DNA from: Alphaproteobacteria bacterium
Lineage (GTDB): Bacteria > Pseudomonadota > Alphaproteobacteria > UBA9219
Length of the DNA: 64,000 nt
NCBI GenBank assembly: GCA_041908065.1
Contig: JAYRGC010000039.1
Span: 2,481-66,480 of the forward strand
Reading direction: 5' to 3'
The translations under genes and the position numbers were made by a program. Below the pieces are notes generated by a model. The model made no database searches, was not told where the DNA came from, and saw only the letters and a list, made by a program, of their open reading frames with translations. Shown one piece after another: positions 1-64,000 of the stretch; position 1 is the stretch's first letter; the number at the start of each line of letters is the position of its first letter.

Positions 1-30
1 CATGGAAGATACCGAGTGAACAGGTGGTGG

Positions 31-597
31 CTATTGTACCAGCATTTCTTGAAACAACACATCACGCACACGAACCGGTTGCGCTGCCTCGGTGACGCGG
101 AGCAAAAGCTCCTCCCTCAGGCGGTAAAGGCCAGCCGAGCCGCGCAGGTCGTCTACCCGCAGTTCCCGCAGGTAAACCTGAAAATTGTCGATTATGCGCG
201 GTTTAATCGATTCCATCACGGCCACGTCTTTTTCCTCGGCTAATTCTATAGCTATTTTTAGCTTTAGGTAATTGGGGCGTTTTCCTTCGCCGCTGAGGTT
301 GACCAATATGTCGCCCAGCTGGAAGAAGGTCGATTTGGTTTCCTTGGCTTTCGAGGCGTCTTCCGCGTTCGCCGCTTCGTGCGCGTCTTGGCCGGATTCC
401 GCGTGTTTTCCGCCGATGATTCCGGCGAAATACAGTCCGGCCGCCGTTCCTCCGCCCAGCAGCAGGACGCCGCCCACCGCCGCCGCGATCAGCAGCAATT
501 TCTTTTTCGATTTCTTGCCGCCGCCTTCCTGTTCGCCTTCGGCCGGTTCGGGATTTTCTTCGCTTTTATCGGCGGCTTTATCGTCGGTCTTGGCCAC
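31..597 (-). CDS. fliL: flagellar basal body-associated protein FliL
   Basis: 188 aa with an acidic/Lys-rich N-terminus, a single TM helix and a FliL-like C-terminal region (LKIAIELAEEKDVAV...IIDNFQVYLRE). Divergent from flgF. Confidence 0.7.
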   Translation of the reverse strand: MAKTDDKAADKSEENPEPAEGEQEGGGKKSKKKLLLIAAAVGGVLLLGGGTAAGLYFAGIIGGKHAESGQDAHEAANAEDASKAKETKSTFFQLGDILVNLSGEGKRPNYLKLKIAIELAEEKDVAVMESIKPRIIDNFQVYLRELRVDDLRGSAGLYRLREELLLRVTEAAQPVRVRDVLFQEMLVQ

Positions 598-786
598 TTC
601 AACCCCCTGATCGGTTGTAATGATTAGCTTGCGGACTTTTGCGGCGGTTCGCCTGAAGGAAACGCCGGCGCATGATGCGCGGAGCGGGCAGAATCACTTC
701 TGCCAAGGATATAGATAGAGCGTTTCGCGTGAAAAGGCCACTTTTGGTTTGCGTCGGCCGTCGCCGACATTCATCCCAAATAAATT

Positions 787-802
787 TGGCACGCATCGTG
801 CA
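787..802 (+). promoter_or_regulatory. sigma54 (RpoN)-type promoter candidate for the flgFGAH operon
   Basis: tTGGCACGcatcGTGCA gives GG-N10-GC spacing matching the -24/-12 consensus YTGGCACG-N4-TTGCW. It sits about 65 nt upstream of the flgF ATG. Confidence 0.45.
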
Positions 803-867
803 TATATGCGCCCGTAGCATGGTTCCTTCGGTTTTTTTCCATCACACGCGGTTTCGGGGCTTGGCGC

Positions 868-1611
868 ATGAAAGCGGCTGGACTTGTCCTTATCTCCTAT
901 CAGGACTCCTTGGCGAGGTCGATGGACGTCGTCGCCAACAACATCGCCAATGCGACTACCACCGGATTCAAGCGTGAAGACACTGTTTTCAACACGTTCA
1001 TCCCCCGTCCGGCCGCTCCGAAGGATCGGATAGAGTTCGCGGTGGACAAGGGGACTTTCCGCGACACAGCGGCAGGTCCGACGCTTAACACCGGAAATCC
1101 TTTGGACTTAGCCATTCAGGGCGAGGGGTATTTCCCAATCCAAAGCGCGGCAGGGACGATGTACACCCGAGGCGGCGCGTTCCAGTTGAACGATCAGGGA
1201 GAGATAGTCACGGCCTCCGGCGAAAGGCTTCTGGGCGACGGGGATCAGCCGATAACCCTGCCGTCGGACGCTTCGGACATTCTTATTTCCTCGGACGGCG
1301 TGGTCACGGCCAAAAGCGGAACCGACAAGGAAGCCTTGCAAGCTGGCAAGATAAAGCTGGTCAAATTCGCCGACGAGCAAGAGCTGCAACCGGTAGGAAA
1401 CGGGTTGTACAAGACCGCGCAACAGCCGGAGGCCGAGACTTCCGTGCGCGTCGTGCAGGGCGCGTTGGAAAATTCCAACGTCAAGTCCGTGATCGAGATA
1501 ACCGACATGATAGGCGTCATGCGTTCCTACCAGATGGCGGCGCGGCTGATAGACCTTGATAACCAAAGGCAGACCGGGGCTATCGCCCGTCTGTTCAAGA
1601 CCAACGTGTAG
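868..1611 (+). CDS. flgF: flagellar basal-body rod protein FlgF
   Basis: Rod protein N-terminal motif VVANNIANATTTGFKRE and C-terminal rod domain (LENSNV...MIGVMRSYQ). It is the first gene of flgF-G-A-H. The N-terminus is atypical and the start is uncertain. Confidence 0.85.
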   Translation: MKAAGLVLISYQDSLARSMDVVANNIANATTTGFKREDTVFNTFIPRPAAPKDRIEFAVDKGTFRDTAAGPTLNTGNPLDLAIQGEGYFPIQSAAGTMYTRGGAFQLNDQGEIVTASGERLLGDGDQPITLPSDASDILISSDGVVTAKSGTDKEALQAGKIKLVKFADEQELQPVGNGLYKTAQQPEAETSVRVVQGALENSNVKSVIEITDMIGVMRSYQMAARLIDLDNQRQTGAIARLFKTNV

Positions 1612-1641
1612 ACAGCAAACGGCGCATAAGGAGAATACGAA

Positions 1642-2427
1642 ATGAGATCTTTGAGCATAGGCGCGACTGGCATGGCGGCTCAACAGCTGAATGTCTCTGT
1701 CATAGCCAACAATATCGCCAACATGTCAACGACCGGATTCAAACGCTCGCGCGCCGAGTTCCAAGACATGCTTTACGAAAATCTGCGCCGCGTCGGTTCG
1801 GCTTCCTCGGACGCCGGAACGCTCTTGCCCTCCGGCTTGCAGGTGGGGTTGGGCGTGCGTCCGGTGGCCACGTACCGCATAAACGCCCAAGGCAATTTGA
1901 ACGTCACCAACAACCCGTACGATTTGTCCATAAACGGGCGCGGGTTTTTCCAGGTGCAGATGCCGGACGGAACGACGGCATATACCCGCGCCGGATCGTT
2001 TCAGCTGGATCAGAACGGACAGCTGGTGACGCCCGACGGATTGCCGGTGTTGCCCTCGATAACCGTTCCTCAAAACGCCTTGTCGGTCACCATCAATCCG
2101 AGCGGACAAGTCATGGCTAAGTTGGATGGACAAGACGCCTTGCAAAATTTGGGGCAGTTGCAGCTGGCGACTTTCGTCAATCCGGTGGGCTTGGAATCCA
2201 TCGGCGACAACCTGCTGCGCGAGACTCCGTCGTCGGGATCGCCTGTGGTAGGAAATCCGCAGGCGGCCGGTTTCGGTAAGCTGATTCAGGGATCGCTCGA
2301 ATCCTCCAATGTGGACGTCGTTAACGAAATAACCTCGCTGATAACCGCCCAGCGCGCCTATGAAATGAACTCCCGCGTCATCAAGACGGCTGACGATATG
2401 TTGGCCACTATCAGCCAGTTAAGGTGA
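1642..2427 (+). CDS. flgG: flagellar basal-body rod protein FlgG
   Basis: MRSLSIGATGMAAQQLNVSVIANNIANMSTTGFKR...LESSNVDVVNEITSLITAQRAYEMNSRVIKT is a classic FlgG. There is a good SD upstream. Confidence 0.9.
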   Translation: MRSLSIGATGMAAQQLNVSVIANNIANMSTTGFKRSRAEFQDMLYENLRRVGSASSDAGTLLPSGLQVGLGVRPVATYRINAQGNLNVTNNPYDLSINGRGFFQVQMPDGTTAYTRAGSFQLDQNGQLVTPDGLPVLPSITVPQNALSVTINPSGQVMAKLDGQDALQNLGQLQLATFVNPVGLESIGDNLLRETPSSGSPVVGNPQAAGFGKLIQGSLESSNVDVVNEITSLITAQRAYEMNSRVIKTADDMLATISQLR

Positions 2428-2431
2428 TAAC

Positions 2432-3418
2432 ATGATGCGACGCTTTAATATAATCGGCGCGATTTTGCTGGGGGCGGCGTTGCTGGTCTCGGGGGCGTCG
2501 CCGCTTGCTGCAGGAGGCGGCGTGGCTTTGCGTCCGTCGGCGCAAGTAGATGCCAACGCGATAAGGCTGAGCGATCTGTTTTCGGGACTGCCCGAAGGGG
2601 TAGATCGCGAGATTGCGGTTGCTCCGGCTCCGGGGAAAACCGTGTCTTACGGGGCTGGAGCCTTGGCCAGAACGGCGCGACTTTACCGCATCGACTGGCA
2701 ACCGCAGAGCATGGGCGACAGGGTCGTGGTGACGCGCTCGGCTGTCAGCATAACCGCCGAGATGCTAAGCGGCGCGGTTTTGGAGAAAATCGGCAGGAAA
2801 AAGGACGGGGCGCGGGCGGAAGTGTTGTTCGACAACCGCGATGTTTCCGTCAAGCTGCCGTCGTCGGCTTCCGGCGACTTCACGCTCGAAAATTTCTCCT
2901 ACGACGACAAGGCGCGGCGTTTCCGCGCCGTGGCGGTGGCCGATGGCGGAGATGGGTATCCGCAGGCGCGGCTTCCTGTGGCGGGGCGGATCGTTTTGCA
3001 GCGCGAGTTTCCGGTTTTGGCGCGGCGGCTGGCGGCCGGAACCGTTATCGGAGCGTCGGATCTTGATTGGGCGACCATGCCGGACGATCGCGTCAGCGTC
3101 GACTATGTGTCCAACTCGGATGAACTGATAGGGCGAGAGCTGCGGCGCGACACGGCGGAAGGAACGCCATTGCGCTCCCGCGATGTGGCCGCGCCTAGGT
3201 TGGTGCTGCGGGGCGGGTTGGTCACCATGAAGATGGAGACGCCCAACATGGTCATCACCGCCCAAGGCCGCGCCTTGCAAGACGGCGCTAAGGGCGAGGC
3301 GGTGCGGGTCGTCAACACGCAAAGCAACCGCACTGTCGATTGCGTGGTCGAGGAATCCGGAGTGGTCAGCGTTATGTCCATGCGGAAGTTGGCGTCTGCC
3401 GAAAGGACGGAGAGATAA
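2432..3418 (+). CDS. flgA: flagellar basal body P-ring formation chaperone FlgA
   Basis: Signal peptide, SAF-like C-terminal domain, and position between flgG and flgH as in Caulobacter-type operons. Confidence 0.7.
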   Translation: MMRRFNIIGAILLGAALLVSGASPLAAGGGVALRPSAQVDANAIRLSDLFSGLPEGVDREIAVAPAPGKTVSYGAGALARTARLYRIDWQPQSMGDRVVVTRSAVSITAEMLSGAVLEKIGRKKDGARAEVLFDNRDVSVKLPSSASGDFTLENFSYDDKARRFRAVAVADGGDGYPQARLPVAGRIVLQREFPVLARRLAAGTVIGASDLDWATMPDDRVSVDYVSNSDELIGRELRRDTAEGTPLRSRDVAAPRLVLRGGLVTMKMETPNMVITAQGRALQDGAKGEAVRVVNTQSNRTVDCVVEESGVVSVMSMRKLASAERTER

Positions 3419-3419
3419 G

Positions 3420-4265
3420 ATGGAAAACACCGGATTTATAGAAAAGAACGGAGACGGCGAAGATCTGGGGCCAGCGCGCGATGAAACCGTGCAGCTTATG
3501 CCCAAGGAATCCGGAGTGACGGAGCTTTTAGCCAAGGCGGCCATTGTGGCGGCAGTTCTTTCCCTGCTTTCGGGATGCAACGCCTTGAACCGCTTGAACG
3601 AGGTAGGGTCGCCGCCGCGTTTGGCCTCGGTGCAGGATCCCAGCCGCATTGCGGGGGCTACGCCGGTAAGCATGCCGATGCCGCGCATGGAAACCGGAGA
3701 ACGGTTGCCTAATTCCCTGTGGAGAACGGGATCGCGGACGTTTTTCCGCGATCAACGGGCGGGACGGGTAGGGGACGTGTTGACTGTGGTTATCAGCATC
3801 GACGAGAAAGCCCAGCTGCAAAACCAGACCAAGCGTTCGCGGCAAAACTCGGACGATGCCGACGTTACCAATCTGTTCGGCTACGAAGGCAAGCTGGCCG
3901 AATGGTTCCCAACCGGAGTGGATCCCACTTCGCTGGTCAGGATGGGAAGCAACACCAGCAACGACGGCAAGGGATCAGTCGACAGGTCGGAGAAAATCAA
4001 CCTGCGCGTCGCGGCGGTGGTCACCCAAGTTTTGCCCAACGGCAATCTGGTCATAGCCGGCAGGCAACAGGTGGTGGTCAACTACGATCTGCGAGAATTG
4101 CGGGTAACAGGCGTTATCCGCCCCGAGGACGTAAGCTCGGAAAACACGGTCAGCTACGATCAGATAGCCGAAGCCCGCATCGCTTATGGCGGTCGCGGAA
4201 TGATCAACGACATGCAGCAACCTAGGTACGGGAGTCAGGTGCTGGATATACTCATGCCGTTCTAA
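3420..4265 (+). CDS. flgH: flagellar L-ring lipoprotein FlgH
   Basis: Lipobox LLSGC and FlgH-conserved blocks (GDVLTVVISIDEKAQLQN...NLVIAGRQQVVVNYDLRELRVTGVIRPEDV). The start overlaps the flgA stop (ATGA-type coupling), with an alternative start at 3498. Confidence 0.85.
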   Translation: MENTGFIEKNGDGEDLGPARDETVQLMPKESGVTELLAKAAIVAAVLSLLSGCNALNRLNEVGSPPRLASVQDPSRIAGATPVSMPMPRMETGERLPNSLWRTGSRTFFRDQRAGRVGDVLTVVISIDEKAQLQNQTKRSRQNSDDADVTNLFGYEGKLAEWFPTGVDPTSLVRMGSNTSNDGKGSVDRSEKINLRVAAVVTQVLPNGNLVIAGRQQVVVNYDLRELRVTGVIRPEDVSSENTVSYDQIAEARIAYGGRGMINDMQQPRYGSQVLDILMPF

Positions 4266-4273
4266 GAGAGTGT

Positions 4274-4510
4274 TCAGCCATCCTGCGGGAGCGCGGTGGT
4301 CAGGGCTAGGGCGTGGAGCACTCCGCCGACGCGCCCTTGCAGGGAGGCGTAGACCAGACGGTGTTGTTGTAGCCGAGTTTTGCCGATAAAGGCCTTGCTT
4401 TCCACATAGGCGGCGAAATGATCCCCGTCGCCGCGCAGATCCTTGACCTCCACCCGCGCGTCGGGGAAGGCCGCCTTTATCAATCGCTCTATTTCTCCAG
4501 TTTCCATCAT
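4274..4510 (-). CDS. bolA: BolA-family protein
   Basis: IERLIKAAFPDARVEVKDLRGDGDHFAAYVESKAFIGKTRLQQHRLVYASL matches the BolA fold signature. The annotated ORF start at 4597 is probably too long; an internal Met was chosen. Confidence 0.7.
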   Translation of the reverse strand: MMETGEIERLIKAAFPDARVEVKDLRGDGDHFAAYVESKAFIGKTRLQQHRLVYASLQGRVGGVLHALALTTALPQDG

Positions 4511-4747
4511 GTTCGGCATGTTGCACATGTTTGTCTTTTCTGTCGAGCCGATACTCGCGATGTTTGAAGCAATCCCATATAATAATTTGATGCACACCAG
4601 AAACGAAACTGAGGCCTTATGGCTTTATACGCTATCTCTATGATTTTAAACAAAACTATCGGCCAATTCGGTTTGTGATATGGGAATTGTTGCCTTGCCT
4701 TAATGATATTTTTGTGGAAGATTGCGGCAAGTCTTTCTTAATCATCA

Positions 4748-7393
4748 ATGGGTTATAAAGGCCAAATGCATATTGGAATAGATCTTGGAACTTCCAACAG
4801 CGTTATCGCTGGGATAGTCGACGGAGAGGCGAGGGTATTTCATCCCGCCGACGGCGGCGAGGTTTTGCCTTCGGTCATATATATCGACAAGCGCGGTCAT
4901 CGCCTTTATGGGCGCAGGGCGCACGATCAGGCTTTGGTGTCGCCGGAAAACGTGGCCTCGGGCTTCAAGCGTCTGATGGGCACGTCGACGCCGATAACGG
5001 TCAAGGGGGCGGAGGTCACTCTTACGCCGGAGGAGTGTTCGGCGGAGATAATTCGCCAGCTTTTGGGGCAAGTGACTACTGAAACCGGCGAGGAGAATTT
5101 CGACGGCGCGATTATAACCATTCCCGCCGCCTTCAATCAGATGCAGTCCGAGGCCACTTTGCGCGCCGCTCGCATGGCCGGATTGGAGCGCGTTGATTTG
5201 ATACAGGAGCCGATCGCGGCGGCTTTGGCCGCGATGGCGGGGGCTAAACGATCTGGGCAGTTCCTTATATACGATTTAGGCGGCGGAACGTTCGACGTGG
5301 CTTTGGCTCAGGCGATAGAGGGCAACGTCAGCATTGTGGCGCACCAAGGCATCAATATGCTGGGTGGACGCGATTTCGATCGCATGATAGTGAACGAGAT
5401 TGTCCGTCCGTGGCTTGTCGCCAATTTCGATTTGCCCGACAACTTCCAGCGCGATCCGCAATATGCGCGGCTTATCCGCATCGCCCAGCTGGCCGCCGAG
5501 AAAGCCAAGATAGACCTTTCCTCGCTGGAGGAGGCCTCGATATTCGCCTCCGACGACGAAGTTCGCTTGATGGATCAAAACGAGAGCGAGATATTCCTCG
5601 ACGCGCCTATAACCCGCGCCCAGTTTGAAGAGATAATCCGCGAGCCGGTGATGCACACCATAGATATGGTGCGAAAGCTGTTGGAGAGCAACAATTACAG
5701 CAACGACGACATCGACCGCATAGTCTTCATCGGCGGTCCCAGCCGCATTCCGATGGTGCGTGAGATGGTGTCGGAGGAATTGGGCATCGCTCCGGATCTT
5801 CGCACCGATCCCATGACGGCGGTGGCTATGGGAGCCGCTCATTATTGCGAGGGGCGGGAGTGGGACAAGGCCAAGGTTAAAGATTTCAAACCGGCGGCGT
5901 CGCCCGCCGCTGTAGGCGGCGGCAGTTCGCCCAAACCCAAGCACGCTTCGGTGTCGGTTCCTTATCAGGCCACGGCGGAGGTCAAGCCTGCGGCCAAGAC
6001 GGGGGCGGCGGCAGCGGCGGGGACAGCGGGTTTCGGGGTCACCTTCGATTACGATCGACGCACCACGGCGGAAAAAACCGTGCTGGCTTTGCATATAACC
6101 GGAAAGGCTAAGGACGATAATCAGGTTCGCATTTTCGCAGACGGTTGGGATTCCGGAGTGTTGCCTTTGGTGGACGGATTGACCGTGGTGGTTCCTTTAC
6201 GTTCCATGGGCGAAAACCGTTTTCGTTCGCAGGTATTGGACGCCTCCGGCAAGCCTATCGACGGATACGACGGCGACATAACAGTGACGCGAGTGGTGGC
6301 CATGGTCGGCAACATTCCCGCCGCCCAAACCATCGCCGTCAAGGTTTTGGAAAACCCCCATTCCCGCGAAAACGCCTTGATGACTTTGGTGGCCAAGGGC
6401 TCGCCTTTGCCTGCCGAAGGCCACGTCCGTTTCACCAGCGGACGTACGCTGCGATCCGGCGGCGCGGGGTATGTCGGCGTCGAGTTGTTTCAGGTCGAGT
6501 TTCCCGAGCGCGTGGATTTGAATCTGTGCATCGGCATGTTCAGGATAGACGGATACGATCTGCCGTCCGGAGCCGAGATAAAGGCCGGAGATCCTATATC
6601 GTTCGATTGGAACATGAGCGACGGCGGCATACTTCAGGCTACCGTCACGTTGCCCAAGATCGGATTGGAATTGCGCGCTCCTCGTTTTTACGCGCCGCAA
6701 TCGGGACAGGTGTCGTTCAGCGGCGAGGAAGGCAACGCCTTCGCTTCCTCGGTTCTTGATCGCGGCGACGAGGAATGGGGGGATCTGGCGGCGGCTTTGG
6801 GGCCGGACGGCGGGCCGGAAGCGCAGATGCTTCACTCCAGATTGCTGGAGCAGCGCGACGTGTTGAGCGAAGCAGCCGGAGACGCAGAAACCGTGCGCCG
6901 CGTTGTCGAGGAAGCCCGCTTCGTGCGGCAGGACATAGCGCGGCTGGGGCGCAAGCACATAGTTCGCACGTTGCAGCGGCGGTTGGGCAAATTGGTCGCG
7001 GTGTTCAACCGCGTCGCCCGTTCTTCCGCCGAGCAGGAGGAGGAGGCGAGGTTCGAGGAGCTTGAAGGCGCGGTGCAGAGGATAATCGACGACGGCGACG
7101 CCGCCGCTTGCGACGACGCGGCGATTTATCTCAGCGAAATGCGGAATCTGTTCTTCGGCGTGGTATGGCGCGACGACGACTATATCGCCACTTGGTTCAA
7201 ACGCCTGTGCGGCGAGCCGTATTTGTTCACCGACAAGGAAGTTTTCGCTGCCATGGTCGAAGAGGGCGAAGCCTTGCTGGCCAAAGGCGATCGCCCCGCC
7301 ATGCGGGATCTAGTCGCCAGAATGCTGGACGCTCGCATAGCTCTGGGAGTAAACGATATGGCCGGAGAGTTGGCCACCATAGTGAAGGCGTGA
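4748..7393 (+). CDS. atypical long Hsp70-family ATPase (non-DnaK paralog, HscC/YegD-like NBD plus divergent SBD and long helical C-terminal extension)
   Basis: The actin-like ATPase motifs are present: IGIDLGTSNSV (phosphate 1), IYDLGGGTFDVAL (phosphate 2) and the adenosine motif VFIGGPSRIPMV. A beta-sandwich SBD-like region is recognisable (ISFDWNMSDGGILQATVTL). The total of 881 aa is much longer than DnaK. The probable true start is 4766 (MHIGIDLG) with AAGG upstream. Confidence 0.8.
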   Translation: MGYKGQMHIGIDLGTSNSVIAGIVDGEARVFHPADGGEVLPSVIYIDKRGHRLYGRRAHDQALVSPENVASGFKRLMGTSTPITVKGAEVTLTPEECSAEIIRQLLGQVTTETGEENFDGAIITIPAAFNQMQSEATLRAARMAGLERVDLIQEPIAAALAAMAGAKRSGQFLIYDLGGGTFDVALAQAIEGNVSIVAHQGINMLGGRDFDRMIVNEIVRPWLVANFDLPDNFQRDPQYARLIRIAQLAAEKAKIDLSSLEEASIFASDDEVRLMDQNESEIFLDAPITRAQFEEIIREPVMHTIDMVRKLLESNNYSNDDIDRIVFIGGPSRIPMVREMVSEELGIAPDLRTDPMTAVAMGAAHYCEGREWDKAKVKDFKPAASPAAVGGGSSPKPKHASVSVPYQATAEVKPAAKTGAAAAAGTAGFGVTFDYDRRTTAEKTVLALHITGKAKDDNQVRIFADGWDSGVLPLVDGLTVVVPLRSMGENRFRSQVLDASGKPIDGYDGDITVTRVVAMVGNIPAAQTIAVKVLENPHSRENALMTLVAKGSPLPAEGHVRFTSGRTLRSGGAGYVGVELFQVEFPERVDLNLCIGMFRIDGYDLPSGAEIKAGDPISFDWNMSDGGILQATVTLPKIGLELRAPRFYAPQSGQVSFSGEEGNAFASSVLDRGDEEWGDLAAALGPDGGPEAQMLHSRLLEQRDVLSEAAGDAETVRRVVEEARFVRQDIARLGRKHIVRTLQRRLGKLVAVFNRVARSSAEQEEEARFEELEGAVQRIIDDGDAAACDDAAIYLSEMRNLFFGVVWRDDDYIATWFKRLCGEPYLFTDKEVFAAMVEEGEALLAKGDRPAMRDLVARMLDARIALGVNDMAGELATIVKA

Positions 7394-7413
7394 CACAAGA
7401 AAAGGGGGGCGGC

Positions 7414-8157
7414 ATGTCGATAGTTTCTTTTGCTCCGGCGTCGGAAGACGAGGCGCGTTCATTGCTGCGCGACATTGGCGCGGAAGTTAACTGGCCGTTG
7501 GGCAACGGCAGGACGGAGGATGTCCGCCTGTCTGCGGATTCCGTTCAAGTGATGGTCGCGGCATTGCCGTTTTACGACGAATATCGGATGTATTCGCTTT
7601 CCGACCGCTCTCAACCCGCGCCGAACACACGGTACGTTCTGGCCAAGGAGGGGGATATAGGCCTGTTGAATTGGACTAACGAGCCGATATACCTGATAAA
7701 CCAAAAGGCTCCGATAAAGCTGGATCGCAAGACGTTGGTCGCCTATTCCAAGTTTTTCTTCCATTACGTCCGCAACGAATTGGGGCGTTTCGTCATAGTT
7801 GAAAAGCCGGAGGACGTGGCGTGGCTGCCGGAGGCCGACGAGAAGGAAAAGGCCGCCGTCGCCGCCAAGCTGAAGCCGGTCACTTACAAGGGCATCGGGC
7901 GCGATAACTTGTTTTCTCTGGATTGCACAGTTATGTTCCGCAACGCTTTGTTTGCCACCAGCATCAAGGTCGCTCCGTACGAACTTGACGCCTTCGATCC
8001 AGAACAGGGGGCGACCGAGCATATGATCGTCGGGCAGATAAAACTCACCAACGGCGATTTGCTGCTCGAGGATTTACACGTCGATGTCGACCCCCCGCCG
8101 CAGGAGCTTAACAGCCCCAAGATAACCGAGATGAAAGACGAAGATTTTCCCGAATAA
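7414..8157 (+). CDS. hypothetical protein co-transcribed with the Hsp70 paralog
   Basis: The ATG is 20 nt after the Hsp70 stop and is preceded by AAAAGGGGGG. It encodes a 247-aa acidic cytoplasmic protein with no recognisable domain. The longer annotated ORF N-terminus overlaps the upstream gene and is rejected. Confidence 0.55.
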   Translation: MSIVSFAPASEDEARSLLRDIGAEVNWPLGNGRTEDVRLSADSVQVMVAALPFYDEYRMYSLSDRSQPAPNTRYVLAKEGDIGLLNWTNEPIYLINQKAPIKLDRKTLVAYSKFFFHYVRNELGRFVIVEKPEDVAWLPEADEKEKAAVAAKLKPVTYKGIGRDNLFSLDCTVMFRNALFATSIKVAPYELDAFDPEQGATEHMIVGQIKLTNGDLLLEDLHVDVDPPPQELNSPKITEMKDEDFPE

Positions 8158-8170
8158 ATTAAAGATATTT

Positions 8171-8247
8171 GCGCCCTTAGCTCAGTTGGATAGAGCGGCT
8201 GCCTTCTAAGCAGCAGGTCAGAGGTTCGAATCCTCTAGGGCGCGCCA
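8171..8247 (+). tRNA. tRNA-Arg (anticodon TCT)
   Basis: Cloverleaf: acceptor GCGCCCT/AGGGCGC, D-arm GCTC..GAGC, anticodon stem GCTGC/GCAGC with loop CTTCTAA, T-arm GAGGTTCGAATCCTC, discriminator plus CCA encoded. Confidence 0.85.
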
Positions 8248-8265
8248 GTTTTCGAAGCCTCGTGT

Positions 8266-8347
8266 TTCCCTGAGCCTGTCGAAGGGAACTTACGCGATCA
8301 AAGCGCGGCAATCTCCCGCAGTCGCTTCGACAGGCTCAGCGACCGCG
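8266..8347. repeat. family-C palindromic repeat (core GAGCCTGTCGAA / TTCGACAGGCTC in inverted orientation)
   Basis: Two copies of the 12-nt core in opposite orientation, each flanked by short IRs. The same core recurs at 19125-19184, 36265-36289, 37797-37808 and 38054-38078. Confidence 0.8.
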
Positions 8348-8353
8348 TTTCGA

Positions 8354-9862
8354 CTACTCCACCAACCGCATGGTGGGGAAGGCGATGACTTCGCGGATGG
8401 TTTGGCTGTCGGTCATCAGCATCCCAAGGCGGTCGATGCCGATTCCAAGCCCGCCCATCGGCGGCATGCCCAACGCCAAGGCTTCGATGAAATCCTCGTC
8501 TATCGGATGCGGAGGATCGTCGGGGCCGCGTTTCTGCTCTGCTTGCTCCAGAAAACGGGCGCGTTGTTCGCGGGGATCGTTAAGCTCGCTGAAGGCGTTG
8601 GCGATTTCCCAGCCGTTGACGTAGGTCTCGAACCGTTGCGCCACATGCGGCCTGTCCGGCCACGCTTTGGCCAGAGGAGATATTTCCTTGGGCAAGTCGA
8701 TTACGTGTACGGGCTGGATCAGCTTGTCTTCGACTTTTTCGCCGAACACCGCTTCCACCACCTGCCCCCAGCTGGTGCCCGGGTCGATCGCAACGCCCAA
8801 TTTACGCGCCATCGCCCGCGCTTCGTCGCCGTTCTTGCACGACGCGAAATCCTGTCCGGAGTGCTCAAGGATAAGCTCGACCATTCCTTTGCGCGGCCAC
8901 GGCGGGGTGAAGTCAAGCTCCACGTCCGCAAATTTGATTTTTCCGCTGCCGTGCAACGTCATGGCGACGTGGTGGATTATCGTCTCGGTTATATCGATCA
9001 TCGCGTTGAAATCCACATACGCTTGGTATAGCTCAAGCGACGTAAACTCCGGGTTGTGCTTGGGGCTGATGCCCTCGTTGCGGAAGCAGCGGTTTATCTC
9101 GAATAGCTTTTCCGACAGCCCGCCTATCACCAGCCGCTTGAGATGCAGCTCTGGTGCTATCCGCATGTAAAGCGGCATGTCCAGCGCGTTGTGATGGGTG
9201 ACGAAGGGGCGGGCGATGGCTCCGCCGGCGATGACGTGCATCATCGGGGTTTCGACTTCGATGAAGCCGCGTTCGTAAAGGAACTGGCGGATCGAGGCCA
9301 CCATGCGGTAACGCGCCCGCAGGGTTTCGCGGGTGCGAACGTTGGCCACCAAATCCTGCTCGCGGTGACGAAAGCGGGCTTCCACGTCCTTGAGGCCGTG
9401 GAATTTCTCGGGCGGCGGGATGAGGGCTTTGCTCAAAACCATAAGCTCGTCGGCGTCCACGGTTATCTCTCCGCGGGGAGTGCGACGCACTTTGCCCGAT
9501 ACTCCGATGATGTCGCCCAGATCCAGCAACTTCAGCAGCTCGGCGCGCTTGGCCTCGGTTTGCTTGAGATCGTGAAACACCTGCAAACGGTCGCTGTCGT
9601 CCATGACGTCGATGAACATGCCGTTGTTACGGACGGACATGACGCGTCCGGCCACGCGCACGACGGCGTCGGTTTTTTCTCCGGCGGCCAGATGCTCGAA
9701 ACGCTTTTTTATCGCGGCGGCGGAATCCGTCTTGTCGAACTTGGTGACGTGGAAGGGATTGCCGCAAAGCTCGGTTATCTTGTCCAATCGGGAGGAGCGG
9801 CGCGAAATCTCGTCTTCGGGGGCGGCAGAAACGTTTTCAGAAATGGTGGCGGATTCGGTCAT
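8354..9862 (-). CDS. lysS: lysine--tRNA ligase, class II
   Basis: OB-fold N-terminus plus class II motifs (FRNEGIS motif 2 ... GGLGIGIDRLGMLMT motif 3). Length 502 aa. Confidence 0.9.
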   Translation of the reverse strand: MTESATISENVSAAPEDEISRRSSRLDKITELCGNPFHVTKFDKTDSAAAIKKRFEHLAAGEKTDAVVRVAGRVMSVRNNGMFIDVMDDSDRLQVFHDLKQTEAKRAELLKLLDLGDIIGVSGKVRRTPRGEITVDADELMVLSKALIPPPEKFHGLKDVEARFRHREQDLVANVRTRETLRARYRMVASIRQFLYERGFIEVETPMMHVIAGGAIARPFVTHHNALDMPLYMRIAPELHLKRLVIGGLSEKLFEINRCFRNEGISPKHNPEFTSLELYQAYVDFNAMIDITETIIHHVAMTLHGSGKIKFADVELDFTPPWPRKGMVELILEHSGQDFASCKNGDEARAMARKLGVAIDPGTSWGQVVEAVFGEKVEDKLIQPVHVIDLPKEISPLAKAWPDRPHVAQRFETYVNGWEIANAFSELNDPREQRARFLEQAEQKRGPDDPPHPIDEDFIEALALGMPPMGGLGIGIDRLGMLMTDSQTIREVIAFPTMRLVE

Positions 9863-9864
9863 GG

Positions 9865-10119
9865 TTATCCCTTCTCGGTTTCAATTTTATTGCTCGGCCT
9901 ATCGCGTAGCCAAAGGCGCACATTGTGCTTCACTTCGCCACGCGAGTCGAGTTTAGGCATGGGCAACCAGCTAACATGGGCGCGTTGTAGGCTTAGAGCG
10001 CAGCTTTTTTTTACTGATCTATCGGTAATTAGCCGAGGCCAACTCTCTGACCAGCTCTTTTCTAAGCCATAATTCATATGTGCGATATACGTTATTGCCA
10101 ATGGATTTGCCGTTTGCAA
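9865..10119 (-). pseudogene. degenerate duplicated fragment of the 3' end of the downstream methyltransferase gene
   Basis: The translated segment KLDSRGEVKHNVRL (9921-9960) parallels ELDLWREVKHNKPV at the C-terminus of the MTase at 11071-11110. The two DNA copies share attgtgcttcacttcgc and agtcgagtt. Confidence 0.4.
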
Positions 10120-10951
10120 AAGGTTTTAACATCTCAATTGTAGAAGTTGAGTCCGACACTATGTAGTTAACACCCTCGGAAATGCTAACAATGTTGGCAA
10201 AACCACGACGCCCATCGGAGAATATTTCCTGTATCCCCCGCATTTTTTCGTCACTCATCAAACTTCTTGCATCCCATATTTCTATCTGCCCTATCCACAA
10301 ATCCCCACTGCGCAACGTCAGATATTTTTCATCCCGCAAAAGAGAAGCCGTCGGTTCCGAGGTTATAGTTGAACTGGTCTCCTCAAAATAACGCTTTGCC
10401 CCATCGCTTCCAAAATCTGTATGACCGGATATTTCCTCATAGGCTGAGATGTCTCTCGCAGTTGTTATCCTGCTGCGGAAATTAAGTGTGTTGGAAACTA
10501 TCGCCGCCAACAGCAGCTTGTAACTGGTAGCATTGAGCGAGTTTGCGTGGCCGTTTTCCTTGATTTTTTCCCAAACTATCGTAGCGCACGCGCCAACCGG
10601 AACTATCCATGAGCGGACGTCATGGCGAGTGTTCCAATGGCTTTCAAATCCATAGTGGTGGTCGAATACTTCAGTGATTTTATTGTGGTTCACTATGGGG
10701 TCGAAAAAATCGGGGTTTGATACGTCCATAACCACGAAATCGCATGCATCATCAGGAAGGGCATAGTCCTTGGCCGATTTCCATATGGTGGGCAGTTTTC
10801 GCAACATGGGAGGCACGGTGGCGTTGAGCGATGGCGTAAACAACACCATGGCCTTATCTCCACGTTTTCCGAGATAATCTCCGTAAGCCTCGGCGCAAGC
10901 CAGTGCGTCTATGTCTATGTGGCCGCTGCCGCTTGTCACAATTATCGTCAT
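10019..10951 (-). CDS. DHH-family phosphoesterase-like protein
   Basis: DHH motifs are present: GHIDIDALA (motif I, DxD), VMDVS (II) and FDHHYG (III, DHH). The gene is clearly lower in GC than its neighbours. Confidence 0.55.
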   Translation of the reverse strand: MTIIVTSGSGHIDIDALACAEAYGDYLGKRGDKAMVLFTPSLNATVPPMLRKLPTIWKSAKDYALPDDACDFVVMDVSNPDFFDPIVNHNKITEVFDHHYGFESHWNTRHDVRSWIVPVGACATIVWEKIKENGHANSLNATSYKLLLAAIVSNTLNFRSRITTARDISAYEEISGHTDFGSDGAKRYFEETSSTITSEPTASLLRDEKYLTLRSGDLWIGQIEIWDARSLMSDEKMRGIQEIFSDGRRGFANIVSISEGVNYIVSDSTSTIEMLKPFANGKSIGNNVYRTYELWLRKELVRELASANYR

Positions 10952-10984
10952 GGGTTTGCCAATTTTTAAAATCGCATTTGGTTG

Positions 10985-11713
10985 CTATCCAACGAAATGA
11001 TGCGGCTCGCGCCGGAACAGCATGGCGTAGGTTTCGCGTTCGTATTCCATGCCGTGCATGGTGACTGGCTTATTGTGCTTCACTTCGCGCCATAAGTCGA
11101 GTTCCGGCGCGAAAAAATCCAATATCCGCCTGCGGGTGAAGAGTATGGACGCTATTCCGTTGACGGGATCCAGCACCACTTCTTCTCCGGATTCCGGATC
11201 CTGATCGTTCGGGCGTTGGCGATAGCGGCCATAGTAACCGTCGCCGACGCTGGCGAAGGACAGCATATAGTGTCCGCGCGCCCCCAGAACGTTCAGAAGA
11301 TTCTGCTTGTAGGCGATTCGCAGTTCGAGCGGTGAGATGTGCTTGAAGCAAAAAGCGTCCACCACCAGATCCACGTCGTCGCGGCCTATCGGCCAAGGTT
11401 CGGTCACATCGTGAACCAGCTGGCGTATTTTTTCCTTAAGTCCGAATCGGGATGCCGCTTCGGCCAGCGACGAGATGGCGTTGGGGGTAAAGTCCATCGC
11501 CGTTACGCTCATTCCTTGCGAGGCGAGGTAAAGCGAATTGCGCCCTTTGCCGCAACCGACGTCGACAGCGGTTTGCAATCTGGCCTTGTGGTTTTTCAGT
11601 TCCTCGACAGCCCACACGACCGAGCCTGAAGGCGTGGCGCGGACGGAAGACGGGATACCGCCCGCTTCGTATTCTTCGTTCCAAAGTTCCGACGGACTGC
11701 GGTGTTCGGACAT
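10985..11713 (-). CDS. class I SAM-dependent methyltransferase, TehB-like
   Basis: VDVGCGKGRNSLYLASQGMSVTAMDF resembles the TehB SAM-binding motif LDLGCGNGRNSLYLA. The start was chosen at MSEHRS. Confidence 0.7.
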   Translation of the reverse strand: MSEHRSPSELWNEEYEAGGIPSSVRATPSGSVVWAVEELKNHKARLQTAVDVGCGKGRNSLYLASQGMSVTAMDFTPNAISSLAEAASRFGLKEKIRQLVHDVTEPWPIGRDDVDLVVDAFCFKHISPLELRIAYKQNLLNVLGARGHYMLSFASVGDGYYGRYRQRPNDQDPESGEEVVLDPVNGIASILFTRRRILDFFAPELDLWREVKHNKPVTMHGMEYERETYAMLFRREPHHFVG

Positions 11714-11799
11714 GACGGCCTCCGTTGCGCCTATTTTATACCAAGATGGAGCAACGAACCAAGCGCAACGCCTATGGTTTTGCGTAAGAGCGAAAAAGG

Positions 11800-11858
11800 G
11801 CAAAGAAAAACCCCCGTCCGGCGCACCTGCTGACGCGAGGCTGGCCTGACGGGGGTTT
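11800..11858 (-). terminator. intrinsic terminator after the Lys-rich small ORF
   Basis: On the minus strand a stem ACCCCCGTC...GACGGGGGT is followed by TTTTTCTTTGCCCTTTTT. A smaller GC hairpin (GCGCCC-GCAA-GGGCGC) lies between the ORF stop and this terminator. Confidence 0.5.
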
Positions 11859-11895
11859 CCTTAGCAATTTCCTGCGCCCTTGCGGGCGCGGGAGA

Positions 11896-11967
11896 TTACT
11901 TCTTCTTCTTGGCAGTCGCCTTCTTCTTGGCGGGAGCCTTTTTAGCAACCTTCTTCTTAGCAGCCAT
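11896..11967 (-). CDS. 23-aa lysine-rich small ORF (MAAKKKVAKKAPAKKKATAKKKK); candidate leader peptide or tiny basic DNA-binding peptide
   Basis: A perfect SD, AAGGAGG, lies 5 nt before the ATG. There are 12 Lys codons (11 AAG, 1 AAA). A TAA stop is followed by hairpins and an intrinsic terminator. It is below the ORF-track size cutoff and was found by reading the minus strand. Confidence 0.45.
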   Translation of the reverse strand: MAAKKKVAKKAPAKKKATAKKKK

Positions 11968-12322
11968 AGTGACCTCCTTGAGCTAGAGTAGAGAGTAACG
12001 ACATGTTGTGTCCGATAGAGAAACCAGTCAACAACATTTTGTCATCAGCCCCGCTTCGCAATACGAAAAACGATTTTTGTTCGCCATGAGTTGCAGTGAT
12101 GCAACATGCATCGTCGTAGCGATCGATGGAAACAACGCGACGCGAAGAATTCCATTGAACTCAGACCATGCTTTTGTGGCGGCGAAAATATCCGTCATCC
12201 TTTCGCAAAACGATAGGCAAGATCGGTTATGACATAACGTTTGCTAACAAATCGTGAAAATTGTATTGAACTGCATGGGGCGCATGGGGTATCCCTTCGC
12301 TCCGTCCTTCGCTTTCACGCGG

Positions 12323-12399
12323 GGGCCTGTAGCTCAGTTGGTTAGAGCAGGCCGCTCATAACGGTCTGGTCGTAGGTTCAAGTCCTACCGGGCCCACCA
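12323..12399 (+). tRNA. tRNA-Met (anticodon CAT), elongator-type
   Basis: Acceptor GGGCCTG/CGGGCCC with a paired 1:72, D-arm GCTC/GAGC, anticodon stem GGCCG/CGGTC with loop CTCATAA, T-arm GTAGGTTCAAGTCCTAC, CCA encoded. Confidence 0.8.
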
Positions 12400-12427
12400 T
12401 TTCCTCTCTCTTCCGAAAAACGAAATA

Positions 12428-13000
12428 TCAAAAAGCGGCGCGGCAAACGCGGCGCAACGCGCGATCCAAAAAAGCCATGGTTCGCGCCATGTCCGGCGTG
12501 TCGTCGCGCAGCCAATTCAGAATGGCGGCTTCGTGCGCCACGAACAAGGCGAAGGAGAGGACGGCCATTTTCGGGGCGTCGTCGTCCGCGATCGCCGTCT
12601 CGATTATCCGCCGCGCGCTTCGCGCGTGCGCCAAGGCCAACTGCGCTAGCAGACGCGGATCGTTCATGCAGGCCGAGGAGATGGCCTTGATGCCGTCGCG
12701 TCGGAGTTGCAGGGATTCGAATCTCGCCATGGCCGCGTCGAAAAGGCGGTCGTGCGGGCATCCACCTTTTTGCGCGGAGAAAGATGCCGCCATCTCGTCG
12801 TCGATCATGGCGACGATGGCGGGAATCATGTCGTCGCGACGTGGAAATATGTTCTCCGCCGTTTTTGCGGGAATTTTAGCTAGGCGGGCTGCGTCGCGCG
12901 GCGAAACTACGTTCCATCCGCGTCGGGCGGCCAGCTCCAGCGCGGCGGCGCAAATCCTGCGCTTCGCCAAGTTCAGGGATCCTTCGGAAGGCTTCTTCAT
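12428..13000 (-). CDS. TetR/AcrR-family transcriptional regulator
   Basis: N-terminal HTH region (RRICAAALELAARRGWNVVSPRDAARLAKIP) with a helical C-terminal ligand domain. The stop overlaps the coaX start. Confidence 0.55.
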   Translation of the reverse strand: MKKPSEGSLNLAKRRICAAALELAARRGWNVVSPRDAARLAKIPAKTAENIFPRRDDMIPAIVAMIDDEMAASFSAQKGGCPHDRLFDAAMARFESLQLRRDGIKAISSACMNDPRLLAQLALAHARSARRIIETAIADDDAPKMAVLSFALFVAHEAAILNWLRDDTPDMARTMAFLDRALRRVCRAAF

Positions 13001-13779
13001 GACGCGGCGCGTTTCATGTTGCGCTCGTGAATCAGGCGAAGCCCCTTCAGCGTCAGATCAGGGTCGATATGCCCGATGGACGGCACCGTCCCCATGAACA
13101 AGGGAGCCAGTCCGCCCGTGGCCACGACGGTCACCACGCCGCCGTGTTCGTCGCAGATGCGTCCGGTCAACCCCTCGATCATGCCGACGTAGCCCCAGAA
13201 TATGCCGGATTGCATGGCGTCCACGGTGTTGGTTCCGATGGCCTTTTGCGGGCGGGTGATGGCCACGCGCGGCAGTTTGGCCGCCGCCATGTGCAACGCT
13301 TGCAGCGAGAGGTTGATCCCAGGAGCGATAGCCCCGCCGCGATAGTTGCCGTCCTTGTCCACCAGATCGAAGGTGGTGGCGGTTCCGAAGTCGATTAGCA
13401 GCAGCGGCAGGGGATAGGCGTCGGCTCCGGCCACCGCGTTAATAAGGCGATCCGCTCCCACTTCTTCGGGGCGATCGACGATGGCCTTGATGCCCAAGTC
13501 GACCGCCGACGCTCCCACTATCATGGCCGAGCAGCCGAAGTGGTCGTGGCACAGCCGCGCCAGATGGAAGTTGGCCTCCGGCACTACGCTGCCGATTATC
13601 GAGTGTTTCACTTCGCGGGAATCCAGTCCTGCCTCGCGCATCATGGTCTTCAGAAACGCGGCGTATTCGTCGGCGGTGCGCTGCGCGCTGGCTTGAGTTC
13701 GCCATGTAGCGAGAATCTTCTCGCCTTTGAACAGCGCGAAAACGGTGTTGGTGTTGCCTGCGTCGATGGCGAGTAGCAT
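12997..13779 (-). CDS. coaX: type III pantothenate kinase
   Basis: MLLAIDAGNTNTVFALF is the ASKHA N-terminal motif of Baf/CoaX. Length 260 aa. Downstream of birA as usual. Confidence 0.85.
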   Translation of the reverse strand: MLLAIDAGNTNTVFALFKGEKILATWRTQASAQRTADEYAAFLKTMMREAGLDSREVKHSIIGSVVPEANFHLARLCHDHFGCSAMIVGASAVDLGIKAIVDRPEEVGADRLINAVAGADAYPLPLLLIDFGTATTFDLVDKDGNYRGGAIAPGINLSLQALHMAAAKLPRVAITRPQKAIGTNTVDAMQSGIFWGYVGMIEGLTGRICDEHGGVVTVVATGGLAPLFMGTVPSIGHIDPDLTLKGLRLIHERNMKRAAS

Positions 13780-13789
13780 GGTTTGCGCC

Positions 13790-14533
13790 CTATGTCGTTC
13801 GCGGTAGATCGGGAAAAACGTCCCCTGCGGATATAATCCGTTCCGAGCCGTCTGCCAACCGCAGGACGAGATTGCCCAGCGCGTCCAGTCCGGAGAAGTC
13901 TCCGGCGACGGTTTCCGAGGGCAGGCGGACAGAGAGCTTGCCGCGTTGCGCCCGTTCCAGCCATTCCTCGCGCAGTTTATGGAAGCCGTGGAGCTTCAGG
14001 CCGTCGCATCTGGTTCGCAGGGCGTCCATCAGGGCTTTCAGCGCGTCGTCGACGGAGATTTCGGCATGTCCTTCGGCGCGGAGGGATGTGGCGGGATAGA
14101 GCGCGGTTTCGGGATGATGGGCGACGTTTATGCCGACGCCGGCCACCAGCCATTCGACGATGCCGTCATTGACGGGGGCGGCTTCCAGCAGAACGCCGCA
14201 GATTTTGCGGCCACGCGCCAGCACGTCGTTCGGCCATTTCAGCGTCACCTCGGCTCCGATTCCCATAAAGGAGCTTATCGCGTCGTGCGCCGCCAAGGCG
14301 GCGGCGAGGCTATAATGTCCCATGGCTTGCGGCGGACAGCGCGGACGCAACACCATCGAAACATGAAGATTGCCCGCTGGAGAATCCCACGTCCTGCCGT
14401 GCCGTCCGCGCCCTGACGTTTGGCGCAAGGCTTGAATCGCCGTCCATTCCGGCGCGCCGTTTTGCGCGGCCTCTATCGCATCGATGTTGGTGCTGGCCGT
14501 GGTTTCAAGAAGATGGAGAGAATAAAACGGCAT
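13790..14533 (-). CDS. birA: biotin--[acetyl-CoA-carboxylase] ligase
   Basis: The biotin-protein ligase catalytic motif QTSGRGRHGRTWDSPAGNLHVS is present. It follows nuoN, the typical alphaproteobacterial nuoN-birA-coaX synteny. Confidence 0.85.
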   Translation of the reverse strand: MPFYSLHLLETTASTNIDAIEAAQNGAPEWTAIQALRQTSGRGRHGRTWDSPAGNLHVSMVLRPRCPPQAMGHYSLAAALAAHDAISSFMGIGAEVTLKWPNDVLARGRKICGVLLEAAPVNDGIVEWLVAGVGINVAHHPETALYPATSLRAEGHAEISVDDALKALMDALRTRCDGLKLHGFHKLREEWLERAQRGKLSVRLPSETVAGDFSGLDALGNLVLRLADGSERIISAGDVFPDLPRTT

Positions 14534-14573
14534 GGTGTCGCGGGTGCGAAGTTAAAGTCGTTCCGAATAATCT

Positions 14574-14690
14574 CCGTCATTGCGAGCGGCCTTTTTCAGG
14601 CCGCGAAGCAATCCATGGTCACTGGCATAATGGCACTGGATTGCTTCGCCGCCAAGGGGCGGCTCGCAATGACGGCTTTTGGTCGTCTAT
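14574..14690. repeat. family-A nested palindromic repeat, copy A1
   Basis: gtcattgcgagcggcc...gcgaagcaatcca / tggattgcttcgccgccaaggggcggctcgcaatgac inverted arms. Lies between the nuoN 3' end and birA. Confidence 0.85.
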
Positions 14691-14728
14691 CTCACAACTA
14701 ATGGAAATTATTTGGAATAACCATTAAG

Positions 14729-16201
14729 TCAAAGCGCGGCCAAACTTTGCGCCGCCGCCAACGCCCGATCCAGCAGCGGAGCCGGAGCCGCCACCAGCAG
14801 CAGCGCGGCGCAGGCCGCGACAGCCACCCCGAACCGCAGGGACTTTTCCGGCACGCCGTCTATCGCCTTAGCGTCCGCCGCCGCCTCGTCGAAGTACATC
14901 GCCTTGACGACCCGCAAATAGTAGAAGGCGGCGACCACGCTGGCCAAAACGCCGATGACGGCCAAAGGCAGCATTCCGGCCTTCACGGCGGACAGGAAAA
15001 CGAAATACTTGCCGAAGAATCCGGCCATGGGCGGCACTCCGGCCAGCGAGAACATGAACACCGCCATCGCCAAGGCAAGAGCTGGATGCGAACGCGACAG
15101 TCCGGCCACGTCTTGTATTTTTTCCACCTCGTTGCCGTCGCGGCGCAGGCACAAGATGACCGCGAAAGCTCCAAGCGTATTGACGGCGTAGATCGCCATA
15201 TACGTTAACGTCGCTTGGATGCCCATGCTTCCGCCCGCAGCCAAGCCTACCAACGCCGCGCCCACGTTGGCGATGGAGCTGTAGGCCATCAGGCGGCGCA
15301 GGTTGGTTTGCATCAATCCTCCCAGCCCGCCGACCAGCATGGAAGCCACGGCCACGAAGGCGATTATCTGCGTCCACTGGTGCGATAGCCCGCCCATGGG
15401 CTGTTCCAATATCCGCGCCAGCAAGGCCATGGCCGCCAGCTTGGGGGCGGCGGAGAAAAAGGCGGCGACGGACGCGGGCGCGCCTTGGTACACGTCGGGA
15501 GTCCACATATGGAAGGGGACGGCGGATACCTTGAATGCCAGAGCGGCGCAGATGAAAACCATGCCGAACAAGACGCCTAAAGGAACCGTTTCGCCCGATT
15601 GTTGGCGCAAGGATTCCGCGATGGCGGCGAAGCCGGTCGAACCGGCGTATCCGTAAAGCAAAGACGCGCCGTAAAGCAGCATCCCCGAGGCCACCGCCCC
15701 CAGCACGAAGTACTTCAATCCGGCCTCGCCTGATTTGGCGTCGTCGCGGCGGAAGGCGGCCATGACGTAAAGAGGCAGGCTTTGCAGCTCTATGCCCAGA
15801 TAAAGCGTCATCAAGTCGTTGGCCGATACCATGATCATCATGCCCAGCGCGGCGAAGACCGCCAATACGGGATATTCGGGGCAAGAAATCCCCGCCTTGG
15901 ACAGATATGGCGGCGAGATCAGTAACGCTAGCGCGGCGGACAGCAATATCGCTACTTTGGAAAAACGCGCGAAGGCGTCATTGATCAACATCCCGCCCCA
16001 TGCCGCGAAATGGTCGGACGCTTCGCCGCTCGCCGCCATGAAAGCCGCCGTCAGCAACGACAATATCGCCAGAAAGTTGACGGTTTTCACGCCGCCCTTG
16101 TTTCCGAAGGCGGAGGCCAAGAGAAGGACAAGCGCGGCCAAGGCCAGAAAAATCTCCGGCAAAGTGGCGGCTGAGGAGAGCGAGATTTCGGTTGGATTCA
16201 T
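14729..16201 (-). CDS. nuoN: NADH-quinone oxidoreductase subunit N
   Basis: Polytopic antiporter-like subunit with the typical NuoN C-terminal half. The start was chosen at MNPTEISL. Confidence 0.9.
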   Translation of the reverse strand: MNPTEISLSSAATLPEIFLALAALVLLLASAFGNKGGVKTVNFLAILSLLTAAFMAASGEASDHFAAWGGMLINDAFARFSKVAILLSAALALLISPPYLSKAGISCPEYPVLAVFAALGMMIMVSANDLMTLYLGIELQSLPLYVMAAFRRDDAKSGEAGLKYFVLGAVASGMLLYGASLLYGYAGSTGFAAIAESLRQQSGETVPLGVLFGMVFICAALAFKVSAVPFHMWTPDVYQGAPASVAAFFSAAPKLAAMALLARILEQPMGGLSHQWTQIIAFVAVASMLVGGLGGLMQTNLRRLMAYSSIANVGAALVGLAAGGSMGIQATLTYMAIYAVNTLGAFAVILCLRRDGNEVEKIQDVAGLSRSHPALALAMAVFMFSLAGVPPMAGFFGKYFVFLSAVKAGMLPLAVIGVLASVVAAFYYLRVVKAMYFDEAAADAKAIDGVPEKSLRFGVAVAACAALLLVAAPAPLLDRALAAAQSLAAL

Positions 16202-16314
16202 GGTGATGCCCACGGGACTGTTGGTGGAGCGATGAGGGAGGAAATATAATGTGGTGGACATTGGAGCACTTTTGTAGTGTTTCTGCCAGATGTTTCATCA
16301 AGGAGAGGCAGGAT

Positions 16315-17232
16315 ATGGGGTTTAGCGGACTGTTTGGAAAAATGGCGGATTTTATTGGGTGTTCGCCAGGAATCGTTATGATTGTTTCCGGTATGTTAGG
16401 ATTGGTTTTTTCCTACGGGCATCTATTGCCGGATTTCATGTTGGCCGTCCTTGTTGCTGGAATAATTTTCCTTTCCTGTTTTCGCATAAACGCGCCATTG
16501 CCACGCAACGCTTTATGGCGGATACCCGTTTTCTGCGTTCTGCGCTATGTGGCCTTTCCGCTGCTCATGTGGTGGTTGTGCATGCAGATCGCTCCAGAAT
16601 ACGCCGTTGGGATGCTCCTGCTTGGCCTTTGTCCTGCTGGTTCGTCTTCGGCTGGATTCGCATCGATTTATAACGGCAATGTGTCCACGGCCATTGCCAT
16701 CACTGTATTCAGCAGCATAGCTTGCGTTGCGTTTATGCCAGTGATGTTTGGGGTGTTTGCGGGATTGGAGATTTCTGTATCTCCATGGCAATTGCTGCGT
16801 ACTTTGTCGTTATGCGTTCTTTTGCCAGGAGCGCTTTATCTGATTTTGCGCAGCAATGCCGCCGTAGTTGGATATTTTACAAGGAATGGACAAAATATCA
16901 CTGTGCTTATGCTTGGCGCGATAGTGTTTTTAGCACTAGCAAGAAATCAAGATACGTTGATTCAAAATCACAATGAGCTGCTATTGCCTTTTTCTCTTAT
17001 CGTAGGTTTTTACATGATGGCGATGATTGCAGGTTTCGCCATAAAAACTTCCCTGATGGAACGCATATCGTATGGAATATGCTCAACCTTCAATAATAAT
17101 GCGCTAGGCATTGGCATCGCTGGAATATACTTCGATAGCAAGGTGGTCGTGTTTATGGTGATGACATCAATCGTATGGATGACATTGCCGATTATTGCTC
17201 GACCAGTAATCAAGAATTTGAGCACTTCATAA
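16315..17232 (+). CDS. BASS/SBF-like (bile acid:sodium symporter superfamily) membrane transporter
   Basis: About 9 TM helices. LGLCPAGSSSAGFASIYNGNVSTAIAIT resembles the CPGG...SNV signature of the SBF/Acr3 superfamily. Low GC. Antisense to the flanking nuo genes. The start is uncertain (16249 or 16315). Confidence 0.5.
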   Translation: MGFSGLFGKMADFIGCSPGIVMIVSGMLGLVFSYGHLLPDFMLAVLVAGIIFLSCFRINAPLPRNALWRIPVFCVLRYVAFPLLMWWLCMQIAPEYAVGMLLLGLCPAGSSSAGFASIYNGNVSTAIAITVFSSIACVAFMPVMFGVFAGLEISVSPWQLLRTLSLCVLLPGALYLILRSNAAVVGYFTRNGQNITVLMLGAIVFLALARNQDTLIQNHNELLLPFSLIVGFYMMAMIAGFAIKTSLMERISYGICSTFNNNALGIGIAGIYFDSKVVVFMVMTSIVWMTLPIIARPVIKNLSTS

Positions 17233-18705
17233 AGCTGCTGATATGAGGTGATATTGCGCCAACACTTGCTCGGTCGAGCGCGTGAACAGGTCGCTGAACG
17301 TGGCGGGGTGCAGCCCCATCCATAGAACCAGAACTGCCAACGGCGCGAACATAAGCCATTCGCGAGCGGAAAGATCCGGCATGGCCTTGACGTCGGCGTG
17401 GACGGCCTCGCCGAAGAACACGCGGCGGTAAAGCCACAGCATATAGGCCGCGCCCAACACCACGCCGGTGGCGGCGAGCGCGGCGATTATTTTATCGGCT
17501 TGCCACGCTCCGGCCATCGACAGAAACTCGCCCACAAAGCCGCTGGTGCCGGGCAACCCCACTGCGGCCAACGTGAACACCATGAACACGGCGGCATAGC
17601 GCGGCATTACCGAAGCCACTCCGCCGTAACGGGCGATCTCGCGGGTGTGCAGGCGGTCGTAGACCACGCCGACGGCCAGAAACAGCGCGGCGGAAACGAA
17701 CCCGTGCGACAGCATCACCAGCATCGCCCCGTCCAATCCTTGTTGGTTGCCGGAGAATATGCCAAGCGTGACATACCCCATGTGCGCCACCGAAGAATAG
17801 GCGATCAGCTTCTTCATGTCGGTTTGCGCCAGAGCGACCAGCGAGGCGTAAACGATGGCGATCACGCCCAGCCACAGCATCATCGGCGCGAAGGTTGCGC
17901 TGGCCTCGGGCAGCATTTGCAATGACACGCGGATGAACCCGTACCCGCCCATCTTCAGCAACACGCCCGCCAGTATGACCGATCCGGCGGTGGGAGCCTC
18001 GACGTGGGCGAATGGCAGCCATGTGTGGAACGGCCACATGGGGGTTTTGACGGCGAAGGAGGCGAAGAACGCCAACCACAGCCATACCGCCATTTCCTTG
18101 GGGAACTTGCCGCCCATCATCGCCGCCATGTCGGTCGTGCCGACGTGAAGCGACATGGCTATGATCGCCAGCAGCATCAAAACCGATCCTAGGAAGGTAT
18201 AAAGGAAAAATTTGTACGCCGCGTAAATCCGTCCGTTTCCGCCCCATACGCCGATGATAAGGAACATCGGGATCAAAACGCCCTCGAAGAAGACGTAGAA
18301 CAGCACGAAATCGAGCGCGGTGAACATGCCGATCATCATGGATTCCAGTATCAGCATGGCGGCCATGAAGTCGGGAAGGCGTTTTTTAATCCCGAATCCT
18401 GCCAAAACGCATATCGGGGTCAATAACGCCGACAGCATGACGAACCAGACCGATATTCCGTCCACGCCCTTGTGATAAACGACGTTGAAGGCGGGAATCC
18501 ATTGCGCCGTTTCCTCCAACTGGAAGCCGCTCTGCGAGGGATCGAATTGCCACAGCATTTCCAGCGACAAGGCGAAGACGGCCAAGGTCGTTCCCAGCGC
18601 GATTTGCCGCGCCGCGCCGTCGCGTCCCCGCGCCAACAGCATAATCATCCCCGCGCCGAGCAGGGGCAGGAAGGTGAGGAAACTTAGGATGGGAAAATCG
18701 GGCAT
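17227..18705 (-). CDS. nuoM: NADH-quinone oxidoreductase subunit M
   Basis: 492-aa antiporter-like subunit with conserved NuoM blocks. Confidence 0.9.
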   Translation of the reverse strand: MPDFPILSFLTFLPLLGAGMIMLLARGRDGAARQIALGTTLAVFALSLEMLWQFDPSQSGFQLEETAQWIPAFNVVYHKGVDGISVWFVMLSALLTPICVLAGFGIKKRLPDFMAAMLILESMMIGMFTALDFVLFYVFFEGVLIPMFLIIGVWGGNGRIYAAYKFFLYTFLGSVLMLLAIIAMSLHVGTTDMAAMMGGKFPKEMAVWLWLAFFASFAVKTPMWPFHTWLPFAHVEAPTAGSVILAGVLLKMGGYGFIRVSLQMLPEASATFAPMMLWLGVIAIVYASLVALAQTDMKKLIAYSSVAHMGYVTLGIFSGNQQGLDGAMLVMLSHGFVSAALFLAVGVVYDRLHTREIARYGGVASVMPRYAAVFMVFTLAAVGLPGTSGFVGEFLSMAGAWQADKIIAALAATGVVLGAAYMLWLYRRVFFGEAVHADVKAMPDLSAREWLMFAPLAVLVLWMGLHPATFSDLFTRSTEQVLAQYHLISAAL

Positions 18706-18720
18706 GGATGCTCCAGTAAA

Positions 18721-20673
18721 TTACGCCAGCCAAAACCAAGTCATAAGTCCCACCAAGCCCAGCACCATAACGAAGGCATAGTGATAGAGATATCCGGTTT
18801 GCAGGTATCCGATGTTTTTGCCCGCTCGCGCCACCGCAGAGGCGACGCCGTCAGGCCCCAAGCCGTCGATTATCCGGTCGTCGCCGGTGCGCCACAACGC
18901 GCCGCCCAACGCTTTGGCCGGACGCACGAACAGCGCATCGTACAGCTCGTCGAAGTAGTATTTGCGGAACGACAGGCGGTAGAGGAAACCGCTGGCCTTG
19001 GCGATTTTCGCGGGCATTTTCGGCAACGCCAGATACAGCAGAGCGGCCAAGGCCATGCCTGCTAAGGCGACGACGAGCGGAAGGTGTTTCAGCCATACTG
19101 CGTGATGTTCGCCGGATGATGCAGTCGCTTCGACAGGCTCAGCGACCGTTGTGGCGAGAGCGACCGCTGAGCTTGTCGAAGCGACCGCCCCGCGCCAGAA
19201 CTCGGCAGCGCCTTCGGAAGCGAACCAGCCGTGCGCATACCATCCGGCAAATATCGCCCCAATGGCCAGAGGAACTAGCGGTAGCAGCATGATGACCGGA
19301 GATTCGTGCGCGTGCTCCATGGCGTGGGCGTCGGCGCGCGGCTTGCCGTGGAAGGCGAGGAACAGCAGGCGCAGCGAATAGAACGCGGTTAAAAACGCCG
19401 CCGCGATGCCTAGGGCGTAGGCGAACATCCCGAACGGCGCGTTGGAGGCCAACGCGGATTCCAAAATCATATCCTTGGAATAGAATCCGGCGAACCCGAA
19501 AACTCCGTCAAGCCCGATCCCCGCCAACGCCAGCGATCCTATCCACATTAATCCGCAGGTTATGGGAGCCTTGCGCCACAGCCCGCCCATGCGGCGCAAG
19601 TCCTGCTCGCCCGACAGGGCGTGGATGACCGATCCCGCGCCAAGGAACAGCAACGCCTTGAAGAAGGCGTGGGTGGCGAGGTGGAAAATGGCGGCGGAAT
19701 AGGCCGACACGCCAAGCGCGAAGAACATGTAGCCGAGTTGGCTCATGGTCGAATAGGCGATCACTCGCTTGATGTCGAACTGCGTCAGGCCGATGGTGGC
19801 GGCCACTATCGCCGTCAATCCGCCCACCACGGTGATGACGGCCAAGGCCACGGGCGCGTGCTCGAACACCGGCGACATGCGGGCGACCATGAACACGCCA
19901 GCCGTCACCATGGTCGCGGCGTGGATGAGCGCGGACACGGGGGTAGGGCCTTCCATGGCGTCGGGCAACCAAGTGTGCAGCCCCAATTGCGCCGATTTGC
20001 CCATCGCGCCCACGAACAGCAGCAGGCAGGCGAAATTGAGCGCGTAGGGAGCAGCGACGTTAGGGACTGCGGCGAACATGTCGGCGAATTTCACCGATCC
20101 GAACAGCGCGAAGCAGGCGAAGATGCCGAGCAGAAAGCCGAGATCGCCTATGCGGTTGACGACGAACGCCTTGATGGAGGCGGCGCAGGCGCTAGGTTTT
20201 TCAAACCAGAAGCCGATGAGGAGGTAGGAACACAGCCCCACGCCCTCCCAGCCGAAGAACATCTGCAACAAGTCGTCCGCCGACACCAGCATCAACATGA
20301 AGAAGGTGAAGAGGCTTAGATACGACATAAAGCGCGGTATGCTTTTGTCGTGGCTCATATAGCCGACGGCGTACACATGCACCATCGCCGATACCACGTT
20401 GACGACAAGCAACATCACGGCGGTTAGGGCATCGATGCGTATCGTCCAGTTGGCTTTGAAGCCACCCGAGGAAAACCACTCGGTCAGAACATGGGTTCTG
20501 GAGTTGCCCTCCAAGGCCACGTCTTGGAATATGGCGATCGACAGCCCCGCCGCCGCCAGCATCAGGACGCAGGTGACGACTTGCGCCGCCTTATCGCCCA
20601 GCGTCTTGCCGCCCAGTCCGGCGAATGCCGCGCCCAGCAGGGGAAGGAATATAGCCAGAAGGTCGGTGGTCAT
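18721..20673 (-). CDS. nuoL: NADH-quinone oxidoreductase subunit L
   Basis: 650 aa with an antiporter-like core plus the C-terminal long helix region. It contains an in-frame repeat insertion; see the repeat feature at 19125-19184. Confidence 0.9.
   Translation of the reverse strand: MTTDLLAIFLPLLGAAFAGLGGKTLGDKAAQVVTCVLMLAAAGLSIAIFQDVALEGNSRTHVLTEWFSSGGFKANWTIRIDALTAVMLLVVNVVSAMVHVYAVGYMSHDKSIPRFMSYLSLFTFFMLMLVSADDLLQMFFGWEGVGLCSYLLIGFWFEKPSACAASIKAFVVNRIGDLGFLLGIFACFALFGSVKFADMFAAVPNVAAPYALNFACLLLFVGAMGKSAQLGLHTWLPDAMEGPTPVSALIHAATMVTAGVFMVARMSPVFEHAPVALAVITVVGGLTAIVAATIGLTQFDIKRVIAYSTMSQLGYMFFALGVSAYSAAIFHLATHAFFKALLFLGAGSVIHALSGEQDLRRMGGLWRKAPITCGLMWIGSLALAGIGLDGVFGFAGFYSKDMILESALASNAPFGMFAYALGIAAAFLTAFYSLRLLFLAFHGKPRADAHAMEHAHESPVIMLLPLVPLAIGAIFAGWYAHGWFASEGAAEFWRGAVASTSSAVALATTVAEPVEATASSGEHHAVWLKHLPLVVALAGMALAALLYLALPKMPAKIAKASGFLYRLSFRKYYFDELYDALFVRPAKALGGALWRTGDDRIIDGLGPDGVASAVARAGKNIGYLQTGYLYHYAFVMVLGLVGLMTWFWLA
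19125..19184. repeat. family-C palindromic element inserted in-frame within nuoL
   Basis: It shares 28 identical nt (gcagtcgcttcgacaggctcagcgaccg) with the intergenic copy at 8318-8347. A 20-nt IR with a 20-nt spacer is translated as AVASTSSAVALATTVAEPVEATA in a loop region of NuoL. Confidence 0.7.
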
Positions 20674-20679
20674 GGCGTG

Positions 20680-20994
20680 TTATCCCCTCATCTCGCTGAT
20701 GTCGTCCACCGCTATCGAACCCTTGCTGCGGAAATAGGCGACCAGTATCGCAAGGCCGATGGCGGCCTCCGCCGCCGCGACGGCCAACACCAAAAGCGCG
20801 AACACCTGTCCGGCCAGATTGTGCAGATAGGCCGAAAACGCCACGAAGTTCACGTTTACGGCCAGCAGCATGATCTCGATCGACATCAACAGGACGATGA
20901 CGTTCTTGCGGTTGATGAATATTCCCGCCACGCCGATGGCGAACAGAGCGGCGGCCAGAACCAGAAAGTGGGTGAGGGTTATGGCCATGGTCAT
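20680..20994 (-). CDS. nuoK: NADH-quinone oxidoreductase subunit K
   Basis: 104 aa with 3 TM helices; the [16 protein letters not shown] motif is typical NuoK. Confidence 0.9.
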
Positions 20995-21686
20995 ATTTCT
21001 ACCCCTTCGCCGATTTTGGGACGGCGGATTTCCATCACGTCCGCGGTTTTGATTGCCAACTGCGCCCCCACGTCCTGACGCTTGGCGTCCTTGCGTTGAC
21101 GCAAGGCCAATACTATCGCGCCCACCATGGCCACCAGCATTATAAGCCCGCAGAGCTGAAAGGGCAGGGCGTATTGAGTGTAAAGGACGTGGCCGATGGC
21201 GGTCGCATTGTCGGCGGCGTTTTCAGGAGAGCCGAACACTGCGGCTGCGGGCGAAGTCTTCCACGCCCACGTCGCGGCGATAAGCTGGGCGAGCATGACG
21301 ATCCCGACCAATCCGCCCAAGGGAAGGTATTCCATGAAGCCTTTTCGCATTTCGCGGGCGGTTATGTTCAGCATCATGACGACGAACAGGAACAAGACAG
21401 CCACCGCTCCGACGTAGACGATGATGAGCGTGAAGGCCAGAAATTCCGCGCCCATCAGCAGGAACAGCGCGGCGGCGTTGAAAAAGCACAGGATAAGGAA
21501 AAGCACCGAATGCACCGGATTGCGCGATGTCACCACCATCAACGCCGAGGCTATAAGCACGGCGGAGAAGGCGTAGAACACGCCTGCGCTCAACAGAGAG
21601 GGAAGATTTTGGAGGATAAAACTCAAAGCCGTTCTCCCTTTCAGGAAGAGGAAATCCCAGAATCCCATGTGGACTGCGAAGCGCAA
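20991..21686 (-). CDS. nuoJ: NADH-quinone oxidoreductase subunit J
   Basis: [44 protein letters not shown] is a NuoJ signature. The start is uncertain (21686 or 21668). Confidence 0.8.
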
Positions 21687-21761
21687 CCGCCAGAATTAAC
21701 CGGTGTTTCACAAACCAATCACCAAACCACAGAACCGAATTATAGCGCAGCAGCCCGCCAA

Positions 21762-22256
21762 TCACCTGTACTTCGCGTCTTCCCGTATGTTCGCGCCAAC
21801 CACGCATTCCCATTTTTCCCCGTTGGCCAACAGGCGTTCCTTGTCATAAATAAGGTCGCGGCGGCTGGCGGTGGGGCATTCCAGATTAGGCGTTTCGACG
21901 ATGGCGTCGACCGGACACGCCTCTTGGCACAGGCCGCAGAAGATGCACTTGGACAGGTCGATGTCATAGCGCGTGGTGCGGCGGCTGCCGTCGGCGCGAG
22001 GCTCGGATTCTATGGTTATGGCTTGGGCGGGGCATATCGCTTCGCACAGCTTGCAAGCGATGCAGCGTTCCTCCCCGTTGGGATAGCGGCGCAAGGCATG
22101 CACGCCCCTAAAGCGTGGACTGATTCTGCCTTTCTCGTAAGGGTAGTTCAGCGTCACCTTGGGGCGGAAAATATAGCTGAACGTCAACGCCATGCCCTTG
22201 GCCACATCAAGGGGGAGGTAGCGCAACAATCTGGCGACGATGGACGTTTTCGGCAT
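21762..22256 (-). CDS. nuoI: NADH-quinone oxidoreductase subunit I
   Basis: Two CxxCxxCxxxCP ferredoxin motifs ([24 protein letters not shown]). Confidence 0.9.
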
Positions 22257-22264
22257 ATGAGGCT

Positions 22265-23146
22265 CTACTTCTGCGGCGGTGGAGAGGAATAGGGCGCCGC
22301 CACTCGCAAGGCGATGTCCGTGGACAGGTTGTGCTTTCGCAGGATGCTCTCAATCGTGCCATCAAACAACATTTCATTGGTCGCGGTGTTCAGCATGGCG
22401 GCCAGCCGCGTCTCTCCGGCGGGAACCGTAATACTATAAGAGGTAACCGTAAGCGGAGGAGATACAACTCTCCGTATCGTGTTAGGGCGCTTGGCCATGT
22501 ATTCAGCCCCGAACATGGCGTCGGTTATAAACGCATCCGCCTTGCCATAGGCGACTTGTTCTAGCATGTCGCTTAGCGGCGATGTCCCGGGCAATCCCAC
22601 GGTTCGGCTTTGCGGAAACAGCGTTTTGGCGAGATTACCGCTTAGTGTGCCATCTATCGAAACGAAACTTTTGTCCTTAGCGTTCAACGCCCGCAACTTG
22701 TTGTCATAGACAGCAACCCCGTTTTTAACAAACACATAAAGCGGAGTATAGAATATGGGCTGCGTGTATTCGACGAACTTGCCTCTGGTCGCGTCGGGCA
22801 ATCCGCCGGAACATTCCAGATCGAATTTTCCGTAATTGAGGTCGGATAAGTATGTGGCGAAGTTAAGCTCCGATGTCCATTCGACCTTGAGATCGAGTTT
22901 CTTGCCCAAGGCATTTAGGTAATCATAGAACACCCCCGATATATCGCCGGTGTTCGGGTCTTTTGCGATTATCGGATTCCATACCGCATACCCGCACCGA
23001 ATCACGCCAGTCCGCATGATGCGCTCATAGGCCGTTTCGCGTTTTTCCGATGCGACAACGCCGCCGGACTCGTGACGCGCAAACCAGTAATGCGTCCCGA
23101 CGCTTGCCAGAACGGCGATGATGAGCATGGACAGGAGGTTTTTCAT
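22265..23146 (-). CDS. amino-acid ABC transporter substrate-binding protein (PBP2/family 3-like)
   Basis: Signal peptide and periplasmic-binding-protein-like organisation. Embedded between nuoH and nuoI on the same strand, with lower GC than the nuo genes. Confidence 0.6.
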
Positions 23147-23160
23147 GCCAATTCCCGCTG

Positions 23161-24288
23161 CTATCTAAACGCTACCACATACCCCGCCGTTATCACGACC
23201 CAAACCAGCGACAGGGGCAGGAAGAATTTCCAACCGATGCGCATAAGCTGGTCATAGCGATAGCGGGGCAGGGTGGCGCGTACCCATAAGAACACGAACA
23301 GGCAAAAGGCGATCTTCAGCGCGAGCCACACGAATCCGGGGATGAACGCCAGCGCGTCCAAAGGCGGCAGCCAGCCGCCGAGGAACAGGATGGAGGTCAT
23401 CGCGCTTATCAATATCATGTTGGCGTATTCGCCAAGGAAAAACAGCGCGAAGGCCATTGACGAGTATTCGGTGTTAAAGCCGCCCACCAGTTCCGACTCG
23501 CCTTCCGGCAGATCAAAGGGCAGGCGGTTGGTTTCCGCCAATGCCGACACGAAAAACACCAAAAACATCGGGAACAGCAGGGAAAACGCGAACCAGCCGT
23601 CCTTTTGCGCCTCCACTATCTTCGACAGGTTCATGGATCCGGCCAGCAACAGCACGGTTATCAGCACCAGCCCGATGGACACTTCGTAGGAGATCATTTG
23701 CGCCGCTGAGCGCAACCCGCCCAAGAAGGGGTATTTGGAATTGGACGCCCATCCGGCGACGATTATTCCGTACACGCCAAGCGAGGATATGGCGAAGATG
23801 TACAACACGCCAAGGTTGATGTCGGCCAGCACCGCTCCGGCGTCGAAGGGGATGACCGCCCACGACGACAATGCCAGAAAGAACGTCAACACCGGCGCAC
23901 CCAGAAACAGCGCGATGTCGGCTTGGCGGGGGAATATGGTTTCCTTGCCCATCAGCTTCACGCCGTCGGCCATCGGTTGCAGTAAACCGAAAGGTCCCAC
24001 GACATTTGGGCCGCGCCGCATCTGCATCGCCGCCATTACCTTGCGCTCGGCCAGAGTCAAATACGCCACGCAGCCGAGCAACACGCCGATTATCAGCGCG
24101 ATCTTGAGCAGGATTATGGCGGCTGGCAGCAACGCCTGAACGGCTTCGTTCGACCAGAAACTATCCACGAGAACACCTTGAAAGCGGGCAAAAGCAGCAT
24201 GAACGCGGCTGTGAAGACGCTCGATACCCGGAGCGCGGACATCATCGCTCAAGAATCGGTAGGAAAAAAGCGAAAAGTTTTGCCTCAT
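23161..24288 (-). CDS. nuoH: NADH-quinone oxidoreductase subunit H
   Basis: [36 protein letters not shown] is a NuoH/ND1 signature. The N-terminus is about 30 aa longer than usual, so the start is uncertain. Confidence 0.85.
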
Positions 24289-24434
24289 CGAACGATGAAG
24301 TAATCGCTTGCCGATTGCGGAGCCTGTCGTAGGCTACTATTATCGTATCGGATGCGGTGAGAATCGCGCTGTCCGAGCGGCGATGGATGTCGGTTGAACT
24401 GCGCTTCGAACTTTGGTGAATGTGGGGGACGTCC

Positions 24435-25232
24435 ATGGGCGTTAGTGCCGTTTTGTCCGAAAGACGCGGGCAGTCGATAATAATAACCTTTAATCGCGCC
24501 GATCATGCCAACTCGATGACGTTGGACATGGCGAACGATCTTTTCAACGTCATGAAGCCCATAGTGACCGACAGAAGCGCGCGAGCCGTCATGCTGCGCG
24601 GCGCGGGCGGGAACTTCATGGACGGCATCGACATGAAGGATATGGGATTTGCCGCTCCCGACATAACTCAGGCTTTGGAGCGGTGCAACCAGCTTATACT
24701 GCCTTACCATTCGGTTGTGCGCGAGCTGCAGACGATGGACAAGCCTGTGGTCGCGGTGGCTGAAGGCAAGGTTTGCGGCGTGGGGCTTAGTTTGATGCTG
24801 GCCTCCGACATAATCATCGCCGGACGCGACGCCACCTTTAAACTGGAAACGGCCGAATACGCGATCACGCCTACGGGGGCTTGTTCCTACTTTCTGCCGC
24901 GCCGCGTCGGGCTTACCAAGGCCTTGGAGATGTTGATGTTCGACGAGCCTTTCGGGGCAGAGGAAGCCTTGGCCATGGGGCTGGTTAACCGCGTCGTGGA
25001 CAACGGCAGGCTGGAGGAGGAGGCTTTGGCGGTTCTGGATCGCCTGACCGAGGGGCCTACCCGCGCCTATGCTGGCATCAAGAAGCTGACGCTTAAAGGG
25101 TTTGAAAACGATCTGAACGCGCATCTTGGGCTGGAACACACCTATTTCGGCCAAAGCTTCCGCAGCTTCGATTTTCGCGAGGTGATAAAGGCCAAGCAGG
25201 CGGGGCGGGAAGCCAAATTTTCGGGAAATTAA
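24435..25232 (+). CDS. enoyl-CoA hydratase/isomerase (crotonase) family protein
   Basis: Crotonase-fold pattern (ITFNRADHANSMTLDM...MLRGAGGNFMDGIDMKD...VAVAEGKVCGVGLSLMLASD). Confidence 0.7.
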   Translation: MGVSAVLSERRGQSIIITFNRADHANSMTLDMANDLFNVMKPIVTDRSARAVMLRGAGGNFMDGIDMKDMGFAAPDITQALERCNQLILPYHSVVRELQTMDKPVVAVAEGKVCGVGLSLMLASDIIIAGRDATFKLETAEYAITPTGACSYFLPRRVGLTKALEMLMFDEPFGAEEALAMGLVNRVVDNGRLEEEALAVLDRLTEGPTRAYAGIKKLTLKGFENDLNAHLGLEHTYFGQSFRSFDFREVIKAKQAGREAKFSGN

Positions 25233-25443
25233 GAAAAATTCCTTGATCTTTGCGGAAATAGAATGCTAGAAATCCGCCCTGCCTTTCGGTCAAGGTGGCC
25301 GTTAGGCTTTATGTTTGTTAAAAACGCACGCGCATTCATAGGCTTATGGGCGGGAGAAATCCGTCCAGCCTTTCCGGTGTTTGGCCCCATGCGGGCTTAA
25401 CTCTATCTTGCGCGGTGGCTTAACCGGAGAAGGAAGCGATAGC

Positions 25444-26226
25444 ATGACCATGCCTGTAGTAACCCTGCGCCAATTGTTCGAAGCAGGCGTTCATTTCGGA
25501 CACAACACCCGTCGTTGGAACCCCAAGATGCAGCCGCATCTTTTCGGCGTCCGCAACGGCATTCACATCATAGACCTTGAGCAATCGGTTCCCATGATGC
25601 AGCGCGCTTTGCAAAAGCTGCGCGACGTGGCGGCGGACGGCGGACGCATATTGTTCGTCGGAACCAAGACTCAGGCTCAGGAAAAGGTGGCCGAGGCCGC
25701 CAAGCGTTGCGGGCAATACTATGTCAACCATCGCTGGCTGGGAGGCATGCTGACCAACTGGAAGACCATTTCACAGTCGATCAAGCGTTTGCGCGACATT
25801 AACGAAAAGATGGAATCGCACGCCAAGAAGATCACGAAGAAGGAAATGCTCCAGATGACGCGGGAGCGCGACAAGCTGGAACGCGCTTTGGGCGGCATCA
25901 AGGACATGGGCGGATTGCCGGACGTTATCTTCATCATCGACACGGTGAAGGAGGATTTGGCGATAGCCGAGGCGGCCACATTGAACATTCCGGTGGTGGC
26001 GGTCGTCGACAGCAATTCCGATCCTTCCAAGATCGCTTGGCCGGTTCCCGGGAACGACGACGCTTCCCGCGCCATAGATCTTTATTGCGATTTTGCGGCG
26101 CAGGCCATACTCGATGGGCTGGAGGCCGAGATAGCGGCTTCTGGCGGCGACGTCGGGGCTTCCGCTTCTTTGCCGAAAGACGCGGCGGCGGATAAGGGAT
26201 CGCTGAAGAAGGCGGCGCAGGGCTGA
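25444..26226 (+). CDS. rpsB: 30S ribosomal protein S2
   Basis: [14 protein letters not shown] near the N-terminus with GGAGAAGGA as SD. Followed by tsf. Confidence 0.9.
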
Positions 26227-26305
26227 AGCCTTTCGGACTTTTCGGATCAACGCAAAAGGCTCTCGCGGCGCGGTCGCGGAGCCACCTAAGGCATGGAGCG
26301 GACAA

Positions 26306-27226
26306 ATGGCAGAGATAACGGCCTCGTTGGTGAAGGATTTGCGCGAAAAGACCGGCGCGGGGATGATGGATTGCAAAAAGGCTTTGTCGGAATCCGGCGG
26401 AGACCTTGAGTCCGCCGTCGATTGGCTGCGTAAAAAAGGCTTGTCCGCCGCCGCCAAGAAGGCGGGGAGGGTGGCGGCCGAAGGCTTGATTGCTGTGGCA
26501 TCGTCGGGCAGTCGCGCCGCAGTGGTCGAAGTCAACGCCGAAACCGATTTCGTCGGTCGCAACGATTCCTTCCAAGCGTTTGCGAAGCAAGCGGCGGTTA
26601 TAGCCCTTGATTGCGGCGGCGACGTCGAGAAGCTCAAGTCGTCCAAGTCGCCGTCGGGAAAGACGGTGCAGGAAGATCTGACCAACCTCATCGCCACGGT
26701 GGGGGAGAACATGAACCTGCGCCGCGTCGCTTGCCTGTCGGTGTCGCAAGGATGCGTCGCCACTTACATCCACAACGCGGTTTCGCCTAACATGGGCAAG
26801 ATCGGCGTGCTGGTCGCGCTGGAATCCTCCGCCGATCCGGCCAAGCTGATGGAATTGGGCAAGCAGATCGCCATGCACGTCGCGGCAGCCCGCCCCGAAG
26901 CCCTGAGCATTCAGGACGTGGATTCCAAGGCGTTGGAGCGCGAACGCGATGTGCTGTCCGAGCAAGCCCGCGCCAGCGGCAAGCCCGAGGAGATCATCGC
27001 CAAGATGGTCGATGGCCGCATTCGCAAGTACTACGAGGAAGTAGTGCTTTTGGAGCAGGTGTACGTGGTCGACGGCGAGACAAAGGTCGCCAAGGTGGTG
27101 GAAAACGCCGCCAAGACTTTGGGCGCGCCTGTGAAGCTGGCCGGCTTCGTGCGTTATCAACTCGGCGAAGGAATCGAAAAAACCGCCGACGACTTCGCCG
27201 CCGAAGTGGCCAAGATGGCGTGCTGA
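26306..27226 (+). CDS. tsf: elongation factor Ts
   Basis: [24 protein letters not shown] is the UBA-like N-terminus of EF-Ts. Canonical rpsB-tsf pair. Confidence 0.9.
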
Positions 27227-27269
27227 GATCATGACGTGGAACACAGGCTTGTATCGTTAATGTTGTGGG

Positions 27270-27626
27270 GTGAATATGAAGAACAATAAGCGTGGTACTG
27301 CGATAAGCGCATTAGCCGCTGTGGCTATTACCGGGTGTAATAATGTGTCATGGGTAGAAACTGTTGTTTCAGGATATGGTGGTGATAATAGTAAAGACCA
27401 TATGGCAGTAGTTCGTACCTTTTCTGGCGGCGTGCAAGTGTACGCAGGAAGACCAGACAACTTGCGGTTTTTAAGAGATGATGGCAACACTTATGCGTTT
27501 CCTGATCAGTGTACTGGCACATGGATGATTGTCCCTAAGAGGGATTCCATGATTAGTATTGGCGACGATACTGGTTGTGACAAATTAAAAGGCAAAACAA
27601 ATAAGGGTAATGCCCCGACTCCATGA
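27270..27626 (+). CDS. hypothetical lipoprotein (low-GC)
   Basis: Signal peptide with lipobox AITGC. AT-rich gene and flanks, and no recognisable domain. Confidence 0.45.
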   Translation: MNMKNNKRGTAISALAAVAITGCNNVSWVETVVSGYGGDNSKDHMAVVRTFSGGVQVYAGRPDNLRFLRDDGNTYAFPDQCTGTWMIVPKRDSMISIGDDTGCDKLKGKTNKGNAPTP

Positions 27627-27648
27627 TTCGTTCTATCCATTGAGTGTA

Positions 27649-27705
27649 ACAGCGCGGATTTTTCCCCTGATTGGATTTAAGAGGGGGAGTTTGCGCTGTT
27701 TTTTG
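27649..27705 (+). terminator. intrinsic terminator candidate after the lipoprotein gene
   Basis: Nested hairpin ACAGCGC...(TCCCCT..AGGGGGA)...GCGCTGT followed by TTTTTT. Confidence 0.45.
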
Positions 27706-27819
27706 CAAAAAGAATCCTTTTACTCCTCCCCATAGAGTGTCATGGGAGTTTCCCTACCTTTTTGGGGAATATCCCTGTTTTTTCCTTGCTTGCGTTGATG
27801 AAACAGGCGTGGCCTAATC

Positions 27820-28665
27820 ATGAAAATCTCCATCATCACTGTATCTTTTCACACCGGCGAGACGCTGTGGACTTCGCTTGCCGCCGCTTTGGCGCAAGGG
27901 GATGGGGTGGAGCTGGTCGTGGTCAACAACGGCAATCCGCCCGAGGTTGAAAATCGTCTGGCGGGCATGGCGGCTGCTGATCCGGCCATCAAGTTCGTGA
28001 CCGGCCACGGCAACGTTGGCTTCGGGCGCGGGTGCAATCTGGGGGCGAAGGCGGCGGCGGGAGAATATCTGCTGTTCCTTAACCCCGATTGCGCGATGGA
28101 TAAGGAGGCGGTTGCCGCTCTTTTGAGCCATGTCGCGCAGCTAAAAAGGCCGTTCATGATGGGGGCTAGGCTGTTGGGCGAAGACGGGCGGGATCAGCGC
28201 GGATGCCGCCGCGCCTTGCTGACGCCGACGACGGCGGCGGTGGAGGCGTTGGGCTTGCATCGGCTGTTTCCGCGTCTGCGGCTTAACCGGCACGAGGAGC
28301 CGGTGCCGTCCGCCATATCTCCGGTTCCTGCCATCAGCGGCGCGTTCATGTTTTTGGCGGCTAAGGATTTTTGGTCGATAGGCGGTTTCGACGAAGGGTA
28401 CTTTTTGCACGTCGAGGATTTGGACTTGTGCCTGCGTTTTCGTCGCGCGGGGGGAGAGATATATTTCGCGCCCGACGTGCGCGCCGTCCATGTCGGCGGA
28501 ACCAGCGACACGACTTCAAGGTTTTTGGAGATAAACAAGGCCAAGGGGTTTATTCGCTATTTTCACAATAATTTTTCCCGCTGGTGGAACCTGCCCTTGC
28601 TGTGGCTGCTGGATTTGGCGATTTTGGCGAGGCTGGGAGTAAAGCTGTTGGCAAGCCGCAGGTGA
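27820..28665 (+). CDS. family 2 glycosyltransferase
   Basis: N-terminal GT-A motifs (ISIITVSFHTGE...VVVNNGN...DxD-like LNPDC). Lies upstream of ispH-hpnH, so a hopanoid-related role such as HpnI-like is possible but not established. Confidence 0.65.
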   Translation: MKISIITVSFHTGETLWTSLAAALAQGDGVELVVVNNGNPPEVENRLAGMAAADPAIKFVTGHGNVGFGRGCNLGAKAAAGEYLLFLNPDCAMDKEAVAALLSHVAQLKRPFMMGARLLGEDGRDQRGCRRALLTPTTAAVEALGLHRLFPRLRLNRHEEPVPSAISPVPAISGAFMFLAAKDFWSIGGFDEGYFLHVEDLDLCLRFRRAGGEIYFAPDVRAVHVGGTSDTTSRFLEINKAKGFIRYFHNNFSRWWNLPLLWLLDLAILARLGVKLLASRR

Positions 28666-28729
28666 CAAAAGGCTTATACGGGACTAGACTGCGCCGCTGC
28701 AGGCAATTCTTTAAGCTGGTGGATCGGAA

Positions 28730-29680
28730 ATGAAGGTAATTCTGGCTCAACCGCGCGGGTTCTGCGCGGGGGTGGAACGCGCGATCGAGATCGTGGAGAT
28801 GGCTCTGGAGAAATTCGGGCCGCCTATCTACGTGCGCCACGAAATCGTACATAACCCCCATGTGGTCAAGCGGTTGGCCGACAAGGGGGTGATCTTCGTC
28901 GAGGAAACCGACAGCGTTCCTGCCGGAGCCGTCACGATATTCAGCGCACACGGCGTGGCCGAGAAGATAGAGCTTCACGCCAAGGAGCGCGGCCTGCACG
29001 TCATAGACGCGACCTGCCCCTTGGTGTCGAAGGTGCATACCGAAGGGCAAAGATACGCCCGCGCCGGACGGGAGATAATCCTGATAGGCCACACCGGACA
29101 TCCGGAAATCGAGGGCACGCTCGGGCGCATTCCCGGAACCGTGCATCTGATCTCGACCGTCGAAGATGTGGAGGCGTTGAAGGTCAAAGACCCCGACATG
29201 CTCGCCTATATCACCCAGACCACGCTCAGCGTCGACGATACGCGCGGGGTGATAGACGCGCTTAAGGCCAAGTTTCCCAATATCGTGGGGCCGGCCACCA
29301 AGGATATTTGCTACGCCACGCAAAACCGCCAAGGCGCGGTGCGCGAGCTGGCGCGGCACGTCGACGTTGTGCTGGTCATCGGCGCGCGCAACAGCTCCAA
29401 CTCCAACCGCTTGCGCGAACGCGCCATGGAGGTCGGGGTTCCGGCGTATCTGATCGAGGACGCCTCGCATCTGGACGTGTCGTGGCTGACGGGCAAAAAG
29501 ACCGTGGGCATCACGGCGGGAGCCTCGGCACCGGAGGACTTGGTGCAGGAATTGATAGAACGCTTGCGCCAGATAGAGCCGGTCGAAGTATCTGTCCTGC
29601 CCGGGGTGGAGGAAAACGTTCATTTCCGCTTGCCCGTCGCGCTGGTCAAGGCGCAAGGAAGAGCTTCCGGAAACAAATAA
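28730..29680 (+). CDS. ispH: 4-hydroxy-3-methylbut-2-enyl diphosphate reductase
   Basis: [23 protein letters not shown] and conserved Cys/His residues of LytB/IspH. Length 316 aa. Confidence 0.9.
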
Positions 29681-29744
29681 AAGCCCTTACGCGAAACTGG
29701 AGGATAATTTGACTATCAAAAACATAAGCAACCACCGTCATTGC

Positions 29745-29870
29745 GAGCCGCCCCATGGCGGCGAAGCAATCCAGAGTCGCGGAGCAACGGCATTGGATTG
29801 CTTCGCCGCCAAGGGGCGGCTCGCAATGACAACCCTTGGCTGTAACTTAGCAATGACAGCTTTTGTTACA
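29745..29870. repeat. family-A nested palindromic repeat, copy A2
   Basis: cgtcattgcgagccgcccc...gcgaagcaatccagagtc // cattggattgcttcgccgccaaggggcggctcgcaatgac. Lies between ispH and hpnH. Confidence 0.85.
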
Positions 29871-29947
29871 TCTATCGGCGATCAAACGACCCACCAGTTT
29901 TAGGCAAGAGCCATAAAATCAGCCAAGCCGTTCGGAGAAGAAGTCCC

Positions 29948-31120
29948 ATGTCAGTGCCAATTCGCCAGCAGTTCGATGTCGCCATGTATATCCTCAGGCA
30001 GAAGCTGGCGGGGCGGAAACGCTATCCGCTTGTGCTGATGCTGGAGCCTTTGTTCCGTTGCAACCTCGCTTGCGCCGGATGCGGGAAGATCGACTACCCG
30101 CCGGAGATATTGAACCAACGCTTGTCGGTCGCGGATTGCATGCAGGCGGTCGACGAATGCGGCGCGCCGATCGTCTCGATTCCGGGCGGGGAGCCGCTTA
30201 TTCACAAAGAAATGCCGCAGATAGTGCAGGGGCTGATCTCCCGCAAAAAGTACATCTATCTTTGCACTAACGCCATGCTGATGGAAAAGAAGATGGAGGA
30301 GTATTCTCCATCGCCTTATTTCACATGGTCGGTGCATCTGGACGGCGACAGAGATACCCACGATCGCTCGGTTTGCATGAGCGGGGTGTACGACGCGGCG
30401 GAAAAGGCCATTCGTCGCGCCATAGACAAGGGTTTTCGCGTCAACATCAACTGCACGCTGTTCAACAACGCCGATCCGATGGCAATGGCGGATTTCTTCG
30501 ATCATATGATGGAGGTCGGCGTCAACGCGATGACCATCTCTCCGGGCTACGCCTATGAACGCGCCGCGGATCAGGAACATTTCCTCAACCGCGAGACCAC
30601 CAAGAACCTTTTCCGCAGCATTTTCCGCATGGGGAAGGAGCGCGTCAAAAAGGGCAAGCCGAAATGGCGGTTCAGCCAGTCGTCTTTGTATATGGACTAT
30701 TTGGCCGGAAACCAGCGTTACGAATGCACTCCGTGGGGCAATCCGACCTATAACGTGTTCGGCTGGCAAAAGCCCTGTTATCTGGTAGGCGAAGGGTTCG
30801 CCAAGACGTTCAAGGAATTGATGGAAGGGACGGATTGGGACAAGTACGGAACCGGACGCTATGAAAAATGCGCCGATTGCATGGTGCATTGCGGTTATGA
30901 ACCCACGGCGGCGGAGGACGCCATCGCCCATCCCTTGAAGGCGATGATGGTGGCGTTGCGCGGGGTTGACACCGAAAAGCCGTTCGCGCCCGACATCGAC
31001 CTTTCGAACCAGCGTCCGGCGGAGTACGTTTTCAGCCGCCACGTTCAGGAAACGCTGGAAGCCATCCACGCCGGTCGCGCTCGCACTATAACCGACGACG
31101 ACCGCGAAACGGGGACGTGA
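29948..31120 (+). CDS. hpnH: adenosyl-hopene transferase (hopanoid biosynthesis radical SAM protein HpnH)
   Basis: Radical SAM CNLACAGCG motif with an HpnH-type N-terminus (VAMYILRQKLAGRKRYPLVLMLEPLFRCNL), next to ispH as in other hopanoid producers. Confidence 0.85.
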   Translation: MSVPIRQQFDVAMYILRQKLAGRKRYPLVLMLEPLFRCNLACAGCGKIDYPPEILNQRLSVADCMQAVDECGAPIVSIPGGEPLIHKEMPQIVQGLISRKKYIYLCTNAMLMEKKMEEYSPSPYFTWSVHLDGDRDTHDRSVCMSGVYDAAEKAIRRAIDKGFRVNINCTLFNNADPMAMADFFDHMMEVGVNAMTISPGYAYERAADQEHFLNRETTKNLFRSIFRMGKERVKKGKPKWRFSQSSLYMDYLAGNQRYECTPWGNPTYNVFGWQKPCYLVGEGFAKTFKELMEGTDWDKYGTGRYEKCADCMVHCGYEPTAAEDAIAHPLKAMMVALRGVDTEKPFAPDIDLSNQRPAEYVFSRHVQETLEAIHAGRARTITDDDRETGT

Positions 31121-31126
31121 GGTTTC

Positions 31127-31978
31127 CTATATTTTCGCCTTTCGCCCGATCAGCAGCAGGCAGCCTTGTTTATCTTTTCCGTCAACGCTTGGGCGCAAAT
31201 CCGGCGTTATGACGGATCCGACGAACTTAGCCACTATGGATGGCAGGCGCAGATTGCCTCTGATGCCTAGGTTGCGCTGAATCTGTATGGGCGGCGATTT
31301 CCCGCCGCTGAGCGAGTGCAGCAATCCTCCGGTCAGGCCGCTTAACAGTTCCCAGCGGCGGGTTTCGCTGGCCGAAAGATAGGGATGCGTTTCGATCAGC
31401 GACAGGCCTGCGTCGGCCATATGCTCGCGCCATTCCCCTTCGTTCCAATAACGGAGATGCCGCAGCCGTTGGTCGAGGTCGCGCAAGTACCGATCCCGCG
31501 CCTTCCACGGCGATAGCGGATTGCGTAAAAGGCTGTGGAAATGCGGCCCGGGAACGGTGGCGACGAACAATCCGTTCGGGCGCAATACGCGGGAGCATTC
31601 GCGCAAAACCGCGTCTATGGGATCTATATGTTCCAGCACCGAGTTGCTGAATATCGCGTCGACGCCGGAATCCGGCAGCGGGGTTTTTTCTCCCCCGCAG
31701 CAAAATACTTCTTCGTATACGCCGGAAGCTTTCGCCAATCCGGTTTCCCAAGGATCGGGATCGATACCGATCAGTCGGCACGACGGCGGCAGAAAAGGTT
31801 TCAGTAGGCGCATTACGCCGCCGTCGCCGCAACCCAGATCGAGAACCTTGGCGCAGTCGCCGAACATGGGGGCGGCTATGCCTATCACCGCCGCCACCTC
31901 CGCCGCTCGCCATAGGCAGGTGGCTGGCTGGGCGGGAGCTTGCGCGATCTGGGCTGTCAGGATGTCGGCTGAAATCAC
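31127..31978 (-). CDS. class I SAM-dependent methyltransferase (type 11-like)
   Basis: VLDLGCGDGGV SAM motif I and DAIFSNSVLEHI motif. Confidence 0.7.
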   Translation of the reverse strand: MISADILTAQIAQAPAQPATCLWRAAEVAAVIGIAAPMFGDCAKVLDLGCGDGGVMRLLKPFLPPSCRLIGIDPDPWETGLAKASGVYEEVFCCGGEKTPLPDSGVDAIFSNSVLEHIDPIDAVLRECSRVLRPNGLFVATVPGPHFHSLLRNPLSPWKARDRYLRDLDQRLRHLRYWNEGEWREHMADAGLSLIETHPYLSASETRRWELLSGLTGGLLHSLSGGKSPPIQIQRNLGIRGNLRLPSIVAKFVGSVITPDLRPSVDGKDKQGCLLLIGRKAKI

Positions 31979-31980
31979 GT

Positions 31981-32466
31981 TCAGAACGGAACGTCGTCAT
32001 CCAGCTCCGGAGGCGGGGAGGAGGAAGACTGCGACGAAGACGAGGACGACAACGAAGACGGGGAAGAAGAATATGGATCCATGCTGTCCCCTCCGCTGCT
32101 GCCGCCGCCACGGTTGGCGGAATCCAAAAGCGTCAATTCTCCGCGATAGGGGCGCAGGACGACTTCGGTAGTGTACTTATCCTGTCCCGACTGGTCTTGC
32201 CATTTGCGGGTTTCCAGCTGGCCTTCGATATAGACTTTCGAGCCTTTTTTAAGGAAACGCTCGACGATGCCGACCAGATTGTCGTTCATTACCGACACGC
32301 GATGCCATTCGGTGCGCTCTTTCTTTTCTCCAGAGGACTTGTCCTTCCAGCTTTCGGATGTGGCTATGGAAAAGTGCGCTACTCTCCCGCCGTTTTGGAA
32401 CGAGCGGATCTCCGGATCCTTGCCCAGATTGCCGACCAATATCACTTTGTTCACGCTGCCAGCCAT
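31981..32466 (-). CDS. ssb: single-stranded DNA-binding protein
   Basis: OB-fold N-terminus ([17 protein letters not shown]...TEWHRVSV), a Gly/Ser-rich linker and the acidic tail DDDVPF. Confidence 0.9.
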
Positions 32467-32681
32467 TTTCGCCCCCGATAGTTAATACGCATTCTTTCAC
32501 GTTAACCATGAAGAAAAGAGCATAAAAATTCGGCACTTTCAACAACGCCCTTTAGGCTATGGCGGTTTAACGGCCATGAAAATAAATAAATTGTTTGAGG
32601 AGTTGGACGGCAAAATGGTAATGTTCCCGTGGTAGTTTTTGAGCGTAGCAGCTTATTGGCGGGCAATTTAAGGAGAATGGT

Positions 32682-33008
32682 ATGATGAAGAAGGATATGT
32701 TGAAGACGTTAGTCGCCGCGGCCATGGCGATAGGGATTTCCGGTTGCGGCAATGTGGTCGAACAGCCGAAGCCTGAGGCGAGGGATCCTTTTGAAGTATA
32801 TAATTCCAACGGCCAGAAAGTGACATTCGAGTTTCCTAAAAACATGCCGGAAACGAAAAGCCCTCGCGAGAAAGCGTTCTCGGTGGCGGCGGCAGGGAGC
32901 GATGTCGACGGTGGTGCGCCAGCCCCCCGTGAAGTCGGTGACGACGCGAAAGCAAAACGCAAAAGACCTGCCGTTGTTGTCGGTCATTATACACACCCCA
33001 AGTGGTAA
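32682..33008 (+). CDS. hypothetical lipoprotein
   Basis: Signal peptide with lipobox ISGC; no recognisable domain. Confidence 0.4.
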   Translation: MMKKDMLKTLVAAAMAIGISGCGNVVEQPKPEARDPFEVYNSNGQKVTFEFPKNMPETKSPREKAFSVAAAGSDVDGGAPAPREVGDDAKAKRKRPAVVVGHYTHPKW

Positions 33009-33039
33009 ACCGGTTTTTGTCAGACCAAGGTGATAGCCG

Positions 33040-33558
33040 TTGTCGGATATAGCCAAAAAGAGAATCGGGGTTTGGTTTTTGGCGGCGGCTTGTTTTGTGG
33101 CGGGGTGCGGCGGCCCTGATTTGCCGACTGGGATTTATAGCTTCAAGTATTATCCGTCCACGCAGGAATGCGTAAGGGTAAGGACGGTTTGGGAAGAGGG
33201 CCGCCTAAATTCCACCAAGAAGCCAGAAGACATAGGCAAGTCGTGCCAAAATCTGTTTTCTCACCAATCCGACGACGGGCAAGGCATGGGGGTGCTGGTG
33301 GCGGAGAGGATAGGCGCGGCGGATGCGTATGTTGGCTACAGTGCGCCTAACATGGTTTTAATCCTACCTGTGCGCAGAGGTTCCAATGGCCAACGTATTG
33401 TTCATAGGTGCGGGGATTTGAGCGAAAAAATAAGCAGGACAAGCTATTCGCAATGGAAAGGGAACGAAAGCGATTGCGGCGGCGGTTCGACTTCTATACT
33501 TCCTGAGGTCATAAGACTTGGTTTGTTAAGGACATCGGCTCAGGCTCATACACCTTGA
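33040..33558 (+). CDS. hypothetical lipoprotein
   Basis: Signal peptide with lipobox VAGC; several Cys; no recognisable domain. Confidence 0.4.
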   Translation: MSDIAKKRIGVWFLAAACFVAGCGGPDLPTGIYSFKYYPSTQECVRVRTVWEEGRLNSTKKPEDIGKSCQNLFSHQSDDGQGMGVLVAERIGAADAYVGYSAPNMVLILPVRRGSNGQRIVHRCGDLSEKISRTSYSQWKGNESDCGGGSTSILPEVIRLGLLRTSAQAHTP

Positions 33559-33674
33559 TTTTCCTTTCCGGCCATAAATCGGCCAAAATTTCACGATACG
33601 AATCGCCCTTCGCGCATGGTAGCGTGCGCATGGGTGTCGTGGTTCGCCAATCATCGTGAAAACGGGGTCGGAAA

Positions 33675-35183
33675 ATGCTTTCTTTCTCGCGTCGCGTCGT
33701 TGCCGTTGTCGTAATGGCCTTTCTTGCCTTCTCGGCCTTCGCTTTGCCCAGCCATGCCAGAGGCGGCGGGCCTGCCGGATTCGCCGATCTGGCGGAAAAA
33801 CTTTTGCCGGCGGTCGTGAACATTTCCACCACCCAGAGCATGGCTTCCCGCGAAGAGTTCCAAGACATGCCGGAGTTCCAGTTTCCCCCGGGATCTCCGT
33901 TCGAGGATTTCTTCCGCGACTTCATGGAAAAGAACGGCAAGTCCTTGCCTTTGCCCGGCGACAAGCAAAAGAAGCAGAAAAAGCAAAAGGCCACTTCGCT
34001 TGGTTCTGGCTTCGTCATAGATCCGGCCGGATACATCGTCACTAATAACCACGTCATTCAGGACGCCGACGAGATAAACGTCATACTTCAGGACAACACC
34101 AGCCTGTCGGCTAAGCTGGTCGGGCGCGACAAAAAGACCGATCTGGCCTTGTTGAAGGTCGAAAGCAAAAAGCCGCTCGTGGCCGTGTCGTGGGGCGAGA
34201 GCGACAAGATACGGGTGGGTGATTGGGTTTTGGCCATCGGCAATCCCTTCGGTCTTGGCGGAACCGTCACCAGCGGCATAATCTCCGCTCGCGCCCGCGA
34301 CATAAACTCCGGCCCTTACGACGATTATCTGCAAACCGACGCGCCCATCAATCGCGGCAATTCCGGCGGCCCGATGTTCAACATGGACGGCGAGGTCATC
34401 GGCGTGAATGCGGCCATATTCTCCCCCTCCGGCGGGTCGGTCGGGATAGGTTTCGCCATCCCGTCGTCTTTGGCCAAGGGCGTGGTCGAGCAGTTGAAGG
34501 CCACCGGAAAGACGCGACGCGGCTGGTTGGGCGTTCGCATCCAGACGGTCACGCCGGAAATTGCGGAAAGCCTTGGTATCGGACAGACGCGCGGCGCGCT
34601 GGTTTCCAGTGTCACCCCCAACAGTCCGGCGGCGGCTTCGGCGTTGAAGGCGGGCGACGTGATCGTCGCTTTCGACGGCAAAGAAGTGCCGGATATGCAC
34701 AGGTTGCCGCGCATAGTCGCCGAGACGGACGTGGACAAGACAGTTCCGGTCACGGTTGTGCGCGACGGCAAGGAAATGGTGGTGCAGGTCAAGGTGGGCG
34801 AACTGGAGTCCAACGACGAAGAGGAAAACAAGGAGAACGAAGAGAAGGAAACCGCTCCGGCCAAGCCGCGCTCCGACAAGATAGAGACATTGGACATCAA
34901 CGTGGCCGCGCTAACCGAGGCTTTGCGAGGCAAGTACGAGTTGCCCAAGGGGACGAGCGGACTTCTGGTGATGGACGTCAACCCCGACGGTATGGCGGCG
35001 GAGGCCGGTATCCAGCAGGGCGACGTCATCAGCGAAGTGGCGCAGCAGCCCGCTAAAAGCTCCAAGGCGCTGGCGGACGCGGTGAAAAAGGCCAAGAAGG
35101 AAGCCAAGCCGCTATTGCTTCTGATCGACAGAAAGGGAGATCTGCGATTCGTCGCGATAAACCCTTCTGGTAAAAAGAAGTGA
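33675..35183 (+). CDS. htrA: periplasmic serine endoprotease DegP/HtrA (Do family)
   Basis: Signal peptide, trypsin-like catalytic motifs (TNNHV, D, GNSGGP) and two PDZ domains. Confidence 0.85.
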   Translation: MLSFSRRVVAVVVMAFLAFSAFALPSHARGGGPAGFADLAEKLLPAVVNISTTQSMASREEFQDMPEFQFPPGSPFEDFFRDFMEKNGKSLPLPGDKQKKQKKQKATSLGSGFVIDPAGYIVTNNHVIQDADEINVILQDNTSLSAKLVGRDKKTDLALLKVESKKPLVAVSWGESDKIRVGDWVLAIGNPFGLGGTVTSGIISARARDINSGPYDDYLQTDAPINRGNSGGPMFNMDGEVIGVNAAIFSPSGGSVGIGFAIPSSLAKGVVEQLKATGKTRRGWLGVRIQTVTPEIAESLGIGQTRGALVSSVTPNSPAAASALKAGDVIVAFDGKEVPDMHRLPRIVAETDVDKTVPVTVVRDGKEMVVQVKVGELESNDEEENKENEEKETAPAKPRSDKIETLDINVAALTEALRGKYELPKGTSGLLVMDVNPDGMAAEAGIQQGDVISEVAQQPAKSSKALADAVKKAKKEAKPLLLLIDRKGDLRFVAINPSGKKK

Positions 35184-35203
35184 TTTCGTGGTAATGCAAC
35201 CGG

Positions 35204-36223
35204 ATGAATGACAGGAAAATCGCCAGTTTCGGCATCTTCGGCGGCGGCGCGTGGGGAACCGCGTTGGCGCAGACTCTGGCGCGGTCCGGACGTAGGGCGG
35301 TTTTGTGGGCGCGGGAGCCGGATGTGGCGGCCTCCATCCGCGACAAGCGCGAGAATTCCAAATTTCTCTCCGGCATTCGTCTCGACGACAGGCTGGAGGC
35401 GGATACGGATATGGCCAAGGCCGCCGCTTGCGACGTTTGGCTGGCGGCGGTTCCAGCCCAGCATTCGCGGCAGGTCTTTCGCGCCGTTTCCGCCTTGGTG
35501 AGCGAAAAGGGGCTGGATTCCGGACAGCCGATACTTTTGTGCGCCAAGGGCATAGAGCAAAAGACCTTGGCGTTGCCTTCGGCGGTTGCGGCGCAGGAAT
35601 TCGGCGGACGCCATCCGTTGGCGGTACTTTCCGGGCCCACATTCGCCGCCGAGGTGGCCGAGGGCAAGCCGACAGCCATAACCTTGGCGTGCGCCGACAC
35701 CGCTTTGGCTATGTCTTTGGCCGAGGCGATGGGAGGCCGGACTTTCCGCCCCTATGTCAGCGGCGACGTTACGGGCGCGCAGGTGGGGGGGGCTATAAAG
35801 AACGTTTTGGCCATCGCCTGCGGCATAATCGCCGGATATGGCATGGGCGACAATTCCCGCGCCGCCCTTATAACCCGAGGCTTGGCCGAAATAAGCCGTC
35901 TGGCCGTGGCGATGGGCGGGATTCAGGAAACCATGATGGGGCTTTCCGGTTTGGGCGACATAGTGCTTACCTGCTCCAGCCAGCAGTCGCGCAACATGTC
36001 GTTGGGAATGGCCTTGGGACGGGGAGAGAAGCTGTCGGACATCATGGCGGCTCGATCCAGCGTGGCCGAGGGCGTTTACACCGCCTCAGCCGCCCGCGCT
36101 TTGGCGGCGGAGCGCGGGGTGGAGATGCCGATAATTGCGGCAGTGGATGATGTTCTTAATCAAGGCGCGTCGGTCGATGACACCATCGCTGCCCTGCTCT
36201 CGAGGCCTTTGAGAATGGAATAG
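35204..36223 (+). CDS. gpsA: NAD(P)H-dependent glycerol-3-phosphate dehydrogenase
   Basis: IFGGGAWGTALA Rossmann motif with a conserved GpsA C-terminal domain. Confidence 0.9.
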   Translation: MNDRKIASFGIFGGGAWGTALAQTLARSGRRAVLWAREPDVAASIRDKRENSKFLSGIRLDDRLEADTDMAKAAACDVWLAAVPAQHSRQVFRAVSALVSEKGLDSGQPILLCAKGIEQKTLALPSAVAAQEFGGRHPLAVLSGPTFAAEVAEGKPTAITLACADTALAMSLAEAMGGRTFRPYVSGDVTGAQVGGAIKNVLAIACGIIAGYGMGDNSRAALITRGLAEISRLAVAMGGIQETMMGLSGLGDIVLTCSSQQSRNMSLGMALGRGEKLSDIMAARSSVAEGVYTASAARALAAERGVEMPIIAAVDDVLNQGASVDDTIAALLSRPLRME

Positions 36224-36256
36224 CGGTCGCGGTCGCTGACGGTAGCGGCGCGTTGG

Positions 36257-36370
36257 TTGAGTAAGTTCCCTTCGACAGGCTCAGGGAACACAGAGTTTTG
36301 GATTCATGAACAAGTGGCGCGGCGGGGATTCCTCTCCCTCTGGGAGAGGGGGGATTGCGGAACCTTGGTC
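36257..36370. repeat. composite repeat (family C followed by family D/B-end modules)
   Basis: gttcccttcgacaggctcagggaac, then gagttttggattcatgaacaagtggcgcggcgg...cctctccctctgggagaggggggattgcggaaccttggtcgcgtg. A near-identical block is at 37797-38052. Confidence 0.8.
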
Positions 36371-36499
36371 GCGTGCATAACGCATAGCCGCTTGCCATTT
36401 TTTCCGTCCGAGATTAAGAATAGTTCAACTGCGCCGGATGGTCGGCGCGTTTGCGAATCGCCGCCTTGGAATCCATCGCGCCAAAAGGGGTTTTCTGCC

Positions 36500-37063
36500 A
36501 TGAATCGTCTACTTTCGCTTTCCGTATTTGCAGTCGCCCTTTTGGCGGCATTCCCCTCTCATGCTGCGCTTCCGTCCTCCAATCCGCAGCCCAATCTCCT
36601 TTCGATAGGCGGAGGCTGGTTCGACATCAACGAAAACAGCCCGCGCAAGGAAGCTGTGGATTTCCGGCTTGAGCATCGCTGGGGCATGTCGTTGTTGCCA
36701 AAGGCTTTCCGTTCCACGGCATCGTGGGATAAGTGGTTCCAGATCCATCCGATGGCCGGATTGGAAATGACCTCTCGCGCTCAGACTTACGGCTTCGGCG
36801 GTTTTGTCTTCGACATTATGCCGCACAAGAACATCGTCATATCGCCCAACGTGGTGGTCGGTCTGTATCACCCCGGCTATGGCAAGCGTCTTGGCTCGTT
36901 CGTCGAATTCCGCTCCACGTTCGAGGCGGGATGGCGTTTCAACAACAACGTGCGTTTGACCGCCTTCTTGAGCCACATATCCAACGCCGGCATCACCAAA
37001 TACAACCCGGGCGGCAACAGCGCGGGAGCGTATCTGCACATACCGACCAGCATGTTGTTCTGA
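36500..37063 (+). CDS. PagL-like lipid A 3-O-deacylase / acyloxyacyl hydrolase family outer-membrane protein
   Basis: Signal peptide MNRLLSLSVFAVALLAAFPSHA, beta-barrel-like alternation, C-terminal HISNAG (His-x-Ser-Asn-Gly catalytic motif) and a terminal Phe. The upstream part of the annotated ORF is repeat DNA. Confidence 0.55.
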   Translation: MNRLLSLSVFAVALLAAFPSHAALPSSNPQPNLLSIGGGWFDINENSPRKEAVDFRLEHRWGMSLLPKAFRSTASWDKWFQIHPMAGLEMTSRAQTYGFGGFVFDIMPHKNIVISPNVVVGLYHPGYGKRLGSFVEFRSTFEAGWRFNNNVRLTAFLSHISNAGITKYNPGGNSAGAYLHIPTSMLF

Positions 37064-37136
37064 TCGCCTTGAACGGCGGTTTCGATGCTATGAAGCGGCG
37101 GCTTAATGCCGCCGCTTCTTTTTTAAGGGGGAAGCC

Positions 37137-37787
37137 ATGGGGCTGTTGCTTTTCATGGGCAGGTTGATGGAGCGGATGCGGTCGGGAAATTCCGACTTTT
37201 CCCCGCCGCCGTCCCCGTGGGAACTTTTCGCCAAATGGTACGCCGAGGCCGAGAAGGCCGAGATAAACGATCCCAACGCCATGATTTTGTCCACGGTGGG
37301 AAGCGGTGGATTCCCTTCGGCTCGCGCGGTTTTGATGAAGGGATATGACGAAGACGGCTTTGTTTTTTACACCAATCGCCAAAGCCGCAAGGGCAGGGAA
37401 TTGGCCGCCAATCCGGTGGCGGGATTGGTATTTCACTGGAAATCGCTGCAGAGGCAGGTGCGGATCGAGGGCTATGTCGCCGCGATAGGCGAAGCCGAAT
37501 CCGACGAATATTTCTCCAGCCGTCCGCGAGGCAGCCAGATAGGCGCGTGGGCGTCGTCGCAATCGCGGCCATTGGCGGATCGGGCGGAGCTGGAGGCCAA
37601 GGTGAAGGAAGTCGGGTTGAGATACCTCGGCAAAACGATACCTCGCCCGCCGCACTGGGGAGGGTATCGCGTCGTTCCCCAGATGATCGAGTTTTGGCAG
37701 GGCAGGCAATTCCGTTTGCACGATCGAATCGTCTATTCCCGCCCCGTCCCGCAATCCCCGTGGACATGGGAAAGATTGTATCCCTAG
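37137..37787 (+). CDS. pdxH: pyridoxamine 5'-phosphate oxidase
   Basis: FMN-binding split-barrel with C-terminal signature EFWQGRQFRLHDRIVY. Alternative start at 37167. Confidence 0.8.
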   Translation: MGLLLFMGRLMERMRSGNSDFSPPPSPWELFAKWYAEAEKAEINDPNAMILSTVGSGGFPSARAVLMKGYDEDGFVFYTNRQSRKGRELAANPVAGLVFHWKSLQRQVRIEGYVAAIGEAESDEYFSSRPRGSQIGAWASSQSRPLADRAELEAKVKEVGLRYLGKTIPRPPHWGGYRVVPQMIEFWQGRQFRLHDRIVYSRPVPQSPWTWERLYP

Positions 37788-37796
37788 CGCGGCAGC

Positions 37797-38078
37797 GGCT
37801 CAGGGAACGCGAGTTTTGGATTTACGAACAGAAGGTGCGGCGGCGACTCCTCTCCCTCTGGGAGAGGATAGCGCGGCTTGGATTTTCGCTCCTTAGCGAA
37901 AATCCTTAGCCGCAGCTTGGTGAGGGTTCCCAAGTTGGGTTTACGAAAGAAACCCTCACCAAGGTATTGCCACGAATTTTCGAAGGCGAAAATTCGGGCA
38001 AACCTATCCTCTCCCAGAGGGAGAGGGGGGATCGCTGCGCCTTGGTCGCGTGAGTTCCCTTCGACAGGCTCAGGGAAC
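37797..38078. repeat. composite repeat block (families C-partial, D, B, C)
   Basis: Contains the 125-nt family-B element (ggtgagggttcccaagttgggtttacgaaagaaaccctcaccaaggtattgccacgaattttcgaaggcgaaaattcgggcaaacctatcctctcccagagggagagggggg), which is about 95% identical to 39966-40085. Confidence 0.85.
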
Positions 38079-38198
38079 ACGGGGTTTCGGGGAATGCTGG
38101 CAGGGCGTCGAGATTAGCGCGCGCGGTGAAAATCTCTGAAACAAAAAAAGGCGGGGGACTTTCATCCCCCGCCGTATCAATAGAACATGGGGATAGGA

Positions 38199-38852
38199 TT
38201 ACCTCATGTTATAAGTGAAAGAGATTGAATTAGTGGAAGTTCCATTGCAAGCGGCAACTATGGCCGGAATCGACGGTATTGCAGGGGGGGTTATTGTGAG
38301 CGCACCAGCGTTTATATGTACCCTTGTCAGTCCTACATTGCCTGACAATCCTGAAACTTTTTGCACAAGATCAGGACATGCGTTTTGCGGTACACCATAG
38401 AAAACCACACTGAAATTAGACGCGCTGCCTGTGCCTGCGGCATCTGCACCCGGAGGAGCTGCATCAGCAGCAGCACTAGCGGCCTGTCCTTGAACTATTC
38501 TTGTGCCGAAAGCAGGAGTTGCCCCGCCAATTCCAGCCCAAGGATTGATGATGGATACGACGTTAGCCCCATTCTTGCCCAACATATCCGCTGGCACGGC
38601 ATTAGTCTGGCCGAGTGCAACCGACCATGGTACGGCTGCGCCAAAGTCGGAAGATGTCGCATATAAAGCCCTGACACCTTGAACTACTGACAGCAATTGC
38701 TCGCTGGCACGAGATATGCGCAGATTGGTGTAAACCGACGCCGCCGCCACCCAGACTCCGCCGAGGATCAATCCCACGATTCCGAGCACTATGGCTGCTT
38801 CGGTCAAGGTGAAGCCGCGCATCGCGCGGGCTTTTTGCCGTTCTACGATCAT
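38199..38852 (-). CDS. type IV pilin-like protein (class III signal peptide; unusually large)
   Basis: Leader MIVERQKARAMRG followed by FTLTEAAIVLGIVGLILGGVWVAAA (prepilin peptidase site G|FTL(T)E plus hydrophobic helix). There is a C-terminal Cys...Cys pair (D-region-like). No pilus-assembly genes are nearby. Confidence 0.6.
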   Translation of the reverse strand: MIVERQKARAMRGFTLTEAAIVLGIVGLILGGVWVAAASVYTNLRISRASEQLLSVVQGVRALYATSSDFGAAVPWSVALGQTNAVPADMLGKNGANVVSIINPWAGIGGATPAFGTRIVQGQAASAAADAAPPGADAAGTGSASNFSVVFYGVPQNACPDLVQKVSGLSGNVGLTRVHINAGALTITPPAIPSIPAIVAACNGTSTNSISFTYNMR

Positions 38853-39093
38853 AGTAATTCTCCGTTCGCTGTTTGCAGTTGCGACATACGGCCACGATAA
38901 GGATACAGGCACCATGCCTGAACGGCCACACGCCAAAGACCATAGCACCATCATTACGGCTGCGACATCCTGAAAACGTCGCGGCCACCGGAATTTTCTA
39001 AGCACGCTAGCGGGAGAATGTTATAAAAACGTTAATGCAAAAACAAGGAGGTTCTTTTTCAAAACGGTTAGGTACGACCAAAGGGAAGGGGAT

Positions 39094-39235
39094 CGTCATT
39101 GCGAGCCGCCCCTTGGCGGTGAAGCAATCCAGAGTCGTTGTGCATGTGGCACGGGTTTGCTCCGCCGCCACGGGGCGGCTCGCAATGACAGCCTTTGGCT
39201 GTAGACTCAATATGACGGCTTTTGGCTGTGACTTT
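39094..39235. repeat. family-A nested palindromic repeat, copy A3
   Basis: Same arms as A1/A2 plus the ACAGCC-TTT-GGCTGT sub-modules. Confidence 0.85.
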
Positions 39236-39258
39236 GTAATCAAGGAGAATGTTCCGAC

Positions 39259-39906
39259 ATGAAAGCCGCCGACATCGACGAGTTCTTTGCCCGCCTTGCC
39301 GCCGCGAGGCCGGAGCCGAAGATAGAGCTTGATTACGTCAATCCCTATACCCTGTTGGTGGCGGTGGTGCTGTCGGCCCAATCCACAGACGTCGGGGTGA
39401 ACAAGGCGACTGCTTCGCTGTTCCGCGAGGTTTCTTCTCCGGCGCAAATGGTGGCTTTGGGCGAGGAGAGGTTTAAGGAGCGCATAAAAACTATAGGACT
39501 GTTCAACGCCAAGGCGGCCAACATAATCGCCTTGTCCAAAATTTTAACTGAGAAGTTCGGCGGCGAGGTTCCTCGTTCCCGCGAGGAATTGCAGTCCTTG
39601 CCCGGGGTGGGACGCAAAAGCGCGAACGTCATTCTGAACACCGCGTTCAGGGAGCCGGTAATAGGGGTGGATACCCATATATTCCGCGTCGCCAACCGCA
39701 CCGGATTGGCGTTCGGCAAGACGCCGGAGGCAATCGAAAAGGAATTGATGAAGAAAATCCCCCCGCGTTGGCTGCTGAACGCGCATCATTGGCTGGTTTT
39801 GCATGGGCGATACACTTGCAAGGCCAAGAAACCGGATTGCGCCAATTGTCCGGTCAGCGCGTTATGCGAAAATAGGCAGGATTTGCGGACAGATAGCGGT
39901 CGCTGA
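39259..39906 (+). CDS. nth: endonuclease III
   Basis: HhH-GPD fold, catalytic Lys region and C-terminal [4Fe-4S] cluster loop CKAKKPDCANCPVSALC. Confidence 0.9.
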   Translation: MKAADIDEFFARLAAARPEPKIELDYVNPYTLLVAVVLSAQSTDVGVNKATASLFREVSSPAQMVALGEERFKERIKTIGLFNAKAANIIALSKILTEKFGGEVPRSREELQSLPGVGRKSANVILNTAFREPVIGVDTHIFRVANRTGLAFGKTPEAIEKELMKKIPPRWLLNAHHWLVLHGRYTCKAKKPDCANCPVSALCENRQDLRTDSGR

Positions 39907-39965
39907 GCTGCCACCGTGAGCCTGTCGAACGGCTGTCGAAGCGACTGCGATGGGATGGCCGCCGC

Positions 39966-40085
39966 TTGGTGAGGGTTATCAAGTTGGGTTTGAGAAAAGA
40001 ACCCTCACCAAGGTATTGCCACGAATTTTCGAAGGCGAAAATTCGGGCAAACCTATCCTCTCCCAGAGGGAGAGGGGGGATTGCT
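39966..40085. repeat. family-B three-hairpin repeat, second copy
   Basis: Near-identical to 37917-38040. Lies between nth and the T4CP-like gene. Confidence 0.85.
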
Positions 40086-40094
40086 GAACGTTGG

Positions 40095-42506
40095 TTACTT
40101 GCGATCCGACAAGCCTTTGTTCATTTTGTCGGCCATGGTTTCCAGCAATTTCATAACGCCGCCCGACAATCCGGTCTTCAGAACCGCGCCGCCGTAGTCC
40201 TTGTCTTCATCGCCGGATCTTTCAAGTTTGGATTCCAGAGCGGCTTCCATAAGGTCTTTGTCTTCGCTGAACGGCTTTGATTGCGCCGCAGTCACGCCGT
40301 TGCCGTTAGGATGGGCGTGGCCGTTTCCGTATTCGGCGCGGCTGATTTCGTCGATGGCGAACTCGTCGCCCGATTGCAGCAACGGAACGCCTTCGGGTTG
40401 CGATGCGGAAATCTGGGTCGGAAAACCGGATTCCGAGGCGGCTCGGGCAACCGAAGGCAAGGGCGGTTTGGCGGGAGAAGCCGCCGCCGCTTTGGCCGGT
40501 TGCGGCGCGGTCGTGGCGATATGAGCCAGAACCGAGGCCGTTTTATCCACGCCGCCGGATTTCGCCTCGGCCAGAGCGTCGGCAATCATGGAAATCTCCG
40601 CCGCCGTCGTGGCCGCCGGAGGAGACGCAGTGGCGGCCTTCCAATCCTTGTCCGACAGGCGGGTGGCCAATTCGGCCAAGGCGCGTTCTCTTGCCGTCGA
40701 GACGGTCGTTGTGGCCGGAACCGGCAGCATGTGGTGAACCCGCAAGGCCTTCACCTTGTCGGCCACGGCGTGGAACAGGCGGGCGCGGGAGATATACTCG
40801 GCGAACAGCATATGCACTTCGCCTTCGCGCTGGGTGCGAAGGTGGTCGTAGTCGGCGCGCACGCGCGATTGCGCCGCGCCCGCTCCGCGATCGTCGTAGA
40901 ACGGCGCGGTCATAAACAGGCTGGAGATGGTGTTGGTGGGGGAGGTCATGCCGCGATTTTCCATCACCCACGACGTGCCGACGTGTTCTTGGAAGAATTT
41001 TTTGGTTTCCGTCGGATCCTCGATTTTTCCAAATATCTTGAGGTTGCAGTTGCCGAGGATTGATTGCGCCTCTTGCTTGACGCGCTTTTCCATCGACGGC
41101 AAATCTTGCGCCGCGAATATCAGCGAGAAACCGAGCGAACGCGCTTGCGCCGCCATCACGGCCATGCCTTGGGCTGTGTAGTAGCCGACTTCGTCGAACA
41201 CCGTCATAAACGACGAGCTGGAGCGCGTTTGCTTGCTGCCGATTGCGCTTTCCCAGCTGCCCTCGACCGTGTTGCCCAGCGTCGCGCCCATCATGCCCTT
41301 GAGGCTAGCGGCGACGATTTTGCCTAAGTTGGCGGCTTCGTCGCCGGATTTTTCCAAGGCCGGAATCAGGCCGACCAGAATGCGGCGGTTCAGCACCACG
41401 TCCAAGACGTCGACGTCGGCCAGCTGCGCCTTGAAGATATAGCCGTATTCGTCGCCCAAAGACTGCAGCGAGCGGGTGAATTGCATCGACAGGTAGCCGT
41501 GTTGTTGCCGCGCCACCGACAAGTCGTACATCGGTTGTTCCGGCGAGGGGGGCTTTTCGTTGCCTTCGTCGTCGAAGGCCGCGTCGACGAAGCCCGGCAG
41601 GGTATTCAGGTATCCCCGCAGGGCGCGCAAAACGCGCTCGGGCAGGGTTTGGTCGCGGGAGAGGCGGATTATGGGCTTCAGCTCGATATATTCGCGCAAC
41701 ACGCCCACGTCCAACAATAATCCCTGCTTGTCGCGCTTGAACGTCAGCGCGGGCATCAACGCGCCCATCAGCGCGACGGCGCGTTCCTTCCACATGGCGT
41801 TGTCGCCGCCAGCGTCCGGCATCAGGCTGGTAACCATGTTCGTCAGATAAGATGCCGAGCCGTTGGCGAACGGGTTCATGGTGTTGGAGACGGCCCCGCT
41901 GTCGGAGTTGGCTGTCATGTAGTTGAGCACTAGCAGATCGTCATCGCGACCGAAACGACGGGCGATGGCGTACAGCGAAGCCCAAAGATCGGTGTCGGCC
42001 TTGCCATCGACGTAGACGAAGCCGGATCCCCATGCGAGGGAATTGACCACCAACGATTTCAGACCTTCGGTCTTTCCCGATCCAGTCGTGCCCAGAAACA
42101 GGATATGCGTGCGAGCGTCGCTATTGGTTAGCCACAATTCCCGCCCGTGATCGGGGTTCTCGGCGTCGTCGACTACGCCCAGATATAATATACCCTCCGA
42201 TTTTCCCGCGCCGGATTTTCCGGGCGGGGCGTTGTGTTTGTCCGGCAGTCCGGCGTTTTTGGGGAATTTGAACGGCATGACGAAGGGGCGTTTGCTCATC
42301 CATCTCGCGTAAAACAGCACGCAGAATAAGGCAATATCAGACCAAGCGTAGACTTCGGGCAAGACAATCAATGTGACGGACACGGCGGCCAACGCCGCCG
42401 CGAACATTTTTGTCTGTCCCCAGTAATCGGCGATACGCACCGACGCCGGCCGGACGTCGCGCATAAGATTGCGCCGAGCTATTGCGTGTTTGGGGAGAAT
42501 CGTCAT
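40095..42506 (-). CDS. type IV secretion coupling protein (T4CP; TraD/VirD4/DotL-like) homolog, orphan
   Basis: Two N-terminal TM helices, Walker A HILFLGTTGSGKTEGL, a downstream VYVDGKADTDLW block, Walker B SSFMTVFDEVGYY, and a long low-complexity Ala/Pro-rich acidic C-terminal tail. Confidence 0.55.
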   Translation of the reverse strand: MTILPKHAIARRNLMRDVRPASVRIADYWGQTKMFAAALAAVSVTLIVLPEVYAWSDIALFCVLFYARWMSKRPFVMPFKFPKNAGLPDKHNAPPGKSGAGKSEGILYLGVVDDAENPDHGRELWLTNSDARTHILFLGTTGSGKTEGLKSLVVNSLAWGSGFVYVDGKADTDLWASLYAIARRFGRDDDLLVLNYMTANSDSGAVSNTMNPFANGSASYLTNMVTSLMPDAGGDNAMWKERAVALMGALMPALTFKRDKQGLLLDVGVLREYIELKPIIRLSRDQTLPERVLRALRGYLNTLPGFVDAAFDDEGNEKPPSPEQPMYDLSVARQQHGYLSMQFTRSLQSLGDEYGYIFKAQLADVDVLDVVLNRRILVGLIPALEKSGDEAANLGKIVAASLKGMMGATLGNTVEGSWESAIGSKQTRSSSSFMTVFDEVGYYTAQGMAVMAAQARSLGFSLIFAAQDLPSMEKRVKQEAQSILGNCNLKIFGKIEDPTETKKFFQEHVGTSWVMENRGMTSPTNTISSLFMTAPFYDDRGAGAAQSRVRADYDHLRTQREGEVHMLFAEYISRARLFHAVADKVKALRVHHMLPVPATTTVSTARERALAELATRLSDKDWKAATASPPAATTAAEISMIADALAEAKSGGVDKTASVLAHIATTAPQPAKAAAASPAKPPLPSVARAASESGFPTQISASQPEGVPLLQSGDEFAIDEISRAEYGNGHAHPNGNGVTAAQSKPFSEDKDLMEAALESKLERSGDEDKDYGGAVLKTGLSGGVMKLLETMADKMNKGLSDRK

Positions 42507-42692
42507 TTTATTCGGCCATCACCAAATCAGGATTTCCCTTTGAGTTTTCCCCATATTCAAGCCGGAGTTTCTCCGACGGCTGGTTATATTACGGTTAATG
42601 CGGCAAAAATCCACGAAATTTAATGCGGAAACAAGGCAGTTGAAGGTATATTCTGCTATTTACGATGGCTATTGGTTAATATCGGAGGAAAA

Positions 42693-43268
42693 ATGCCGGA
42701 AAACCAGCCGCAAATGGGGCTTTGCGAAATCCTGCGCGCCGATCTTCGCCGGTTTGTTAACGGCGGATCTATCGGATGGTTGGCCATGGCGGCTTGCCTG
42801 TTCCTGCGAACGGGATTTTTGGCGGTGGCCATATACCGGCTGTCGGCGGCCTGCGCCAAGGGCGGAGCCTTGAGGAGAGCCTTGGCCAAGGTATTATGGC
42901 GGCTCAACGTGTTCATTAGCGGTTGCGACATAAGCCCGCGGGCGGTCATCGGGGCTGGTTTCAAAATGTCGCATCCGTGCGGGGTGGTTATCGGCCCAGC
43001 CGTCATCGGATCCAACGTGATGATGCTGCAAAACACTACCCTAGGGTTGCGCCGTTTCAGCGACGACGAGGACGATCCCAAGAATTATCCGGTTGTCGGC
43101 GATAACGTAATCATATGCGCCGGAGCGGTTTTGGCCGGAAGCGTGAAGGTGGGATCCAACGTGGTGATAGGAGCAAACGCGGTCGTCACATCGGACGTGC
43201 CGGACGACAGCACCGCCATAGGCGTTCCGGCGCGTCTGGTTCCCAGAGGACATGCCAAGCCGGTTTGA
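42693..43268 (+). CDS. hexapeptide-repeat acetyltransferase, serine O-acetyltransferase-like (short form)
   Basis: A left-handed beta-helix repeat region closely resembles the CysE C-terminus (IGAGFKMSHPCGVVIGPAVIGSNVMMLQNTTLG...VVGDNVIICAGAVLAGSVKVGSNVVIGANAVV...AIGVPARL). GGAGGA is the SD. Confidence 0.65.
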   Translation: MPENQPQMGLCEILRADLRRFVNGGSIGWLAMAACLFLRTGFLAVAIYRLSAACAKGGALRRALAKVLWRLNVFISGCDISPRAVIGAGFKMSHPCGVVIGPAVIGSNVMMLQNTTLGLRRFSDDEDDPKNYPVVGDNVIICAGAVLAGSVKVGSNVVIGANAVVTSDVPDDSTAIGVPARLVPRGHAKPV

Positions 43269-43304
43269 AAAAGCACCTACGGGCGGCAGGCCGGATTTGC
43301 AAAG

Positions 43305-43470
43305 TTATGGCCAAAGGCCGTCATTGCGAGCCGCCACTCTTTGGTTTGGACAGCGTTGAACGCTGTCGGGCGGCGAAGCAATCCAGTGCCGTTGCTCCAT
43401 AAGGTCTGGATTGCTTCGCCGCCAAGGGGCGGCTCGCAATGACGGCTTTTGGCTGTAGACCTTGCAATGG
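43305..43470. repeat. family-A nested palindromic repeat, copy A4 (with extra inner palindrome GGACAGCGTTGAACGCTGTC)
   Basis: Arms as A1-A3 plus an inserted hairpin that is also present in A8. Confidence 0.85.
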
Positions 43471-43490
43471 CGGTTTTCGGAATTATCAGT

Positions 43491-44366
43491 TCAAGCCGAT
43501 TTGCGGAATTCGGGTTCGAAGGGGCGGGGGGAATAGCGCAACAAGCGGCGGCCTTCTTCGCAATCGAAGACCATGTTTTCGTTCATGCGCTCGAACACGC
43601 CGTATCCTAGGGATTTTCCGTCGATAACCCGAAGACGTTTGCCGACGGCGAAGACGTTTTTTAGGACGGAAGTCGGCAAATGGAGCATAAGCGGGCGACG
43701 GTCAAGGGAACGGAAAATCTTTTTGACCATTTCGCGGTATGACAACACTTGGCCTCCGGCGATGTTCAACGACTTTCCGTAGACGGTGGAGTTTCCGATG
43801 GCTCCCATGATCGCCGCCGCCACGTCGTCGGCGTGGATCGGTTGCCGCAATCCCTTGGCTTCTCCGGCCAAGGGAAATACCCACATTTTCTTTATGAACC
43901 TGGCTATTCTGGAGATGTTTTGATCGGCCACGCCGTCATAGATCATGTTGGAACGTAAAATGGTGCAGGGAATTTCATGTATAGCAGCCCAAGATGTAAG
44001 GATGTTTTCGCCCATTTCGATATTTTCCGCCAACATTCTTTCTTTGGCGTCTTGGCTTTTGGCTTTGGAATATCTGCTTATGGAGCTTAACGCCACTATG
44101 GCTTGCGCGCCTGAAAACCTTTGCAGGTTGCGAGCCAGAACCCATATCGGGGCCAGACTAAGCAATATCGAGCCTTTCGGCATGACGGTTTTGTCGGTTT
44201 CCGAAATGTCGAGGTGGATGAGCTTAAATCCCGACGGCAGATCCAGATTGCGGCGCGATATGACGCTGGCTTCCAGTCCTTCGGCGGCAAGACGATCCAT
44301 AAGATATTCAGCGACAAGGCTGCGACCGCCGAAAATGACTATTTCAGGTTTGGGTGAATCCGTCAT
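43491..44366 (-). CDS. NAD(P)-dependent epimerase/dehydratase-family (atypical SDR) protein
   Basis: N-terminal Rossmann IVIFGGRSLVAEYLMDRL and overall NmrA/epimerase-like length and pattern. Confidence 0.55.
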   Translation of the reverse strand: MTDSPKPEIVIFGGRSLVAEYLMDRLAAEGLEASVISRRNLDLPSGFKLIHLDISETDKTVMPKGSILLSLAPIWVLARNLQRFSGAQAIVALSSISRYSKAKSQDAKERMLAENIEMGENILTSWAAIHEIPCTILRSNMIYDGVADQNISRIARFIKKMWVFPLAGEAKGLRQPIHADDVAAAIMGAIGNSTVYGKSLNIAGGQVLSYREMVKKIFRSLDRRPLMLHLPTSVLKNVFAVGKRLRVIDGKSLGYGVFERMNENMVFDCEEGRRLLRYSPRPFEPEFRKSA

Positions 44367-44547
44367 TTAACACCGCCTTAGGGATTTGATTGGAAGATAC
44401 GAAGGATCTGAAAATATCTATCGGTTGCCGCAGTATACTCGAATCGTTATAAAAACGGAACCGTTTGTGTGCGCTTTATTTTGCAGCTCCTGCGGATTGA
44501 GGCTATAAAGCCGTGTCGGATAACTTTTGTTACGGGGGGGCTATCGC

Positions 44548-45660
44548 ATGAGTCACGGGGCAGCAGAAGCGCAGGCGTACCGCCCTTGGCGCGAGATCAA
44601 GCGTCGCGCCAGTCGCCGGATAATGGTCGGCAAGGTTCCGGTCGGAGGGGACGCCCCTATCGCCGTGCAATCGATGACCAATACTTTGACTTCGGATGCC
44701 CAGGCCACTATCGCCCAGATAAAGCGGATGGAGGATGCCGGAGCCGATATCGTGCGGGTTTCCTGCCCCGACGAGGAATCCACAGCCGCGCTGAAGGAGA
44801 TCGTGCGTTCGGTGAGCGTTCCCATAGTGGCCGACATCCATTTCCATTATCGGCGCGGCATCGAAGCCGCCGAGGCCGGAGCGGCCTGTCTGCGTATTAA
44901 CCCGGGCAACATTGGCTCGGCGGAGCGGGTGCGGGAAGTCGTCAAGGCGGCCAAGGATCACGGATGCTCGATGCGGATAGGCGTCAACGCTGGATCGCTG
45001 GAGCACGAGCTTTTGGAGAAGTATGGCGAGCCTTGCCCCGACGCCATGGTCGAAAGCGCGTTGACGCACGCCAAGATTCTCGAAGACCACGATTTCCGCG
45101 AGTTTAAGATCAGCGTCAAGGCCTCGGACGTGTTTTTAGCCGTCGCCGCATATCATGGGCTGGCGGAGGCTTGCGATTATCCGTTGCACGTCGGCATCAC
45201 CGAGGCCGGAGGATTGCGGGCGGGCACGGTTAAAAGCTCCATCGGCATGGGCGCGTTGCTGTGGGCGGGGATCGGCGACACCATCCGCGTTTCGCTTTCC
45301 GCCGATCCGGTGGAGGAAGTGCGGGTGGGGTTTGATATTCTAAAGTCGCTGGGGCTTAGGAGCCGAGGCGTCACCGTTATTTCCTGTCCTTCGTGCGCGC
45401 GCCAGAATTTCGACGTCATCAAGACGGTGGCGGCGTTGGAGGAAAGGTTGGCGCATATAACGGAGCCGCTAACCGTTTCCGTTATCGGCTGCGTCGTCAA
45501 CGGCCCGGGCGAAGCCCTGATGACCGACATCGGATTTGCCGGAGGCGGCAAGAACACCCATCAGGTTTATGTCAACGGCCAGCAGGATCACCGTTTGAAG
45601 GACGGCGACATAGTTTCGCATTTGGCGGAACTGGTGGAAAAGGAAATCAAGAAGAAGTGA
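44548..45660 (+). CDS. ispG: 4-hydroxy-3-methylbut-2-en-1-yl diphosphate synthase (flavodoxin)
   Basis: GcpE signature blocks (VQSMTNT...DIVRVSCP...ADIHFH...RINPGNIG) and C-terminal Cys ligands (CPSCAR...GCVVNGPGE). Confidence 0.9.
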
Positions 45661-45679
45661 TTAGACTTCTTGCATAACT

Positions 45680-45878
45680 GTCGTCATTGCGAGCGGCCCC
45701 TTGGCGGCGAAGCAATCCAGATTCATAGCGCAACGGCACTGGATTGCTTCGCCGCCAAGGGGCGGCTCGCAATGACGCCCTTCCTCAGCCCTCCCCAAAA
45801 AACCAAAATGTAAATCGGTGGATTTTAACGGGGTAGAGACAGCCTTTGGCTGTGACTTCGTAATGACGCTAAACTTGG
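45680..45878. repeat. family-A nested palindromic repeat, copy A5 (core plus detached ACAGCC-TTT-GGCTGT module)
   Basis: Core at 45680-45780, and a module agcctttggctgtgacttcgtaatgacgctaaac at 45841-45875. The outer TIR-like cttcttgcataa is at 45667. Confidence 0.8.
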
Positions 45879-45889
45879 CCGTAGCCTTC

Positions 45890-46966
<1,077 letters not shown>

Positions 46967-47057
46967 TCAAACCGCGAGGATTCCTATTCCTTTTGGCATT
47001 TGGTCGCCGCGATTGCAAGCGGTATCCATGGGAAAAATGCCGACATTATGGCGATCT

Positions 47058-47166
47058 GTCGTCATTGCGAGCGGCCTTCTTCTGGCCGCGAAGCAATCCA
47101 GTGCAGTTGCTCCATGGCTCTGGATTGCTTCGCGTCGCAAGGGCGACGCTCGCAATGACGCTAAAC
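47058..47166. repeat. family-A nested palindromic repeat, copy A6
   Basis: gtcattgcgagcggcc...gcgaagcaatcca // tggattgcttcgcgtcgcaagggcgacgctcgcaatgac. Confidence 0.85.
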
Positions 47167-47186
47167 AATGGATGGACTGCCTATTT

Positions 47187-47741
47187 TTAATCCTTTCCCT
47201 TAAGCATGTCCGCCAATCCGGCGAAGGGGTTGGGCGGCGGGGGAGATGATTCTTTCGTTTTCTCCGCCATGACGATCTCGGCGTCCTTGTGGCGAGGGTA
47301 GGGGTTCAGGGATACCGCCAAATGCTGGCTGACCAGTTCTCCCAGATCGATTGTTCCGTTCACTATCGGCTCCAGCATTTCTTCAGCGTCGGGCACGTCG
47401 TGGGGCGGATTGGCTCCGTGGGCGGCCATTTTAGGGGGAGCGCACAGCACTTCGATTTTTTCGGCGATCGTGGCCGGAACCGGCTCCAGCGTCACGACGC
47501 ACCGCTGCACCACTTTGGCGTTCATAGTGCCGGAGACTTTCACCATGCCGTCGGAGGCGTGGTCGGCGTTCAGCGTCGCTTCCAGCATAGGCAGATCCAA
47601 AAGACCGAAACGCTCGGCCAACGCCTTGCGTTCGGATGGGCGGGCGGTCATGCGTTCCACCACTCCGCCCGCAGGAATCCTGTCGACCCGCAGGGGACGG
47701 GAAAATTCGGGAGCGTTTTCGGCGGGAGGTTGCGATTTCAT
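47187..47741 (-). CDS. YceD/DUF177-family protein (23S rRNA accumulation protein-like)
   Basis: Size and central Cys-containing segment (VVQRCVVTLEP) are consistent with DUF177. Upstream of plsC-like in a lipid/ribosome neighbourhood. Weakly supported. Confidence 0.45.
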   Translation of the reverse strand: MKSQPPAENAPEFSRPLRVDRIPAGGVVERMTARPSERKALAERFGLLDLPMLEATLNADHASDGMVKVSGTMNAKVVQRCVVTLEPVPATIAEKIEVLCAPPKMAAHGANPPHDVPDAEEMLEPIVNGTIDLGELVSQHLAVSLNPYPRHKDAEIVMAEKTKESSPPPPNPFAGLADMLKGKD

Positions 47742-48451
47742 GGGTTGGCCGTCAGTTTGTCGCTGGCCGATTCCAGATCTTTTTGCAGCCGTTCCATCAG
47801 CTCATCCTTTGCCAGTCCGGCGGGGATGGGAGGGAGAAATTCTATGGTGATGGTTCCGGCGCGTTTCATAAAGCCGTTTTTCGGCCAGAAAAGCCCCGAG
47901 TTTAAAGCCATAGGCACGACGGGGATTTTTAAATCCTGATACAACGCCGCGACGCCGGATTTATAAGGCTTGCGTTCTTTGGGGGCGGTGCGGGTTCCTT
48001 GGGGGAAGATGATTATCTTGCGCCCCTGCGCCGCCGCCTCGCGGGCGGCCTTCAGCATTCCCGACACGGCGCGGGATCTGCCGCCGCGATCTATCGGGAT
48101 CATTCCGGCGCGTCCGGCGTACCATCCCCACACCGGCAGGCTTAAAAGCTCTTTTTTCAACACTATGGCGGGGTCGTAGAACATCAGGTGCATTTTACAG
48201 GTTTCCCACGCCGATTGGTGCTTGGCAGCGATTATGCACGTCCCTTCCGGCACGTTTTCCAATCCGACAATCCGGTAACGGATTTCGGCGATATGTCGCT
48301 CGAAGAACTCCAGATGCTTCAACCACATATGGATGAAAAAGAACAATCCGCGTTTGGGCAAAAGCAAAGCCCACAACAGGGCGAAGCATAAAAACGCCGT
48401 CCATCCGAAGAAGGCGAGATTGAAGAATATAGAGCGAAGGGTTGTAAGCAT
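47738..48451 (-). CDS. plsC: 1-acyl-sn-glycerol-3-phosphate acyltransferase (PlsC/LPLAT family)
   Basis: HxxxxD motif (AAKHQSAWETCKM) and FPQGTRT motif; N-terminal TM helix. Confidence 0.75.
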   Translation of the reverse strand: MLTTLRSIFFNLAFFGWTAFLCFALLWALLLPKRGLFFFIHMWLKHLEFFERHIAEIRYRIVGLENVPEGTCIIAAKHQSAWETCKMHLMFYDPAIVLKKELLSLPVWGWYAGRAGMIPIDRGGRSRAVSGMLKAAREAAAQGRKIIIFPQGTRTAPKERKPYKSGVAALYQDLKIPVVPMALNSGLFWPKNGFMKRAGTITIEFLPPIPAGLAKDELMERLQKDLESASDKLTANP

Positions 48452-48464
48452 CTGATCTTGCCAG

Positions 48465-50729
48465 TCACCTGAGATTTAGCCGTTGGGCGTTCACTACCAC
48501 GATTATGGATGAAGAGGCCATAGCCACGGCGGCTATCAACGGAGTGACGTGCCCCAGCATGGCCAGCGGCACGGCCAGCGCGTTGTAGGCGAAGGACATT
48601 ATGAAATTCTGGCGCACCAGACTTTCCGCCCTTTTGCTGGTGGACATCGCCTCGATCACCGGAGCCAGCGCGTCGCCCTGAAACACTATGTCGGCGGCGT
48701 TTTGAGTTATGTCCAGCGCGGAAGAAGGAGACATCGACACGTCGGCGGCGGACAGCGCGGGCGCGTCGTTCAGCCCGTCGCCAACCATCAGCACGCGCTT
48801 GCCCGAGCTTCGCATCGCCTCGATGGCCGCGCATTTCTCCGCCGGTTTCAGGCCGGAGCGGAAATCAGAAATGCCCAGAGCGCGGGCGGCGGATTCCACC
48901 ACCTTGGCGCGGTCGCCGGACAGCAAAACCACCTCGCATCCCATGCTTCGCAGTTTTTCGACCACTTCTTTCGCGTCGCTCCGCAATTCGTCGGCGAAGG
49001 CGAAGCGGGTCGGAGGCTCTTCCTCGATCTTCAGCCACAGCTCAGGCCTGTCGTCGTTGGGAGCGGCCATGTCGCCGCACCAGTCGCGGCGTCCCAGCCG
49101 CGTACGCCGCCCTTCGACGACGCCTTCCATGCCTTGGCCGGAGGTTTCGGAAACTTCAAACGCTTGCGGAGCGACGCAATCTTTCCCGACCTCGGACATT
49201 AAGGCCTTGGCGAGGGGATGGCGGCTGTGGGCGGCGAGGGCGGCGGCCAGACGCAAGCGGTTGTTCGCTGTGATCGTGGCCGAGGATGTGGCCGTGCCGG
49301 TTTCTACGATTTCCACCAGCTTGGGCTTGCCCATGGTGAGCGTTCCGGTTTTGTCGAACGCTATCACATCCACGTCGGCCAGACGTTCGATCGCGTCGGC
49401 TGATTTCAGCAGCATTCCGCGCTTGAACAGCCTGCCGCTGGCCAGAACCTGAACGGCGGGGACGGCAAGCCCCAAGGCGCAGGGGCAGGTGATGATTAAA
49501 ACCGTCATTGCCGTCAGCAACGCCGGTTGCCATGCCGTTCCCAAGGCCAGCCAAACGGCGAACGTGCCGAACGCCAGAATATGCACGACGGGCGTGTACC
49601 ATCTCGCCACGCGATCGGCCAGACGAACGTATAGGGCGTGGCCTTGTTCGGCCTTTTCCATCAGCTTGATGACCTCGGCAAGCAGGCTTTCTTCTCCGGC
49701 TGCGGTGATGCTGACGGTTATCGGCGACAGGACGTTGACCATCCCGCCGAACACCCGAGATCCTTCTTCCACCGGCTGCGTGACAGTTTCTCCGGTAATA
49801 AAGCTGGGATCTATTTCCGATCTGCCGCCTTCCACTACTCCGTCGGCGGCGACGCGCTCTCCGGCGGCTATTTGCAGGATCATTCCCGATTTCAGCTCTC
49901 TTATCGGCAAGATGCGGCGGTTGCCGCCGGATTCCACCACCGTGGCCGATCCGGCCATCATGGCCAATAAATCCTGCGCCGCCGCGCGGGCGCGGCCTCG
50001 GGTTTTACGATCGAGATAACGTCCTATCAGCAGCAAGAACAACAGCATGACGACGGAATCGAAATACGAATGCTCGCCGTGGTTTATGGTTTCGAAAAGG
50101 CTCATCGCGGTGGTGAGGATCAAGGCCACAGATATGGGAACGTCCATGTTGGCGCGGCCATGCCTTAGGGCGTTCCATGCCGAGGCGAAGAACGGGCGGC
50201 CTGCGTAAAGCATGGTGGGAATGGAGATCAACGCCGCCGTCCAGTGCATCATGGAGCGGGTGGCGAAGCCCATGGTTTCGGTCGAAGAAGACCACAATCC
50301 CACCGACAGCAGCATGATGTTGCCGGAGGCGAATCCGGCCACGGCCATGCAGCGCATCAGGAAACGCTCCTCCCGCCTGTCGTCGTTATCCAGTTGTTTT
50401 TGATCGAAGGGCATGAACTTATAGCCCTTGGCGGCGGCGATGCCGATAAGCTCGTTTGCGCGGGAGGGATCGCCTTTCCAGCGCAAGGCCAGACGCTTGG
50501 TGGTCAGATTGACGCGGGCGGAAACTTCGGCTTCGGCGTTGAGGACGTTTTCTATGAGAAAGGCGCAGGAGGCGCATTTGATCCCCTGCACCATCAGATA
50601 TATGGCGTTTTCCTCCCCCTCGCGCAGGACGAACGGCGAATAATCCTGAACGCTCGAGTTGTCGTCTTTGTTTTCTTCCACCACAAGGTCTCCGTAGGCA
50701 AGTGACAAGGGACAGGTCTTTACTCGCAT
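48465..50729 (-). CDS. heavy-metal (Cu+-type) translocating P1B-type ATPase
   Basis: N-terminal HMA domain GIKCASCAFLIENVL, TM CPC motif ITCPCALGLA, DKTGTLT phosphorylation site, and GDGLNDAPAL hinge. The ORF-track N-terminal 270 aa overlap rnj and are rejected; the start is at MRVKT. Confidence 0.85.
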   Translation of the reverse strand: MRVKTCPLSLAYGDLVVEENKDDNSSVQDYSPFVLREGEENAIYLMVQGIKCASCAFLIENVLNAEAEVSARVNLTTKRLALRWKGDPSRANELIGIAAAKGYKFMPFDQKQLDNDDRREERFLMRCMAVAGFASGNIMLLSVGLWSSSTETMGFATRSMMHWTAALISIPTMLYAGRPFFASAWNALRHGRANMDVPISVALILTTAMSLFETINHGEHSYFDSVVMLLFLLLIGRYLDRKTRGRARAAAQDLLAMMAGSATVVESGGNRRILPIRELKSGMILQIAAGERVAADGVVEGGRSEIDPSFITGETVTQPVEEGSRVFGGMVNVLSPITVSITAAGEESLLAEVIKLMEKAEQGHALYVRLADRVARWYTPVVHILAFGTFAVWLALGTAWQPALLTAMTVLIITCPCALGLAVPAVQVLASGRLFKRGMLLKSADAIERLADVDVIAFDKTGTLTMGKPKLVEIVETGTATSSATITANNRLRLAAALAAHSRHPLAKALMSEVGKDCVAPQAFEVSETSGQGMEGVVEGRRTRLGRRDWCGDMAAPNDDRPELWLKIEEEPPTRFAFADELRSDAKEVVEKLRSMGCEVVLLSGDRAKVVESAARALGISDFRSGLKPAEKCAAIEAMRSSGKRVLMVGDGLNDAPALSAADVSMSPSSALDITQNAADIVFQGDALAPVIEAMSTSKRAESLVRQNFIMSFAYNALAVPLAMLGHVTPLIAAVAMASSSIIVVVNAQRLNLR

Positions 50730-50771
50730 ATAATTGTGGCACGAAGGCGTTTCTGTGGCTATAAGGCCAAA

Positions 50772-52451
50772 ATGACACATAAACGCAAAGACTCCCATCG
50801 TCCGCCCGAAGACGCGCTGTGGTTCCTGCCTTTGGGGGGATCGGGCGAGATCGGGATGAACCTCAGCCTTTACGGAACCGCCGGAAAGTGGCTGATGGTC
50901 GATTGCGGCATAACCTTTCCCGACGACATGACTCCCGGGATCGAGGTTATAATGCCGGACATTTCCTTCATCGCCGATCGCCGCGACGATCTGGTAGGGT
51001 TGGTTTTGACCCACGGACACGAAGACCACTTGGGCGCGGTGGAGTATCTTTGGCAGCATTTGCGGTGTCCGGTGTATACTACTCCATTCACCGCCGGCAT
51101 TTTGCGTTCTAAATTGTCGCATTCGGGGCAAGAGCGCAGCGTCCGCATAATCGAACAACCGATAGGCTGTAACTTCACGACAGGGCCGTTTTCGGTCGAG
51201 ATGATCCACGTCACCCATTCGATACCCGAAGCGCACATGTTGTTGATAACCACGCCCTGCGCCAAGGTTTTGCACACCGGCGACTGGAAGCTGGATCCCG
51301 ATCCCGTTATAGGCCCCTTGACCGACGAGGCGCGGCTTAAACGGCTGGGTAACGAAAAAGTGACGGCGTTGGTGGGGGATTCCACTAACGCTCCGGTTCC
51401 TGGGCGCTCCGGTTCGGAGATGAGCGCGCGCGAAGGCTTGGACGCGATATTGGGGCGGTGGAAACACCGCGTGGCGGTGACGTGCTTCGCCAGCAACGTC
51501 GCCCGCATCAAGTCGATAGCGGCGGCTGCGGCCAAGCATGGCCGCAAGACGGCCTTGGTGGGGCGGTCGCTATGGCGCAATTCCGAGATAGCCGAAGCCT
51601 GCGGGTATCTGCCGGAGTTCAACGATTTTCTTGAACCGGCTGAGGCCATGCGGCTGCCGAAAAGCAAGGTTCTTTTGATATGCACCGGATGCCAAGGCGA
51701 GCAACGCGCCGCGCTTTCGCGCATCGCTTCCCAAGATCATCCCGAGGTGAAGCTGGACAAGGGCGACGCGGTGATATTCTCCTCGCGCGACATTCCCGGG
51801 AATGAACGCGCCATCGGCAGGACGCAAAATCTTTTGATCAAGAACGGAGTGGAAGTGATAACCTCGCACGAGGCTCCGGTTCACGTTTCCGGCCATCCTT
51901 GCCGCGACGAGGTTGCCGATTTGTACAGGTGGGTAAAGCCGAAATTCTCGGTTCCTGTTCATGGAGAGCTGAGGCACCAGACGGCGCATGCCAGAATAGC
52001 CGCGGAATGCGGAGTTAGCGAAATCATCATCGCCGAAAACGGGATGACGATAGATCTTTCGCGCGGGGCTCCGGCAGCCGTAGCCAGAGCGCACCATGGA
52101 CGCATAGGAATGGACGGCAGGGTCTTGCGGACGCTCGCCGGCGACACGTTGAAGCACCGCCGTCGGCTCAGCAACGACGGAGCCTTGGTCGTCACTCTGG
52201 CCATAGACGGGCGAGGCAAGCTGGCGGGGGATCCGCAACTGTCGATAATGGGGCTGGACGAGGGCGAATATCTGGACGACATGCGCGACGAGCTGGCGGC
52301 TGAAATACGCACCGCCGTGCGCTCCTTGGGACGCCGCGATGCCGAAGACGACGATTGCGCCAAAAAGGCGGTCATGAAGGCGGTTCGCCATCTTTTGACG
52401 GAATCCCACGGCAAACGCCCGATGATCGAAATCCATCTGGTAAGGGTTTAG
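50772..52451 (+). CDS. rnj: ribonuclease J (beta-CASP metallo-beta-lactamase family)
   Basis: LVLTHGHEDHLGAVEYL (HxHxDH) with beta-CASP and C-terminal domains. About 560 aa. Confidence 0.85.
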   Translation: MTHKRKDSHRPPEDALWFLPLGGSGEIGMNLSLYGTAGKWLMVDCGITFPDDMTPGIEVIMPDISFIADRRDDLVGLVLTHGHEDHLGAVEYLWQHLRCPVYTTPFTAGILRSKLSHSGQERSVRIIEQPIGCNFTTGPFSVEMIHVTHSIPEAHMLLITTPCAKVLHTGDWKLDPDPVIGPLTDEARLKRLGNEKVTALVGDSTNAPVPGRSGSEMSAREGLDAILGRWKHRVAVTCFASNVARIKSIAAAAAKHGRKTALVGRSLWRNSEIAEACGYLPEFNDFLEPAEAMRLPKSKVLLICTGCQGEQRAALSRIASQDHPEVKLDKGDAVIFSSRDIPGNERAIGRTQNLLIKNGVEVITSHEAPVHVSGHPCRDEVADLYRWVKPKFSVPVHGELRHQTAHARIAAECGVSEIIIAENGMTIDLSRGAPAAVARAHHGRIGMDGRVLRTLAGDTLKHRRRLSNDGALVVTLAIDGRGKLAGDPQLSIMGLDEGEYLDDMRDELAAEIRTAVRSLGRRDAEDDDCAKKAVMKAVRHLLTESHGKRPMIEIHLVRV

Positions 52452-52519
52452 GCGAAACGCGGATGGATCTACGCAAAACTGGTGGGTAGTTTGGTAGATG
52501 TAAAGGTTCCGTCATCTCC

Positions 52520-52730
52520 CCTGTTACAGCCAAAGGCCGGTCATTGAGAGGTCTACGGCCAAAGGCCGTCATGCGAGGTCTACGGCCAAAGGCCGTCATT
52601 GCGAGCGTCGCCCTTGCGACGCGAAGCAATCCAGAGTCATAGAACAACGGCACTGGATTGCTTTGCGGCCTGAAGAAGGCCGCTCGCAATGACGGCCTTT
52701 GGCCGTAACAGGGTAGATGCCGGCCTTTGA
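52520..52730. repeat. family-A nested palindromic repeat, copy A7, with tandem GGCCAAAGGCCGTCAT sub-repeats
   Basis: Three tandem ggccaaaggccg(g)tcat(t/g) units precede the A core (gtcattgcgagcgtcgcccttgcgacgcgaagcaatccag...ctggattgctttgcggcc...ggccgctcgcaatgac). Confidence 0.85.
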
Positions 52731-52735
52731 CCGTA

Positions 52736-55402
52736 TCAAGCCGCGTCGGCGATGGCGGATTCCACCGCCGCTATGGCCTTGGGCAGGGCTGAGGGATCGG
52801 GGCCTCCGGCTTGGGCCATGTCGGGGCGTCCGCCGCCGCCTTTTCCGCCCAAGGCTTCGGCTCCGGCCTTCACCAGTTCCACCGCGCTGATGCGGCTGGT
52901 CAAGTCCTCCGTCACCGCGACCACCAAAGACGCTTTGCCGTCGCAGCCCGAGGCGAGGGCGATGACGCCGGATTTTATCTGCGCCTTAAAGGCGTCGGCC
53001 ATGGGCTTAAGCTCCTTGGCCGGAACGCCGTCGAGCACGCGGGAGACGAAGCTCACCCCTTTTACTTGACGCGGTTCTTCCTGCGCGGTTCCCGACGCTT
53101 GTCCGCCGCCCAGCGCGACTTGCCGCCGCAGCTCCGACACTTCGCGCTCCAGACGGCGTTTTTCCTCCAGCAGTTGCGCGGCGCGGGAGGCGATTTCCGC
53201 CACCGGAGCCTTGAGAACTTCAGCCGTTTCGCGCAACGTCGCCTCTTGGCGCGACAGCATTTCCAAGACCGCCGCTCCGGTCACGGCCTCGACGCGGCGC
53301 ACGCCCGCCGAAACCGCGCTTTCGGAGATTATCTTCATCATGCCGATGTCTCCGGTCAGGCGGACGTGAGTTCCGCCGCACAGCTCCACCGAGAAATCGC
53401 GCGCCGCGTCGTCGTCGCGTCCGCCCATCGACACCACGCGCACTTCGTCGCCGTATTTCTCGCCGAACAACGCCATAGCTCCCTGTTCCACCGCCTCTTG
53501 CGGGGTCATAAGCCGCGTTGTCACCTCGGCGTTCAGGCGGATGCGGCGGTTGACTTCGGCTTCGATGAGAGCCAGATCCTCGGCGTTCACCGGAACCGGT
53601 TGGCTGACGTCGAAGCGCAGACGCTCCGCCGACACCATCGAGCCTTTCTGCGTGACGTGTTCGCCCAGACGTTCGCGCATGGCGGCATGCAATAAATGCG
53701 TGGCCGAGTGGTTGGCGCGGATGCGTCCGCGCCGTTCGCCGTCCACTTGCAGCGACACGGTGTCTCCGGTCTTGACGGAGCCTTTCTCGATCCGCGTGTG
53801 ATGCGCCCAGACCCCGCCCGCCTCCTTGCGGGTGTCGGTGACGGTCAAAACCGCGCCGCCGTTCGTGGTTATAGTGCCGGTGTCTCCTACCTGTCCGCCG
53901 GATTCGGCGTAAAACGGCGATTGGTTGACGACGACCTGCACGTCCATTCCTGCCTTGGCGTCGGCCACTCGCGTCCCGTTGCGTACCAAGGCGGTGATCT
54001 GCCCCTCGGCGCGTTCGGTGGAATAGCCGAGGAAATCCGTCGCGCCCAGCTCCTCGCGCAGTTCGAACCACAGCTTGGCGGTTCCGGTTTCTCCCGACCC
54101 CGTCCAAGCCTCACGCGCTGCCGCCTTTTGTCGCGCCATGGCCGCGTCGAAGCCGCCGGTATCTACAGCCAGCCCGCGTCCGCGCAGAACGTCCTGCGTT
54201 AAATCCAACGGAAAGCCGAAAGTGTCGTAGAGCTTGAAGGCTACTTCGCCCGCCAACGGCTTGTCTTTGGACAGCTTCGCGGTTTCTTCGTCCAACAGCT
54301 TAAGTCCGCGATCTAACGTCTGGCGGAATCTGGATTCTTCCAGTTTCAGCGTCTCGGTTATCAAGGCCTCGGCGCGCACCAGTTCGGGATAGGCCACGCC
54401 CATCTGCTTCACTAATTCGGGAACCAGACGGAAGATGAGGGGTTCCTTAGCTCCCAGTATATGCGCGTGGCGCATCCCCCGCCGCATGATGCGGCGTAGG
54501 ACATAGCCGCGTCCTTCGTTGCTTGGCAACACGCCGTCGGCGATGAGGAAGGCGGTGGCGCGGAGATGGTCGGCGATGACGCGGAAGGAAGGTTTTTGTG
54601 CGCCTTCGGGATCGACCTTCACCAGCTCGGCGGTGGCGGCGATCAACGCTTTGAACAGATCGATGTCGTAGTTGGCGTGGACGCCCTGCATAATGGCGGC
54701 CAGTCGCTCCAGCCCCATGCCGGTGTCGACGGAAGGGCGCGGCAGGTTGACGCGCGAGCCGTCCGGCAGCTCCTCGAACTGCATGAACACGAGGTTCCAA
54801 AATTCGAGGAAGCGGTCGCCGTCCTCGTCCGGCGAGCCTGGGGGGCCTCCTTGCAATTTGTCGCCTTGGTCGATGAATATCTCCGAACACGGGCCGCAGG
54901 GGCCTATGTCGGCCATGCGCCAGAAATTGGCGTTGGTATTGATGCGGATGATGCGGTCGTCGGAAAATCCGGCGATTTTCTTCCATAACGCCGCCGCCTC
55001 TTCGTCTTCGTGATAGACGGTGACCAGCAGCTTTTGCTTGGGCAATCCGAAATGTTTGGTGACCAGAGTCCAAGCGAACTCGATGGCTTCGGGCTTGAAA
55101 TAGTCGCCGAACGAGAAATTGCCCAGCATTTCGAAAAACGTGTGGTGCCGCGCGGTATAGCCGACGTTCTCAAGATCGTTGTGCTTGCCCCCCGCCCGCA
55201 CCGACTTCTGCGCCGTGGTGGCGCGTTTATACGGGCGATGCTCGGCTCCGGTGAACACGTTCTTGAACTGCACCATGCCGGAGTTGGTGAACATCAAAGT
55301 GGGGTCGTTGCGCGGAACCAGCGGCGAGGATTCCACCACCGTGTGTCCGTGTCCGGCGAAATAGTCCAGAAACGTGGAACGTATGTCGGCAAGGGTTTTC
55401 AT
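52736..55402 (-). CDS. alaS: alanine--tRNA ligase
   Basis: Class II catalytic core, editing domain and C-terminal DHHA1-like region. The start was chosen at [15 protein letters not shown]. Confidence 0.9.
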
Positions 55403-55705
55403 AATCGCAGCTCTGTCTGTTGGTGAACATGGTCGGCGCAAGCCCGTTTCCTATTGTATTGCCCATACGCTTGCTTTACGCAAGTGGCGCAAAGCCCGCT
55501 AGGAAGCCGTTTATGGGGGGCGTAAAGGCGGAGTTCAGGAATAAAGGATGGTAAAACCACCATGAAAACAAATAAATACTTGATTGTATTTAATGTGTAA
55601 GATTATATCTGGGACTTAATGGCGTATTTGCGGTCTGGCACATAGGGGTGGATGCCCAAAGCGTGTTAGCACAGAGATTATGGATACGTTTTTAGACATT
55701 GAGGG

Positions 55706-56236
55706 ATGAAAAAGATGAAAAGAATTATGCCGAACATAGTCGGGGCGTTTATTGTCGCCTCAGCTTTCTGTTTCAATTCTAATTCCAATGCGGAAGACGG
55801 GCAAAATCAAGGGCGGATAATAAGCCATCCGCTGCAAGGCACGAACATAAAAACGCTTTGTAAAGAATGGGCATTGGTGGTTATCGGCCAATCAGGTGAC
55901 CTGTTGTCAGAACTGAAGTTATCCAGAGAAGGAGACAGAAACAGCAGGGATTTTGCCGGATATTTTATTTACGAAAATGTCAGGATGAATCTTTTGGGGA
56001 GATGTTGGGGCGAAAACTGCGGAGTTTCACGGATTGCGTTTTCTCAGGGCACGGGAGAATACGTGAACATTGATGCTGCCGAAGCGGCGAAGAAAATCGT
56101 CGCCCCTATCGCAGGGTTGCTTGGTAATGTGTGGGTGAGAACATGCTATGTGTTTTCAGACGGGCATACAGCCTCCCATCCAACCGACATTGCAGCGTCG
56201 CCTAAGGGAAACTATGCCGCGCCGCTAATCAATTAG
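55706..56236 (+). CDS. hypothetical secreted protein (low-GC)
   Basis: Signal peptide MKKMKRIMPNIVGAFIVASAFCFNSNSNA and 4 Cys. The gene and its 300 bp upstream are AT-rich relative to the window. Confidence 0.45.
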   Translation: MKKMKRIMPNIVGAFIVASAFCFNSNSNAEDGQNQGRIISHPLQGTNIKTLCKEWALVVIGQSGDLLSELKLSREGDRNSRDFAGYFIYENVRMNLLGRCWGENCGVSRIAFSQGTGEYVNIDAAEAAKKIVAPIAGLLGNVWVRTCYVFSDGHTASHPTDIAASPKGNYAAPLIN

Positions 56237-56240
56237 AGCC

Positions 56241-56621
56241 TCATTTCCCCTTCTTCTTAAACGCTGCCGCCAGCTGTTGCATGACCGAGGCTTGGCGGGC
56301 GGAGGATTTGGGCGGCGGGGGAGGGGGCGTGAAGGCGCGCCGATCGCCGCCTTTGCCGGAGGCGATCATCGCATCGACATCCTTGCGGGAAAACCCTTCC
56401 GCCGATTTTCCCTTGTCTTTGGACGCGCTTTTGCCGGAGCGCGAGGCGTTTTCGATCGCCGCCGTGGCGATGGCTTTCAGATGCGGCTTGGTAATTCCCA
56501 ACAGCAAGATCTGGTCGCGGGTAGCCCAAGCGACCAGCGTCTTGCGCGCTTCGTGGCGGTCGCCTCCCGCCGCCTTTAATGCCGCCGCTATTTTCGCGCC
56601 GACGTAATCGTCTTCAGCCAT
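56241..56621 (-). CDS. hypothetical protein (start overlaps kdsA stop)
   Basis: 126 aa, Ala/Lys-rich with a PPPPPP stretch. Translationally coupled to kdsA. Confidence 0.4.
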
Positions 56622-57486
56622 TGCTGCCTCCTTTTTTGGCGAGTCTATCGAATTCCATCAGGCGTTGCATCAATTCCGGCAGCTGCTTGAGGGGAACCAT
56701 GTTGGGGCCGTCGGAGGGGGCTTTGTCGGGATCGGGGTGGGTTTCCATGAACACCGCCGCCACGCCCACGGCCACCGCCGCCCTTGCCAAGTAAGGAACG
56801 AAACGCCTGTCTCCGCCGCTGCGGTCGCCTTGGCCCCCGGGCTGCTGCACCGAATGGGTGGCGTCGAACACCACCGGATAGCCGGTTTCGGCCATGATGG
56901 GCAGGGCGCGCATGTCGTTGACCAGAGTGTTATAGCCGAAACTTACCCCGCGTTCGCACAGCATTACGCGGTCGTTTCCGGTCGAGGCCACCTTGGCGGC
57001 CACGTTTTTCATGTCCCACGGCGCGAGGAACTGGCCTTTTTTGACGTTCACCGCCTTGCCGGTAGCTCCGGCCGCCAGCAGCAAATCGGTCTGCCGACAC
57101 AAAAAGGCGGGAATTTGCAGCACGTCGACCGCCTCGGCCGCCGGAGCGCACTGCGCCGCGTCGTGGACGTCGGTGACCACAGGGAGTCCCGTTTTCTCCC
57201 GCACCTCGGCCAGTATAGCCAAGCCTTCCTTCATGCCGACTCCGCGCACTCCGCCGATGGAAGTGCGGTTGGCCTTGTCGAAAGAGGATTTATATATGAC
57301 GTTTACGTTCAGCTTTTTGGCGATGGAGGCGATTTCGCCGCTGACCTCCATGGCGTGGGCGCGGGATTCCAAAACGCAAGGCCCCAGCAGAAACGTCAAT
57401 GGCAAGTCGTTGCCGATGGAAATTTTTCCGCCGGAGGCTTGAGAGATTTCGATGTGTTTGGACATGCGCCACTCCTTAACTATCAT
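56614..57486 (-). CDS. kdsA: 2-dehydro-3-deoxyphosphooctonate aldolase (KDO8P synthase)
   Basis: DAHP/KDO8P synthase TIM barrel with [19 protein letters not shown] and DVHD motifs. Alternative start at 57465. Confidence 0.85.
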
Positions 57487-57497
57487 TATCTACGGCT

Positions 57498-58271
57498 TTA
57501 TTCTTTGGCCATCTTCCTGCGATAGCTTATCCATCCATAGGGCATGACCGCGACGTAGGTAAGGCCGACGCCCATCAGCGTCAGCCATGGCTCGGTTATC
57601 AACGCCGCCACCAAAAGGCAGGCCCCCAGCATCACCGGAGCCACGAAGATGGGCGCGATGCGCCGCCCCTTAAGCGACATCGTGGGCAGGCGGCTAACCA
57701 TCAGGCCGCCGACGATTATCAGCCATACGGCTATGGCTTGGGGGATTTGAGCATATGGTCCGAATTCCAGCCAAGGAAACAAGGGCAACAACGCCAGTCC
57801 GGCTCCGCCCGGGGCGGGGACTCCGGTGAAATAGCTTTTCGCCCATTGCGGCGCGGAGTGATCCTCCAGCATGGTATTAAAGCGCGCCAGACGCAGCGCG
57901 GTGCAGGCCACGAACGCTAATACAGCTATCCAGCCGATCGCGCCGCCCTCTTTCAGCGTCCACATATACATAATGAACGCCGGAGCCACGCCGAAGCTGA
58001 TGCAGTCGGAAAGGCTGTCAAGCTCGGCACCGAATTTGCTGGTCATGTTCAACATTCTGGCTATCCGTCCGTCCAAAACGTCGAACACGGCGGCGATGAC
58101 GATGGCGATGGCCGCTTCTTGCCATTTGTCCATCATGGCGAAGCGCATCGCGGTAAGGCCTGAACACAGCGAAAGCATAGTCAGCAGATTCGGCAACAGC
58201 CGCGTTATCGGCAGATCGCGCACCTTTCTTCTCGCGTGGTTTGCGTCGCCGTTTTCGCCTTGTCCGTTCAT
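57498..58271 (-). CDS. pssA: CDP-diacylglycerol--serine O-phosphatidyltransferase
   Basis: CDP-alcohol phosphatidyltransferase motif DVLDGRIARMLNMTSKFGAELDSLSD. Downstream of psd. Confidence 0.8.
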   Translation of the reverse strand: MNGQGENGDANHARRKVRDLPITRLLPNLLTMLSLCSGLTAMRFAMMDKWQEAAIAIVIAAVFDVLDGRIARMLNMTSKFGAELDSLSDCISFGVAPAFIMYMWTLKEGGAIGWIAVLAFVACTALRLARFNTMLEDHSAPQWAKSYFTGVPAPGGAGLALLPLFPWLEFGPYAQIPQAIAVWLIIVGGLMVSRLPTMSLKGRRIAPIFVAPVMLGACLLVAALITEPWLTLMGVGLTYVAVMPYGWISYRRKMAKE

Positions 58272-58984
58272 CTCATTTCACCATGCCGCCGTTTTTCCGT
58301 GGAGGAGCAATCGGCTAAGACCGTTTCGCCGCCTATCATGTATTGCCCCACCTCGACCAAGGGCTGCAAGCCCACGGGCAGGTAAACGTCGGCGCGGCTG
58401 CCGAAGCGGATGATGCCGAAACGCTCTCCGGCGCGCAGGCGATCTCCGGCCTTGACTTGGCAGATTATTCGCCGCGCCACCAATCCGGCGATTTGCACCA
58501 CGCCGAGAAGCTGTCCTGAATACGGATGTTCTCCGCCAAGCCGCAGCGCGACCGAGGCGCGTTCGTTGTCATCGCTGGCTTTATCCATCGAGGCGTTCAC
58601 GAACTTTCCGGCGCGGTAATGCGCCGCCGCCACTTCGCCGTCCGCCGGAGAGCGGTTCACATGCACGTCGAAGACGTTGAGAAAGATGCTGATGCGGATC
58701 CGCTTGTCGCTGCCGAGGCCGAGGGAGGAATTCGGCGAAACCTCGGATACGGCAACCACCTTGCCGTCGGCGGGGCTGACTATCAGTCCGTCGCGCATGG
58801 GGGTGACGCGGTCGGGATCGCGGAAGAAGTATACGCACCAGACGGACAGTATCGCCCCCAGAGCGAACAGCCCCCAGCCGAACAGTCCTAGAACCACTGT
58901 GACGACGGCGAATATGGCGATGAACGGCCATCCGGCGGGGTGTATCCGAGGAATCAGGGTGTATGGTTTCATGGCCGTTCCCAA
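58268..58984 (-). CDS. psd: phosphatidylserine decarboxylase proenzyme (short alphaproteobacterial type)
   Basis: Conserved PSD blocks including the GS cleavage/pyruvoyl region (RFGIIRFGSRADVYLP). Overlaps the pssA start. Confidence 0.8.
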   Translation of the reverse strand: MGTAMKPYTLIPRIHPAGWPFIAIFAVVTVVLGLFGWGLFALGAILSVWCVYFFRDPDRVTPMRDGLIVSPADGKVVAVSEVSPNSSLGLGSDKRIRISIFLNVFDVHVNRSPADGEVAAAHYRAGKFVNASMDKASDDNERASVALRLGGEHPYSGQLLGVVQIAGLVARRIICQVKAGDRLRAGERFGIIRFGSRADVYLPVGLQPLVEVGQYMIGGETVLADCSSTEKRRHGEMR

Positions 58985-59139
58985 AGGAAATTAGATGAAA
59001 GGCAAGCGGCGCATTATATCAACGATGCTGGAAACAGCGACATAAAAATCGAAAGCGCATTATGGCAAACTGGCGCGTAATATGTTAGAACAGGTTCTTA
59101 GTTCTTCCGGAGGGTTTCGTTCCAACCGCCGTCACCTCG

Positions 59140-59598
59140 GTGTTTTCCGCCATGTCCACTGAAACAGCCGCAATTTCGCTCACGGATGACGGAACAGTCG
59201 AAAGCCGCTTTCGCAGGCTGGTCGACGACGGAGACTTGTTTTTCCGCAATATCGCGCCGCCGTCACGCAGCAACGTGCATTTTCAGGTGGACGGAGTGCC
59301 GTTCAACGCCAGCCACAGCGACAACAAAGACGGGATCAAGTTGACCATATGGGCGACCTTCGGCCCCCTTCCTTTCAGCGCGGAGTCCGTCGAAAAACGC
59401 CGAACCCTCATAGCCGTGATGGATTCGACTCGCCATCTAAAGGCGGTGAAGTTCGGCGTCGACGAAAGAAACATGATGATGGCCAAGGCCGAGTTTCAGG
59501 TGTCAGACATAGAGCCGCCGGATTTTATATTCGTCTCGCTGATCCGTTTTATTCAGGAAGCGCGGCCATATATTCGCCTGATCGGCGAGTGCATATAG
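59140..59598 (+). CDS. hypothetical protein (possibly YbjN/T3SS-chaperone-like fold)
   Basis: About 150 aa acidic cytoplasmic protein. It is the first gene of a three-gene string with GT2 and PBP1A. Confidence 0.35.
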   Translation: MFSAMSTETAAISLTDDGTVESRFRRLVDDGDLFFRNIAPPSRSNVHFQVDGVPFNASHSDNKDGIKLTIWATFGPLPFSAESVEKRRTLIAVMDSTRHLKAVKFGVDERNMMMAKAEFQVSDIEPPDFIFVSLIRFIQEARPYIRLIGECI

Positions 59599-59599
59599 G

Positions 59600-60373
59600 T
59601 TGGGAATGAACGCGCCGCCGCTGCTTTCCGTAGTTATTCCCTTGCGCGACGAGGCCGGAAACATAGCCCCTTTGTTGCGGGAGATATGCTCGACGCTTTC
59701 GGTTTATCCCCGCGTGGGAGATGGTTTCGAGATAGTTTGCGTCAACGACGGCAGCGTAGACGGAACCGAGGCGGAGGTGGCCGCCTTCAGAGAATCCAAC
59801 CCCGCGATTGCCCTGAAAATCATCCGCCACGGACGCTCGCAGGGCATGAGCGTCGCCATCCGCAACGCCGTTCGCCGCGCTCGCGCCGATTGGATATTCA
59901 CCATCGACGGGGACGGCCAGAACGATCCGGCGGATATTCCTCGCCTATGCGATCTTGCATGGGTGTCGCCCGCGGGGGACGAGAACAGGGGGGGCAAGGT
60001 TCTCGTGGCAGGAATCCGCGCCCATCGCCGCGACACTTTGCCCAAGCGTTTGGCCAGCCGCGTCGCCAACGCCGTCCGCCGTATGATTTTGCGCGACGAT
60101 TGCCCCGACACCGGATGCGCGATGAAGCTGTTTCGTCGTGACGGCTATTTGGATATGCCTTTTTTCAACGGGTTGCACCGGTTTATGCCCGCCTTGTTCC
60201 GTCATTACGGCCATCAGGTTTGGTTCGCTCCGGTCAACGATCGTCCGCGATTGCGTGGTATTTCTAAATCGGATTTCGCCGGACGGGCGGTTCGGGGAGC
60301 GTTTGATATTCTAGGGGTGACATGGCTTATGTGGCGCACGCCATCGCCGCCGGACGAAGGAGAGGAAACATGA
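59600..60373 (+). CDS. family 2 glycosyltransferase, polyprenyl-phosphate sugar transferase-like (DPM1/ArnC-like)
   Basis: LSVVIPLRDEAGNI...VCVNDGSVDGT...DGDGQNDPADIP (DxD) motifs. Confidence 0.7.
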   Translation: MGMNAPPLLSVVIPLRDEAGNIAPLLREICSTLSVYPRVGDGFEIVCVNDGSVDGTEAEVAAFRESNPAIALKIIRHGRSQGMSVAIRNAVRRARADWIFTIDGDGQNDPADIPRLCDLAWVSPAGDENRGGKVLVAGIRAHRRDTLPKRLASRVANAVRRMILRDDCPDTGCAMKLFRRDGYLDMPFFNGLHRFMPALFRHYGHQVWFAPVNDRPRLRGISKSDFAGRAVRGAFDILGVTWLMWRTPSPPDEGEET

Positions 60374-62889
60374 AATTTCTCTCCGGACTGCTTTCGCTCG
60401 CCATGCTGGGGTTGTTGGCCGTGGCGTTGGCCGCATTGGCCGCGCTGGAGCATTACGGCAATGATTTGCCGGATTATTCGTATCTCAAGGACTATCAGCC
60501 GCCGACACTCAGCCGCATTTATTCCGACGACGGGCGCATGATGGCCACCATCGCCGCCGAGCAACGGATGTTCGTTCCTATCGAGGCGATGCCCAAGATG
60601 ATAGCTGGCGCGTTTCTGTCGGCGGAGGATCAGAACTTTTACCAACACGGCGGCGTGGATTTTTCCGGCATCGCCCGCGCCGCGCTCACCAATATCCAGA
60701 ACGTCGGGCGTGACCGCCGGCCTATGGGGGCTTCGACCATCACCCAGCAAGTGGCCAAGAACATGCTGCTGAGCAACGAGGTGTCGGTGGCGCGCAAGAT
60801 TCGCGAGATGATACTGTCGACGCGCATCGAAAAGGCTTTGGGGAAGGAGCGGATACTCGAGATTTATTTGAACGAGATATTCTTGGGCAATCGCTCTTAT
60901 GGCGTGGCCGCCGCCGCGCTCAATTATTTCAACAAGTCGTTGGACGAGCTTACGGTGGCCGAGGCCGCGTATCTGGCGGCGTTGCCCAAGGCCCCCAACA
61001 ACTACCATCCGACGCGCGACCACGACGCAGCGGTGGCTCGGCGCGATTGGGTCATCGGGCGGATGCAGGAGGATGGGCGCATCAGCGTCGAGCAAGCCTC
61101 GGCGGCGAAGGCCGAGCCTTTGGCGGCGCGTTCCCGCGACGAGGCGGGGACGGTGACAGCCGAATATTTCTCCGAGGAAGTGCGGCGGCAACTAGTGGCG
61201 CAATTCGGGGAAAAGGCGGTGCTGGAGGGCGGGTTGGCGGTCAAGACCAGCCTCGATCCGCGCCTGCAGGCGATAGCGACGGCGGCCTTGCGCGAAGGGT
61301 TGGTGGATTTCGACCGCCGCCAGCGCGGATGGCGCGGGGCGGTCGCGCACATCAGCGACATGAAAAACTGGAAATCGCTATTGCGCTCGGTGGCCGTTCC
61401 CGCCGGAGGCGAGGGATGGCAACTGGCCGTGGTGGGAAGCGTGAAGGGCGGCGACGCTGCCATTGCCACCAGCGAGGGGAAGGCGGGGCGCATCCCCTTC
61501 GCCGAGCTGAAATGGGCGCGGCGCGAGCTGCCGGACGACACCTTTGGGCCTCCGGTAAGGTCGGCCTCCGACGTGCTGGCGGTGGGCGACGTGGTGCTGG
61601 TGGAGAAAGTCGCGGCGGCGGAGGACGGCAAACGCTATCCCGAAGGAACCTATACCCTGCGGCAGATTCCGGCGGTGCAGGGCGCGTTGGTGGCTTTGGA
61701 TCCCCATACCGGCCGCGTTTTCGCCATGAGCGGCGGATTCAGCCCCAAGATAAGCCAGTTTAACCGCGCCACCCAAGCCATGCGCCAACCAGGTTCCGCC
61801 TTCAAGCCGTTCGTGTATATGGCCGCGCTGGATAAGGGGTTCACCCCGTCCAGCCTGATACTCGACGCGCCGTTCGAGTATTTCCAAGGCCCGGGGCTGC
61901 CGTTGTGGAAGCCGGAGAACTATTCCCAGCAGTTTTACGGCGCGACGCCTTTGCGCGTGGGGGTGGAAAAATCCCGCAACGTGATGACGGTGCGTCTGGC
62001 CAACAGCATCGGGATGCCCGCCGTGGTCGAATACGCCAAGAAGTTCGGAATATCCGACGATATGCCCGAGCTGCTGTCCTTCTCGTTGGGGGCCAAGGAA
62101 ACGACCGTGATGCGCTTGACGGCGGCCTATGGGATGATCGTCAACGGCGGCAAAAAGATCGTGCCCAGCATAATCGATCGCGTCCAAGACCGCGCCGGAC
62201 GCACCATCTGGAGGCAGGATGGCCGCGAATGCGCCGGATGCGTGTTGCGGGAATGGATTCCCGGATCGTTGCCGCCGGAGATACCCGACATGCGCGAGGA
62301 GGTTGAGGATCCGCGCACCGCCTATCAAATGGTGTCGATATTGGAAGGCGTGGTTCAACGCGGCACGGCGGCGCGATTGAAGGCGATGGGCATTCCGGTG
62401 GCCGGAAAGACCGGAACCACCAACGACAGCCGCGACGCGTGGTTCGTGGGCTTCACGCCGGATCTGGCGTGCGGGGTGTTCGTGGGATTCGACGATCCCA
62501 AACCGTTGGGGTCGCATGAAACCGGAGCCAGCGTCGCCGTGCCGATATTTCAGAAATTCATGTCCGATGCCGTTAAGGACAAACCGGCGGTTTCTTTCCG
62601 AATGCCGTCCGGTTTGCGGATGGTGAAGGTAACTCCTGAAACCGGAGCCGTGGCGGCGGCGGGCGATCCGAACGCCATATGGGAGGCCTTCGTGCCGGAT
62701 ACCGAACCGCAGGAGGGAGAGAGTCGTCCGGTGTTGGACGGCAGCGTCACCGGCGCGGCGGCGCAAGGCGCGGCTGGAGCGTTGGGCGAACGAAAACAGG
62801 TCGACGAAGAAGATGCGGGGCAGGATACGCCGCCGCGCTCTCTTGCGCCGCAATCCCCCTCTGTCACAGGAACCGGCGGTCTTTATTAG
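60370..62889 (+). CDS. mrcA: penicillin-binding protein 1A (bifunctional transglycosylase/transpeptidase)
   Basis: GT51 motifs (EDQNFYQHGGVD, GASTITQQ), transpeptidase SxxK (SAFKPF), SxN and KTGT motifs. The start overlaps the GT2 stop (ATGA). Confidence 0.85.
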   Translation: MKFLSGLLSLAMLGLLAVALAALAALEHYGNDLPDYSYLKDYQPPTLSRIYSDDGRMMATIAAEQRMFVPIEAMPKMIAGAFLSAEDQNFYQHGGVDFSGIARAALTNIQNVGRDRRPMGASTITQQVAKNMLLSNEVSVARKIREMILSTRIEKALGKERILEIYLNEIFLGNRSYGVAAAALNYFNKSLDELTVAEAAYLAALPKAPNNYHPTRDHDAAVARRDWVIGRMQEDGRISVEQASAAKAEPLAARSRDEAGTVTAEYFSEEVRRQLVAQFGEKAVLEGGLAVKTSLDPRLQAIATAALREGLVDFDRRQRGWRGAVAHISDMKNWKSLLRSVAVPAGGEGWQLAVVGSVKGGDAAIATSEGKAGRIPFAELKWARRELPDDTFGPPVRSASDVLAVGDVVLVEKVAAAEDGKRYPEGTYTLRQIPAVQGALVALDPHTGRVFAMSGGFSPKISQFNRATQAMRQPGSAFKPFVYMAALDKGFTPSSLILDAPFEYFQGPGLPLWKPENYSQQFYGATPLRVGVEKSRNVMTVRLANSIGMPAVVEYAKKFGISDDMPELLSFSLGAKETTVMRLTAAYGMIVNGGKKIVPSIIDRVQDRAGRTIWRQDGRECAGCVLREWIPGSLPPEIPDMREEVEDPRTAYQMVSILEGVVQRGTAARLKAMGIPVAGKTGTTNDSRDAWFVGFTPDLACGVFVGFDDPKPLGSHETGASVAVPIFQKFMSDAVKDKPAVSFRMPSGLRMVKVTPETGAVAAAGDPNAIWEAFVPDTEPQEGESRPVLDGSVTGAAAQGAAGALGERKQVDEEDAGQDTPPRSLAPQSPSVTGTGGLY

Positions 62890-62904
62890 ATTTCTTGCAT
62901 AAAT

Positions 62905-63130
62905 GCCGTCATTTGCGAAGTAGACAGCCAAAGGCCGTATGCGAGCCGCCTCTTGGGTTTGGGCGTCATTGCGAGCCGCCACCCTTTGGTTTGGACAGCT
63001 TTGAACGCTGTCGGGCGGCGAAGCAATCCAGAGCCGTTGCTCTATGACTCTAGATTGCTTCGCCGCCAAGGGGCGGCTCGCAATGACAGCCTTTGGCTGT
63101 GACTTCGCGTGACAGCAGTTATGCAAGAAG
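62905..63130. repeat. family-A nested palindromic repeat, copy A8, with outer TIRs TTCTTGCATAA / TTATGCAAGAA
   Basis: Full-length element: outer TIR, gtcattgcgagccgcc arms (duplicated left arm), inner GGACAGCTTTGAACGCTGTC hairpin, and an ACAGCC-TTT-GGCTGT module. Confidence 0.85.
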
Positions 63131-63222
63131 TCCATTGAGTAGTCGTAGCGGCGTTAAGAGCCTGTCCATAATCTCGTTACTCTGCGTGGAAAAACTGCCC
63201 TGAAGACTATTCAGCCGCGCGG

Positions 63223-64000
63223 CTATTGCTGGGGTTCCCGCGCGCTGTGCGCAAGGACTTGCAGCGCGTCGGCCAATTCTGGACGTTTGCGCATGACGGC
63301 GGCCTCGCCTTCATGGATGGCCTCGTCGGTGCGGTCGAACTCCAGCAACCCTATGTGGCCAAGGCGCGGGGCGATGTGAACGTCAGGCGGGTCGCCAGCC
63401 AGACGGGCGCGGGTGATGCGGTCTTGCATGATATTCAAGGCCGAAGTCATGGTTCCGAAGATGCTGGGCGCGTCATAGCCGCGCTTGAACATAAGCCGGG
63501 CCATCTTCTCGAACATGGTTTCCTTGCCGTTTTCTTCGGTCTCGTCCATGGTTCTCAGGACGTCCATTCCGGCGGCCGTCGAGATGTTGGTGTCGTTTTG
63601 CCGCGATTTGCCGATAATGTCCGCGCTGAGGTTAACGGCTATCACCATATCCGCTCCCAAGGCGCGGCACACTGTGACAGGCAACGGGTTGACCAACGCT
63701 CCGTCGACAAGCCACCGCCCCATCATGCGGACTGGCGGGAAGATGCCGGGCAGCGAGAACGAAGCCCGCATGGCTTCCGCCAGATCGCCTTGCTGCAACC
63801 ATATCTCGTGGCCGGTGATCATGTCGGTGGTGACCGCCACATAGGGGCCGCGCAGCTCCTCTATCTTGATAGTTCCGAGGTGCTTTCGCATTTCCTCCAT
63901 CAGTCGTTCGCCGCCGATAAGCCCGCCGCTGCGTAATCGCATGTCCAGATAGCCGATGATGCGGCTGCGCGACAGCGAACGCGCCCAAGTTTCCAGATTA
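63223..64000 (-). CDS. patatin-like phospholipase (partial; N-terminus beyond window end)
   Basis: The C-terminal region has the catalytic Asp motif DGALVNPLP and a conserved patatin-like block (IAVNL...). GxSxG would lie upstream of the window edge. Confidence 0.55.
   Translation of the reverse strand, partial: NLETWARSLSRSRIIGYLDMRLRSGGLIGGERLMEEMRKHLGTIKIEELRGPYVAVTTDMITGHEIWLQQGDLAEAMRASFSLPGIFPPVRMMGRWLVDGALVNPLPVTVCRALGADMVIAVNLSADIIGKSRQNDTNISTAAGMDVLRTMDETEENGKETMFEKMARLMFKRGYDAPSIFGTMTSALNIMQDRITRARLAGDPPDVHIAPRLGHIGLLEFDRTDEAIHEGEAAVMRKRPELADALQVLAHSAREPQQ

Follow-up and report, generated by a model that had tools for sequence, protein, structure and literature searches.

[quoted passage not shown] We consider it probable (roughly 0.7) that the gene encodes a functional coupling ATPase belonging to a dispersed T4BSS and was relocated independently in this lineage. 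The split state of dotL is both common and stable among the relatives. The gene and the parts of its product are the following:

40095..42506, minus strand: dotL/icmO-type type IVB coupling protein gene, an intact ORF of 803 codons plus stop with an ATG start
42297..42407, minus strand: predicted N-terminal membrane anchor, formed by hydrophobic stretches at residues 34-50 and 58-70
40737..42209, minus strand: nucleotide-binding and all-alpha region (residues about 100-590), with very high family conservation
42069..42095, minus strand: Walker A motif LGTTGSGKT (residues 138-146), conserved to 90% or more among 117 members of the family
41187..41201, minus strand: Walker B motif VFDEV (residues 436-440), likewise in columns conserved to 90% or more among these 117 members
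40098..40736, minus strand: C-terminal extension (residues 591-803), rich in Ala, Ser and Pro and slightly acidic
40641-40691, minus strand: tail island RERAL..L..RL.D.DW (residues 606-622), conserved family-wide
40359-40385, minus strand: tail island P.L...DEF (residues 708-716), conserved family-wide
40107-40148, minus strand: tail island A.K.N.GL at the C-terminus, conserved family-wide

A phmmer search of the PDB aligned residues 6-672 of the protein with residues 8-664 of Legionella pneumophila IcmO(DotL) (6sz9_A; E = 3.2e-128), a colinear match that spans 667 residues and covers the membrane anchor, the nucleotide-binding domain and the all-alpha domain. The window protein is 803 aa long versus 783 aa for Legionella DotL, and both end in a C-terminal extension of ~200 residues, although that of the window protein is unalignable past about residue 670. 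Unlike Legionella DotL, the protein comes from a Micavibrio-related alphaproteobacterial lineage rather than from the Legionellales, and its gene does not adjoin icmP/dotM. It has more than 3100 homologues, many of which are labelled IcmO by the source databases. The best NCBIfam model, NF041447 (TrbC_conju, the I-type TrbC), matched residues 25-589 with 374.6 bits, short of its equivalog cutoff of 800. A common P-loop NTPase core links the protein to VirD4, TrwB and TraD, and the Pfam families TrwB_AAD_bind, TraG-D_C and T4SS-DNA_transf match parts of it, but the scores against the curated models for VirD4, F-type TraD and SXT-type TraD fell below the cutoffs (TIGR03743, 74.7 versus 366; TIGR03754, 35.3 versus 647; TIGR02759, 16.7 versus 521).

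The first-pass annotation had called a type IV coupling protein and proposed profile searches to subclassify it; the call was right, and the searches sharpen it to DotL/IcmO. Every motif that it listed is present in the ORF, including the VDGKAD block, which lies at residues 166-171. The two transmembrane helices that it placed at the N-terminus correspond to the two adjacent hydrophobic stretches, which are consistent with a predicted membrane hairpin; Kyte-Doolittle hydropathy in 19-residue windows exceeded 1.4 solely at residues 30-48. The long low-complexity tail was also described correctly: it comprises 213 residues past residue 590, with 18% Ala, 9% Ser, 7% Pro and a net charge of −6. 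In Legionella DotL, the equivalent C-terminal region is an adaptor-binding tail (PMC7251119, PMC7280309), and by analogy the tail of the window DotL may bind adaptors as well.

The surroundings of dotL comprise the following features:

36245-36404: third, shorter copy of a 150-nt repeat
37909..38058: partner copy of the 150-nt repeat, 89% identical to the copy at dotL and flanked by pdxH and the pilin gene
38199-38852, minus strand: type IVb prepilin gene of the PilS/bundlin family, 1.1 kb downstream of dotL
39259-39906, plus strand: nth (TIGR01083, 251.6 bits; cutoff, 211.7)
39958..40107: copy of the 150-nt repeat (family D4) at the dotL 3' end, overlapping its stop and last three, non-conserved codons
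42507..42671, minus strand: AT-rich intergenic region upstream of dotL
42672-43268, plus strand: hexapeptide CysE/EpsC-like acetyltransferase gene, scoring under the curated cutoffs

This agrees with the nth, acetyltransferase-like gene and repeats initially named as neighbours. Likewise, the reported lack of VirB/Trb/Dot, relaxase and integrase genes nearby held: around dotL, none of about 60 large ORFs scanned in the window matched T4SS, relaxase or integrase families, and the DotF, TraQ/DotE-like, DotN, DotO, DotM, X (see below) and GT4 proteins of four related loci gave no tblastn hit to the window with an E-value of 1e-3 or lower. Thus, dotL is not linked to dotM/icmP or to other dot/icm genes within these 64 kb. 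The upstream region had been described as an AT-rich promoter. Its composition is as claimed (41.8% GC versus 57.9% for the window), but a scan for the sigma-70 consensus revealed no minus-strand site upstream of dotL, so that the region presumably, rather than demonstrably, holds the gene's own promoter. The prepilin gene was missed in the first pass; its GC3 of 0.47 is deviant, and it belongs to a different transcription unit, which has a terminator of its own. The repeat copies at 37909-38058 and 39958-40107 flank the pilin gene and nth on both sides, and the latter copy is a possible rearrangement breakpoint. The segment at 36330-36404 was considered as a relic of the icmO 3' end that would mark a former position and was rejected as too weak (72% overall versus the last 35 nt, ~63% in the coding part).

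The window DotL belongs to a family that forms part of the Dot/Icm-like system which Micavibrio and related metagenome-assembled genomes (MAGs) carry on the chromosome, with 384 confirmed loci in species-representative genomes, including complete chromosomes of M. aeruginosavorus. As in Legionella, relatives encode DotM, DotN, IcmB/DotO and DotG alongside dotL: a DotM/IcmP protein (E = 1e-51), an IcmJ/DotN homologue (86.9 bits), a 997-aa protein called IcmB by the sources and TrbI/DotG, together with a weakly matching DotF and a TraQ/DotE-like protein. Unlike in Legionella, a small lineage-specific membrane protein, here called X, is encoded between DotM and DotL. X was rejected as a DotN analogue, given that it has no Cys motif and that a separate IcmJ/DotN homologue is present; sequence searches of the PDB with X and with the 997-aa protein returned nothing useful.

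Linkage states were scored on the best 80 of the 384 loci, ranked by score, of which 72 were decidable; this set leaves out DotM-only loci and does not pair IcmO and DotM loci by assembly. The full arrangement, with DotF/E/N in addition to DotO-DotM-X-DotL, was found at 8 loci, DotO-DotM-X-DotL at 9, DotM-X-DotL without DotO at 19 and DotL alone at 20, where all 20 ORFs are uninterrupted (687-864 codons). In total, dotL was linked to dotM at 52 of the 72 decidable loci, whereas the other 20 carry an intact icmO without dotM; linkage to dotM is thus not obligatory in the lineage. A monophyletic clade of genomes with DotL alone shares a fixed housekeeping context, PagL-LpxI-IcmO-SIMPL-SecF. Dispersal extends to other components: one DotM (P0238) is a singleton located after gidAB-parAB among housekeeping genes on a 165-kb contig, and one IcmB/DotO (P0304) apparently resides on the same 321,306-nt contig as a solitary DotL (P0081), whose gene lies at 86,114-88,546 of JAMFSS010000009.1, a co-location that rests on the identical size and source (NCBI) of the contigs rather than on a sequence reading.

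These observations bear on how the gene had been interpreted. Its isolation in the 64 kb is real, but "orphan" overstates the case: of the 72 decidable loci within the top 80 of 384, 20 have an isolated dotL, so that such a state is hardly exceptional in the lineage. Of the two roles put forward at the time, that of a dispersed coupling protein is borne out by the loci without dotM, by P0304 and by the singleton DotM, whereas nothing positive emerged for co-option. The parallel drawn then was with the Rickettsiales rvh system (VirB/VirD4, type IVA), whose genes occupy several sites on the chromosome amid housekeeping genes and whose coupling protein is encoded apart from the rest. As the window protein belongs to a different class (IVB versus IVA), only the dispersal is analogous, and its degree varies between the lineages considered here.

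In a neighbour-joining tree, the window DotL and its nearest relative, P0003, are placed among canonical genomes, outside the large DotL-alone clade, which suggests that the split in the window was an independent event, analogous to the one in that clade. The closest relatives of the window gene keep dotL adjoining dotO-dotM-X.

We therefore favour the following scenario, in which the activity of the window DotL is proposed by analogy. Micavibrio-like alphaproteobacteria would possess a chromosomal, vertically inherited Dot/Icm-like type IVB system. By homology with the Legionella protein, the window DotL would be anchored in the inner membrane by its N-terminal hairpin and hydrolyse ATP via the Walker A/B domain, whereas its ~210-residue tail would dock DotN-type and other adaptors, which in turn would deliver substrates to a channel powered by DotO/DotB. 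In the ancestry of the window's genome, dotL would have split from dotO-dotM-X to reside between nth and the acetyltransferase gene, with a repeat at its 3' end, and would now be transcribed alone from a putative promoter in the AT-rich intergenic region. The remaining T4BSS genes are expected elsewhere in the genome.

Candidates for two of these genes were sought among the best 120 DotM and the best 120 DotO matches, where no NCBI-only protein fits the expectations for the window's genome. P0208 and P0189 both belong to canonical loci and P0192 sits at a contig end. P0245/P0147, on a 34,264-nt contig, fall into the tight L011 group, which excludes the window IcmO, and P0268 is 95% identical to the DotO of L020.

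The gene could instead be a leftover of a lost T4BSS, an intact icmO without function that has not yet decayed. The absence of partner genes from the 64 kb is in line with this, as is the lack of a DotM or DotO attributable to the window's genome among the best protein matches, but MAG incompleteness explains the missing partners equally well. The gene itself looks native and constrained. Its GC3 (0.75) lies within the range of the housekeeping neighbours (0.68-0.76), the ORF is full-length with all motifs present, and the protein departs from the DotL family at 3 of the 271 columns with a conservation of 95% or more, inside the interquartile range (family median, 2). Furthermore, its nucleotide-binding domain is 81% identical to that of P0003, with the N-terminus and the start of the tail also conserved, implying long purifying selection. 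The other DotL-alone genes among the best 80 loci are intact too. Overall, we regard a functionless leftover as unlikely.

Alternatively, DotL might have been co-opted as a stand-alone ATPase that works without a Dot/Icm channel, for instance with a type IVb pilus. Such a role would suit a dotL that stands alone among housekeeping genes and has an upstream region to itself, and the PilS-family pilin gene lies close by; moreover, L093 encodes a homologue of this pilin (33% identity, E = 3e-29) 4.6 kb from the singleton DotM. However, the pilin gene is transcribed separately and deviates in composition, and among about 95 loci full-length pilin homologues near T4BSS genes are limited to the window and L093/L094, the matches in L042 and L043 being short and N-terminal only, so that we rejected an association between the pilin and the T4BSS. 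The window DotL also keeps all the residues and tail islands on which T4BSS-linked family members agree, and we know of no co-opted DotL. Collectively, this makes co-option quite improbable.

That the protein serves DNA transfer, as the coupling protein of an I-type conjugative element (a remnant of an IncI-like integrative element or plasmid), appears very unlikely. Conjugative TrbC provides the best NCBIfam model, a TraQ-like gene is present in relatives, and their DotM-X-DotL order resembles the trbA-trbB-trbC order of IncI plasmids. Nevertheless, the score is less than half of the equivalog cutoff, neither the window nor the 10-kb flanks of the relatives contain a relaxase, integrase or replication gene, the codon composition is native, conserved housekeeping genes of the chromosome make up the flanks, and the phylogeny resolves into deep, lineage-wide clades, in keeping with chromosomal, vertical inheritance. 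An FtsK/SpoIIIE-type DNA translocase, which the first-pass annotation had named among the outcomes that would overturn its call, can be dismissed, since the FtsK_SpoIIIE match (PF01580) covers only 26 residues near the P-loop (132-157) and stays below the gathering score (19.4 versus 24 bits), in contrast to the full-length alignment with DotL.

The result for the window is thus mainly a correct annotation, that of a DotL/IcmO coupling ATPase instead of an enigmatic orphan. The isolation of dotL reflects how type IVB genes are organised in this lineage, and because an isolated dotL is a common, inherited arrangement in the group, the finding is in itself largely ordinary. The wider point is that a Dot/Icm-like system is conserved throughout the Micavibrio group, in 384 genomes at species level. 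The genome paper on M. aeruginosavorus ARL-13 reported that nothing pointed to a type III or type IV system (PMC3189940), and our literature search returned no paper that pairs Micavibrio with Icm or a T4BSS in the sense of such a system. We tentatively suggest that Micavibrio and its uncultured relatives possess a vertically inherited, apparently undescribed Dot/Icm-type T4BSS. Its effectors might be delivered to bacterial prey, not to eukaryotic hosts, and the scattering of its genes would then be a tolerated, lineage-specific architecture. The graded break-up of the cluster also provides a natural series from which to learn which T4BSS genes have to be co-transcribed. For the breaching and draining of prey by these epibiotic predators, a conserved effector-translocation machine would be a concrete candidate, genetically testable in the cultivable species.

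The 803-aa product of icmO had been described as an orphan type IV secretion coupling protein (T4CP). The start, strand and size of its ORF are as the first-pass annotation gave them, and all three sequence motifs of the T4CP layout were read from the protein:

40095-42506, minus strand: icmO/dotL-type ORF, ATG start, 803 codons
residues 138-146: Walker A, LGTTGSGKT
residues 166-171: VDGKAD block (the VDxKxD block)
residues 436-440: Walker B, VFDEV

The 2 N-terminal transmembrane helices noted previously correspond to the sole strongly hydrophobic region in the hydropathy profile (residues ~30-70), which is split into 2 adjoining stretches and fits a predicted membrane hairpin, and the low-complexity acidic, Ala-Pro-rich tail of about 200 residues to the C-terminal 213 residues, which are Ala/Ser/Pro-rich with a net charge of -6. 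Residues 6-672 of the protein align colinearly with IcmO/DotL of Legionella pneumophila (PDB 6SZ9 chain A; E = 3e-128). Its top curated family is NF041447 (TrbC_conju; NCBIfam title 'F-type conjugative transfer protein TrbC'), which we take to correspond to TrbC of IncI (I-type) plasmids, a DotL homologue, but the score of 374.6 bits falls far short of the equivalog cutoff, 800; the Pfam/NCBIfam models for VirD4, TraD and FtsK score far lower. More than 3100 homologues were found, many of them labelled IcmO by JGI or NCBI (57-78% identity). By alignment and profile scores it is a type IVB coupling protein, on a branch separate from those of Legionella DotL and of plasmid TrbC, so that the T4CP call was right in kind and is sharpened to DotL/IcmO.

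Profiling of ~60 large window ORFs against Pfam or NCBIfam revealed no relaxase or integrase and, icmO aside, no T4SS family; the genes are of ordinary chromosomal kinds, including those for flagellar rod and ring, lysS, nuo subunits, rpsB, tsf, ispH, hpnH-like, ssb, degP, gpsA, pagL, pdxH, ispG, mreB, plsC, a P-type ATPase, RNase J, alaS, kdsA, pssA, psd and a class A PBP. Because Pfam lacks models for many of this lineage's Dot/Icm proteins, the window was also searched with the actual icmO neighbours from 4 related loci, and icmO alone matched; the reported absence of T4SS, relaxase and integrase genes thus stands. Profiles also support the 2 named neighbours, nth (endonuclease III, above the TIGRFAM cutoff) and the serine acetyltransferase-like gene, a CysE/EpsC-resembling hexapeptide acetyltransferase scoring below cutoffs. 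The region upstream of icmO is indeed AT-rich (41.8% GC vs 57.9% window-wide), whereas the promoter that we would infer there found no backing in a consensus scan, which detected no sigma-70-like site on the icmO strand. Elsewhere in the window, an 881-aa protein (4748-7393, plus strand) has an Hsp70/actin-like ATPase domain confined to residues 9-368, its C-terminal 500 residues having no Pfam match, and the minus-strand nuo (complex I) string is interrupted twice:

14729-16261, minus strand: Proton_antipo_M gene (Pfam), probably nuoN
16249-17232, plus strand: bile-acid/Na+ symporter-family gene, separating the 2 Proton_antipo_M genes
17227-18705, minus strand: Proton_antipo_M gene (Pfam), probably nuoM
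20991-21686, minus strand: Oxidored_q3 (nuoJ-type) gene (Pfam)
22265-23146, minus strand: family-3 solute-binding protein gene, between the nuoJ-type and nuoH-type genes
23161-24288, minus strand: NADHdh (nuoH-type) gene (Pfam)

A type IVb prepilin gene of the PilS/bundlin family, whose product has a GFTLTE processing motif, was missed previously and lies at 38199-38852 (minus strand); the ORF extends to 39005, the true start probably being Met52 at 38852. Its GC3 is 0.47 vs 0.68-0.76 in neighbours, and it has a strong terminator-like hairpin of its own (38150-38173). The prepilin shares 33% identity (E=3e-29) with a pilin encoded 4.6 kb from a singleton DotM gene in locus L093, but full-length homologues near T4BSS genes are limited to the window and L093/L094 (L042 and L043 give short N-terminal matches), and the proximity is therefore probably due to chance. 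Two intergenic repeat families were also observed:

36245-36404, 37811-38090, 39958-40130: composite repeat, 3 copies in a 4-kb stretch; carries the palindrome CCTCTCCCTCTGGGAGAGG
39958-40107: 150-nt copy overlapping the icmO stop codon; partner at 37909-38058, 89% identical, beyond nth and the pilin gene
14575-14697, 29735-29854, 39090-39229, 43297-43467, 45680-45800, 47046-47160, 52555-52708, 62961-63111: palindromic elements of ~95-115 nt, CGTCATTGCGAGC...GCGAAGCAATCCAG...CTGGATTGCTTCGC...GCTCGCAATGACG, at least 8 copies in 64 kb, every one intergenic

The 2 long composite copies bracket the pilin gene and nth and may mark rearrangement breakpoints; the one abutting the icmO stop codon covers just the last 3, non-conserved codons.

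In 6 related loci, icmO belongs to a cluster ordered 997-aa protein, DotM, X (165-226 aa), IcmO and GT4 glycosyltransferase. DotM matches NF033890 (E = 1e-51), and the 997-aa protein, with weak similarity to TraC/VirB4, carries the name IcmB at NCBI and JGI. Farther upstream are TrbI/DotG, a weakly matching DotF, TraQ/DotE-like proteins and an IcmJ/DotN homologue (86.9 bits), the order being that of Legionella, icmE-G-C-(D)-J-B then icmP, icmO. Protein X, a small membrane protein specific to the lineage (149-253 aa across relatives; for example, L006 9433-9930 and L011 about 11274-11795), always lies between DotM and DotL and has an N-terminal domain, 1 transmembrane helix and, at the C-terminus, a conserved GVPxSADDxL. 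No family or PDB entry matches X, which is not DotN-like, DotN being encoded separately, and is absent from the window.

A scan of 1 genome per species with 1 IcmO and 1 DotM peptide pattern confirmed 384 loci, the best 80 of which were analysed.

Arrangements among the best 80 of 384 loci (the upstream stretch inspected varies by class)
DotF/E/N with DotO-DotM-X-DotL: 8 loci
DotO-DotM-X-DotL, unrelated genes upstream: 9 loci
DotM-X-DotL, without DotO in at least 3.5 kb upstream (Micavibrio clade): 19 loci
DotL, without DotM in 2.5-9.7 kb upstream: 20 loci
Cut by contig ends: remainder

The ORF is uninterrupted in all 20 isolated icmO genes and spans 687-864 codons. A neighbor-joining tree of the nucleotide-binding region groups about 16 of them in a single clade with a fixed housekeeping context (suf genes, pepN, PagL, LpxI, IcmO, SIMPL, SecF). 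The window IcmO and P0003, its closest relative (81% identical across that region), fall outside that clade, among canonical genomes, so the relocation of the window gene looks like an independent event. Thus, the isolation described by the first-pass annotation is real but no anomaly: the 'orphan' state is a recurrent, stable arrangement in this lineage. MAG I2_bin-123 carries 2 different isolated icmO genes, L017 (CAIPYM010000022.1) and L050 (CAIPYM010000001.1), which are sisters in the tree and stem from a genuine duplication or from mixed binning.

Two observations indicate that genomes with an isolated icmO retain the secretion machine, its other components being dispersed as well. P0304, an IcmB/DotO homologue from a 321,306-nt NCBI contig, apparently shares JAMFSS010000009.1 with the isolated icmO P0081, as judged from the identical nucleotide count and NCBI source rather than the contig sequence; the 10 kb on either side of P0081 hold neither DotO nor DotM, and P0304 sits in an IcmB group without a close canonical-locus relative, mirroring the isolated-icmO clade. 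DotM P0238 is a singleton on a 165-kb contig, placed between gidA-gidB-parA-parB and unrelated genes; DotO, X and IcmO are all missing from its 10-kb surroundings. Such single-gene scattering is clearest in L093/L094 (10001-11239; JGI Ga0455670_0000627, ENA k141_1458956), where DotM/IcmP directly follows gidA-gidB-parA-parB and a search of 10 kb around it shows no second T4BSS gene. Hence, parts of the group have their T4BSS genes dispersed one by one among housekeeping genes, a pattern in line with the analogy to the scattered T4SS of Rickettsiales proposed previously. IcmB P0245 and DotM P0147 share a 34,264-nt NCBI contig with no IcmO among the 120 best IcmO matches listed, which may represent an 'empty site' (DotO-DotM without DotL) of the L011 group.

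The best-supported reading, with a probability of roughly 0.7, is that the window DotL/IcmO would act by the standard DotL mechanism within a dispersed T4BSS. Among the best 120 DotM and best 120 IcmB matches, no NCBI-only candidate was attributable to the window's genome, each being a canonical locus, a contig end or another lineage's member; as MAGs are incomplete and the best 120 matches each were considered, this is weak evidence that icmO is left over from a lost T4BSS. Such a relic is unlikely: at 271 columns at least 95% conserved among 117 family members, the window protein deviates at 3 (family median 2, interquartile range 1-3, maximum 11), its tail retains the family-conserved islands (residues 606-622, 708-716 and the extreme C-terminus), and neither these features nor GC3 give any sign of decay or relaxed constraint. 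The GC3 of 0.75, within the housekeeping range of 0.68-0.76, also argues against recent import. The same weak evidence leaves some room for co-option as a coupling ATPase now working without a Dot/Icm channel, a reading that is likewise unlikely.

The window's contig is outside the scanned species-representative loci, the closest of the best 80 of 384 being 84% identical, and exact peptides from its IcmO tail had no match in those genomes. Record titles among these 80 include Micavibrio aeruginosavorus, with complete chromosomes NZ_CP195303.1 (L063) and CP066681.1 (L075), Micavibrio sp. and many MAGs filed as Rhodospirillaceae, Alphaproteobacteria or 'Bdellovibrionales'. A Dot/Icm-like T4BSS (DotG, DotF, DotE-like, DotN, IcmB/DotO, DotM, X and DotL) is conserved in M. 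aeruginosavorus and 384 species-level relatives (L063, L075, L060, L077 and others), the complete M. aeruginosavorus chromosomes included. The genome paper of M. aeruginosavorus ARL-13 states that evidence for a type IV secretion system is lacking (PMC3189940), and the literature searched yielded no link between Micavibrio and Dot/Icm or T4BSS. The window gene thus has a precise identity, DotL/IcmO of type IVB, and an isolation that recurs in its lineage; the Dot/Icm-like system of the Micavibrio group itself is the more interesting by-product.

Follow-up and report, generated by a model that had tools for sequence, protein, structure and literature searches.

The 64-kb window (the whole stretch of alphaproteobacterial DNA that was analysed, 64,000 nucleotides) carries eight copies of a palindromic double-hairpin repeat of about 100 bp, Family A. 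Matched by sequence against published definitions, Family A proves to be a lineage-specific, dimeric variant of the known class of CGTC-tagged REPs. In many other genomes, the GTCATTGCGAG type of this repeat is the flanking repeat of a distinct subclade of Ssn nucleases with the signature REKQIK[AG]GSR. We consider it probable (about 0.7) that Family A is a CGTC REP variant whose hairpins are the single-stranded DNA (ssDNA) sites of an Ssn of this subclade encoded elsewhere in the genome.

The original prediction described eight copies with shared arms, and all of them were confirmed. The exact arm GTCATTGCGAGC occurs 16 times in the 64 kb, where 0.59 matches are expected by chance, and each copy contains one match on the plus strand and one on the minus strand, 83–112 nt apart. 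The inner arm GCGAAGCAATCCAG was found 15 times with up to two mismatches (0.72 expected by chance in the window). The eight regions are real, but two of their limits had to be moved: the start assigned to A2, 29745, falls 9 nt inside the core, and the palindrome of A8 really spans 62892–63129. The window is a housekeeping segment of a chromosome. It contains flagellar rod and ring genes, lysS, the nuo operon, birA, coaX, tsf, ispH, hpnH, degP, gpsA, pdxH, nth, ispG, mreB, yceD, a P-type ATPase gene, alaS, kdsA, pssA, psd and the PBP1A gene. Using ORF picking and Pfam on about 60 window ORFs, we found that all eight copies are intergenic. Seven of them lie at the 3' end of a gene, one more than the six counted before, and A3 is the exception. 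Pfam detected no transposase, Y1/HUH or GIY-YIG domain in these ORFs, and there is neither an ssn gene nor a RAYT within the 64-kb window. The family is thus non-autonomous, as had been proposed, with no mobilising gene in the window.

The core of each of the eight copies is an inverted pair of one unit of about 40 nt, with the CGTC heads directed outward and a spacer of 18–19 nt between the two units. Read from 5' to 3', the unit consists of CGTC, ATTGC, GA, a GC-stem-loop-stem-GC segment, GAA, GCAAT and CCAG. All 16 units give the same DNA fold, in which a head of 4 unpaired nt is followed by stem 1 (5 bp), a GA/GAA internal loop, stem 2 (6–7 bp) with its loop, and an unpaired tail. The head is CGTC in 12 units and TGTC in the other 4, and no fold pairs any of its four bases. 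In 15/16 units stem 1 is ATTGC/GCAAT, and in 14/16 the tail is CCA(G/T/A). The loops measure 4–7 nt; in A4 and A8, the extra hairpin brings the loop to about 29 nt. Stem 2 occurs in three types: alpha (GCCGCC/GGCGGC), beta (GCGGCC/GGCCGC) and gamma (GCGTCGC/GCGACGC). When the 13 distinct units were aligned, 96.6% of the base-pair cells were paired, compared with 24–62% in slid-partner controls, and compensatory changes on both sides were seen at four stem-2 pairs. The single-strand folding of all eight cores is far more stable than that of shuffles (z = -8 to -13). The homodimers A2, A3 and A5 can alternatively form a single 37-bp hairpin, and the heterodimers A1, A6 and A7 fold as four-way junctions.

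In the core coordinates given here, the C preceding GTCATT is counted. Four copies stand 3' of a stop codon between co-directional neighbours. A1 (14575–14690, core 14575–14674, plus strand) is located 55 nt 3' of the nuoN stop with birA downstream; its left stem 2 is beta (GCGGCC) and its right one alpha (GCCGCC), with a degenerate mini-hairpin at the right. A2 (29736–29870, core 29736–29831, plus strand) follows the ispH stop by 56 nt, with hpnH downstream, and is an alpha/alpha homodimer forming the 37-bp hairpin; its right modules are a mini-hairpin and a degenerate head. A6 (47060–47160, with a core of the same extent, minus strand) lies 27 nt 3' of the yceD stop and upstream of mreB. It is a heterodimer, beta on the left and gamma on the right, folded as a four-way junction, and represents the A7 subtype inverted in the genome. 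A7 itself (52528–52732, core 52594–52694, plus strand), gamma on the left and beta on the right, has its end 4 nt away from the alaS stop; on its left stand three mini-hairpins and two degenerate heads in tandem, and on its right two mini-hairpin modules.

Three copies are held by convergent gene pairs. A4 (43309–43470, core 43319–43444, minus strand) is located between hexapeptide-transferase and epimerase genes; the left unit has the inserted apical hairpin GACAGCG-TTGAA-CGCTGTC, and mini-hairpins stand on both sides. A5 (45667–45777, core 45682–45777, plus strand) begins 7 nt past the stop of ispG, which is convergent with mreB. It is composed of TTCTTGCATAA, CTGT and the dimer, and its left stem 2, a beta/alpha hybrid, contains one mismatch. 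The right outer module of A5 is detached (45841–45867, minus strand): some 60 nt of unrelated sequence stand between the core and this module, which consists of the mini-hairpin AGCCTTTGGCT and the degenerate head GTGACTTCGTAATGAC. A8 (62892–63129, core 62964–63088, minus strand), the longest copy, begins 3 nt past the stop of the PBP1A gene, which is convergent with a patatin-like gene. It combines the outer arms TTCTTGCATAA/TTATGCAAGAA, degenerate heads and mini-hairpins with a core dimer of the A4 subtype, the apical hairpin being inserted. Taken whole, the A8 region forms a nested palindrome of 238 nt (z = -15.5), and the A7 region is similar.

The only copy away from a gene 3' end, A3 (39094–39235, core 39094–39190, plus strand), is placed between divergent genes, a pilin-like one and nth. 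It is an alpha/alpha dimer with the most diverged right arm and with two mini-hairpin modules at the right. The adjoining region 38199–42506 has a type IVb pilin-like ORF (PilS/bundlin/N-methyl motifs, GC3 0.48) amid housekeeping genes, as well as an 803-aa TraG/TraD-like coupling protein. This region may have been left behind by a conjugative or integrative element. Elsewhere in the window, an 881-aa ORF (4748–7393) has an N-terminal half resembling Hsp70/actin-like ATPases, followed by about 500 residues without a Pfam match. The ORFs at 10019–10951, 16249–17232, 21096–22292, 27270–27626 and 31227–33558 have a low third-position GC content (0.37–0.55 against about 0.7–0.8 nearby), and most of them lack a Pfam match. 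Wrongly called frames or a recent acquisition of the DNA may account for them.

The spacer is asymmetric (consensus AGTCATAGAGCAACGGCA) and gives each dimer a polarity, one way in A1, A2, A3, A5 and A7 and the other way in A4, A6 and A8. The orientation of the copies is independent of gene direction. After orienting by spacer, A6 is the same (gamma, beta) dimer as A7, and A4 is the same dimer as A8, alpha and alpha with the inserted hairpin. Since dimer subtypes recur entire in these two pairs, the unit that is copied is the whole dimer and not a single arm.

The original prediction was right about the core and about the placement at gene 3' ends. The inner hairpin GGACAGCGTTGAACGCTGTC, predicted for A4 and A8, is present in A4 and, with one mismatch, in A8. 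The flanking mini-hairpin RGCCAAAGGCY has 24 matches in the window against 5.7 expected, and at the copies it is invariably placed just outside a head and oriented. Mini-hairpins alternate with degenerate heads, such as GTCATTGAGAGGTCTAC in A7. The proposed outer terminal inverted repeats (TIRs) were upheld only in part. The TTCTTGCATAA/TTATGCAAGAA arms are real at A8, as is TTCTTGCATAA at A5, and TTCTTGCATAA occurs exactly three times in the window, on the left of A5 and on both sides of A8. Because it is confined to these two loci, it is not the terminus of the family as a whole.

Two further features were seen outside the dimers. The sequence AATGACGCTAAAC stands 3' of the head at 45862–45874 (the detached A5 module) and at 47153–47166 (the right end of A6), on either side of mreB, so that the A5 module and A6 have a flank in common beyond the conserved head. 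Tandem arrays of truncated or degenerate heads (GTCAT...GAG), spaced 23–38 nt apart, extend outside full dimers and are mirrored on the opposite side (52528–52594). Similar arrays occur at the cyanobacterial Ssn locus of a Planktothrix plasmid (L231) and in two viral contigs (L115, 4628–4700; L094, 2570–2740). These arrays suggest repeated partial duplication at the head, which is presumed to be the cleavage side.

The class to which Family A is assigned was defined by Di Nocera, De Gregorio and Rocco in 2013 (PMC3733652). By this definition, a CGTC-tagged REP has a CGTC head, a stem starting with AT, a 4–5-nt loop and a CCA tail. Such REPs are found chiefly in Alphaproteobacteria, yet in five phyla in all. 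Inverted pairs prevail among them, as homodimers or heterodimers, and lie 3' of ORFs. Several CGTC families can coexist, exceptions in loop length are noted, and RPE-4 and RPE-6 of Rickettsia are assigned to the CGTC type. The paper reports these REPs without associated transposase genes, and no RAYT flanked by CGTC repeats in many species. Family A agrees with this description in the unpaired CGTC (TGTC/CCTC) end, which is CGTC or TGTC in 16/16 units, and in the first two stem pairs, A-T, together with the CCA tail. It also agrees in its inverted dimers (8/8) downstream of unidirectional or convergent ORFs (7/8 past a stop codon, 3 of them convergent). It departs from it in the stem, which is not a continuous one of 8–9 bp with a 4–5-nt loop but is split (5 bp, a loop and 6–7 bp). 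The comparison of the GTCATTGCGAG type and of the consensus CGTCATTGCGAGCGNAGCGAAGCAATCCA was made with the text definitions of the class, in which four families are numbered.

Searches of reference collections pointed to no other family. An Rfam scan of the window at the gathering threshold detected two tRNAs only, a permissive scan of A8 gave only miRNA-like hairpin matches far below the threshold, and a literature search with exact sequence strings returned nothing relevant. Integron attC and Xer/dif-like sites were also considered and rejected: the head and tail are unlike the core sites, and the conserved halves are spaced from 3 to 41 nt apart.

The family is not a local duplication: the arm motif is present in at least 120 contigs of a viral collection, where it was found as the half-site GTCATTGCGAGC-N(0-30)-GAAGCAATCC, and on plasmids of several genera. 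Among the matches listed, the commonest form is the 27-mer GTCATTGCGAGCGNAGCGAAGCAATCC (97/140 units). Its tip is GCGNAGC, which we take to be a very stable GNA-triloop DNA mini-hairpin, and N in it is free (A 47, C 28, T 11, G 11). The second common unit is GAG-GAGC-GNA-GCGAC-GAAGCAAT. There are also many variants in which the tip is exchanged for longer co-varying stems, and the window units belong here. The alpha/beta unit specific to the window was found in one viral contig only (L055). Clustering of the genes next to the motif in the 120 listed viral contigs revealed only shared phage/GTA structural genes and spurious high-GC ORFs. Several viral loci, among them L088, contain a second palindrome (translated as ...VPAFAGMT...) of the NTS-like type CGTCATTCCCGC on contigs that also carry the GTCATTGCGAG type, an instance of coexisting CGTC families.

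Inverted dimers of the same geometry are present on plasmids of N. aromaticivorans, N. resinovorum (at least 40 places) and M. trichosporium OB3b and on plasmids from Methylocystis, Methylobacterium, Aulosira, Halomonas and Legionella, the genera Novosphingobium and Methylosinus being included. None of these plasmid dimers is annotated. They were recovered with the short-form consensus; a BLAST search with A5 of the window gave a single plasmid record, since the alignment is interrupted at the inserted stem. The GTCATTGCGAG type has a very broad distribution and extends over Alphaproteobacteria, cyanobacteria and low-GC contigs with the look of Bacteroidota. Close to the window, the picture is one of lineage specificity. 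A 2.3-kb short-read Logan contig (SRR26835459) corresponds to window positions 43428–45750, ends inside the arms of A4 and A5, and has a 100% identical ispG. The closest other ispG relatives are 77–86% identical, the next-best at about 85%. The GTDB representatives at 77–84% ispG identity are Rhodospirillales-like Alphaproteobacteria (Stellaceae, Azospirillaceae, Dongiaceae). The motif is found in none of 80 related ispG loci, and the family is therefore lineage-specific at that level.

The candidate enzyme comes from a system described by Chenal et al. in 2025 (PMC11893778). The Neisseria dRS3/NTS repeat, CGTCATTCCCGCGMAVGCGGGAATCYRG, is recognised by SsnA, a 94-aa GIY-YIG protein that binds NTS as ssDNA only and cuts a few nucleotides upstream of it. 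The critical bases of NTS are the three before the palindrome and the C after it. The ssn homologues across bacteria are flanked by related hairpins, called SRM, and the binding and cutting of ssDNA were shown for the Neisseria and Wolbachia pairs (PMC11893778). It turned out that Family A units and NTS both have CGTCATT...AATCCAG, the critical bases included. The published SRM search motif, HGTCWYN(0-2)YYVSBRHN(0-5)WNVSBRGN(0-2)RNCYNB (PMC11893778), has 0 matches on both strands of the window. Type I, type II and window units all fail this motif, and NTS and the A. lipoferum units pass it.

In other genomes, the repeat type flanks ssn, a single-domain GIY-YIG gene of about 95 codons, often on both sides. 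To find such loci, we used a composite scan for a GTCATTGCGAG-type head located 15–50 nt after a back-translated NPxWxD motif. In metagenomes, the scan gave at least 120 loci, and in 112 of the 120 listed the repeat abuts or overlaps an Ssn-like ORF. A repeat was also present within 300 nt upstream of 93 of the 103 evaluable near-full genes among the listed loci, against a background of 0.139 per kb on the same contigs; this upstream match is not required by the scan pattern, and selection on the downstream side together with repeat clustering inflates the value to some degree. The commonest layout among the listed loci is dimer-ssn-dimer. The same scan detected the viral contig L228, in which a GIY-YIG gene has GTCATTGCGAG dimers on both sides; used as a single-protein query, its Ssn found itself only in the viral collection.

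The Ssn proteins at these loci are of a particular kind. In about 100 of the 109 near-full Ssn-like genes among the listed loci, K[AGS]G[STN]R.KK replaces the KKWNRAWK of the Neisseria SsnA homologue. One GSR-type protein has 59% identity with the SsnA homologue of N. gonorrhoeae and a Pfam GIY-YIG match. In a viral sample searched with a GSR-type profile, both GS(R/N)-type Ssn genes were flanked by the repeat (2/2), and the repeat was missing from 25 W-type and 5 unclassified Ssn homologues (0/30). Other Ssn genes, found on plasmids and viral contigs, each have flanks of an SRM variant particular to them, none of the GTCATTGCGAG type. At the loci with the GTCATTGCGAG repeat type, the genes flanked are those of the distinct Ssn subclade with REKQIK[AG]GSR. 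The pairing of this type, missed by the SRM motif, with the GSR-type Ssn is the point that goes beyond both papers; it is a modest one and holds for other genomes.

The ssn gene of A. lipoferum 4B has a heads-out dimer of CGTCATCCCCGCGAAGGCGGGGATCCAG on each side, in a geometry like that of Family A. On plasmid AZO_p3 of this strain (L203, 255.3–256.0 kb), the dimer-ssn-dimer segment is located between sufB and sufC, with the suf operon otherwise intact. It behaves like an insertion and is a clean example of one. On S. meliloti pSymB (L230, 1.7047–1.7060 Mb), about 300 nt separate the annotated ssn ORF from the 3' end of another, nearly identical one upstream of it; these are apparently tandem ssn units with CGTCATCCTCGGGCTTGACCCGAGGATCC repeats between them. 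On the Planktothrix agardhii plasmid p1 (L231, 18.2–19.7 kb), an Ssn gene and its repeats have a type IIL MmeI restriction-modification gene on one side and DISARM drmA on the other, in a defence island.

By analogy with these genomes, the genome that contains the window would encode a GSR-type Ssn, and this Ssn may bind and nick the Family A hairpins as ssDNA. The hairpins would then act at the level of single-stranded DNA, with which the stable GCGNAGC tip of the widespread short form and the lack of a relation between copy orientation and gene direction agree. As in the case of Neisseria SsnA and NTS, the enzyme would bind the hairpin and the C that follows it, and its nick would fall a few nucleotides to the 5' side of the CGTC head. 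The canonical unit, autonomous in appearance, would be dimer-ssn-dimer, and the eight copies in the window would be dimers without the gene. Such dimers would persist where insertion is tolerated, just 3' of stop codons. The maintenance or spread of the repeats presumably depends on the interaction between Ssn and the hairpin. A REP-like effect of the copies on mRNA 3' ends is possible and, if there is any, would be secondary. A bolder version of this mechanism is quite unlikely in our opinion. According to it, the GTCATTGCGAG-type dimers and the REKQIK[AG]GSR Ssn are a self-propagating pair in which a GIY-YIG single-strand nuclease, and no known class of transposase, drives copy-out/copy-in via ssDNA, and the interrupted stem with its replaceable stem 2 is a new, partly programmable recognition mode of site-specific ssDNA nucleases.

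The 3' location of the copies can also be read at the level of RNA. In this case, transcribed 3'-UTR hairpins would be selected as bidirectional terminators or mRNA stabilisers, and their spread would be incidental. Seven copies directly past stop codons, three of them between convergent genes, and very stable hairpins agree with this; such effects are known for REPs of other bacteria, and RNA roles are proposed in PMC3733652. We nevertheless think this explanation unlikely. Bidirectional intrinsic terminators, suggested by the original prediction, are not what the sequence resembles: no T-run (U-tract in the transcript) follows the hairpins, and terminator-like structures are about as frequent as in shuffled sequence (23 against 19.5 at 39–53 kb), with one incidental overlap, at A6. 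The hairpins correspond to no Rfam family, and their orientation relative to the upstream gene is not fixed. Across phyla, the head, stem 1 and tail keep their sequence, which speaks for a protein that recognises them, and Ssn does not bind RNA (PMC11893778). Intergenic sites at gene 3' ends are also expected from purifying selection against disruptive insertions.

Two further explanations name another enzyme. REP doublets could be moved by a REP-associated tyrosine transposase (RAYT, Y1/HUH) encoded in single copy elsewhere, and the build of Family A, two inverted hairpins and a spacer copied whole, is REPIN-like. Reading the flanks of the eight copies by eye, we saw no target-site duplications, as is expected of ssDNA hairpin elements. 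This route is very unlikely, since the head is CGTC and not GTAG, and no RAYT is flanked by CGTC repeats in many species according to PMC3733652. The search for a RAYT/IS200 mobiliser was also negative: E. coli RayT and IS200 TnpA gave no tblastn match in the window and 240 motif-bearing loci (1.74 Mb). The RayT query was checked against the annotated K-12 gene; Pfam did not recognise RayT at E ≤ 0.001. In the same motif-bearing DNA, the repeat directly flanks over 100 Ssn genes. The absence of visible target-site duplications weighs, in turn, against a classical MITE, that is, an internally deleted DDE-type IS with TTCTTGCATAA or the GTCATTGCGAGC arms as its TIRs, which the transposase of the parent IS would move in trans. 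Family A has the inverted ends, small size, multiple copies and lack of coding capacity of a MITE, and it was first described as MITE-like, with outer TIRs. We find this barely credible: TTCTTGCATAA is present at two loci only, and what is conserved at the ends is the CGTC head of each of two inverted REP-like hairpins, units that occur singly, in tandem and beside ssn genes in other organisms. No transposase domain is encoded by the ~60 window ORFs, and no IS with such ends turned up. We retain the reading of Family A as CGTC REP dimers with an Ssn partner.

Under this reading, the eight conspicuous intergenic palindromes are ordinary CGTC-type REP dimers. In practice, Family A dimers break short-read assemblies. 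The link to the GSR-type Ssn may explain some of the Ssn genes reported without SRM flanks. The two tryptophan-containing positions (KKWxRxWK against K[AG]GSRxKK) are candidate specificity determinants, and the GTCATTGCGAG repeat with the GSR-type Ssn is a new candidate pair of site and nuclease for ssDNA tools of the kind that this enzyme family has been proposed to provide.

Family A can be compared with several known systems. Like the BIMEs of enterobacteria and the Rickettsia palindromic elements (RPEs), it is a mosaic of palindromic units and accessory motifs, with tandem partial units beside full ones. Its accessory motifs (RGCCAAAGGCY, the degenerate heads and TTCTTGCATAA) are specific to this genome, unlike those of BIMEs and RPEs, and many RPEs are inserted in coding sequence, whereas the Family A copies are not. 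With the REPIN-RAYT system (Bertels and Rainey, 2011; PMC3116915), it shares a replicating unit made of an inverted doublet of REP hairpins with a spacer, and a presumed enzyme encoded elsewhere; REPINs have a GTAG head and an HUH/Y1 transposase, and neither is present in Family A and the window. The likeness to the CGTC-tagged REPs includes the CGTC/TGTC head, the AT-starting stem, the CCA tail, inverted homo- and heterodimers with spacers (20–100 nt in the published families, 18–19 nt in Family A) downstream of ORFs, between unidirectional or convergent genes, a distribution centred on Alphaproteobacteria that reaches several phyla, and no linked transposase. The continuous stem of the published families is split in Family A by the GA/GAA internal loop, and its loops have 4–7 nt or an inserted extra hairpin.

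The NTS/SRM-Ssn system has the same CGTCATT head and AATCCAG tail with a hairpin between them, the same intergenic location, copies that number in the hundreds, which we likewise count as a shared trait, and a repeat type that flanks ssn on both sides as an IS-like unit. The Ssn partner here is 45–59% identical to the Neisseria SsnA homologues. Family A differs from NTS/SRM in the sequence of its stem, which is interrupted, and in failing the SRM motif. The nucleases associated with the repeat type belong to a subclade of their own, in which REKQIK[AG]GSRxKK replaces REKQLKKWxRxWK.
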